A stretch of DNA of 47,207 bases, filler included, from Catajapyx aquilonaris (lineage: Eukaryota), in assembly GCA_000934665.2 (NCBI GenBank). It is 2 parts of 2 records of this genome, joined end to end, with 100 filler letters (N's around TTAATTAATTAA, not from the genome) between each part and the next. Parts side by side here need not be neighbours in the genome. Positions count along the whole stretch, not along the records: positions 23,661 to 47,207 come from JYFJ02005662.1; 1 more part is not named here. One strand, written 5' to 3'. Shown here piece by piece: positions 1 through 47,207 of the stretch. Positions within the stretch are counted from its first letter, which is position 1; each line of letters begins with the position of its first letter. The translations under genes and the position numbers were made by a program. The notes below the pieces were generated by a model that saw only the letters and a list, made by a program, of their open reading frames with translations, ran no database searches and had not been told where the DNA came from.

Positions 1-229
1 AAAAAAGAGGTCCAAGATATAATAGACGCAATGCAAATGCATTACTTTGATAGGTATTGTTGCATAAGGGCATTTCCATGGGATTGCGAACTTGGGAGAA
101 GATAAAATGTTGCTGTTGCTATAGAAGTTGATGCAATTATGTTAATTGTTGAGACCCGTGAAGTGAGAAGATTCGGGAATATGCGTGTTGTGGGAGTTAG
201 GTTCATTTTCGGAAGCTGAAACATGCGGC

Positions 230-345
230 ATTAAATTCCTTGAAAAATGTAACCCCCGATATGCTAATTTAAGGCGGTGTAGGGGCTTTCCCCTGGATTT
301 CTATAAGGGACAAACAAACAAACTCTCCTCATTTATAGATTAAGA
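230..345 (-). mobile_element. non-autonomous Helitron 5' end
   Basis: The minus strand reads A|TCTTAATCTATAAATGAGGAGAGTTTGTTTGTTTG, the same 5' architecture as the element at 28604-28896. Confidence 0.35.
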
Positions 346-2257
346 TTCAAATTCTAAATTGATGCATATTTCAAATATCCGGATTATGTCACGGAAAAGT
401 GAAATATTCCGAAATTTTTAAAACAAACTTTTCAATTAAGTTTCATGTAGGAATCATTGGTGGAGAAACATAATATGTTAAGCAAAAAAAAACTTTGCAA
501 TGTAGGCCGATTTTGAGATGACATGCCTTTTAAAGGTTTTGGATCATAAATCATTCGGACACCCTTCATTTGACTAATGTTACAGATAGCATAGGATTGC
601 ATAGGTCTACTACACCGCCAAATACTCGACTGTTGTCCTTAACATCCCATATGGAAAAATATAAGTGGGTTGACATGTGAACTGATCAATTTACTTCATT
701 TTTGCCTAGAGCCTGTCACTTCAGATTCGCCAATTAGGCAGCCATCCAAAAAACCAAACTCCTCGAGTTAATATCCAATCAGCCACACTTTCAGGGCACA
801 TGGTTGGGGATAAAAAATGGCATGGGAGGGGGGGGGGAGGTCTAAAGATAAATGCCCACACATAGCTGCATAAATAGATAATTTCGAATGAACAAGTGCA
901 GTAGCCTACTGTGAAACGTGCATGCAGCATATTGTTCTTTGCAACCAGACTAACTACAGATCATCGCTACTTTCGACCACTACTCTTGGGAGTGTGCATA
1001 CCTTAAATTCATAATAACTTATTTGTGTAATGATTTCATTATACTGTACGCTATAAAAGTCAAAAATAGAAAAAAGGTGGCACAGCAGGAAAAAAAATCA
1101 CGACGATGCAGGCATGACAAATCATGAGTGACATAACCATCACACCAATTTGAAGAATGTGAACAAATTCCCACTGAAAGTAATATTAGGTTTCACACTT
1201 TTTTAAATTGGGTTGGGAGGTAAGCCAAATGCTTAACCATTTATAGCTACATGTTTCGTCGAGTAATTTATTCCACACGCCCACACCCTTCAATGGACTT
1301 GGATATATGCTGCATAAGTAAATCTAATTAATTATTGACATAACAGGTGTAATTAGTTCCCAAACAAGCAATCTAACATAGATTCAGAGATATTTCACAT
1401 GTCTTGGTGTATTTAATCTAGAACCATACCAGATGTGGACTAGTTATCAGACATTCCCCTTTAATGAGTGTGATAAGGGCACAGATTTGCCTATGGAAAC
1501 CATCAGATATCGTTCCTGAATTGTACTACTTATAATAAAGAAACCTATATACTGTAGTTCTTCCAGAAATATGGAGTAAGTATTTAAATTATTTCCAAAG
1601 TGCCACATACACCTGTCAATATTGTATTTACTTTGCATAGAAATTAAATGCAATGCAGCAAAATGTGCAATGTATAATATTAGTAATATAGTAATATTAC
1701 TAAAGGAAGTCAGTAGGTGAAGTGCTGACAATGAGGCAAAGCTGAAATAAATGTGTAGCTGTAATTAAGGAGGCACTTCATTTTTTCCTTTCTTTTCTGA
1801 CCAAGGTTTTCATGGTGTGACTTGGTGATATCAGGTGAATGTGTGGGCAGTATGCAAGAATAACAGATTCTAACTTCCCCCCCCCCCCTCCATTCCCCAT
1901 GAAGGTATTCAGTGTACATTCAGGTGACATGCGACATTTCCCCAGTGTCCCACCCACCATTTGCAAGCTAGACTCACCACACCCATGAAATGATGTAAAT
2001 CCAGCATACCTTATTCCACTCCCACGCTCCTTGTACTTCCAGTGTCCACAGCTGACCTGACCCCTGTCCAGTCCCCAATCAGCCAAGGAGCGCAGCTATG
2101 GTTAGTGGGTGCTGGCATCCCCCTATGATGCCCCTCTGCTGGTCATCCCCGCTGCTGTCACCCGCCGTTGTTGCCAGTGGCTTCCAGCAGCACCACCACC
2201 ACCCGAGGAGGAGCCTGATCCCGTGGCTCCGTCACCCGTCATCCGGCTAGTCGGACT

Positions 2258-5200
2258 ATGCCTGTGGCCTCTGCCCTGGGCCCGCCCTCCAGCATCTTCT
2301 TCCTCATGGCCGTCCTCTCCGTCTTCGCATGCACGCCTCTCGCCGGTAAGTGTTCCGAGCACATACACACACTTGTGCAGGTCCAGTCTTGACTAGCGCC
2401 TGGGAAAGACAACTGCACAACCAATTCAGACAAATCTGTGCACCATGATTTGTGCAGATTTATTGCTTTCGTAAAATAACAAGTAAAAAGTGCTGCATGT
2501 CAGTTTTTCAAAGTTTAGTGCTCAGCTGTGACTCATAAGTAGTTACTTTTCGAAATTACAGCTATCAAAATATTAGCTGCTAAAATTAGATCGAGTGGAA
2601 CGGAGTGGAAGCACCTGACTTACCATTAATGCAGGCTGGCTTTGCCATGTGCTCCATACACATCTTGGTAACGTGATCAGACAGAATTCGCGACCTCAAG
2701 CATGACATTACCAGCAGCAAAAATAAGAAGGCGATACCTCACCTGCGTCTTGTATTCCTAACGGTGATGAGAACATTAGAATCGATAAATTACCTGGCTA
2801 GTTGATTTTGACAATTTCGGCTACATTACAGGGAAAGTAATTATACACTATGAGTAGCAGATATTTTGAGCATCAGGTAACCATGTAGTGGAGGGTTGAA
2901 TAACCCGCACGACGACCAGGATATTACTTATTATGCGTGGAGGATGCAGTATATAGTGCACACTAACAATATTACTTTTAGGGAGTATTTTAACCATACA
3001 AGCAATATATCGCAGCCTTATGACATTACCCTGCAGATGGATGTGCTCCCTGCTCTCAGTAAGTATCTCATCACTACCTTTTCAAAGAAATCTAGAAACA
3101 GGTCAAGTTTCACAATGTACTATTGTTATTTTACAATACACAAAATACGTACAATAAATGAGGGTCGTCATATTTTCTTGCTTTCACATGTAATTTGCTT
3201 TTGATTTGTGATTGTCCAAGCCCATAATACATTCATGGTCCAGAGTAAGGAAATTCATGTGGAATAGCATCATTTATTTCAATTTGTAAAAGGATGTGAT
3301 GTTTCCTTACTTTTGCTGCAATGTAAAATTGGCATTCTCCGTAGTTCTCAGTATACGATGCAATACATTCACTGCAGTAGTGCAGTTACATATTGATATC
3401 ACGTTGCTGCTCATTGAATATACTGTACTGCTACATCAGTACAGTTGTTAACCTTTGAAAACTACTCCAGATCTAAATCCTAGCCCAGTTTCTGATCCAA
3501 ATATAGCTGACAGGTTCATTTTTAGACTGTCTGGCATGCAAAGGATATGAAAAATGCAAGGATCAAGTGGTCATTCGATTAATTCAAATCGGAAATCCAG
3601 CCTGCCAAAGCCCTGTTCCACCGCTACGGTAGTTTACTCTGAAATAGTGGATTCTGTTTCTCTCTTCATTTGCCAGACTCTGCTCCAGAGCGTCCCCAGA
3701 ACATCACTGTGGTGCTGGTGTCTCCCACAGTGGCTAAAGTGCTGTGGTCTGTGTACGCTCAAGATGCAGAAAGATATGATGTTGTCCATAAGCCCACAGA
3801 GGTCAGCTACAAGGTGATCACGCCAGTGGCGGCAAACGCAAGGTCTCTCGTGCTGGACAACTTGCGTCCATCCACACAATATCAGGTCTACGTTGCTGCT
3901 GTGGGAAATCGGGAACGAAGCAGGAGCAGAACTGTTGTCTTTAGGACCATGGGTGAGTATAACCTCTGATTTGATCGTCCTTTATTTTATTACCTGAAAC
4001 TGATATGTACTCGTATAACTGAGATGCAACATGGTGTTGCACCTAAATTATCATCAAGGCCCTATGCCCTATGGTAATAAATGTGGAATATTGTTCGGCC
4101 ATGCGTAGCCTACTGTGCAAGCACAATTCCAACTGTATGGGTATGAACAGCCTTCTCAAAAAATATTGACAGTCACACATTCCCAAATATTACAAAATAC
4201 TCAAGATTGCACTAGAGACCATAATAGGGATGATTCCATGCAGACATGAATTGGCAATGGGCTTTCTCACAGACCTTCCACCAGCTGCGACTGCCCCTGC
4301 AATTGCAACTACAAACAGCGGGGGAGGAGGTGGCCCACCTGGCATGCTTAAAGTGCGTGGGGTGGAGGCGACCATTGTGGTGGTGGTGCTGGCGGTGTGG
4401 GCAGGTGCCATCCTCCTCTTCTTCAATCGCTGGGGTAAGATCCGCATGCTGCTTCCCTACCAACCAGACTACAAGGAGCAGCACAAGAGCAACTGCCCCC
4501 TTGCCGCAGCGCATCCCGTTGTCACCCCTGCCTTTGCACAGGTCAGCATTCGTTTTTCATCCATCTACCATAACCCCCCCCCCCCCCCCCNCCCCCCCCC
4601 CCCGGCCCACCACCACCTCCCCTGGCCATCACACACTCACACACAGAACCTAACTATTTAATTGCACTGCTTATTATCCTCTCCCTGAATGAGCAACTCT
4701 CACGTTACTTAGAACTGCACCCAGGCGGAATGTTTGTCTTGGTATATAAGTTTTTGGTTCCTTGCATTTCTCATTCATCTCCTACAGTTCACCCCAAAAC
4801 TTGATTTGCAGGGAGGGCGACACAACTCGTGCCCCGAGCCAGCGATGTCTAATTTCGACCAGCTATCGACGCCGAGTGACTAATTACTAATTAAGCCCTC
4901 TCCGCCTGGGATATTTTTCCAAAAGCATGCATGGTGAAGTATACTCAAAGTGGCGTCATGTAGTGTAAATATTCATATTTGGCAGGCAATTGCAAGGGAG
5001 GAAAATCCATGAATTGTATTACATGACATGCTACATCTATTTTGTAAATGGTTGAAATTTGCATTACATAAACTAATAAATAATATAGTCACACTCACTC
5101 CCTCTCTTTCTCTCGCTCTCTCTTTGAATAACAAAAATACAACTAACAAGTCAGATTATAATATTTTAATGACTAGAAAATTAATAGAAAATCCTTTACT

Positions 5201-5958
5201 GTATGACAAGGACCTGCAGCAGCTGAGTTTTGCCTACTGATTATGTTAGTCAGTTATTGCATTGTTTCATTGTGTACAAACTGCAGCACACAGAAATGCT
5301 TGATTTTTAATCTCTGCCTTATTACAGGTTGCACGTGGCTGTCTCCAGCCACTCCACATTGTAACGAGGACAAACTTGTTCCTCAAGTCGTGTACCAACA
5401 CATGCCCCATACAAGAAAGGTTTTTTTGTCATCCTGTAACACTTTCCAAGTAGTCAGTGCCTTTCAATTCCCATGGTAATCATTACTATAGGCAAATTCT
5501 CACAGGAAGTGAGGCAGGACCACCCTTCAATTCATGGATGCCCCCCCTCTCAATATTCACACAAAGTATTGTACCTAGTTCCGACTCTATATGTTAGTTG
5601 AGATCAGGGCTTCCGTATTCGCTTCATGCACAACAGCAAACAAAACACCTGTCTTCCGTGCATATTTTTGAATGGTACTGACCCACACTTGCTTTTGTCC
5701 CTCTAGCATCACGTATGCGGGGCTTCAGGCCACTTGGACTGCAGCGGCTCCCCGTCTAGGGTGCACCCTGTGGTGTCCACCACTGGTTCCCCTCGCCTCC
5801 ATGCACACCACCAGAGGCCCCGGCTCAACTCGGTGTTCATCTTCAATCAGGTGCATCATTCGCCTGACATCAGGATGCACAGGAAGACCAGGAGCGCTGA
5901 ACAGTTGGACGTTACCCCAAGGGACGAGCAGCAGGAGTTTCTTTTCGCTGACGTCTGA
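2258..5958 (+). CDS. FNDC5: FNDC4/5 (irisin precursor / Drosophila Iditarod)-like type I membrane protein, ~294 aa; exons 2258-2345, 3677-3952, 4273-4541, 5707-5958
   Basis: Exon 1 encodes a signal peptide (MPVASALGPPSSIFFLMAVLSVFACTPLA), has an upstream in-frame TGA, and ends at G|GTAAGT. Exon 2 is an FN3 domain (DSAPERPQNITV...LDNLRPSTQYQVYVAAV...VVFRT). Exon 3 carries a TM segment, VRGVEATIVVVVLAVWAGAILLFFNRWGKIRMLLPYQPDY, similar to FNDC5 LRTGEVLIIVVVLFMWAGVIALF. Exon 4 is a cytoplasmic tail (RPRLNSVF, RKTRSAE). All GT-AG junctions are phase-compatible (1,1,0). Family assignment is from recalled sequence similarity. Confidence 0.8.
4720..4910. mobile_element. possible small MITE
   Basis: 10-bp inverted termini CCCAGGCGGA ... 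TCCGCCTGGG in intron 3 of the FN3 gene; no clean TSD. Confidence 0.3.
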
Positions 5959-8081
5959 TTGTCCCATATAAACACTGCTGGACGTCACGTGTTTTCTCCT
6001 TTTCAGGCTTCCAAGTTTTTTGCTCCTCAGATCCAGAAGTAAGGTGGACTAAACGGTGTTGTGTTGTGCCTCAAGGGGTTCTATCAGGACAACGTTACTA
6101 CAACAAAAGAGTTATAGCAATATTCAGTAGTGGTTAAGATCGGATTGATTGTTCCTTCTTCACTGGTAAAAATAATGTTCTTATGTCTGGTTTGTATGAC
6201 TGGTGGTTATTGTTTAGTAAAAGTAATCATAGGACCCGGAATTTTAGATTTTCTGTGTAGCCTTAGTGCAGCTTTTGTGGCATACATTCTTTAAACTGTT
6301 GTGCTCTGTCAGGTGCTTCTTCCAATTTCTCCGAGACTCACACAGTCTCAATGAAGGAAGTCCAATTATATCATCCATATACCTAAGTCTTTCTCCCACC
6401 TTTCACTATCACGTTGTGAATGTTCAGATAATGATATGATTGTGTTCCTGAAAGATTCAAATTTCCTGGGTGTGGAATTACCATCCTCGCAAAACAATTA
6501 ATCAAAACAAAGATTAGCTGTTTCAAAATGTTCACTAATGACAAAATTATCAGGTTGATAACACAAGGAAGAAAAAGTAACTTCCACTTTTTCCTATTTA
6601 AACAGGAGTAAATTAATTTGAAGGAAGAACGATATGTATTTCACATAAAAATCTTATGCACTTTACTAAATCAAATTATAAATTTAAGTTTCTTTAATAT
6701 TCTGTAAGCACTGCATTGAATACAAGAAATATCTCCAATTAAATAGATCATCAGTTAGAGTTCACCATCCTCCTCTCTCCAAATTGTAGGACTTATGGCC
6801 AGTTGTATTATTGAAAGCAATTGAAAGTTAATGCAAGCTATGAGTTACTCTACATGGAAACAATAGCTTTATTAAAAGGAGCTGTAACTTCCGAAATGAG
6901 GAATTTGAGCAATGTACGTAGACATAAAGACCCCAACATGCATATGGGCCGATGAATATATTGCAGGGGAATACCCCAGTCACATCCACCTCAGGAATAT
7001 CTTTCATAATCACACTAGAATTTATTGTGTGATTCAGTGACTGTCAAGTTGCAAGTAAACTATAATATCAGGTTCATTATACCGGTATCTATGTGAATAA
7101 TGTAATTATTATGACTGTGATGAACTTGACACTGCTCCCAAATTCCAGGTCCTATAATTACAATTAGATTTTACATTCATTGTGTGTATGTAGCAGCATT
7201 CTGGTAATGACAGCCTATGCACTATTTCTCCAAAGGATCATCATCATCATTAAAATATTGTGAAGATGAGTGGGGCCAAGGAAGCATTTGAAAAGCCTTC
7301 TAAGAGCTTTGTAAAAAGAAAGCTTGGACCAAATCCTTCACACATAGCATGCTTCTGTCACTCTATTGTACAAATTAATGCGTAGAATGTTGTTTCACAT
7401 ATTCCTGTTTCTGTGAGTTCAAAACATCAATTACAATCATTAGGATGCAAAACCTACCTTTGACACATTTTAAGACCATGATTCCAAATTTTATTACAGC
7501 ATGACAGGCCTGGATTATTATGGTGAAGTCAAAATCATGGGGAATATTTATGAATATTTTTATATTTTAATTGCTTGTTTTTAGAAAAAGGAGCATTTTA
7601 CAATTAAAGCCACATACTTTGATTTACTTTAAATTTCGTGAAATTCACAGGATAAGCGTAGAGTCTTGTCACCTCCTCGTAACTTCTAATCGTAACCACA
7701 CAGGATCGTGAATCAAGCTGGGTAATAATTCCATTTCTATTCTAACCTGTGATTCACATTTGACATTTCTGCCATATCAACTGAAAACAATGACAGACAC
7801 TATCACATTCTCAATTAGAATTTCGGTTTAGAACTGGCTACCAAAGCAGTGGTCCACTTTCATTCAGTATGTGACAGTTATCAATCACAGAAGTTACACA
7901 GAAAATGTTAAATCACGCCACCAGTTGGAACCTATCTGGGCACAATATTTTTCACAGAAATGATAGCCAAGCAATACAGGCAACAAGCAGTCAAAGGTTA
8001 TCTGTCCTAGCTTGGCTAAGAAGAGTTCCAGGATCAAGTACAAAATCAACAGAATCAGGAACATCACCTATGAGCTCAGCC

Positions 8082-8229
8082 CAAGGGGGTAATCACTTCG
8101 GTACTCCGGTGTACACCTGGTAGTGGTACTCCCTGGTACTCCTCAGGCACCTCACTCTTTATTACTCTGTGGTACTCCTTGAATTTGGTACTCCAGTGTA
8201 CACTTTTCAATCGAGTGATTACCCCCTTG
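8082..8229. mobile_element. hAT-type MITE (~148 bp)
   Basis: TIR CAAGGGGGTAATCACT / AGTGATTACCCCCTTG; 8-bp TSD gCTCAGCC/tCTCAGCC (7/8 match); internal GGTACTCC repeats. Confidence 0.7.
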
Positions 8230-10939
8230 TCTCAGCCTTGTCAGCATGAACAACATTGGAACATGGAGACGCAGTGCCCTAACTCCCTTCTGCCTACTAT
8301 GTGCATCTCTTAAAAAGTCAATGATTCCACATGATACTACAACAATATCATAACAAGTGTGTAAATCTTCAGGGGTCATACTTCCATTGAACTTTTGCTG
8401 ATTGTATATAATTTCTTGTGGAAACAATATCCTTTCTTCTCACAATCAGTTCATAAAGTTATTCATGAGCAGCAAGATGTATAGTCCCTCCCTATTAGAA
8501 AAGTCTGTAACATAGGAAGCTTGTATACAATGGCATAAAATGTTGTTTGACATTACATTGACGGAAGTTGTTCTTTCGTGCAATTCCATAGGAAGGTACT
8601 GCATGACACCTCAACATGCCAACATCAACTTTTCCTTCGAGCTTCAGAAAACACCATTGTATGAAGTATGATCCACTATTGACTACAAGAAGGGGGCTGA
8701 ATCCACTGGAAAACTACTGGACATACATGTCTACTTTGTCAAAAGTTTGTGCTTCCATTCTGAATATTATTATTAGTGTTCCTAATATAGGTGCTGTTTC
8801 ACAAATTGGGTGGCAAGTGTGCAGGAAAGAAGATGGGACGTCTGTAAGTGGTGTCTGAGGACAGCAATTCACAAATCCATACTCTTCATGTAAATACTAC
8901 ATTACTGCAACTAGATAATATTATTAAAAATAATCCCATATGTGCAGACACAAAATGTATAAAATGTGATAAAAGTTCCTTCAATTATTATCAGACTGCC
9001 ATCTGCGACCAATCTCTGACCAGACCTCTAATCAAACATGGCTTCCAAACTCTGAGCCTGTTTACACAATCAATGAGTCTTGTAAAATTTATCAAATAAA
9101 CAGGCCTGTAAGCAGGACTCTTTCTTCATATCATGATTATGTTCATTGTGGTGTACAGTGAATAAGGCTACATCTAAAGCGATCTAAAGAGATAGAAGGA
9201 AACCAAAATAATCCTGAAAGACTGCCTAAAAGGATATGCCTGCATCTTTGTCGAAAGCTGTAGTGTGCATCAAACAGCACCTGTTTAAGGCGGCAGTACT
9301 CTTGAAACATTCACCAAGGAGATGAAAAGAGGTGTCACTTGGTTTTGTGCAGGGAAAGGACAAAACCCACTGAAACATATTAGCAAATACAGAATCAATA
9401 CTTATGTCATGTGGGACATGGAGAGTGTGTTAGACAAGTCTCACCATTCTGGTATTTTTATATCATTCATTGACATGTGATTGAGAGATATGTGGCAGAT
9501 CCACATTGCGCCTACACTCACTGACACATTTCGATAGGATTTGTCTCTCCTATGATCAAAATCGAATAACAGCTCTATTATCTTCCTTGCTGCGTGTCTG
9601 AAGAGGCGCCATCGTCTCTAAATACTATTATATTAATGGTGTGAGAGTGATACAGCACATATGACTAGTCACACTCCATCTCTAAAAGAAATCCCCGAGG
9701 AAATCCCTGAATCTGAGTCCACGTGTCCATTTCAATCAGATTCTTTACAATGGGTCACTAAAAATTATTGCACCTTTCCCATTTTCATTTGAACCACCCT
9801 CATATACTGTATTAGACTTCTTGGCTTTCAACACCAATCAGACAAATTCACAAACATCCTATTTTTGTGTGGATTGTTGTGTTTTTAAAGTCATCTCAGA
9901 TCGGTATGGGTAGAAATACTGTGCCAACCCCTAATTTAAATTGGCACCTGACAACAACCTAGCTGGGCAGCTCATGCCAACTGAGCAACTCTATTCTGAA
10001 ATGAATTAAGTGTGAAGGAGCAAATAAGTCAAATAAGTAACACGCAAGTAAATAAGCTAATTTGTGACGGCATGAATACACATGGTCTAGCCTGGACGCC
10101 GCTGGCTACCCCTCTGGGACTTATACTGCGAAGATATGAATGAATATACAGACTTACACAACCAACCTGTTTCCACTAGTAATCCAAATTATGGGGCAGA
10201 TTGCTGCCATGGTTATACGTCCAGCATCTGGAATCCGACAATATTCCTCCAATAAAGAAAAACCGTCAAGGGTAGTGCATGGTCCAGCATGATCTATTTC
10301 CACCAAATTATTCCAGAAACTATGAGGCAGCGGCATGAATATCCTACAAATTGACCTTGGCCTATATTTGTACATTCCTGAAGATGAATATCCAGTCACA
10401 TTTTGATGAACTGCCACCTTCTAAGAGTTTCTTTCACGGTCAGATGCTTCTGATGAAAATGTCTTTGGGTCCGTTTTCATCGGGGCGATTGTGAAGAATG
10501 TACACATCTGGAAAAAAAACGTAACATTAGAATAATTGCTCTGTGGATTTCCGGTCCAACTCATACAGTTACCCCAGTATTAGTAGTGGCACTGCACTGA
10601 AGCCGCATTCTCTCCAATTCTCTCATTAGCTTACACAAGATCTCGGTTACTTAATTGCTAACCATTGAAAATAACTTTAGATGAAGGTTAAACTCCACTT
10701 CATCCTGTTACAACTGGGTAGTTAACCAGCTTCAGATAAAAAGTACCTGCCAACTACCCCTTACCATGAATCATATTCAACATTGTTTGAGAATCCCGCC
10801 TAAGTTCCGTTATTTCCAACCCTACCAACCAAATTGTCAAGCCTTCTGCTGCCAAATTATACAAATGCGCACCCACCAACAATTACGATAAAACGAGCTG
10901 GCACAAACTGCAAAAAAAAAATTTAAAGATATATTTCCG

Positions 10940-11190
10940 AAATCCCCCCCACCCACCCACCCACCCAACTCCCTCCCACTGCTCCCCCCACCAGTCGTAT
11001 CCCAAGATGGCTGCCGACCGGCCTCAAGAGGAGCACAACAACAAAACATAAGCAAGAAGAAAAAAACCACCGTTGAATCGTCCGTTACGCCCAAACCAAA
11101 CGGACGCGAGGAAGGTACGCACCTGCTAATCAACGTCGAATCACTCGAGCCAGTCTCACTGCATTGTTGCTCTTCCCCCAGGTGCGCACG
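10940..11190 (+). promoter_or_regulatory. CpG-rich promoter and 5' UTR of MPLKIP with YY1/Pho-like site and short 5' UTR intron (11115-11181)
   Basis: Local CpG enrichment against a CpG-poor background; CAAGATGGCTGCC at ~11003; donor GAAG|GTACGC and acceptor CTCTTCCCCCAG| just upstream of the ATG at 11191. Confidence 0.5.
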
Positions 11191-13095
11191 ATGAGTGGCT
11201 CACCGCTTGGTCCCAACAGCCCCGGGCCAACCCAGAGGCTGCCCAGCCCTGCCTTCTCCACTCCCAGGCAGTCCAGCACACCCCTGCCGCCTCACCGCAG
11301 GCCATCCCCGTCCACGCCTTACTTCACCCCGGACTCCTCCGCATCCTCAGACTACATCTCGTTTGGACCGGACGACACCTCCTTCTCCAGGCACGGGGCT
11401 GGAGGGAGGTGGAGCGGCAGTGGAGGATGGAGGTCGTCTCCTGGAGGGAGGGGTGGGCAGCATGGAGGGTGGGGCGGAGGGAGGGGAAGAGGCGGCCAGG
11501 GCGGCGGAGCGTACCACACTCCAAGGGGGACGCCATGGAGGTCGCACCAGGTAATGAGGCTGGAACCTGTGGAGTACATGGATTTGTCGTGGGGGGAGGG
11601 AATCATAATCGTTGAAACCATTCATGAAGGGTGTTGTTATACAGTACAAGTCATGGGGTCACACTCGCCCTCAAAGAAGAGGTGAACTATGCCAACGGAA
11701 TTCTTACCATCTCTTCTGATGGTAAATCCAGGACAAAATTGTTAATAACATTTGCTCCGGATTTAGCATCTAGCAATCAGCCCTGATGGAACAAAAGCAG
11801 TCCATGTAGTCTCATATGCATCATGTGCCAGTAATGTGACGATGCTCAGGCCTTTCATCACTTTCAGTGTTAAATACAATTTACAGTGAAACTTGTAAAA
11901 ATTCTACACAAGCCTTAATTTCAGTGAATAGTTGGTTACCAGGCAGGTTTCATTATAATTTTGAAAAATTGATCCTACACTGTCGTTAAGACACTTCAGC
12001 AAGATAATGCTTCCCTGAGTTGTTACAATGTGTTGACTGGCCCACAGTCATAGCATATTTTGTCATGGTGACAATTCAGTGAAGGCTCTTGTCCCATCAC
12101 AAAGAGACGGTGTGAAGTTGGTGCATTTCACAGCTTCATGTTGAGTGAGAAACCATGACTTGTAATCCTGTGACTTGGCCTGCAATGGTGGTGTTTGCTT
12201 GCCAGAAGGGAATTTTTCCTGTGGTGACTTGTGACCATGATGTTAGTAATCCTAACCTAATCTCAAATTCTAACATGCCCTGAACAGTCTTGCCAAATGA
12301 GTGTGCTTTTATGTGCATAAGATGGAGGCATCACAGAAGAGGGAGGGCTACTAGTCGCAGATATAACAAGTAAAAGGTAGATGCATAGTAATTGTAAGTA
12401 CTTGGACAACCTGATAAAGTAGAGAAATCTTTACGTGAAAGCTATAAATTTGTGGGCTGAGTGTGACAGATGGGCAATTACCACATTACGCCTGGCGCAG
12501 TGGCCATTGCTGCTCGTGTCATTAGAAACCCAATCAATCATATAATTTCAGGAGCAATATTGTTTATTATGCACCTACCTTTTGCTTGTGGCGACACGTT
12601 TAAAATTTCGTTGCTTTCCACTACCACTTTGCCTGTCAGGCTGAGTAGCTTTGATGTATTTACCTCAATAGAAAACATTGTTACATCTTTCCCTTGTATT
12701 TATATTTAAATTACCTATGTACATTTATTTGATTCTGCAATTATAGTATTCTATTTCCAAGTATATTCTGAAGCAACCAAAGGTAGAGCCAAAGATGGTA
12801 GTTTCAATACTAGCAGTTTCACGTTGCCATAGGTGTGCACGCCTACCTCATCTCTCAACCCCTATTTTTATAGAGCCGTCACAATTGTGGGCAGGACGAC
12901 ATATCCCTGTACTTCCATCCCTCCATGCTTGACGACCCATGGGCCGATCTGGAGAGGCGGGCAGCTCGGTCCCAAACAGAAGAACCGAAAGTGGGTCAGG
13001 GAACATCAGATGCTGAATGTGACAAGACTGTGGCAGATGGTGTTAAGACTGAAGACAGTGCCAGTGGCTCAGTGATGGTGACGCAGAACCAGTGA
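11191..13095 (+). CDS. MPLKIP: M-phase-specific PLK1-interacting protein (TTDN1), ~193 aa; exons 11191-11550, 12874-13095
   Basis: Pro/Ser/Gly/Arg-rich N-terminus with SP/TP motifs. The phase-0 intron runs CAG|GTAATG ... TTTTTATAG|. Exon 2 encodes DISLYFHPSMLDDPWADLE, the conserved MPLKIP/TTDN1 motif (YFKPSMLEDPW type). TGA at 13093-13095. Confidence 0.85.
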
Positions 13096-14265
13096 CATGT
13101 CCCATTTGTGCAAAAAAAAGAAAGCGTTGTGGCAGTTTTGTGCAAAAATCTGCTCATGTTCACAAAAAAAAGAAAGGAATTAAAATGCCATTTCTACTGT
13201 AAATATCCTAGTAAGCTTGGTTCATCTTTATTGGGGGCTTTTATTCTCAACAGGTCAGGGTGTCACTATTTACAAATGCACTGGCAAACAAAAATGTGGT
13301 CACTTCTGGTACACCCTTCATGCCCTCACATTTATTTTTGGCTGATTTTTTGTTTTTATACAAACTTGGGCACTTGAATTCCCCCCGCCCCTTTTCCCCC
13401 CCATTGTGGTTCAGTCTACGTACAAGTCACTTACCCTTGTGTAGGTAAACATAGAAGAGACAGGCAAATGTTGCCTTCCTTTCTCAGCCTCATAAATGAT
13501 ATTTGGCGGTCCAAAAGCAGGGAGTCTAATTTGTGTCTCCACATATACATCTGGTTGCAGTTGGCAGGGTTCATCCTGGAAGGAAAAGGAACATGTGACT
13601 CTCCAAAATAGATGACGACGACGATGGAATACAACTACCAGGTGAGACATGGCACAATTCTACACAGCATACATGATACGCACAGAAAATACATCCAATC
13701 ATTCCACAAGAACCATTCTCATTGCAACCTTTTGTTTGTCATGGAAAATCACAAAACAATATAAACATAAGCACATTGCTAGAACACTTCTGAGTCCAAA
13801 CACACGACACTATAGGTGCTGATTTTATTTTTCATTGTGCATTGTATAGCTATATACAATACTGTATTATTGGTCTCTGCCCTCCCAGAAGCGCTCCACC
13901 TGTCGTTACAATGCATTACGGATGCTGCAATTCTACGCCAAAGAAAGGAAAGGAACCTGATGATCCTCAGCCTGGAACCTCCCATTAAACATGTGCATTG
14001 AATGTTTCAAATACGGAGTATTAAAAACAGCGATATTAGTATTGTCTGTGGGAAAATTTTGCACCTCTCATTTTCTTTATAATTTTGTTTCGTTTTACGT
14101 CATTTCACTTTACACCACTCTGTTGCTGAAACCAATCCCCTGCGTACAAAGAGGAGTACCTGTATGTTTACTAATATTGCAAAAGTGTTGTCTGTGGCTC
14201 TGTTCCTACCTTATGCTCATGGCAGTGCCTGCAAGTGTTTACAGAATTATTATAAAAGATTTTAA

Positions 14266-14271
14266 AATAAA
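14266..14271 (+). terminator. candidate polyadenylation signal for MPLKIP
   Basis: AATAAA followed by a GT/T-rich stretch, near the end of the CpG-depleted zone. Confidence 0.3.
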
Positions 14272-17200
14272 AGTCATTGATGTGTGACAAGTTTGTTATG
14301 CAAGTCATTTCAGACTCGAGAATGGCCACTGGTCCAGTCGTCACACTGATAAAATGTAAGAACGTTTCAAAATGTAAAATCTGAAATTGTATTCTTCGTA
14401 ACATTAGAGTGTGGTAGAATTATTCCCTAATTAACTCAGACATTAGTTGAGTTCCTGATGGTAATCCTTATTCATATATGATGACTGATGAGATTATCAA
14501 ATGAAAGTCATGCAATTTACTGCCTTTGCGATCCACCCATTGCACAATGAAGCACATGCCTGCTGCTGCGCGCGCATAAAGCATCACAGCCTCGCATTTT
14601 GAACAAATGTTATTCCTGGTTTGGCCAGGGCCGAGAAACGACGCCGCAATAATCGTGTGACGTGTACAATAAGCAATTGAACTCTAGATGTAACACCACG
14701 TCTCCGACAGACTCCAAACGGAAATTAATTCCAAGGTCACGATCTACAACCTTGAGTGAATGACAGCTCACGTTTCAATATGCTTCGTAAAATTTGACAC
14801 CGCCCATTAATATATTCCGTTTACCGTGTCATGTTACAGACATCCGCGTCTCCTCACCCAAATATGCCGCCCTCTACGGGTGCTAACTTCTGTACTAAGT
14901 GACGACTTCGGCATGCAGATATCGCACACAATGAATGCACAACAGCAGCCAACCAACTCCTGATGAGTCAGCTACAGGCTTGATCGATTCCAAAGTCTAT
15001 AATATAGGCACGGCATTGTCAAACTTGTGCATGGGAGGCGAGTAGCACGCCAATATTTATTGACAAAATGCCTAGTTGTACGACCGCAAATCTTTTAAAA
15101 TCTCAGATTATGTACTGGTATTCTCAACGTTTCATAATCCCCGCACGCCACAATCATGCCTATCCCTCTCGGTAGCGGGTTCATGTTCGTGAGTAATACT
15201 TAATTACCTATGCCTTACCGCCCACGCCATGCAGGGTGATCTGGATAAACAAAGCGACCAGGACTGATATAATAATTGGTGTGTGCCAATAAAAATCAAA
15301 TACGGGCAAATGGAATGCGCAACAGGTGTTTCGAGGGCGTCTGCGAACATACTTCAGGTAATTGCTGATTTATTCGTCCGACACAGTACAGTAGGTACTA
15401 TACAAATTATCAAGGACGGCATAGGGTTACTGACTTCGCCAGTGCAGAACTAGGGTAGCCTACTGTACGTGAATGTATTCTTGTTGTGCCAAAGACCAGG
15501 GCAGCATAGTAGGACCGTTGTTACATTCAAGAGAAAACAAACTCAACGCGGTCTTGCCAGGGTCTTGCATTATCGTTGACAGCATATGTAAATTGCACTG
15601 ATATGATTTCACTGATTATTCCAACAGAGCACAAATGCAAATACAACCACAGTGGCTCCCACCGAGTTTAGCCTGCTATAGTCGCCATGCTAATGAGCAG
15701 GGCATTTGTAGGGTTTCACTCGAAGCTCGATTTTTAACTACCACCAAAATATTCCGCAATAATGCCTCTGGGCTATACTGTAGATGACGTGTACTCCTGG
15801 CGTTAAACGATACGTTCAGACTTTTTCCCCCCCCCCCCNTGAGGGTCAAATTACTGATAACAAGACTCGCCAAAGGTGTCAGACTACCGCGACAAAATGC
15901 TGCATCGGCATGTCCCAAATAGCTGAAATGACATTCCTAATTCGGGATATGAACGCCACGTGGGAAAATAAGCATAGTCCGACCGACCATCACGAGTAAC
16001 ATGACGCCACAAAGAAGCAAAATCCAACGACTCGACTGACATTCCGGTGATGTCTTGCTCCAATGTGAACTTGCACATCTGTAAAGGCTGCAGTTTATTC
16101 CCACTACATTAGTGACTGCAGGGCTTTCCGGTGATCTCGTAGGAGTCTTTAAAAGCATAGGTAATCTTATTTGGCCGCGACAGTGCACGGCAGGCTGTAA
16201 CCCAATACCTGTGAACAAAACCGTCGCAGAGTATGAAAATCCGGTTACCATGCAAGATCTAATAAAACACAGCCAGCAGTGGCCCGGTCCTTGACAAGTA
16301 GCGTAGTGTGCAATTTACACGAAAAAGTATTTCCTGCAGACAACACTAATCGTTACTAAGCTGGTACGTGGCGAACGCATGCAGTTAAATACCGTGAGAC
16401 ACCGTACTTCCTGGTGTAGAATTAATGTCATTTAAGGCCGGTTGCGTGACTGATGGTGCATATCCCCCTTTCGTATAATCCACTGAGGGCAACATGCCAA
16501 TTAATGACATGCATGCATGTCGCCATTTCTATGTACTCCAGCAAAATATGTACTAGAATGCGCGTGTTGCGCCATAACTACGGAGATAGTTAATTCAATG
16601 AGTTACGTCGCTGTGATCCACAATAGTGATTTGTCACTAGGTGGAGTTCATATTATCACCTCACACAATTATGCCAAATATGCATCATCAGCCTACTTTA
16701 CTGGAGTAGTTCTCGTTTTGTGTCCGGTCGCGATATTATCTGCCTGAAAGCCTCCATGGATTCGGCATATGTTTCAAAGATCCACATGTCAACCAAAATA
16801 GCAGCAATTCCGACTTAATTCAGTCTTAGTTACCGGGTGGAAATGATGCTCGTGAAATGTTTGAACGGGACATTTAATTTCGTCAAGTGTCAAATGCATT
16901 TTAATGGTACGCAACATGTCTATAAATGCACACTTTATGAGAGGAAATCACAATATCAGTCGCGGCATGGCATGGCATGATGTCACGTCACGTCATGCTT
17001 CCTCCGTCATAAAATGCGCTTCGTTTATCTAACAAGCAGCAGTCATCTGATATCTGCATGCACCATGAGTGACATATCAAAATATATCTATGGACTACGC
17101 ATCAATTTAGGGTTGGATTGGTCACTCACGTGAACTTCTGGCATTGTGATACACTTACTATGCGCATCTCACGGAACAACCTGTCACTCACCTTGTTCCG

Positions 17201-20200
17201 ATGGATATCACGTATTGTTATTTGGCTGACATTTGCTGTGGAGCTATTCAAAGACGTGGCCTACATGAAGGCTTTCATTCAGATTTACATTGCAGTACCT
17301 AGTACATCTTCGTAGGATTTTTTCAGAAATGGCGACATTCACGTCGTACTTCTTGCCTGTGAAACGCAACTACCGCAATGAAATCGCGCAAATAATGTTC
17401 GATTCAGCATATGCAATCTCTGAAATCGCAATTACCCTTTTCTGCTGCCTCGATTCACATCTACTTTTTAATACACAGGATTTACCTTCATGCTGATGAT
17501 GTGATATGGTAATATACGGTACCACAAATGCGCCTATATCATTAACACAGCTTTTCAGTGAACCCAATTTCCTATGTACGTATACCCATTGTATACGTCC
17601 TAATATTTTACTTCCCGCATGTACTGAACTTCTGATAATCGGCTACATCAGTTTATTTTCCATGGCATACTTTTCTAATCATATTGCTCAATTACGCAGC
17701 TACAATTTTATAAAAGCGTCAGTTTGAAACGATGTTATACTGTGAAAATGGGCGTAAGCATTTAAATTCTGTACACCGACTCTTCCTCAGATCAAGTGCG
17801 TGCTTTGGTTAGCGAAGTCGCAGTCAGACCCTCTTGCGCAATACATCAGGAATTGGGGATTTCGCAGCAGGTTAATATTCATGGACTACGCCGTAAAATT
17901 GTATGGATTATGCTGACATGTCCCTCAGAGACGCTCCCCACATTTGCCCTTGGCACATTACAACGTACGCAGATTTAAAATTTATATTTAAAAAGTAGAA
18001 GTGGCATAGAGCGGAATCGGCCATAGCTGGAAATTAGCCTGAATGTTAACGACGACATCTAGATCGCGTCTCGATCTCGAGTGTAATTTAATCCTCATTT
18101 ATCTATTGCTGGTTTGCCAATCAGTAGGTCTAACAAAATGGTGCATCTCTCTGCCATGGTTAAGGGAAAAAAGCCGCATCTGCAAAGAGCAGTATGGTCG
18201 TGACAAGAAGCCATTCTCCACTTTATTGCATATTGCCAATACAGCTTTTCCACCTGACCATGAAGATCTGCACTGCTGGTAGACCAATGAGAGAAGCGTC
18301 CTGATATAATATACAGCCTGGCAATCGGATCAGTCCATTCTGCCTCGAGATGAAGGAAGTGCAGGAAGGCAGCTGTAGCTTTCCAGTGACTACTCACGCA
18401 AGCCACCAGGCCAACTTTCGATGCGCTTCCCACCATCCGAGGCGGATTTGGACAATTTCAATAGCCATCAGTGCTGCCAATACATTTCATTTGTATCGGG
18501 AACCTTCTCTCTTTGGTCGGCCAGTTCAATCTGAATAGGATAGTGCTGCTCTATACATTGGCTCTCCACGCCTCCACTTATTTTCACGTTCTTCTGGATA
18601 CCAGTCTATGAAGAAAGCTACTTTTGAAAACGCTGGAGAATTACTTCCAAGATTCTAAGCAATGCAACAAATGTCTCTAAATGTCAGCAATTCTTCGTAA
18701 TCGTGTTTGCACACTGTGTTCCGAGTATAAGCATTCATTGCTCCATAATGCTCAGTGTAATGACGAGGTAATGAATTTTCAACGATCCTGGCTACTTCTG
18801 GTAGGGTATTTCTCTGCCCAATTTGACAGTGCATAGGGGTCGTTGGGAAGAATTCATTGATTAGGAGCACCTCATCTGCATTAGAAGTCCAGTCCAGACT
18901 CGAAATAAGACATGGGTCCACTGCAATGAAAGGTGGCCGCCATTGTTTATGGCTTTATGCCATCAGAGGTGACTCATCAATTAACCCTTCCTTGTCCCCT
19001 CCTCTTTGGATCATTTCTTGGGCAGATAAATACCCTATAGAACTCATCAATATCAACGATTAAAAATTATGCTGCATTCATGATCGCCATATTTAATTTT
19101 TACTTTATATTTTGGGTGGCATGGGTCACCATACACAGAATAATTCTCTACCTCTCCTAGTCAGTGTCCCTTTTCCGGAAAGGCCTTTGAGTTTCACTAG
19201 AAGAGGATATATCTTATCGTTGTGCAATCCCCAATGTGGCATTTTGCACAATAAATATAAGCACTCCTGGCAGAGTATGTTTATGTTTATCCACCCATGG
19301 ATAATATTTGATATCTCCATATGCCGGCAGAAAATCGAAGCCAGAAAAGGCACCTGTAAAGAATTGTGTATTCGTGTCGACACTGTCCAATCCCAAAAGC
19401 CCTGTACTCACATGTGCAGTACCAGTTTTATTGTTTGATGCAGTACAACGTGGCACATATTGCTATCCACTAACACCCAGTCGATTAGGCTGGTGGCACG
19501 AGTAAGGTTGGGATCACATAGTGCAAGTCATGGGATGTCGACACAAGAGCCTACGGGCTGGCCTAAAGCTGACTTGAGAAACAAGAACATCGATTCCACA
19601 CCTCAAAGTACAAGACACCTCAGCAACGAATCAAAATCCATAATAGTACAGGGGAAAAAATAATCGTGCTGAGCCGCCTCTTTGTTTGGAAATCCAAAAT
19701 GGTTCCTGAACTGACCTTTCGCTGTCTTGCTCTCTCAACCAGCAATTGACACAAAATGAAACTGAAATCTTCACTTGTCCATCTTCTGGGTCACATAGCT
19801 GTGTCTGATCCAGGTCACCAAACCAAAGGCGTCTCTGGCATCCAGTCCATTTAAAAAAAAATTACACCATCCTGCACCTCCATCGGCCACAAACAATGCA
19901 TTGTGGGACTGGACTTTCATTTCAGTGTGACAGCAGGACAGCATCTTTTTATTTTTTCACCACCTTCTGTATTCCATATTTCCACAAGTGGGGAGGGCCG
20001 CTTACGTACAAAAGGTTGCAATTTTCTCTTTCTACGTGTATGTGATGACCTGTCCTGCTCTGTCCATGCATACGAAATATTACCTTCACTTCTGGTCTTT
20101 ACTTAGCAAGAAGAAAAAAAAACAAGAGCTGGGCAGGACATCCACACCTTCATACATGCGCACCCACTCACACACACTAGTATAATAGTCCAGGCTTCAA

Positions 20201-20704
20201 TAACGTAGCACTGTGGTCACAAATAGTTAAAGCATACCTAACTTATGTAAATAAAGTGACTATGGTACCAGAAAGTACTGCACAATTAGACGATCAATTA
20301 TTCCACTGGTATGATTACCAGGGTCAATTTCATGTTACTGTTCTCAGACTGGTGATCCAGTTAACACAATTTCACAACTTAGATTGTATTCTAAATTGAG
20401 AACAAAGTTTAATCAACACCTGGCCTCTACGAAACATCGAAAACAATACCAGGAAAGGGAAAAGTTACGGCAACACACACAAACACTACGTGTTCCTAAA
20501 CCCAATTGATGCTAGCAAGGGTGGCAGGCAGGCCAACAAAAGAAATCACATGTGCAAAACCTTCCAAAACCACCCCATATTCCTCAAAAAAAATCACAGA
20601 CATAAATCAAACATAACAAGAAAAATATTTATATTCACAGTGTCCATGTCTCACCTCTTTGATAACTATATACAACAGTCCAAAAGTTTAGAGGGCACTC
20701 CCTC

Positions 20705-22953
20705 TCACCTCCTGCCCCCAGTGGAAGAGTAGGGCCATTGCCCTCTCGCAAATGCAGCCAAATATGCCTGTTCATATGCTGCCTCCCCTTCACTGTACGC
20801 AGAGGAAGACTGATACTGTTGTTGGTACTGGACAGGGAAGTCAGACTGGAAGTGTGCGAGGTTTTGCAGGAGTGGTGGTGGTGGGGGCTGACGGGATGGT
20901 GCATAGGGAGCTTCGTTCTTTTCACTCACTGGAGGAGGGGGTGGTAATGGTGGCACAGTGGGAGGTAGGGGAGGATTGTGACGGGGGGCCGAATTACTAG
21001 TGTTACTCGAGGAGGAGGTTACATTACCTGTCTCCAACTCTTTGACTGGCAACCCATGTTGGGTGAGCAACTTGGCCAGAGCTGTACGGACACCATCTGT
21101 TGCCAGTTCACCACTGCCTGAGTTGGCTGTGGGGACATGATGGCGGCCACGACCACGGACCCTGGCTATCTCATCAACACATTCTAAGGAGAAAAGACAC
21201 AGGTATCACATGCCACATATGATCCTAGTTGCAGATTTTCTGCTTTCAAAATGTCTTGCTTGGCATTTAATTGTGATACTAGTTCTACAATTTGTGTATA
21301 TAGCTGCAATTACTACCAGTTTTGCACAAATTTCTACATCCCAGTATAACATGCAATGGAAGTTCGGCAACAATTGTTCAAAAATACTTTCCCACAATTT
21401 GTTTCCTCTCATATCAACTGTCAGTCAGTTAGCTACCACTTGAGGATGCATTAGAATCTCTTGTAATTATTTCAAAATAACAGGATCAGAGGTTAACACC
21501 TTACGAAACAGACATCACATTACTCACCATCAGCATTAAAGACAGCCTGATTTGGGTCTAGTCGCACGTCCTTGGCCTGCCCATCACTCTGCTCACTGAC
21601 CTGCTTCGCTGCAGCAGCAATCAGCAGCTGCATCTTGAGGTTCTGTAACAGCTGTGATGTCTGGGGATCAGCCTGTTCATTCAATAGTGACGTCAGCTGA
21701 TCCACCCTGACAGTTCTCCGGGTCTGAAGGAGTGTTGAGATTGCCGCCAGTTGCCTCTGCAGGCTACCTCCCTCGCCAATCAGGTGTGCCAGAGGTGGTG
21801 GTGTGTGACCATCAACCTTCTGAACAGGTGGGGCCAGTGTGGCAGTAGGAGGGGTCATAGAATCTGACCCACCCTTGTAGCCTCGTCCTCTCGCACTCAG
21901 AGGAGAATTCGGTGTGTCAGAGCGTGATGTGGAAACGCTACCATCTCGGGAGTGCTCCTCCCGAGAGAATCCAGCCTCTTTCTTAAGGATTTTGGATGAG
22001 CCACCTGCCTCAAACTGCTCTCGATGAGGCTTACCAGGTGGGAGGTTTCGCAGAGACTCCTGTTGTTCTCGCATCTGGCGCTGCCGTTTCTTGGACCACA
22101 GCTCATGGCAATCTTGCCATGTTGGAAGCTCAGGCGGAGGCATCCTAGCACACGTGAAATAAATAATTATTCACTGTTTCAAAATCTATCTCAAATGCAG
22201 AATGTCATGTGGCACCTCTCCATAACTGCCAACACAATGACACGTTCAAATTCGTAATGAACTGAAGAAAACCAGGCTAAGCTACAAAAAATTGATCCTC
22301 AGGAAAATAAACTTTTGAAATTTGAATAATAGGTAAAGAGTAAACCACCTGTCTTGGCTATCCTGTCCTGATATCAGCTTGCTTACTTACCAATTGCAAT
22401 TATTGGTGCTCTATGATGAACGGAAGTACAGTGTGCATTTCCTTGCAAAAATTTAAGCATTTGCAGTAAATTCAGTCACATGCTCTTACGGAGTTTTCCT
22501 TTGGTCTGGACATACCTTATGCTTATAGAGAAGTGACTAAAGCCAGTAATGCCTTAAATTGAAACTCTGTTGCAACTTGGCTCTCAGCCACATTATCATG
22601 GGTTAAGCTTTATCAATATACAAACAAATGCAAAAAGAAGGCAAGAAAGGTGCTAAGTAACATTCTGGGAAGTTTTTTACGTACTCTTCAGGAACCACAT
22701 TCTTGAGCCATGATGACTTTAGTGCATCCTCTGCAGTGATACGCTTCTCTGGGTCAAGCACAAGCATGCGATCAAGAAGATCTAGAGCAGTGGTGGGCAT
22801 GAAAGAAAACTCCTCCCGGAGCTGCCTCTGGTGTGTCTTTTTGGGTTTTAGTGTATGCCACAAAGACAACTTTATCACATTTGGCCACACAGCAGGGGTT
22901 GGTGTGCCACACAGCCGAGAGATCATCTCCAATTGCATCATCTCAACGTTTGC
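20705..22953 (-). CDS. CDK12: cyclin-dependent kinase 12/13, 3' part (exons 22953-22685, 22144-21528, 21183-20705); 5' exons missing from the window
   Basis: [26 protein letters not shown]...[23 protein letters not shown] (kinase subdomains X-XI) is spliced to [23 protein letters not shown], the CDK12/13-specific C-terminal extension, and then to a Pro/Gln-rich tail. GT-AG junctions are phase-compatible (2,1). Confidence 0.93.
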
Positions 22954-23560
22954 CTAGGAAACAGGGGAAAGAGAACAATTCTAAAAATTGTTCAGAAAGG
23001 TTTACATTATAAATTTGTTGTGGCTTATACAGAGTGTCACTCTGCTCCAGGAAATGGTCTGAAGAAAGAGACTGTATGAGAATAGAATGATGTCACTCCT
23101 GGCGATGTAAACAATGTGGGCTCCATCTTACCCTGCACATATTCTATTGTGGTGAGAGAATATTTGTTCAAGACCAAAATCATTACTCACTTCCTGCTAG
23201 CTCAGCTGCAAAAAATATATCTATAGGCCTACGCTTTTCATCTGAAACCAGGTACAAATACATTTTTGCAACATCAAATTATGTGCAAGTGCACTGCAAG
23301 ATGGCCTCTAACCTTAGTTTACACAGGCAGAGATATCTAATGCATGAACTGTCCACCTGTCCCACTTCTCAGACCATTTTCTTGGGCACAGTAACATTCT
23401 GTATACAGGATGGTTCCAGTAACTCTGGCAAAAATCACAGGATCAGTAGAGGCCCCATAGGCAAGTATTTTGAGCTTAGGTACCCATGTCCAGAAATGCC
23501 CCCGTATGGGGGTACGGCCGTTTCCACCTTCGAGTACGATGGGTTACCTACCCACCAGGC

Positions 23561-23660
23561 NNNNNNNNNNNNNNNNNNNNNNNNNNNNNNNNNNNNNNNN
23601 NNNNTTAATTAATTAANNNNNNNNNNNNNNNNNNNNNNNNNNNNNNNNNNNNNNNNNNNN
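23561..23660. other. artificial assembly spacer N44-TTAATTAATTAA-N44
   Basis: Exactly 100 nt; the central palindrome gives stop codons in all six frames. Confidence 0.97.
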
Positions 23661-24144
23661 ATCTCGTGATCTATTTGACGTAGCGAAACCATTTAGTGGT
23701 CATATTGTAGCAAATTTATTCTAGTATGTATGTTATTTTGTAGGTTTTTATCGTAGGACACGTCATTTATAAGCTACCGGGTAAAAACTGGCTGGAAGTT
23801 CCCACATTTCTCCTTTTTGAAAATTTCGCCCAAATTGGAAGGGCTATTACTCCGAAACTATCGGAGGTAAAAAAATATCCGTCTGAGTCCAAATAGTAGC
23901 AAATTTAGTCTACTTTAAAAACGATATCTAAAACCTTCTTTGTCGGACGCTTAGTTTGGCAGATATTTGGCAAAAACCCAAAAAAAGTCCGAAAATTTCG
24001 GGGTTTTTCCAAGATGGCGGCGCCGGCGGCAAAAATTTTTGTTGGCAAACCTGCGGAAATTAGTCAGGGTACCAACCCTTACAACATATTAAAAAATTAG
24101 TTCTACCCTAATTATTGCATCAATTCTCTACTATTTGACTGGTC
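23661..24144. mobile_element. truncated DNA-transposon/MITE end inserted at TA
   Basis: Ends ...CTATTTGACTGGTC|TA CAAGTGAAAC. The paralogous site at 42928 reads GGCA|TA CAAGTGAAAC without this sequence. Confidence 0.4.
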
Positions 24145-24577
24145 TACAAGTGAAACACAAAGATTTCAATTTTAGCAATTTGAATTATTCATTCCACTAA
24201 TGTAGTTTCTTTAAATGCTCAGTCACCTTATATCAGGAATTGTGTACACTTTGGCAAGAGGCCCAAAGGATATGTGAATGACCTTCTCTCCTTATTGTGG
24301 AGGTGTAGTTTAGTCAGCTATGAATGTATTCAACCATGGAACATGTAGTACTGCTGTCCCAAGAGCTTTTAATTCTCAGTTGCATTAACTCAACTACTAT
24401 TCTACTGTAGTGCTAACTTCTGAAGAACTGATGGGCATTTCCAAGCAAACACAGACATATTGTCCGTTCGTTACGCAGGTTTTGTAGGCATGACTTGACC
24501 AAGTTGTAATTCCCTCATGCATAAGTTTTGCAGTCTTGAGTGAATCTGATTTTTCTTTGTAGGCTATTGGATCCAAC

Positions 24578-24883
24578 ATGCCTCGCCATATTTTCTCCGA
24601 CCTTGTGGAAGAATTGAAGATCTACATATTTTCCTTCCTGGACACTGGAGACAAGATTAGGGCTTCCCTTGTGTGCAAGGAATGGAACCGGCTCATGGAC
24701 ACCCCTTCTCTTTGGACATCTCTGGAGCTGTCAGGCAGAAGGGTCACAGACATAGAAGCTGCTAACATTGTAGCAAATAAGCGTTGCTTGAAGACTTTGG
24801 TCCTGAAGGATTTTGCCGAAGGTGGTGACCATGTGCTTCAGTGTGCTGCTGAAACCTGCACTCTCCTGGAAGTGCTGGAATTG
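24578..24883 (+). CDS. F-box/LRR (FBXL-type) protein first coding exon, copy A; no matching downstream LRR exon (partial gene or pseudogene)
   Basis: F-box motif SDLVEELKIYIFSFLDTGDKIRASLVCKEWNRLMDTPSLW; upstream acceptor TTTTCTTTGTAG; phase-0 donor TTG|GTGAGG. Confidence 0.7.
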
Positions 24884-25347
24884 GTGAGGATTGCTCTTGA
24901 ATAAAAAACTTGCTGATGGAGAATAAAGGATCATTAAGTTTCGATGATGTGTAAAGCGGCGTTTACATGTGAGCGATTTGATCCCGCAATGTCATCACCG
25001 AACGATAACAATGATGAGTAACCGGTATTGTTTAAGGCGAAAATCAATTGTTACTTTCATGTCAAACAATATTGGTTGCTTGGCATGGTGAAGACTTTGC
25101 TTGTCAGATCGCTCACATGTAAATGCACCTTAAGGGCCTTGTTACCCACAAGAGATGTAATATTATTTACCCTTGTCTTCTGACTGTAATTACCAGTGTT
25201 GTATTTTCAAAGAGCAAGCAACAAACCCTCCAAAAATGTGTACATGACTGGGAGGTTGCAGTTAGGTGCACAGTTCAATTTGTATTGATGCATCATGGAT
25301 TCATGGTAGTCCACTGAAGAGCTGTTTCATTTTTTAAATTCCATAAT

Positions 25348-25369
25348 CTTGTTGTTGTTGTTGTTGTTG

Positions 25370-25453
<84 letters not shown>

Positions 25454-25462
25454 ATTATTATA
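25348..25462. repeat. (GTT)n(ATT)n microsatellite
   Basis: Direct reading. The paralogous tract at ~44117-44236 has expanded GTT/GAT instead. Confidence 0.95.
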
Positions 25463-25479
25463 CATTATGGACTGTGCAT

Positions 25480-25815
25480 TTATATGGGAAGTCTTTTTGG
25501 AAGACTGTTAGGAGGTTAAGAACTGGCCTTGGGGTTAGGGTAGTGCGTGTGAAGGATAAGAAGGGTGACAGGCTGTGGGATGGTGAAGAGGCAAAAGGCC
25601 ATTGGGGAGAGTATTTTAAGGCTGGCAACAAGTGATTAGGCTAGTGTTGATGTATCTGTAAGCTTAATTGGGGAAGACGTACCAAGTACTGATGGTTGTG
25701 GGGATATTAGTAAGAAGGAAGTTGCAGCTGCTACTTTAGAACTTAAACTAGGTAAATCCCCTGGGGTTGATGCTATTTCTTTGGAAATAGTAAGGTGTGG
25801 CGGGGATGATGTAGG
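25480..25815 (+). mobile_element. degenerate RTE-like LINE fragment (truncated paralog of 44260-45200)
   Basis: Reads ...EVAAATLELKLGKSPGVDAISLEIVRCGG, the typical pre-RT motif K(S/A)PG.D.I..E. Confidence 0.7.
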
Positions 25816-25865
25816 GCTGTTTTGCATTGCATAGTGTAATATTTAAATTTAATATTGAGAGTTTG

Positions 25866-27006
25866 CCCAGGTAGCAAGATATATTGGGCCAATATTGGCT
25901 AAATATTGGCTTTATTGGCTACACATTGGCGATATTGCCACTGTTTAGCCAATATTGTGCCAATATAGTCGATATATCGGCAATATTGCCACTGTTTAGC
26001 CAATATTGTGGCAATATAGTCGATATATCGGCATTATTGCCACTATTTGGCCAATATAGTCGATACAGCGGCAATATTGCCACTATTTAGCCAATATAGT
26101 CGATGTATCGGCGCCACATGGGCAATATCGCCATGATTCTGCCAAGATTTGATATGTGAATTTTCCAATTTATGCTAATATATTAGCCTAGATTTGATAT
26201 GATTAATTTTCCAGTTTATGTGCCCAATTTATGCTAATATATTAGCCAAGATTTGATATGATGAATTTTCCAATTTATGCTAATATATTAGCATAAATTG
26301 GAAAATAATATATGTGTTGTTTTTTTGGCTATTGATAAAAATAATCCCACGTGAAATTCCACCACAAACTTTACCAGCTGTTTTTTTGCTACTATTTAGC
26401 CAATATAGTGGATATATCGGCGCCACATTGGCAATATTGGGTGCAATGTGGGCGGATGTGGGGCAGCTTCACGCGTCCAGATGGCGCTGACTGTCGGGGT
26501 GCCGTTGCAAGTCTTCTCCGATTTATCCCACAACAATGCGAATTATTTTCGGCCATTACTTGTGTGCAAAGGTGGCAAGAGACTCCACTGCATGCGGCTC
26601 ATTTACCCCCGAGGTACTTCATTGTGACATTAATTTGCTAGAGTCATTCGATGGCAATGCTGTTTGTTGCGAGCAGGACAATCCACGGCATGGAAAGGCC
26701 ATACAAGCGGGGCACCTCTGGACTTCTTTGAAAACCAACCAACCAACCATGAGAATAAACGAATAATAAAAAGCGAAAAAGCCACTTCCCCATCCCCAGT
26801 TAGGAAACCCATGTTGGTCCAAAACAAAGGTTTGTTACCTGAGATATATCGTATATATATTGGCCATACATTGGCTGCCAATATTGCCATATATGCCGAA
26901 AAGTTACAGTTTCCATATAGATAAATATTGGCAGCCAATGTTGGCCAATATTGGCTGCCAATAGTCAGCCAATATTGGCCCAATATATCTTGCTACCGTA
27001 CCTGGG
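25866..27006. mobile_element. non-autonomous CACTA/EnSpm-like DNA transposon with subterminal repeats
   Basis: ~35-bp TIR CCCAGGTAGCAAGATATATTGGGCCAATATTGGCT (the right copy has a 5-nt insertion); many GCCAATAT/ATATTGGC subterminal repeats; 2-bp TG duplication; empty site in the paralog at ~45995. Superfamily assignment is an inference. Confidence 0.8.
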
Positions 27007-27581
27007 TGTCATCTGAGATGGGCAGGGGTGGGGGATTATAATGGTTGTCATTGTAGTTTCATCTTTCATGTATAGTTTTGAGAATTAAAAACAGTACTTG
27101 ATGGGTAAATGCCAATGAGAGTCATTTATAATGTGGACATGTGTTGTATGTTCAGAGTGACAGGAACACCTGTAATTTTACAATCAAAAAATGTGAAACT
27201 TTTGAGGTTGGCATAGTCTCCGTCAGATGGGAGCACCTGTCCTTGAGAAGGTACGGCTATCCGCCAGTGGCGCCATCGCATCCCTCTTTAGCGGAGGGTA
27301 GGGGAACTACTTGTCTTTCAGTCTGATGGAGCTGGAGGAACAAGACCCGTTGGTGCTTGGTTGTCCTCATCGGGTGTCGTTCGAAGGATTGTCTGTTCCT
27401 TTCTTTGGTCGGGCTTGGCTCGTTGCACGGTACGGCCCGCTACCAGGTGACCCAGGTTTAGGTCTGGACAAGGGCCAGCGGCCTCGGGAGGTGCGTGGAT
27501 TGGGGGTTGGAATGATGGAATGATTGGAATCACACTTGACTTTGGTTTCGCTTTTTCAGGGCCGTGCAGAACAGGACAGCC

Positions 27582-30500
27582 ATGGACATGCTGAAATGGG
27601 GAAGATACCCCTGCCCCCACTGTCCCAACAAGATCTTCAGGAGGAGGCTTGACCTGCTGGCACACAACACCACCCATTCGAAGTGGGACAGGGTTAAAGT
27701 GGAGGTCCTGGTCACAGTCAGGTTCGAGGAGGAAGGAAGAGGAGGTCAGGATGCCCTGGGGGTCAGGAGGGTCGAGGAGCCAAGGGAGGGCAACTCTGGC
27801 CAGGAAGGTGACCTCAGTGGGGCAGCAGAGGAGGAGGAGGGCAGAAGGAGGCATGAGTCAGACACTGCTCCTCCAGCCGGGGAGGAGGAGGAGGAAGACG
27901 ACGGAAGAGGAGATGCAGGGAGGCCTAATCAGGTGAGAAGAAGAGTGCACATGGGTCGCATTGGTGCATGGGGTAAATAACTCGTCAAGTCCGTTGTACG
28001 GTTGGCCCCAAGTCCGACCAAGTCCGACCAAATCCGGGCTCAAGTCCGCCAAGTCCGACCAAGTCCGGCTCGTTACAAGTCCGTTGTACACTCAACTACC
28101 GAGTGATTTACCCCTTGCATTGGTGGCACCCTGAGCCAATGAAGGCAAAAGAGCTAATCAAAGGGATGAATTTGCATCCAGTGCATCACATCTCTTCGAT
28201 TTGTTCTTTTGCCACCGTATGGCTCATGGCGCTACCAGTATGACACCCTTAATGTCCAGCACTGCACATGAGGATCAGGAGTTTGTGGAGAAAATGGTTT
28301 GGTCTGAACAACGAATTGGCATAATTGGGTGTATTGGGTTCCACGAAATATGCACATGTATGTGGAAAATGCAGTCAATTTACAGTTTACTGTAATCGGA
28401 GGTTACTGGATGCTGATGGGAACCACTGTTTAACCTGTTGTAATTATTGTATGAGCCGAAGGTTACTTATCCCGGATTAAGCTGTCAATTAGTTACGTGT
28501 TAGGCCGCAGCTATGTTTGGAGATTCCTTCGAGTTTCCCTACTCGCCGCTAGAGGGATACGAGATTTTGCTATGATGTCTTATGAAATCGATTTTATTAG
28601 AAACTAGCTGCGGCACCCGGCGTTGCCCGGGAAGAAATGAATGAAGGGAAAGCACCTTCCGGTACCCCCGTCAACTGTCTGTCTTTCCGTGTGTCCGCCC
28701 ACCAATGCCATCTGTGATCCTGCTACTCCAACACCTTCAACCTCTCCCGCTGGCAACCGTCATTTGCCTGCCATCTGTAGTCAACCCCCAACACCTCCAT
28801 CCTCTCCCGGCCTGGGGGTGGAACACAGATGGCAGGCAAATGACGGTTGGCAGGCGGACAGACAGACAGACTCACAAACTCCTTTATTTATACAGATTTA
28901 ACACTAGTGGTGCATTTTCTACCACAACTGACCACATATTTGGAATATAGAGACTTTCTTGATCTCGGGAGCCCCCAACAACATGCAAAATATCGGAATC
29001 ATCCCTTTGATTGTAACAGTAAAACTTCTAAAAGTCGAACTTCCCTAACTCGAAGTTCTCCATAACTCGAAGTGCTGGCAGGGCCTTACGATGGGATATC
29101 AATGCACTTTCAGTCTCCCTAAGTCGAAGTTCATGTTGGCGAGTACAGAAAATTTTCTCATTCCCCAGCCGAAGGGTCGAGAGTAGGCCACATGTACAGA
29201 AAGGCTCAATTTCTTGATTTCCGTCTACCAGACGTACCGAAAGAAGTGTTTGACTCGATTGTGACAATTGCATCCTTAAGTCTAAGAGTAGGCAAATGTC
29301 CATAATGGAGATTTTTTTTGCAACAAAACAATGAGGAACATTGTAAGTGTGATAGTGACAGTTATTTTTAAGTTAGGAACACCTTTCGTCGCTGGATATA
29401 AAGATAGGCTTCCTTATAAAGTTCTATGGTTTAAAAAATCCAAATTTCTCTAACTCGAATCTTCTATAACTCGAAGTTTTTTCCCGGTCCTATGGGGATT
29501 CGACTTATAGAAGTTTTACTGTATTTATATTATTTGGAGGTTTTCTGCTAATTTCCTGGGAGTTTTTCTAGCCAAATCTGGGTTACCTGGGCTTTTTGGC
29601 AAAAGAGAGAGCAGCAGCTTAATCCCTGCCTCATAGGGAAAGTTGTGATGATGATGATGATGTAATTAGACAGCTAGTTAATTATGTCTTGTGATGCAAA
29701 CAAGTGGTATTTCCTGTGACACTGATTACTCGGTAATTGTTAATTATAATATGTCAAGTCAGTTTCTTGGGTTCTCATTGCAGATGCTGGAGCCCTTCAT
29801 CCTGCTGTACCAGCTTCTCTACTGTGCCCATTGCAACGGTGCATTTGCCACAAAGAAGCACCTGGAGACGCACATGCTCAAGAAGCACATCACTCCTGAG
29901 CCTCAGGTAATACAGTAAATACAGTGTGTGTATTATTTATTGATAGGGTGACCTGCATAGAGAGGTATGTTTTAAGCAGATTTAGTTATATGAGGTAGAC
30001 AGCCAGATAGCCATAGTTGCTTTGGCTTCTTCCTAATAAACCAAACCAAGCCATCACTCCTGGAACATAGCCAGGGTGAAAACAGTTGGCACCTACCATG
30101 TATGTATTTTTTTCACCATAAATCAGTGTTATACAGGGTGTAAAAATGAATTCGGTGGACAAACTTGTAGGGGTAATAGAGGGGACCTGGACATATATTT
30201 TTGACATAGAAAACCATGTCCTGAAATGCCGTCTAGAGGGGGTTCATAGGCAAGGAACGGGTTGGCTCAGACGCGTCACGCAGGAGGCGCTAGGTGAGCG
30301 GACTGTTTTGTTGATATTTTATTTTATTTATTTATTTTTATTTTTATTTTTATTTTTATTTACACCCTTGAGGCCTTCTGGCCTATGTAGGGGGGAGATT
30401 TTTCCACCATTTTCTGACTTTCCAGTGCTGGGATAGAGGGGGGGGGGGGCAGTGGTGCAAGTGCAATGTCTCTTGGTGGAGGTCGTGTGCAGTCCCTCAG

Positions 30501-33500
30501 AGGGCTAGGTTGACAAGACGACCCTCTAGATGCGGATCAGAGACCTTCCACAAACGCCGCACCTCCTCCAGTATGGGACACTGAAAGGAAAGGCGGGAAG
30601 CGGCTGTGGCCTACTAATTTAGGAAACAACTCCGGTATTCACCTGGGGTGACCGTGGGAAACCACAGAAAACCACGGTCAGGGTTGCCGGCCTGGGGATT
30701 CGATCCGTGGACCTCCCGATTCGCAGCCAAATCCCCTCGGCTACTGCTGCTTCGGTCTGTTTTGTTGATATATGGTGCTCGGATAGTAACCAACGATGCG
30801 ATGTGTCATAACGACGATAACATGGCAACAACAGAGCCGTCTAGCAACTAAAGTCCTCCTCCTAGGAGACGCGCGGATAGTCAACCACGGTTCTGTTGTT
30901 GCCAGGTTATGGTGTATCGCGTCGTTGTAAGCAAACAACAGCGCGATATGCCATAACCTGGCAACAACTGGGCGCCATCTATCAACAAAACAGTCCGCTC
31001 GACTAGCGCCTCTCGCCTGACGCGTTTGAGAGCACCCCCGTTCCTTGTCTATGAACCCCCTCTAGATGGCGTTTCCGGACATGGGTTCCTATGTCAAAAA
31101 TACTTGTATTGGTTCCCTCTATTACCCCTGAAAGTCTTTGCAGAGTTACAATAAACACCCTGTATATCTTGAGGAGGCACTCGGGCTGAAATGTGAGGCA
31201 GGCAACAATGCAGGCAACAATATTACCTCCGTCCAGATGGCGGATGCCTGACATTATTGAACTAATTGTCGTCCCAGTTGTCATTATCGGTTGTTGTCCC
31301 AGTTGCTAGACAACTACTGTTAGAACAACAACATTACCTCTGACAAGATGGCGGCTGCCTCAGCCTGTCTAATGGAAAAGGCTAAGGGAGTACCTCCTCT
31401 AGGTATTATATTATATAATAGCAGAACTCTTTGGTGTTTACTAGCCGAGCGCCATCTATCAACAAAACAATCTGCTCGCCTAGCGCCTCTTGCGTGACAC
31501 GACTAAGCGCACCTGTTCCTTGTCTATGAACCCCCTCTAGAGGGCGTTTCCGGACATGTCTATGTCAAAAATATTTGTCTTGGTCCCGTCTATTACTCCT
31601 ACAAGTTTGTCCAATGAATTCATTTTTACACTCTGTATTTGCCATATTCTGTAAATCTAATTATGCAGAAACACACCAGTGTCCATCGTATTGGTCACTT
31701 GTCTCATTTGATGAAGAGAATTTGTGTTAACCAATGGAAATAGGACCAGTGACAGAGTATATTAAAGCAGAACTCTTTGGCAAAACTTGTTGAGAACGTC
31801 AAAAGAAAGTGTTGGGGCGACTGAAACCAGTGTTTTGATCATCTAATACAAACACTGCAGAGTTCCATGGACGTTCATAGTAGGGGGGAGTTATGAGCAG
31901 TTACATAGAAAAACGTGAGAGCATGCGAGTAGAAGCAGTAGAGGTTGGGAATTTCTGTTCATACTATAATTGGGTTTTTTAATAATTCAAAAGGTATTGG
32001 TATGTTGAGGTGGGAAAATGCATATTTACCAGGCAATGCAAAGCAAAGGTGGGATTGCAGATGGTCCTGCAGATTGCAGGGATCACTGATATGTGAATGC
32101 ACGGAGGAACGGGTGGGAGTGTATGCATATGAATGCGGGATGGGCATCATCATTGGCTATAAGCCCGAAGCGATTAAAAATATGGTAGGCAGAATATGGT
32201 AGGAAAAAGCGAGTGAAGAGAGTGGGTTTCTATGCTTGCGCCATAGAAAAATGCTAGTGTAGCGAGGGTTTTTCTCGTATGACCAGGGAGCATAATTATA
32301 CTACATAAGAGGCGCAAACATTCGATTTTCGCGTCTCTCTGTTTGGGGCGTTGCCAAGGCTGGCGGCCATTTTGAAGTGTGTGCAACGCCAACGAGGTAT
32401 AAATAGATCACATGCAAAAATAGGGTCCGCCATCTTTCACTCGCGCGTGTTCTCGCCGTGTAGTTGCCATGGCCGCCAAAACCATCAAAGATGGCGGACC
32501 CTATTTTTGCCTGTACCATATTTATACCTCGTTGTCGTTACCCACACTTCAAAATGGCCGCCAGCCTTGGCAACGGGCCCAAACAGAGAGACGCGAACAT
32601 CAAAGGCGCCGACAGAAGTTTGCGCCGCTTATGTAGTATAATTATGCTCCCTGGTATGACAATAATATGACAAGTTGGTAAATGGTAATTGGCGTTCCTA
32701 GGTGATGGCAACATGTGAAAATGGGGTAATGAGGGAAAAAATAAGGGGAAAAAAATCATTACTCCTATCCTCTAGCGAAGGGAACTGTGAGGTTTTGAAC
32801 ACTGATCCACACCGTCCGGTTGCACCATGGTTGTAGAAGACTCAGGTTAGGTCACTCCCCACCCACCCCCTGCCGAGGGGTTTTGCAGCGGGCGCTCACC
32901 TGAGAACGCCACGAGACATTTCCCAGAGCATTTATGTGGTGACCCTACCGGATTAAGGCTGAACTTGATAGGAACGAAAGGGAAGCGCTACATGCTGGCC
33001 CAACATGGCCGCCGGGTAGCCACATAAATGCTCTGGGAAATGTCTCGTGGCGGTATCAGGTGAGCACCCGCTGCAAAACCCCTCGGCAGGTGATAAGCCC
33101 AGAAGATAGGGGTAGTGTCCGTGGGCTGGGTTGCACATTCAGCCATTTGACGAAGAGACCGATTTCCTAATAGTTATTGACAAAAACAAACAAACACAAC
33201 AACAACAACAACAACAACGAGAGAGAGAGGGGGGGGGGGGGGGGGGGANGAAAATCGCATTTTTACTCGTTTTTAATTTTTTGAGGAGTACCCTAGAGGA
33301 ATTCGGCAAAAGTGTAAATGGTGGGAATGCACTTCATGACGGTCGGGGCCTGTGTTCAAATTTTCGAAGCTCTTCCAACCTGCAGCGAAATTTGAGTTAG
33401 GGTGAATAAAAACGTAACAACAAGAACAACAAGATGTTGGAAAAATTCATTGTTGAAATGGCATATTCGGTCTTACATTATGCTGGGCTACCGCCCTTAA

Positions 33501-36497
33501 AATAATTATGACCTTCACTTCCTTATACTGGTTTTTCGTAAGGGATCTTGTTCCTGAAGCTGGTGCCCCATACACTGACCGCCATGTATACAGGGTGTTT
33601 ATTGTAACTCTGCAAAGATTTTCAGGGGTAATTAAATAGAGCGGACCAGGCCTATGACACTCCTCGAATACGGTAGGTTAACACCTGTGTCCTGGCCAGA
33701 CGGCGCTGGTGGCGGATGTCCCTCCATTGTCTGCCGCCATCTTGAAGACCCATTCCGGTGGCTGGCAAGTCAATCTGCCTACGGGTGAGTGCCAAAAAAA
33801 AATATGCCGAAAAATAAGTACGGTACTGCTCAGTACTGCTAGCTATCTTTAGTCATGTCTAAATAAAATAAATAGTGCACTTACAATATGCTCTTTTACA
33901 ATCACCTCCTGCTCGCTTGACATTTTGGTGTGTCCAGGTCCAGAATGCCTTCTGCACATTTACCGAGCATTGCAAGTGTACTATTTATTTTATTTGGACA
34001 TGACTAAAGATAGCTAGCAGTACCGAGCAGTACCGTACTTGGCATATTTTTTTTTGGCACCCACCCGTAGGCAGATTGACTTGCCAGCCACCGGAATGGG
34101 TCTTCAAGATTGCGGCAGACAATGGAGGGACCACTGGAGGGATCCGCCACCAGCGCCGTCTGGCCAAGACACAGTTATTAACCTACCGTCACCATACATG
34201 TAGGCGGGCTGTGTCAGGGGGCTGGAGGGGACCAAGACAAGTATTTTTGACATAGGAACCCATGTCCGGAAACGCCATCTTGAGAGAGTTCATAGACAAG
34301 GAACGGGTGCGCTCAGACGCGTCACGCGAGAGGCGCTAGATTTGTTGATAGATGGCGCGCAGTTGTTGCCAGGTTATGGCATGCCATATCGCATCGTTGT
34401 AAGTAAACAACAGCGCGATACGCCCATACGCCATAACCTGGCAACAACAGAACCGGTGTTGACTATCCGCGCGTCTCCTAGGAGGCGGACTTTAGTTGCT
34501 AGATGGCTCTGTTGTTGCCACGTTATGGCACATCGCATCGTTGGTTACTATCCGAGCGCCATTTATCAACGAAACAGTCCGCTCGCCTAGTGCCTCCCGC
34601 GTGACGCGTCTGAGCGCACCCGTTCCTTGTCTATGAACCCCCTCTAGATGGCGTTTCCTGACACGGGTTCCTATGTCAAAAATACTTGCCTTGGCCCCCT
34701 CTATTATCCCTGAAAGTCTTCGCAGAGTTACAATAAACACCCTGTATAATATTGTATGGCAAGAGGGAGACACGGTGGCCGAGTGGTTAGCGCCACAGCC
34801 TTCCGCCTCTAAGGTCCCGAGTTCGATCCCCGGATCGGACAGAGGATGTTTATGTGGATAGAGTTTCGATGGGTTCTCTCCGTGTTCGCATGGGTTTTCT
34901 CGGGGTTCTCCCGTTTCCTCCCACTATCAAAAATCCATCACAGCAAATGCAATGATTAAACATTAAAGTCGGTCACTTAAAAAGATGATCCCCTAAAAAG
35001 CCCAAGGAGGCTTATCACGGGGTATCCATTATTATATTGTATGGCAAGCATACAGAGTCCGACACTCTCCTTTAAAATACATTTCGATCTGCATTTATGA
35101 GATATCATTAATTTCAGGTAGAAGGTGTCGAAGAGAGGATGCAGAAAGGAATCCAGCAAGACATGAAGAAAAGGAGACACTTGGTGGGGAATGGTTGTCA
35201 GATTTGCATGAGGACATTTAGTTGTAAGAGTAATTTGAATAAGCACATGCGAACCCACACAGGGGAGAAGCCGTATTGTTGCAAGGTTTGCAAGAAGAAG
35301 TTTAGTCAATCAGGAGATTTTAATACACACATGCAAACCCACATAGGGGAGAAGCCATATTGTTGCAAGGTTTGCAAGAAGAAGTTTAGTCAATCTGGAA
35401 ATTTGAATCAGCACATGCGAACCCACACAGGGGAAAAGCCACATTGTTGCAAGGTTTGCAAGAAGAAGTTTAGTCACTCAGGAAATTTGAATAAGCACAT
35501 GCGAACCCACACAGGGGAGAAGCCGTATTGTTGCAAGGTTTGCAAGAAGAAGTTTAGTCGATCAGGAGATTTGAATACACACATGCAAACCCACATAGGG
35601 GAGAAGCCATATTGTTGCAAGGTTTGCAAGAAGAAGTTTAGTCAATCAGGAAATTTGAATCTGCACATGCGAACCCACACAGGGGAAAAGCCATATTGTT
35701 GCAAGGTTTGCAAGAAGAAGTTTAGTCAATCAGGAAGTTTGTATCTGCACATGCGAACCCACACAGGGGAGAAGCCATATTGTTGTAAGGTTTGCAAGAA
35801 GAAGTTTAGTGTATCAGGAAGTTTGAATCTGCACATGCTAACCCACACAGGGGAGAAGCCACATTGTTGCGAATTTTGCAAAAAGAAGTTTAGTACATCC
35901 GGGCAATTGAATGCGCACATGCGAACCCACACAGGGGAGAAGCCATATTGTTGCAAGGTTTGCAAAAAGAAGTTTAGACTATCAGGACAATTGAATGCGC
36001 ACATGCGAACCCACACAGGGGAGAAGCCATATTGTTGCAAGGTTTGCAAGAAGAAGTTTAGTCGATCAGGAATTTTGAATGCGCACATGCGAACCCACAC
36101 AGGGGAGAAGCCATATTGGTGCAAGGTTTGCAAGAAGAAGTTTAGTGAGTCAGGAAATTTGAATATGCACATGCGAACCCACACAGGGGAGAAGCCATAT
36201 TGTTGCAAAGTTTGCAAGAAGAAGTTTAGTCGATCAGATGATTTGAATAGGCACATGCGAACCCACACAGGGGAGAAGCCATATAGTTGCAAGGTTTGCA
36301 ATAAGAAGTTTAGTGAGTCAGGAAGTTTGAATCTGCACATGCGAACTCACACAGGGGTGAAGCCATATTGTTGCAAGGTTTGCAAGAAGAAGTTTAGTCA
36401 ATCAGGAAGTTTGAATACGCACATGCGAACCCACACAGGGGTAAACCCATTCAGCGTGAGGTTTGCAAGAGAGAATTTAGTAACGAAAGCTCTCTGA
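27582..36497 (+). CDS. multi-exon C2H2 zinc-finger protein; exons 27582-27932, 29784-29906, 35118-36497; about 17 fingers in frame, with 3 further fingers lost to a frameshift
   Basis: Start in GCCATGG context. Exon 1 has the finger [24 protein letters not shown] plus an acidic region; exon 2 has [23 protein letters not shown]; exon 3 has 15 fingers with TGEKPY linkers. All junctions are CAG|GT...CAG| in phase 0. The array exon is certain; linkage of the upstream exons is inferred. Confidence 0.8.
27967..28117. mobile_element. hAT-type MITE (151 bp)
   Basis: Perfect 8-bp TSD CATTGGTG; TIR CA(T/A)GGGGTAAAT(A/C)ACTCG; internal CAAGTCCG repeats. Confidence 0.85.
28604..28896 (-). mobile_element. 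non-autonomous Helitron
   Basis: On the minus strand: 5' A|TC, (GTCT)n near the 5' end, and a 3' GC hairpin CCCGGGCAACGCCGGG followed by CTAG|T. Confidence 0.85.
29017..29521. mobile_element. pogo/Tigger-like MITE
   Basis: TIR CAGTAAAACTTCTA(A/T)AAGTCGAA, subterminal TAACTCGAAG repeats, TA at the right flank. Confidence 0.75.
30134..31635. mobile_element. composite/nested Tc1-mariner-type MITE
   Basis: TA|CAGGGTGTAAAAATGAATT ... AATTCATTTTTACACTCTG|TA. Contains the right end of a related element at 31162 (AATAAACACCCTG|TA) and a SINE. Confidence 0.75.
30318..30756 (-). mobile_element. tRNA-derived SINE
   Basis: Minus-strand A-box-like TAGCCGAGGGG and B-box-like GATCGAATCC; central GTTTTCTGTGGTTTCCC...AGGCCACAGCCGCTTCC domain resembling hemimetabolous-insect SINEs; A-rich tail; 15-bp TSD CTGTTTTGTTGATAT (30303-30317, 30757-30771). 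Confidence 0.8.
32284..32653. mobile_element. palindromic MITE, P-element-like
   Basis: CAGGGAGCATAATTATACTACATAAG ... CTTATGTAGTATAATTATGCTCCCTG with ~150-bp arms; 7-bp TSD GTATGAC. Confidence 0.8.
32869..33090. repeat. inverted repeat, ~77-bp arms
   Basis: CCTGCCGAGGGGTTTTGCAGCGGG...CATTTATGTGG (32869-32945) versus its reverse complement at 33014-33090; no TSD seen. Confidence 0.85.
33591..34744. mobile_element. Tc1-mariner-type MITE carrying a nested fold-back element
   Basis: TA|CAGGGTGTTTATTGTAACTCTGC ... GCAGAGTTACAATAAACACCCTG|TA; body homologous to 30134-31635. Confidence 0.8.
33670..34189. mobile_element. fold-back element with ~210-bp inverted arms
   Basis: ACGGTAGGTTAA...CCAGACGGCGCTGGTGGCGGAT versus ATCCGCCACCAGCGCCGTCTGG...TTAACCTACCGT. 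Confidence 0.75.
34764..35033 (+). mobile_element. tRNA-derived SINE with V-domain-like core
   Basis: A box TGGCCGAGTGG, B box GTTCGATCC; core GTTCTCTCCGTGTTCGCATGGGTTTTCTCGGGGTTCTCCCGTTTCCTCCCAC; 3' stem-loop and (ATT)n; 15-bp TSD ATATTGTATGGCAAG. Confidence 0.85.
35236..36440 (+). repeat. 84-bp coding minisatellite (14 near-identical zinc-finger units)
   Basis: Unit CACATGCGAACCCACACAGGGGAGAAGCCATATTGTTGCAAGGTTTGCAAGAAGAAGTTTAGTnnnTCAGGAnnnTTGAATnnn repeated with 84-bp period. Confidence 0.97.
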
Positions 36498-36955
36498 AAT
36501 TCTACATGAGGATTCATTCAGGAGCAAAACCATACAGTTGCCTCATTTGCAAGAGGATGTTTAGGCGCACATCAAATCTGTTGTCTCACATGATAGCTCA
36601 CACAGGTGAGAAGCCACATGGTTGCCATATTTGCAGCGAAAGGTTCATTAGGCCAGGACTGCTGAAAAAGCATGTTAAAGTCCGTTTACTGAAAGAATGA
36701 ACACACGTCACAGTTGACGTCACGATTTTTTATGCATGGACTTGTGCGCCCCGTGTGACGTCACGCAGGCATGCCACCGCAAACCGTAAACAGTAGTGAC
36801 GCGTTACCAACGGATTTCCCAACCCGCAAGGTTGGCACTAGCTACGGAAGATCAGGGGGGGAGGAAGGAGTTGCAGTGGGGTTGGGGCGGGCAACTGTGA
36901 CGTGTGTTCATTCTTTCAGTAAACGGACTTTAGAACACACACAGGAGAAAAGTGA
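36456..36955 (+). pseudogene. out-of-frame, MITE-interrupted C-terminal zinc fingers of the ZF gene
   Basis: Adding one T after 36455 restores [36 protein letters not shown]...-TGEKPHGCHICSERF. Removing 36678-36930 plus one TA restores KHVRTHTGEK* (TGA at 36953-36955). Confidence 0.8.
36678..36930. mobile_element. MITE inserted in the last zinc finger
   Basis: Perfect 39-bp TIR AAGTCCGTTTACTGAAAGAATGAACACACGTCACAGTTG; TA duplication; removal restores the coding frame. Confidence 0.9.
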
Positions 36956-37099
36956 TTTGTGTTTTACGTGTAAGTGACCTGCATTCTTGAAGGCCATGCA
37001 GTTAGTCAACTTACCTACACACTCCATGTTCGCTAGTGTCAGTTTTTATGATGGGCTCTGAGGGCATCATTGATGAAGGTGGATGAAGGATTAAGAGGA

Positions 37100-37585
37100 A
37101 TCCCACCAAAAACCTTTCTGTAAAAAAAAGGCCAAGTTCTGACTGCTTGGCCGTCAAAAGTGGTGAGATCTGAAATACGGCCAAGTTCAATGTCGTTGTC
37201 AATTACTGGCATTCTCAACTTCTTCAACCTAAACCACTAACTTTATTTTTCCAGGTTGACCTTTAGTTTAATAATCAAAAAATTTTAATGGAATTTCTCC
37301 TGATGTCACTTGGCCATTGCTATTAAAACATTGAAAGAGTTGTAGAATTCAACAATACTTCGGACATGATCAATGGCCAAGGGACATCACGAGAAATTAC
37401 ATTAAATTTTTTTGATTATTAAACTTAAGGTCGACCTGGAAAAATAAAGTTAGTGGTTTAGGTTGAAGAAGTTGAGAATGCCAGTAATTGACAACGACGT
37501 TGAACTATTTCAGATCTCACCACTTTTGATGGCCAAGCAGTCAGGAGAACTTGGCCTTTTTTTACAAAAAGGTTTTTGGTGGGAT
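37100..37585. repeat. long inverted repeat (~220-bp arms, ~50-bp spacer)
   Basis: ATCCCACCAAAAACCTTT...TTGGCCATTG versus CAATGGCCAA...AAAGGTTTTTGGTGGGAT; the two mirrored ORFs starting MKKLRMPVIDND reflect this. Confidence 0.92.
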
Positions 37586-37869
37586 CTCACCTCTTTTTGT
37601 AGGCAGGAGTGTATAAATTATAAGGAAGTTCGGGGTGCCCCCTATACGGTAGGGCGTGGAAGCAATGGTCCGTATGTAAAACTTTTTTTTCTTTTTCTTT
37701 TTTCTTTTCGCTATCTTTTCTTCTGATTTGGTATGATCGCTCTTGGTATGATTTTCTTCTGCTTTCTCATAGTACGCTTCCTTTCTTTCTGTTCTGGTTG
37801 TGCGAATTGGACATCTGCTACACCTCATCGCATAGCCCATTCGCGATCCTTAACCACTCCTGTCGACGC

Positions 37870-38153
37870 CTTATTAGCCCTTTTGAGCATGGATAAGTCT
37901 GGTCGGTAAATAGATCTCAATCTATCGTACTCCAGAATAGCTGACTCTTGAGCCTTGATGTTAGTAAAGGAGGCATTGATGAGATGCACTCCGTTGAGAC
38001 TTGACCGCACGAAGAGACAGAGGAACCAATGTCGATGAGTTCATTAGTGAGACTAAAGCCTTGGCTCTTGTGTACCGTAATGGCATACGCCACCACAAAT
38101 TGGGAATATTATAGTTCCCTGTACACATAGGCTCTATTGATGACCTCGAATTT
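37870..38153 (-). mobile_element. degenerate Helitron/Helentron Pif1-like helicase fragment
   Basis: The minus strand translates, with stops and frameshifts, to KFEVINRAYVYRE..AYAITVHKSQGFSLTNELIDIGSSV..CGQ/SLNGVHLIN..IKAQESAILEYDRLRSIYRPDL. AYAITVHKSQG (38058-38090) is the SF1B helicase motif; the YVALSR motif is deleted. Confidence 0.8.
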
Positions 38154-38322
38154 TGTATTTGTATTTGTCTTAAATATTTGTATTTGTTACACGCTTTATA
38201 TTAGCTTCACTGCGAGTGATGTCTGTCTGCACTTGTAGCGCGTTCGCTTTAGTTGTCACATCGCTCCTTCCATGCGGTTCGCCTTCCCACACCATCTAAC
38301 GGTGGGTATTCACATTAGGGGT

Positions 38323-38444
38323 CACTTTCGCCACCTCAACACCAGATGGCGGTAGTAGTCGCTACTTCCACACTTTCGCCACCTCAACGCCAGATGGCGG
38401 TAGTAGTGGCTACTTCCACACTTTCGCCACCTCAACGCCAGATA
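38323..38444. repeat. 48-bp tandem repeat, ~2.5 copies
   Basis: CACTTTCGCCACCTCAAC(A/G)CCAGATGGCGGTAGTAGT(C/G)GCTACTTCCA. Confidence 0.9.
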
Positions 38445-38602
38445 TATACACGCTTTATATTACCTTCACTTTGTCTGTGAGCAGATTTGTCTGTTTGTCG
38501 CTTTGTGAAAAGATTACAAATCAGTCTGCTGGCACCATTCACCTTACTCCCCATGTACTATCCATCTGTCATTCCTTCCACTTTATCACTAAAAACAAGT
38601 TA

Positions 38603-39570
38603 AAATAAAAATATCTAAAAAACATTTTTAAGAACACGCTTTATATTTCCAAGTGCACTAAAAAGTAGAAAATAATTTTTCTTCCTCAATCTTCAGCTTT
38701 CTCTTTTACCTTGAACTGAACAGAAGATTAATGACTTTCTTTCCATGGAATTCAGCTACTGCAGTATTGTCTTGCTTTACTTACATTCTTAAGGTGGGTT
38801 TATACTCCGCCATAAGGGGCACTACGGCAGCTTACGGCACGCCTGCTGCTGTATCGCCAGCGCACTACGGCATGAATTTCAACTCCCTACGGCCGCTGCA
38901 AAAGTTGAACGAAATTCAACTTTTCAGCTACGTCATAAGGCCACTACGGCAAAAAAAAATGGTGGCTCCGCAAAGCGCCGCAATGCTTGCCGTATGTGTC
39001 CGAAAACTGGCTCATAAGGCATATTCCCGGAACGATTTGATTTTTGGCCAGCTAATATGTTCATTGCCGAGACCCATGGACGTTTTTAGTATTAAAAAAT
39101 TTAAGTCCAAAATCCGTGGCAGACCGGAGCTGCGGACACCGCGGATACTAGAAATCCGGCAATGCTTGACATACAGTACACGTACAGTAGCTAGTATAAA
39201 CCGCTTGCAGTAGCAGGCTCGCTTTCTTTACGGCGCTACTGCTACTTCTCGCCCCTTACATGACGAAAAATAAAGCGTGGGCACTTAATCACACATTATC
39301 TACTTCCATGGCATGAAATATAACCATGTACAGTATTAAAATTTTAGTGCCCACGATTTATTTTTCGTCATGTAGGCCGTATAAGAATAGAAGTAAAGCA
39401 AGACAATACTGCAGTAGCTGAATTCCATGGAAAGAAAGTCATGAATCTTCTGTTCAGTTCAAGGTAAAAGAGAAAGCTGAAGATTGAGGAAGAAAAATTA
39501 TTTTCTACTTTTTAGTGCACTTGGAAATATAAAGCGTGTTCTTAAAAAGGTTTTTTATATATTTTTATTT
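38603..39570. repeat. interrupted long inverted repeat (outer arms 38603-38790 / 39382-39570; inner arms ~39256-39290 / 39343-39374)
   Basis: AAGAACACGCTTTATATTTCCAAGTGCACTAAAAAG... versus its reverse complement. The central insert from 38791 has GGTTTATACT/AGTATAAACC ends. Confidence 0.88.
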
Positions 39571-42116
39571 GAAATGCAATCGCAGCTTCAGTCAGATAGG
39601 TAGCAGTATGCAGGAAGGGAGGGGGCGAGGAGATGAGAACGTGGGGAAGGCAGGAGGAGCACCAGCATAACTGGAATTTCACAGTAAAAAAGTAATCCAT
39701 GGTAAAAATGCCGCATCTGGTAAAGCAGCAGCAGACTTCGTGAAAATATTTTCTTTTGAGCATTTAGACTCAAAAAAGTGCCGTTTTCAGATTTATTCTG
39801 GTGTTTGTTTGACAAGCTCTACCAGCATACCAAATTTCAGCATCCTAGGACCACTGGAAGTGCCGTATAATTTTGATGATCAGTCAGTCAGTCAGTGTCA
39901 TATTTTGACCGTTTTGGGAGTTTTTGGGATTTTTAAAGTCGGAAATGAAGAGATATAAACATTGAAGTAAGGGGGTATTATTTTTAATCGATTTTTATCT
40001 ACCCAAATAAAAATTTTGAAGCCACCTATGTTCACGCGAAGATTCGAGGGTGTCAAAATGACGTGAGTTGTGTCGGGTAAAGGTGGTCCGGCAGTGCGGC
40101 GAGAACTTGGCGGGGGCACTGCCGTGCCCCCTCATGGCAAGGAAAGGTGTGGAGGATCCCAAACAGGGGGAGGGCCAGAAGTAGTGGAAACTTGGTTTGT
40201 TGGCTCTCCCATTGAATTTACATGGCCCAATCTATATCGTAAGCATAAACTCAACGCTGAGCAAATGTTGCTCTGTAAATCCCCCTACTTTGTGCTCCGC
40301 TAAGGGAATGTGTGCTGAACTGTGTGACATTGTGGGCCAAGGAGTAGCCTACTGTGAGAGAGACCATGTCAGACTTGGCTCTCTGGAGGCTGCAGATGCC
40401 CATGGAGAGTGTCAATTTGGAACCTCGGGCAGATTTATCCAATCCTGTAAATGATTGTTAATAATTATTGGTAAATCGTATGCCATATCATCCAGGTTAA
40501 CTTACATTTTGTGTCAGTGTTATGTTTGTAACCCAATTAGAATTCATTTTGCCACTGGGTTACGATTTTGCTGCCTAAGGATGTCTTCCAGGATCAATTT
40601 TGCAGTGGCTCACAATTTCTATTGGAAGTTGCTAATTATTGCAATATTTTTACTCTTGAAATGGCCACATCAAGAACTAGGAACCTTCCAAAAATTTTCA
40701 CAATGATAGATGATGGCCAATTTTTTTAAAGTTTTCTACCTATTGCTAATAAAAAGCATTATCATTATCAGTATACCTAAAAGCCTTATACTCTCTCATA
40801 ATTATTTTTAAAATAGAATATTAGAGCCTTATGTGTGTTCAGAATTTATCTCAGGTTCAGGTAGTGGTTGAAACGTGTCTGACTAGTACACATCCAGTTG
40901 GAATTCCTGTGCCTGGTCTTCCATCCACATGTGGGATCGATGCCATGTTGAGTTGCTGCGCTTTGTCAGGCTAGAAAGGGTCCTACAAGATCCTACCCCA
41001 CCGCTCCTGGCACTTCAGTGTGTAAGTGACCTTCCATCTGAAGCACATGAGAGTGTCCGTATGAAAGTTGTTTTATTTGGACCGTGTTATTAAAGGTTGC
41101 CACATTGTTATAGTTGTAGTTTTGTATTCTGAACTAACAGTAAGTTGTGTAAAAAGTGGCTAATGATGTGATGTGGGGTGAGATGTCACTTATTGTTGGG
41201 GAAAATAGGTGAGCAATGAATAGCATCAAGATAGCATTGTCAAATGTGAGATTACCAATGTAATGCTGATGTAATGGTACAGCAATTTCTGGAAAGAGTT
41301 TGGGAGGATGTGTTGTTGTGTTGCAAGAATAATTTCATTGGAGAGTGTGCCCCCTTCACAAGGAAGGACATGTTTTTGTATTATTACTCGGAAGAAACAA
41401 TAAAAATGTGAGGTGTCGGAAAAGGATGCATCGTTATGCTAATGTGTGTGTCTTGTCATTCCAAGGCATGAGAAGATTGTGTTACACCATTTTATTCTGA
41501 TGACGTAGTGCATGCGAGTGTTTTCCTATTCTGATCAGTAATAAGTGCAATATCTGAGTTGCAAAAGTGAAGGTCTACAGCATGCTGCTTCTCTTTACTC
41601 TAAGTACAGGCTGTAGTTTCAACCCATTTTTGGCTCATATTTTTACACTACTGGAATAATTGACCCGCATTATCGCCGATTATCGCTATGGTCTCAATTC
41701 AATTTGAAATTGCAGATGTATGGACCGCAAGTGTAAGGTGAAAATAAGGCTCATTTGCACTTGAGAATGATTGATTTATCACGAGGCCTTTGACCTTGGC
41801 GACCATTCCAGGAGGCAAGCAAGATACAGGGTGTTCCAAAAGGGCCTGTCGATTGCTGTTGGGATCTTTTGCAGTGCTGCTGCTTATTACGAAGCAGTTA
41901 CCTAGATCGGTTTCATTCAGTGGTAAATAGTATTAACTGTACTGTTAGGTTATGTGTGCCCATCTTTTTCAAACCTGCACGGAATGCGTGGCATGCGCAA
42001 AGTGTGTTCATTCCAGTTACGTCAGTGACATGAGATGTCCATTGTTGCCATGGGCCATTAAAATCCAGCAATACGCGCTTGAATGGACGATTAAGTTGGC
42101 ATGTTGTTAGCAGCTA

Positions 42117-42274
42117 CAGTTGAATCGGGATATAACATACTTCAAGGGGCCGTGGAAATCAGTCTGTTATAACCAAGGTCGTCTGTTATTATACCGGAAT
42201 ACACAGGCCATATGTGAGACAGTGAGAGTTTGTCAGGACCGGCCTTTCGAGGCTGTTATATCCGGATTCAACTG
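42117..42274. mobile_element. pogo/Tigger-like MITE
   Basis: TA|CAGTTGAATC(G/C)GGATATAACA ... TGTTATATCCGGATTCAACTG|TA. Confidence 0.8.
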
Positions 42275-44115
42275 TAATAAGTGATTGTTAAGATATCTAC
42301 TGGGTGTGCCACAAGTCTAGAACCACAGGAGCTTCCTATTACATAACGTAGGTTATGGATATGTTTTTTTCTTTTCTTTTTTTCTTTTCTTTCTTTGTTA
42401 TACCCCTTGCTAGAGCCCTAGGGCCTCTTAGGGAGCGGAATACCACCATTTGTGCAGGGGACAGGATATGGAACTGCTATGGTTCCAGACTTATTGAGGG
42501 ACACCCTGTAGAAACATATCGTAACTAATTTCAAATAAGCAGCGTAGCGCCAGTTAGTCCATCTAGTGGGACAAATGTTTCAGATCATACTGTAATATGC
42601 AGAAGTGGAAAGTACGCAACCTTGGGAGGTTTGGTGTGATGTTATATCATTATTGTTATGTATGTACTAGTGATGGCAAGTTCAAGTAAATCTCATGACT
42701 TCATGTGTCTGAATACAGCGATGTATCTCCTGATCAAATTAAAGTCATGCAAGTAGCCACCTGCAATGCAATTATTGCCATGGTAACCACCCACCAGAAT
42801 GACTTGGAACAAATTGGCACAGAGGGTCTCTCCAGGTAGCTACAGTACACCAAGTGTGAGATGCTGTGACAGCACTAGTCATTGTGTAGATGATGGAGCA
42901 TTTTCAGGTCACAAAATATTGTTGGCATACAAGTGAAACACAAAGATTTCAATTTTAGCAATTTGAATTATTCATTCCACTAATGTAGTTTCTTTAAATG
43001 CTCAGTCACCTTATATCAGGAATTGTGTACACTTTGGCAAGAGGCCCAAAGGATATGTGAATGACCTTCTCTCCTTATTGTGGAGTGTGTATTTTAGTCA
43101 GCTATGAATGTATTCAACCATGGAACATGTAGTACTGCTGCCCCAAGAGCTTTTAATTGTCAGTTGCATTAACTCGACTACTGTACTACTGTAGTGCTAA
43201 CTTCTGAAGTACTGATGGGCATTTCCACGCAAACAGAGAGATATTGTCAGTTCGTTAACGCAGGTTTTGTAGGCATGACTTGACCAAGTTGTAATTCCCT
43301 CATGCATAAGTTTTGCAGTCTTGAGTGCATCTGATTTTTCTTTGTAGGCTATTGGATCCAACATGCCTCCCTGTACTCTTTCCGACCTTGTGGAGGAGTT
43401 GAAGATCTACATATTTTCCTTCCTGGACACTGGAGACAAGATTAGGGCTTCCCTTGTGTGCAAGGAATGGAACCGGCTCATGGACACCCCTTCTCTTTGG
43501 ACATCTCTGGAGCTGTCAGGCAGAAGGGTCACAGACATAGAAGCTGCTAACATTGTAGCAAATAAGCCTTGCTTGAAGACTTTGGTCCTGAAGGATTTTG
43601 CCGAAGGTGGTGACCATGTGCTTCAGTGTGCTGCTGAAACCTGCACTCTCCTGGAAGTGCTGGAAATGGTGAGGATTCCTCTTTTTAAAAAAAACTTGCT
43701 GATGGAGAATAAAGGATCATTAAGTTTTGATGATATGTAAAGCGGCGTTTACATGTGAGCGATTTGATCCCGCAATGTCATCACTGTACGATAACAATGC
43801 TGAGTAACCGGTATTGTTTGAGGCGAAAATCAATTGTTACTTTCACGTCAAACAATATTGGTTGCTTGGCTTGGCGACGACTGCTCGTCAGATCGCTCAC
43901 ATGTAAATGCACCTTAAGGGCCTTGTTACCCACAAGAGATGTAATATTATTTACCCTTGTCTTCTGACTGTAATTACCAGTTTTGTATTTTCAAAGAGCA
44001 AGCAACAAACCCTCCAAAAATGTGTACATGACCGGGAGGTTGCAGTTGTTCCATTTTTATTGATGCATCATGGTAGTCAACTGAAGAGCTGTTTCATTTT
44101 TTAAATTCCATAATC

Positions 44116-44177
<62 letters not shown>

Positions 44178-44259
44178 GATGATGATGATGATGCTGATTA
44201 TTATTATTGTTATTGTTATTATTATTATTATTATTGTACATTATGCACTGTGCACTTAT

Positions 44260-45200
44260 GGGAAGTCTTTTTGGGAGACTGATAGGACGTTATAAGAACT
44301 GGCCATGGAGTTAGCGTAGTGGGTGTGAAGGATAAGAAGGGTGACATGCCGTGGGATGGTGAAGACTGAAGAGGCGAAAGGCCGTTAGAGTATTTTAAGG
44401 ACTTGCTGTCAGCAAGTGATAGGCTAGTGTTGCTGTATCTGTAAGCTTAATTGGGGATGATGTACCAAGTAATGGTGGTTGTGGGGATATTAGTAAGAAG
44501 GAAGTTGCAGCTGCTGCTTAGGAACTTAAACTGGGTAAATCCTCTGGGGTTGATGCTATTTCTTCAGAAATGGTGAGGTGTGGCTGGGATGATGTAGTTA
44601 CTTTTTTGACTAATTTATGTAGGGTTTCTTTTGAGAATGATGGAGTTCCTAGGGATTGGAGGGATGCTATTATAGTACCTCTGTATAAGGGTAAGGGATC
44701 GAGATTGTGTGTGACTGCAAGAATTATCGTGGCATTAGTTTGTTAAGTGTACCAGGAAAGGTGTATGCTAAGGTTTTGATAGAAAGAGTTAAGAGGGTCA
44801 CAAGTCAGAGAATACTGAATATTCAGAGTGGGTTTATGACGGGTAAGAGTTGTGTAGATCAGATATTCTGTATGAGACTCGTGGTAGAAAAGTATTTAGC
44901 TGTAAACGAGAAGGTTTATGTTGCCTTTGTAGACTTAGAGAAAGCATATGACACAGTAAGTAAGCGGAAAGTTTGTGGGAAGTTCTGGGTCTCTATGGAG
45001 TGAAGGGTCGCCTGCTGGAGGCTGTAAAGTCATTGTTTGAAGAGAGTAGAGCTTGTGTTAGAACTAGTGGGGGTTTCTCTAACTGGTTTAACATCAGTGT
45101 CGGGGTTAAGCAGGGTTGTGTCATGTCTCCTTGGTTATTTAACTTGTACTTATATGCATGTGTAAGGGAAGCAATGATTGAAGGTGTAGGAGTGCAGTGG
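44260..45200 (+). mobile_element. degenerate RTE-like non-LTR retrotransposon, reverse transcriptase fragment
   Basis: NYRGISLLSVPGKVYAKVL, QSGFMTGKSCVDQIF, AFVDLEKAYDTV, GVKQGCVMSPWLFNLY; frameshifted. Confidence 0.92.
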
Positions 45201-45718
45201 GTCAGTGTCTTAAGCGTGTTGCTAGTGTTAAGCCGAGACGTTCATGTGTCAATAGGACCATGGACGTGGCTAAGGCTAAGGTTGTTTGTTTGTTTGGATA
45301 GGTGTAAATGGCGTAGGTTAATTAATGGGTAGAATATTCACGGGTTTGTGAGGAATGGCAGTGTCCATTGAATTCTTCCGAATGGCTAGAATGTTTGCAG
45401 GTTGGTGCGGAGGAGTTGGCGTCTGGAAGTTCATACTCGGGCTCTGGTTGCTGTGCAGAACTACAAGTTTGGCAAATATCTCTTGCACAGTAATGCATAG
45501 GTTGACACCGGTAGGCCTAGTCATGCTTGTAAGGGTGTCTGCCTCTTTCTGCCCTGCACAGCGCTTGGAGTTCAGGTGTGGATTTCCATATGCTGGTTCT
45601 TCTCGCTGGCCTGTGGGTGTTCTAGTCGTTTGGAGGAGCATATTCTAGTCACATTGGAGGAATTTAACAGTTGCTGATTCCTCTTCCGGGGGGGTCGGGG
45701 GTGGGGGTGGGGGGAGAC

Positions 45719-45922
45719 CAGGGCCGGCGCGACGCGGATAGCAGGCTATGCATGGCAGGGGGCGCCGAAGAAAAGGGGCGTCACCGCGGGCGCGGAGCAC
45801 TGCATTCACCTAAGCTCGTGTGACTTTGAACCCCCCAAANCCCCCCCGAAACAACATGAGGGCGCCGAAATTAAGGCTGCGGGGAGGGTGGGGGGGCGCC
45901 GGAAACCCCAGAACTGGCCCTG
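45719..45922. mobile_element. hAT-type MITE
   Basis: CAGGGCC...GGCCCTG termini with a perfect 8-bp TSD GGGGAGAC; internal GGGCGCC repeats. Confidence 0.85.
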
Positions 45923-46929
45923 GGGGAGACACTTCATTTTATTCTCAAAGTACCGCATTGCATACTGTAATATTTACATTTAATATTGAGAGTTGTCATC
46001 TGAGATGGGCAGGGGTGGGGGGGCGGGTTGTTTATAGACTGTTTATTTTTACAAGTTTTAATTTAGTTCATATTTTGGGTTAGGTTGTGGCTACGGTCAT
46101 CGCTGACTACCCCTTATAGGGAATGTCATGATGGTGATGATGATCTTGTTGATATGCAATGCAAGGATGATATTACTCTTTACAGGTCAGGATCGCCATA
46201 TTTGATTCCGACACCTTAAAAATTGTGGCTGACAGATTTCCCAAGATTTAGGAGGTTGTTATTTTTGGGCACCATGAGCCTGTGGGATCTGCATTCTTTG
46301 CAAACATCTTTGCTGGCACCAAGCTGGTCGCATACAGTGGAACTTGCAAGATTCTGGTGCCACCTGATGTGATGCCAAGATTGCCAACTGAGCTACCGCA
46401 ACTGCCTGTCTCACATGTCTCAGGCTCACTTGAGGAGAAAGAAGAATGGCCAAAGCTCATGAGCTATATGGAATGTGTTGACTTCCTTGAGATCCTGTCG
46501 ATTGATGGAATGTGTCGACAGCAGTCATACAGGCATATGTTGCCTCTGGACACTGCAAGCCTGACCATCGTTTTAGGGCAAGAGAATGCACCCAGCCCAA
46601 GTTTGCTGGCCCGAGTCAGGATGCTCAGCAACATGAAAGATTTCCGCTTGTATATGTCGCCATCCATTACCAACCCTGCCTTTCTTGACCGCTGCGCCAG
46701 CATGATTTTGCCAGTCCTGAGCAACATCTTGTCAGAGAGGTGGTTTCCGAACTTAATCAATCTGGAACTGTGCAACCTTGGTCTCCTGGGTGACACCTTC
46801 GCCTGTGTGATTGCCTGCAACTGCCCTGGTCTTATCAGAGTGAAGCTGGGCCTCACTTCCGTCACCATGACTGGGCTCGTGAACATTGCAACTAATTGCC
46901 CCAAACTCAAAAAGCTTCATGCCTGTGGA

Positions 46930-47105
46930 CAGGGATGGGCACTAAATACTTGAATGTAATTAAATACTAAATACTAACTACTGCAAAAAAATGTAATTAA
47001 ATGCTAAATACTAAATACTGCACAAGAAAGTAATTAGATACTAAATACTAAATACATCAAAAGTATTTAAATACTTTCGTAAATACATTTCAAATACATT
47101 TTTTG
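46930..47105. mobile_element. hAT-type MITE left end
   Basis: CAGGGATGGGC terminus followed by (TAAATAC)n subterminal repeats; abrupt switch to AT-rich sequence within the LRR exon. Confidence 0.6.
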
Positions 47106-47169
47106 TTAATCTATTTCTTGCCATCATTATTTGGATAAAAAATGAAAACATAGCATATTTCTATTATTA

Positions 47170-47207
47170 CGAGGCGCATCCAGAAAGTAAGGTCCATTTT
47201 TTAATTA
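47170..47207. mobile_element. mariner-like TIR at the window edge
   Basis: TA|CGAGGCGCATCCAGAAAGTAAGGTCC resembles insect mariner ends. Confidence 0.4.

Follow-up and report, generated by a model that had tools for sequence, protein, structure and literature searches.

The question raised by this locus is whether a zinc-finger minisatellite in the genome of Catajapyx aquilonaris (assembly GCA_000934665.2), called PRDM9-like in a sequence-only reading, really joins a homogenised framework to diversified DNA-contacting residues, and, if so, what kind of gene carries it. Positions below refer to the window, i.e., the whole stretch of 47,207 nucleotides that was analysed. Judged from its sequence, the array is real, young, concertedly evolving and under diversifying selection; its function we infer, and recent pseudogenisation is a possibility weighed below. 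We consider it moderately probable that the locus is a lineage-restricted poly-C2H2 zinc-finger gene, whose central 14 fingers form a young coding tandem array.

Tandem Repeats Finder (TRF) placed an 84-bp tandem array at 35232-36441 (14.4 copies, 89% matches, 0% indels, score 1895), which bears out the interval 35236-36440 proposed earlier. The array is spanned by a stop-free frame of the plus strand (35112-36497, 461 codons), within which the predicted array exon (35118..36497, plus strand; acceptor aatttcag/GTA, phase 0) encodes an edge finger, 14 homogenised fingers and a 20-codon out-of-frame tail that ends in a stop; an internal ATG at 35139 (plus strand) is an alternative start. These 15 fingers are in register and follow the pattern C-x2-C-x12-H-x3-H. 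The Pfam scan of the exon returned no families but those of the C2H2 type (zf-H2C2_2 at E 8.7e-122 and zf-C2H2 at E 1.2e-76, each passing its curated cut-off), and with its tandem fingers (PF00096 / PF13465) and TGEKP-type linkers it is a C2H2 poly-zinc-finger sequence, while the array itself, made of many head-to-tail, in-frame units of tens of bp, is a coding minisatellite. On its left the repeat begins (35232, the TRF start) within the helix of the edge finger, finger 0 (35196..35258, plus strand): identity of the 84-nt unit of this finger to the array consensus is 51% over the first 57 nt and 96% over the last 27 nt. The edge finger is followed by the 14 units of 84 bp (35259..36434, plus strand), which are in register and each consist of a linker and a finger. 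Zinc ligands are intact, four of four, in every one of the 14 units (60/60 over the 15 in-frame fingers). All of the 14 triplets listed earlier for helix positions -1/+3/+6 (QDT to QST) are found in the translation, no two of them alike, and positions +1, +2 and +5 are nearly fixed, as had been said (S at +1 in 14/14 units, G at +2 in 13/14, N at +5 in 13/14). The length of the array is known from one assembly.

As to the beginning of the gene, the "two lone fingers plus acidic stretch" of the sequence-only reading are present as two candidate exons, the splice phases of which fit the array exon. Candidate exon A (27560..27932, plus strand; acceptor tttttcag/G, ATG at 27582, 117 codons, donor CAG/GTGAGA in phase 0) encodes one lone C2H2 finger (CPHC...HNTTH) followed by an acidic glycine-rich tail (D and E make up 23 of the final 72 residues). 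Candidate exon B (29784..29906, plus strand; 41 codons, acceptor ttgcag, donor CAG/GTAATA) encodes a second lone finger (CAHC...HMLKKH), the Pfam C2H2 match of which is weak (E 9.7e-5, below the curated cut-off). Phase 0 is shared by the end of exon A, both ends of exon B and the start of the array exon, and the splice sites are consensus-like, a chance phase match having a probability of about 1 in 3 per junction and the joins of A, B and the array exon being predictions from sequence. Probably, the N-terminus consists of these two short exons and bears no known effector domain. By database searches the candidate upstream exons are orphans: exon A matched no Pfam family, had a single match at E <= 0.001 among 1.84 billion representatives (a Sparganum hypothetical protein, over the finger only), and its Atlas neighbours possess C2H2 features only. 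The absence of visible KRAB and SET, claimed earlier, also agrees with our Pfam scans of the array exon, exons A and B and 74 plus-strand ORFs of at least 40 aa (25000-35139), which returned no match to SET, KRAB, SSXRD, ZAD, BTB or SCAN within 10 kb upstream. Pfam contains no model for FiNZ, so the absence of this domain was judged only from exon A having no relatives. An F-box exon 1 (24578-24883) was considered as an upstream partner and rejected, as its phase-0 donor fits the array exon but not the coding frame of exon A.

Both putative introns, the last one of 5.2 kb and the other of 1.9 kb, are filled with repeats, and part of the last one is polymorphic. This putative last intron contains a nested repeat/TE cluster (33551..35029, strand not assigned; inverted repeats I2-I6). 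In three DNA runs of one sample (X1, X2 and X3), one contig per run carries 44 other letters in place of the cluster, joining 33550 to 35030 and skipping 1479 positions. A tRNA-like stretch lies at about 34770-34840; ARAGORN detected no tRNA gene in the window. One more contig, from the small run X5 (188 nt, depth 7.8), fits 35114-35220 and continues with 81 letters foreign to the region, which is a weak hint; its break lies 4 nt from the predicted acceptor, and the ending of both candidate upstream exons in TCAG would account for the 4-nt overlap.

The opposite end of the gene is damaged, a fact that the sequence-only reading did not mention: a 1-bp frameshift just past unit 14 severs three older fingers. 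Comparison of 36435-36500 with unit 14 places the missing base within about 36441-36452, in a transition unit (36435..36517, plus strand) which is one base shorter than the array unit and hence shifts the frame. In the second frame, an ORF at 36398-36700 with a Pfam zf-C2H2 match in 36398-36697, the finger of this unit is degenerate, its first Cys being changed to Arg and its first His to Tyr. The next older finger (CLICKRMFRRTSNLLSHMIAH; 36539..36601, plus strand) is intact, out of frame with the array and 40-44% identical in amino acids to the array fingers. The last one (CHICSERFIRPGLLKKH...; 36623..36957, plus strand) is split before its second His by a 253-bp MITE (36678..36930, strand not assigned), so that its remainder and the stop codon are found at 36933-36957. 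The MITE has perfect 41-nt terminal inverted repeats (arms 36676-36716 and 36892-36932, 100% complementary) and TA at both flanks (36676-36677 and 36931-36932). A small intron that could rescue the frame was sought and rejected, since the donor 36440/36441 yields, with the downstream AG sites, either a wrong phase or an impossibly short intron. In the assembly, the three ancestral C-terminal fingers are cut off by the frameshift and the MITE, and the product, if made, would end just past finger 15.

The frameshift together with the MITE inside the last finger makes a recent loss of function a live alternative, in which the locus would by now be a pseudogene, its array preserving a fossil signature of past selection; the loss of the first Cys and the first His from the finger next to unit 14 and the repeat-filled introns, the last of them partly polymorphic, also speak for it. 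We regard it as unlikely, for the 461-codon frame is open, all 60 ligands are in place, no indels have occurred among the 14 units, and a protein short of its terminal fingers may still function. Moreover, pN/pS of the framework is 0.30, and the chance that neutral evolution would have produced no stop and no ligand loss, given a minimum of 24 framework mutations, is 0.008. Purifying selection, as shown by comparison of the units, keeps the zinc ligands, the hydrophobic core and the TGEKP-type linkers of the predicted protein.

As for the likeness of the units, a 252-bp block has been duplicated, units 1-3 being the same as units 4-6 except for 10 nt, six of which are in contact codons, and identity between units is flat (0.88-0.90) across all unit offsets. 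Together with the repeat boundary inside finger 0, these features speak for recent exchange. Alignment of the units shows concerted evolution: recurrent unequal exchange or gene conversion maintains their likeness. The statement that the fingers are almost identical, synonymous sites included, was somewhat generous, since at synonymous sites the framework has a diversity of 0.13 per site.

Variation between the 14 units is gathered at the codons for the base-contacting residues. Codons -1/+3/+6, which are three of the 28, account for 51.9% of the pairwise nucleotide differences and rank first among 3276 codon triples; all of their nine nucleotides are variable versus 20 of the other 75 (Fisher p = 2.7e-5), and divergence per site is 0.504 at contact nucleotides versus 0.056 elsewhere. 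The excess persists after removal of CpG-context columns (0.488 over 5 contact columns, 0.045 over 67 others). This concentration of variation at contact sites is far beyond chance. Calculated over positions -1, +2, +3 and +6, the diversity proportion is 0.522 in the 14 units, or 0.460 when all 15 fingers are counted, with a mean amino-acid identity between array fingers of 0.82; the contact-site share of the array is exceeded by only one of 204 comparator ZNFs, the median of which is 0.25.

Such a pattern might also be expected of an ordinary transcription factor with a recently expanded array, if its contact positions vary merely through weaker constraint. Base-contacting residues are reported as the most variable C2H2 positions in most of the animals surveyed (Wells et al., 2023, PMC10547256), and when the contact codons are taken by themselves their pN/pS is no more than 1.9, calculated on some two synonymous sites. 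However, nonsynonymous diversity at contact codons (pN 0.56) is about fourfold above synonymous diversity of the framework (pS 0.13; framework pN 0.039), and relaxed constraint cannot exceed the neutral rate, so the excess counts against this explanation; besides, unit pairs with one framework difference can differ at up to six of nine contact nucleotides, as units 10 and 11 do (1/75 framework nt and 6/9 contact nt). We hold the ordinary factor to be decidedly improbable. The comparison of units shows positions -1/+3/+6 to be changing, by these diversity estimates, several times faster than synonymous sites, and contact positions outpacing synonymous ones indicate diversifying selection on DNA specificity. 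It should be kept in mind that dN/dS between repeat units breaks tree assumptions under gene conversion, as Baker et al. (PMC5519329) point out.

Mis-assembly of the repeat, or merging of several paralogues, could in principle have produced the array length, the unit order or the frameshift. Short-read contigs of X1, X2, X3 and X5 on 26500-38500 are mostly repeat noise, yet each of those overlapping position 35209 (5, 6, 6 and 1, respectively) reads A against a T in the window; in one X2 contig, 36163 is linked to 36930 by 11 foreign letters, suggesting that near-copies exist elsewhere; and short runs of N and single Ns occur elsewhere in the window. There are, however, no Ns in 35000-37000, the 14 units are all distinct, in perfect 84-bp register and free of indels, and mis-assembly cannot create the contact-site pattern. 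An artefact seems very improbable to us.

The comparison with PRDM9 has two sides. The combination of homogenised framework and diversified contacts noted at the outset is real and, quantitatively, PRDM9-like: the minisatellites of PRDM9 in vertebrates and cnidarians (Oliver et al., 2009, PMC2779102; PMC5519329) also consist of DNA-homogenised 84-bp units with diversity at -1/+3/+6, the share of 0.52 lies inside the range listed for complete PRDM9 in Table 1 of Baker et al. (2017, PMC5519329; 0.33-1.0, with about 0.16-0.33 for SET-only forms), and further points of likeness are the divergent edge finger and the signs of block duplication. The array gene differs in that KRAB, SSXRD and PR/SET were not detected and its 3' end is damaged, and also in its host. 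The best 120 matches listed for a CDK12 exon in the window are all CDK12 proteins, the named ones being nearly all from insects and Daphnia (62-84% identity); this exon indirectly supports the arthropod assignment of the genome, and the host lineage looks pancrustacean, a group from which, as from chelicerates, Prdm7/9 is reported lost (PMC4760075). The predicted array gene is not a PRDM9 family member. That it might nonetheless be a functional analogue, i.e., a meiotic hotspot-positioning or chromosome-recognition factor of a PRDM9-less lineage acting through a partner rather than its own SET, seems to us very improbable: its contact-site share and the reported loss of Prdm7/9 would suit such a role, but PR/SET, KRAB and SSXRD are absent from the candidate exons and the 74 upstream plus-strand ORFs, and in vertebrates a fast-evolving array accompanies the complete PRDM9 domain set (PMC5519329).

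Other zinc-finger families resemble the array gene in part. Numbers of poly-ZNF genes track retroelements across metazoa (PMC10547256). The KRAB-ZNF genes of tetrapods and the FiNZ-ZNF genes of cyprinids, lineage-specific families that target TEs, share with our locus a long C2H2 array, positive selection at base-contacting residues and a TE-rich setting; FiNZ and KRAB are glutamate-rich, and the candidate N-terminus is acidic. Unlike them, however, the array gene has no KRAB or FiNZ-like conserved domain, its N-terminal exon being an orphan, and KRAB-ZNF and FiNZ-ZNF diversify mainly between paralogous genes, whereas here diversification is between the fingers of one array. The ZAD-ZNF genes (PMC7913770, PMC12947871) are an arthropod C2H2 family with lineage-specific expansion and fast evolution, in which they resemble the locus, but ZAD (PF07776) had no match in any of the sequences scanned (array exon, candidate exons and upstream ORFs). 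Finally, the ZNF fragment P0246 from an ENA contig (241 aa) also has near-identical fingers whose differences fall at helix positions, with a contact-site share of 0.86 and a finger identity of 0.87; it differs in having only four complete in-register fingers, being cut at the contig end, and is 45% identical to the array protein.

A collection of 5.8 billion proteins yielded neither the array protein itself nor any close relative, and no orthologue, paralogue or allele was seen among the scored candidates. Of the 8000 candidates scored in the near-length search, 7922 reached E <= 0.001, with a best identity of 62%, and of the 8000 scored among shorter proteins 7291 did so, with a best identity of 65%; all of them are generic ZNFs. 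The exact 51-nt framework pattern had no matches in metagenome contigs, and the window contains no paralogue cluster of the array gene. These searches thus yielded no orthologue by which conservation could be shown, which counts against the main reading.

Returning to the lineage-restricted gene with a young coding array, we think that its product is probably a quickly retargeting DNA-binding protein. It would be a sequence-specific DNA binder, the target of which could be quickly rewritten via point changes or via gain, loss or shuffling of fingers, and the array would work like that of PRDM9. As in the KRAB-ZNF and FiNZ-ZNF genes, the likeliest driver may be conflict with DNA that changes fast, e.g., transposons or satellites. 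Going further, one may speculate, and we find it rather doubtful, that a PRDM9-less arthropod lineage independently evolved a single-gene "Red Queen" array with allele turnover, in which a SET-less coding minisatellite with an orphan N-terminus (two lone fingers and an acidic tail) has its target rewritten within one gene and not by gene duplication; engaged in a lasting conflict with satellites, transposons or a meiotic driver, such an array could, like PRDM9, give rise to incompatibilities between populations.

Hotspot-directing PRDM9 genes are picked out by concerted evolution together with diversification of contact sites in one and the same array, and the literature pairing "coding minisatellite" with "zinc finger" is, among the matches listed, nearly all PRDM9 or hotspot work. 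The significance of our finding is bounded by its being one locus in one assembly with a damaged 3' end, and by a few non-PRDM9 ZNFs that rank as high in some vertebrates in the table of Baker et al. (PMC5519329). If true, it would be a clear non-PRDM case in an arthropod-type genome, which would make this mode of evolution independent of the hotspot-erosion mechanism of PRDM9 and would provide a tractable locus for other drivers, be they transposons, satellites or meiotic drive.

The array is a run of 84-bp C2H2 zinc-finger units enclosed by a stop-free plus-strand frame of 461 codons (35112-36497), in which C2H2 families alone were matched in Pfam and which contains 15 canonical C-x2-C-x12-H-x3-H fingers at a spacing of exactly 28 codons. 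Tandem Repeats Finder reported a period of 84 bp and 14.4 copies at 35232-36441 (89% matches, 0 indels, score 1895). Cut into its 14 in-register units (35259-36434), the array yielded all the helix triplets -1/+3/+6 listed in the sequence-only reading, and the 14 are all distinct. The exon carrying it has a predicted phase 0 acceptor at 35117|35118 and an ATG of its own at 35139. On the left, the repeat starts within the helix of the edge finger, which precedes the units on the 5' side: the first 57 nt of the edge-finger unit are 51% identical to the array consensus, the last 27 nt 96%. Units 1-3 are repeated as units 4-6, the two 252-bp blocks showing 10 differences, of which six fall in contact codons; inter-unit identity stays flat (0.88-0.90) at every offset from 1 to 7 units, which means that the whole array is homogenised. 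The block repeat, the flat identity and the boundary inside the edge finger are the expected anatomy of minisatellite unequal exchange or conversion. We favor, with somewhat better than even confidence, the view that this poly-ZNF array is genuine and young, evolves in concert and is subject to diversifying selection at the residues that read DNA.

The sequence-only reading described the array correctly, but left the damage at its 3' end unmentioned. In comparison with the unit, one base is missing directly after unit 14; from there the array frame continues for 20 further codons to a stop at 36497, and three older fingers, 40-44% identical to the array fingers, lie in another frame (ORF 36398-36700). 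In the first, the first Cys and the first His are gone; the second (36539-36601, plus strand) is intact; the third and last is split ahead of its second His by a MITE of 253 bp (36678-36930), whose 41-nt inverted repeats are perfect and which is flanked by TA at either end. Contigs of the sequencing runs X2 and X5 match this MITE elsewhere, hence its family is multi-copy and probably recently active. The ancestral gene was thus composed of the edge finger, an expanding middle and three terminal fingers, the latter being lost to the predicted protein in the assembly. Reading of the sequence found no small intron that would rescue the 3' frame. That the gene died recently is the foremost alternative, and in our estimation an unlikely one. 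Each of the 14 units retains its four zinc ligands, and the neutral chance of no stop and no ligand loss, given a minimum of 24 framework mutations, is 0.008; the array framework is constrained.

As to the diversity itself, nucleotide values are 0.50 at -1, 0.45 at +3 and 0.56 at +6, and do not exceed 0.14 at any other codon. In the per-codon comparison of aligned units that had been proposed as a check, these three codons rank first among 3276 codon triples and account for 51.9% of pairwise differences. All 9 contact-codon nucleotides are variable versus 20 of the 75 others (Fisher p = 2.7e-5), per-site divergence being 0.504 at contact codons versus 0.056 elsewhere; unit pairs whose frameworks nearly coincide still diverge strongly at the contact codons, units 10 and 11, for instance, differing at 1 of 75 framework and 6 of 9 contact nucleotides. 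The sequence-only reading had named CpG or mutation bias as something to account for; the excess persists when every column with a CpG context in any unit is dropped (0.488 in 5 contact columns versus 0.045 in the remaining 67), so this bias does not explain it. Relaxed constraint instead of positive selection appears doubtful: contact-codon nonsynonymous diversity (0.56) is about four times the framework synonymous diversity (0.13) and framework pN/pS is 0.30, these unit-to-unit comparisons being distinct from a formal dN/dS test, since gene conversion violates the single-tree assumption (as stated by Baker et al., PMC5519329).

An assembly artefact, in which the array would not exist as assembled, is very improbable. 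Parts of the locus were found only in DNA contigs from a single sample (X1-X4) and in those of X5, a small run of unspecified kind; contigs from four runs aligned to the locus mostly as repeat noise. In one contig each of X1, X2 and X3, 44 other letters stand in place of 33551-35029, a nested inverted-repeat/TE cluster of the putative intron that lies immediately upstream of the array exon. This indicates, though does not prove, that an insertion is polymorphic here or that there is a second haplotype. At 35209 every overlapping contig (5, 6, 6, and 1 in X1, X2, X3, and X5) has A versus T in the window; A would turn the edge-finger Met into Lys, and either the T is an error or only the assembled individual has it. 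Given 5-6 contigs per run over this site, several near-copies or alleles of the region seem to exist, short of proof. One X2 contig, linking 36163 to 36930 via 11 other letters, seems to come from a paralogue whose end lacks the MITE.

One X5 contig matches 35114-35220 and continues with 81 letters absent from the window, breaking 4 nt from the predicted array-exon acceptor. If this contig were spliced cDNA, the 4-nt overlap would be explained by TCAG, the last four letters of both candidate upstream exons, although this is no proof. The "two lone fingers plus an acidic stretch" of the sequence-only reading are present as these candidates: exon A (27560-27932, plus strand; ATG 27582, 117 codons, donor CAG|GTGAGA) encodes one finger and a tail with 23 D+E in 72 residues, and exon B (29784-29906, plus strand, 41 codons) one finger. 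The exon A donor, both ends of exon B and the array-exon acceptor are all in phase 0, so that a gene model A-B-array may be inferred, which reads through. Exon A is an orphan by similarity search: among 1.84 billion representatives its single match with E <= 0.001, to its finger portion only, is a cestode hypothetical protein, and its neighbours in the Atlas are C2H2-like only.

Several other features share the window. A 1.7-kb segmental duplication (24145-25814 and 42928-44597, 91.8% identity) contains exon 1 of an F-box gene; its upstream copy, 5' of the zinc-finger gene, has an ATG at 24578 and a phase 0 donor at 24883|24884 that would fit the array exon, and no LRR-type exon follows it. 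A reverse-transcriptase fragment (44964-45332, plus strand; weak RVT_1 match, E 0.0011) lies within the intron of the F-box gene downstream. A tRNA-like stretch of very high contig depth (GGTGGCCGAGTGGTTAG... GTTCGATCCCCGG) occurs at 34770-34960 and at about 30650-30730 and is probably a tRNA-derived SINE; ARAGORN called no tRNA gene at either place. A short way downstream of the gene is a large foldback (37184-37506 and 37100-37585; 136-nt arms, 95% complementarity, nested in further inverted repeats), the very high contig depth of which marks a high-copy element. A DUF4808 ORF (4170-4661, plus strand; Pfam E 2.6e-25) is followed by a proline-rich stretch broken by a single N.

The likeness to PRDM9 was evaluated with the statistic of Baker et al., the share of the amino-acid diversity that lies at DNA-contacting positions (-1, +2, +3, and +6, confirmed by a 2026 preprint). 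It equals 0.522 for the 14 units and 0.460 for 15 fingers with the edge finger included, and the PRDM9-like signature claimed earlier thus falls inside the range of complete KRAB-SSXRD-SET PRDM9 (0.33-1.0; about 0.16-0.33 in SET-only forms; Table 1 in PMC5519329). The median is 0.25 for 204 comparator ZNFs, a biased set picked via query word-sharing (204 of the 240 listed homology matches, with at least 4 in-register fingers). Only one of them, P0246, exceeds the array, at 0.86, the next best reaching 0.46. P0246, from an ENA contig (241 aa), is a homogenised array with fingers 87% identical and 86% of its diversity at contact positions, and has just 4 complete fingers before the contig end. 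In some species a few non-PRDM9 genes outrank PRDM9, which is 9th and 11th of 510 in salmon (PMC5519329), so the signature is rare, yet not PRDM9-exclusive. The mode of working of the array is like that of PRDM9, whereas by the test of KRAB, SSXRD and SET domains, none of which was found, the gene stands outside PRDM9. As the sequence-only reading had it for KRAB and SET, Pfam scans of the array exon and of 74 plus-strand ORFs of at least 40 aa at 25000-35139 revealed no SET, KRAB, SSXRD, ZAD, BTB, or SCAN domain; the only upstream matches were one sub-threshold C2H2 and two sub-threshold ones at chance level. A PRDM9-like meiotic role exerted via a partner is the least probable explanation of all.

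The CDK12 orthologue exons (20705-22953, minus strand) bear on the taxon, the kinase C-terminal exon being the one with insect CDK12 best matches. The listed best matches of the exon at 22603-22953 are all CDK12 proteins, the named ones nearly all from insects and Daphnia (62-84% identity), which makes the earlier designation "arthropod" reasonable and the host lineage probably pancrustacean. According to Vervoort et al. (PMC4760075), pancrustaceans and chelicerates each lost Prdm7/9 independently. The collection of 5.8 billion proteins contains no close relative of the array protein; its best matches are generic ZNFs with at most 62% identity among proteins of near-equal length and 65% among shorter ones. 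Among the listed papers on "coding minisatellite" and "zinc finger" nearly all concern, by title or abstract, PRDM9 or hotspots. We found no prior description of an arthropod-type genome in which, as here, a non-PRDM gene carries a PRDM9-mode array, and listings and abstracts showed no arthropod cases of such arrays, while supplements, including the file 3B of high-ranking ZNFs of Baker et al., may hold comparable ones.

Diversifying selection at the DNA-reading residues would make the array a putative quickly retargetable DNA binder. By analogy with KRAB- and FiNZ-ZNFs (PMC10547256), the most plausible driver of its evolution would be conflict with transposons or satellites.
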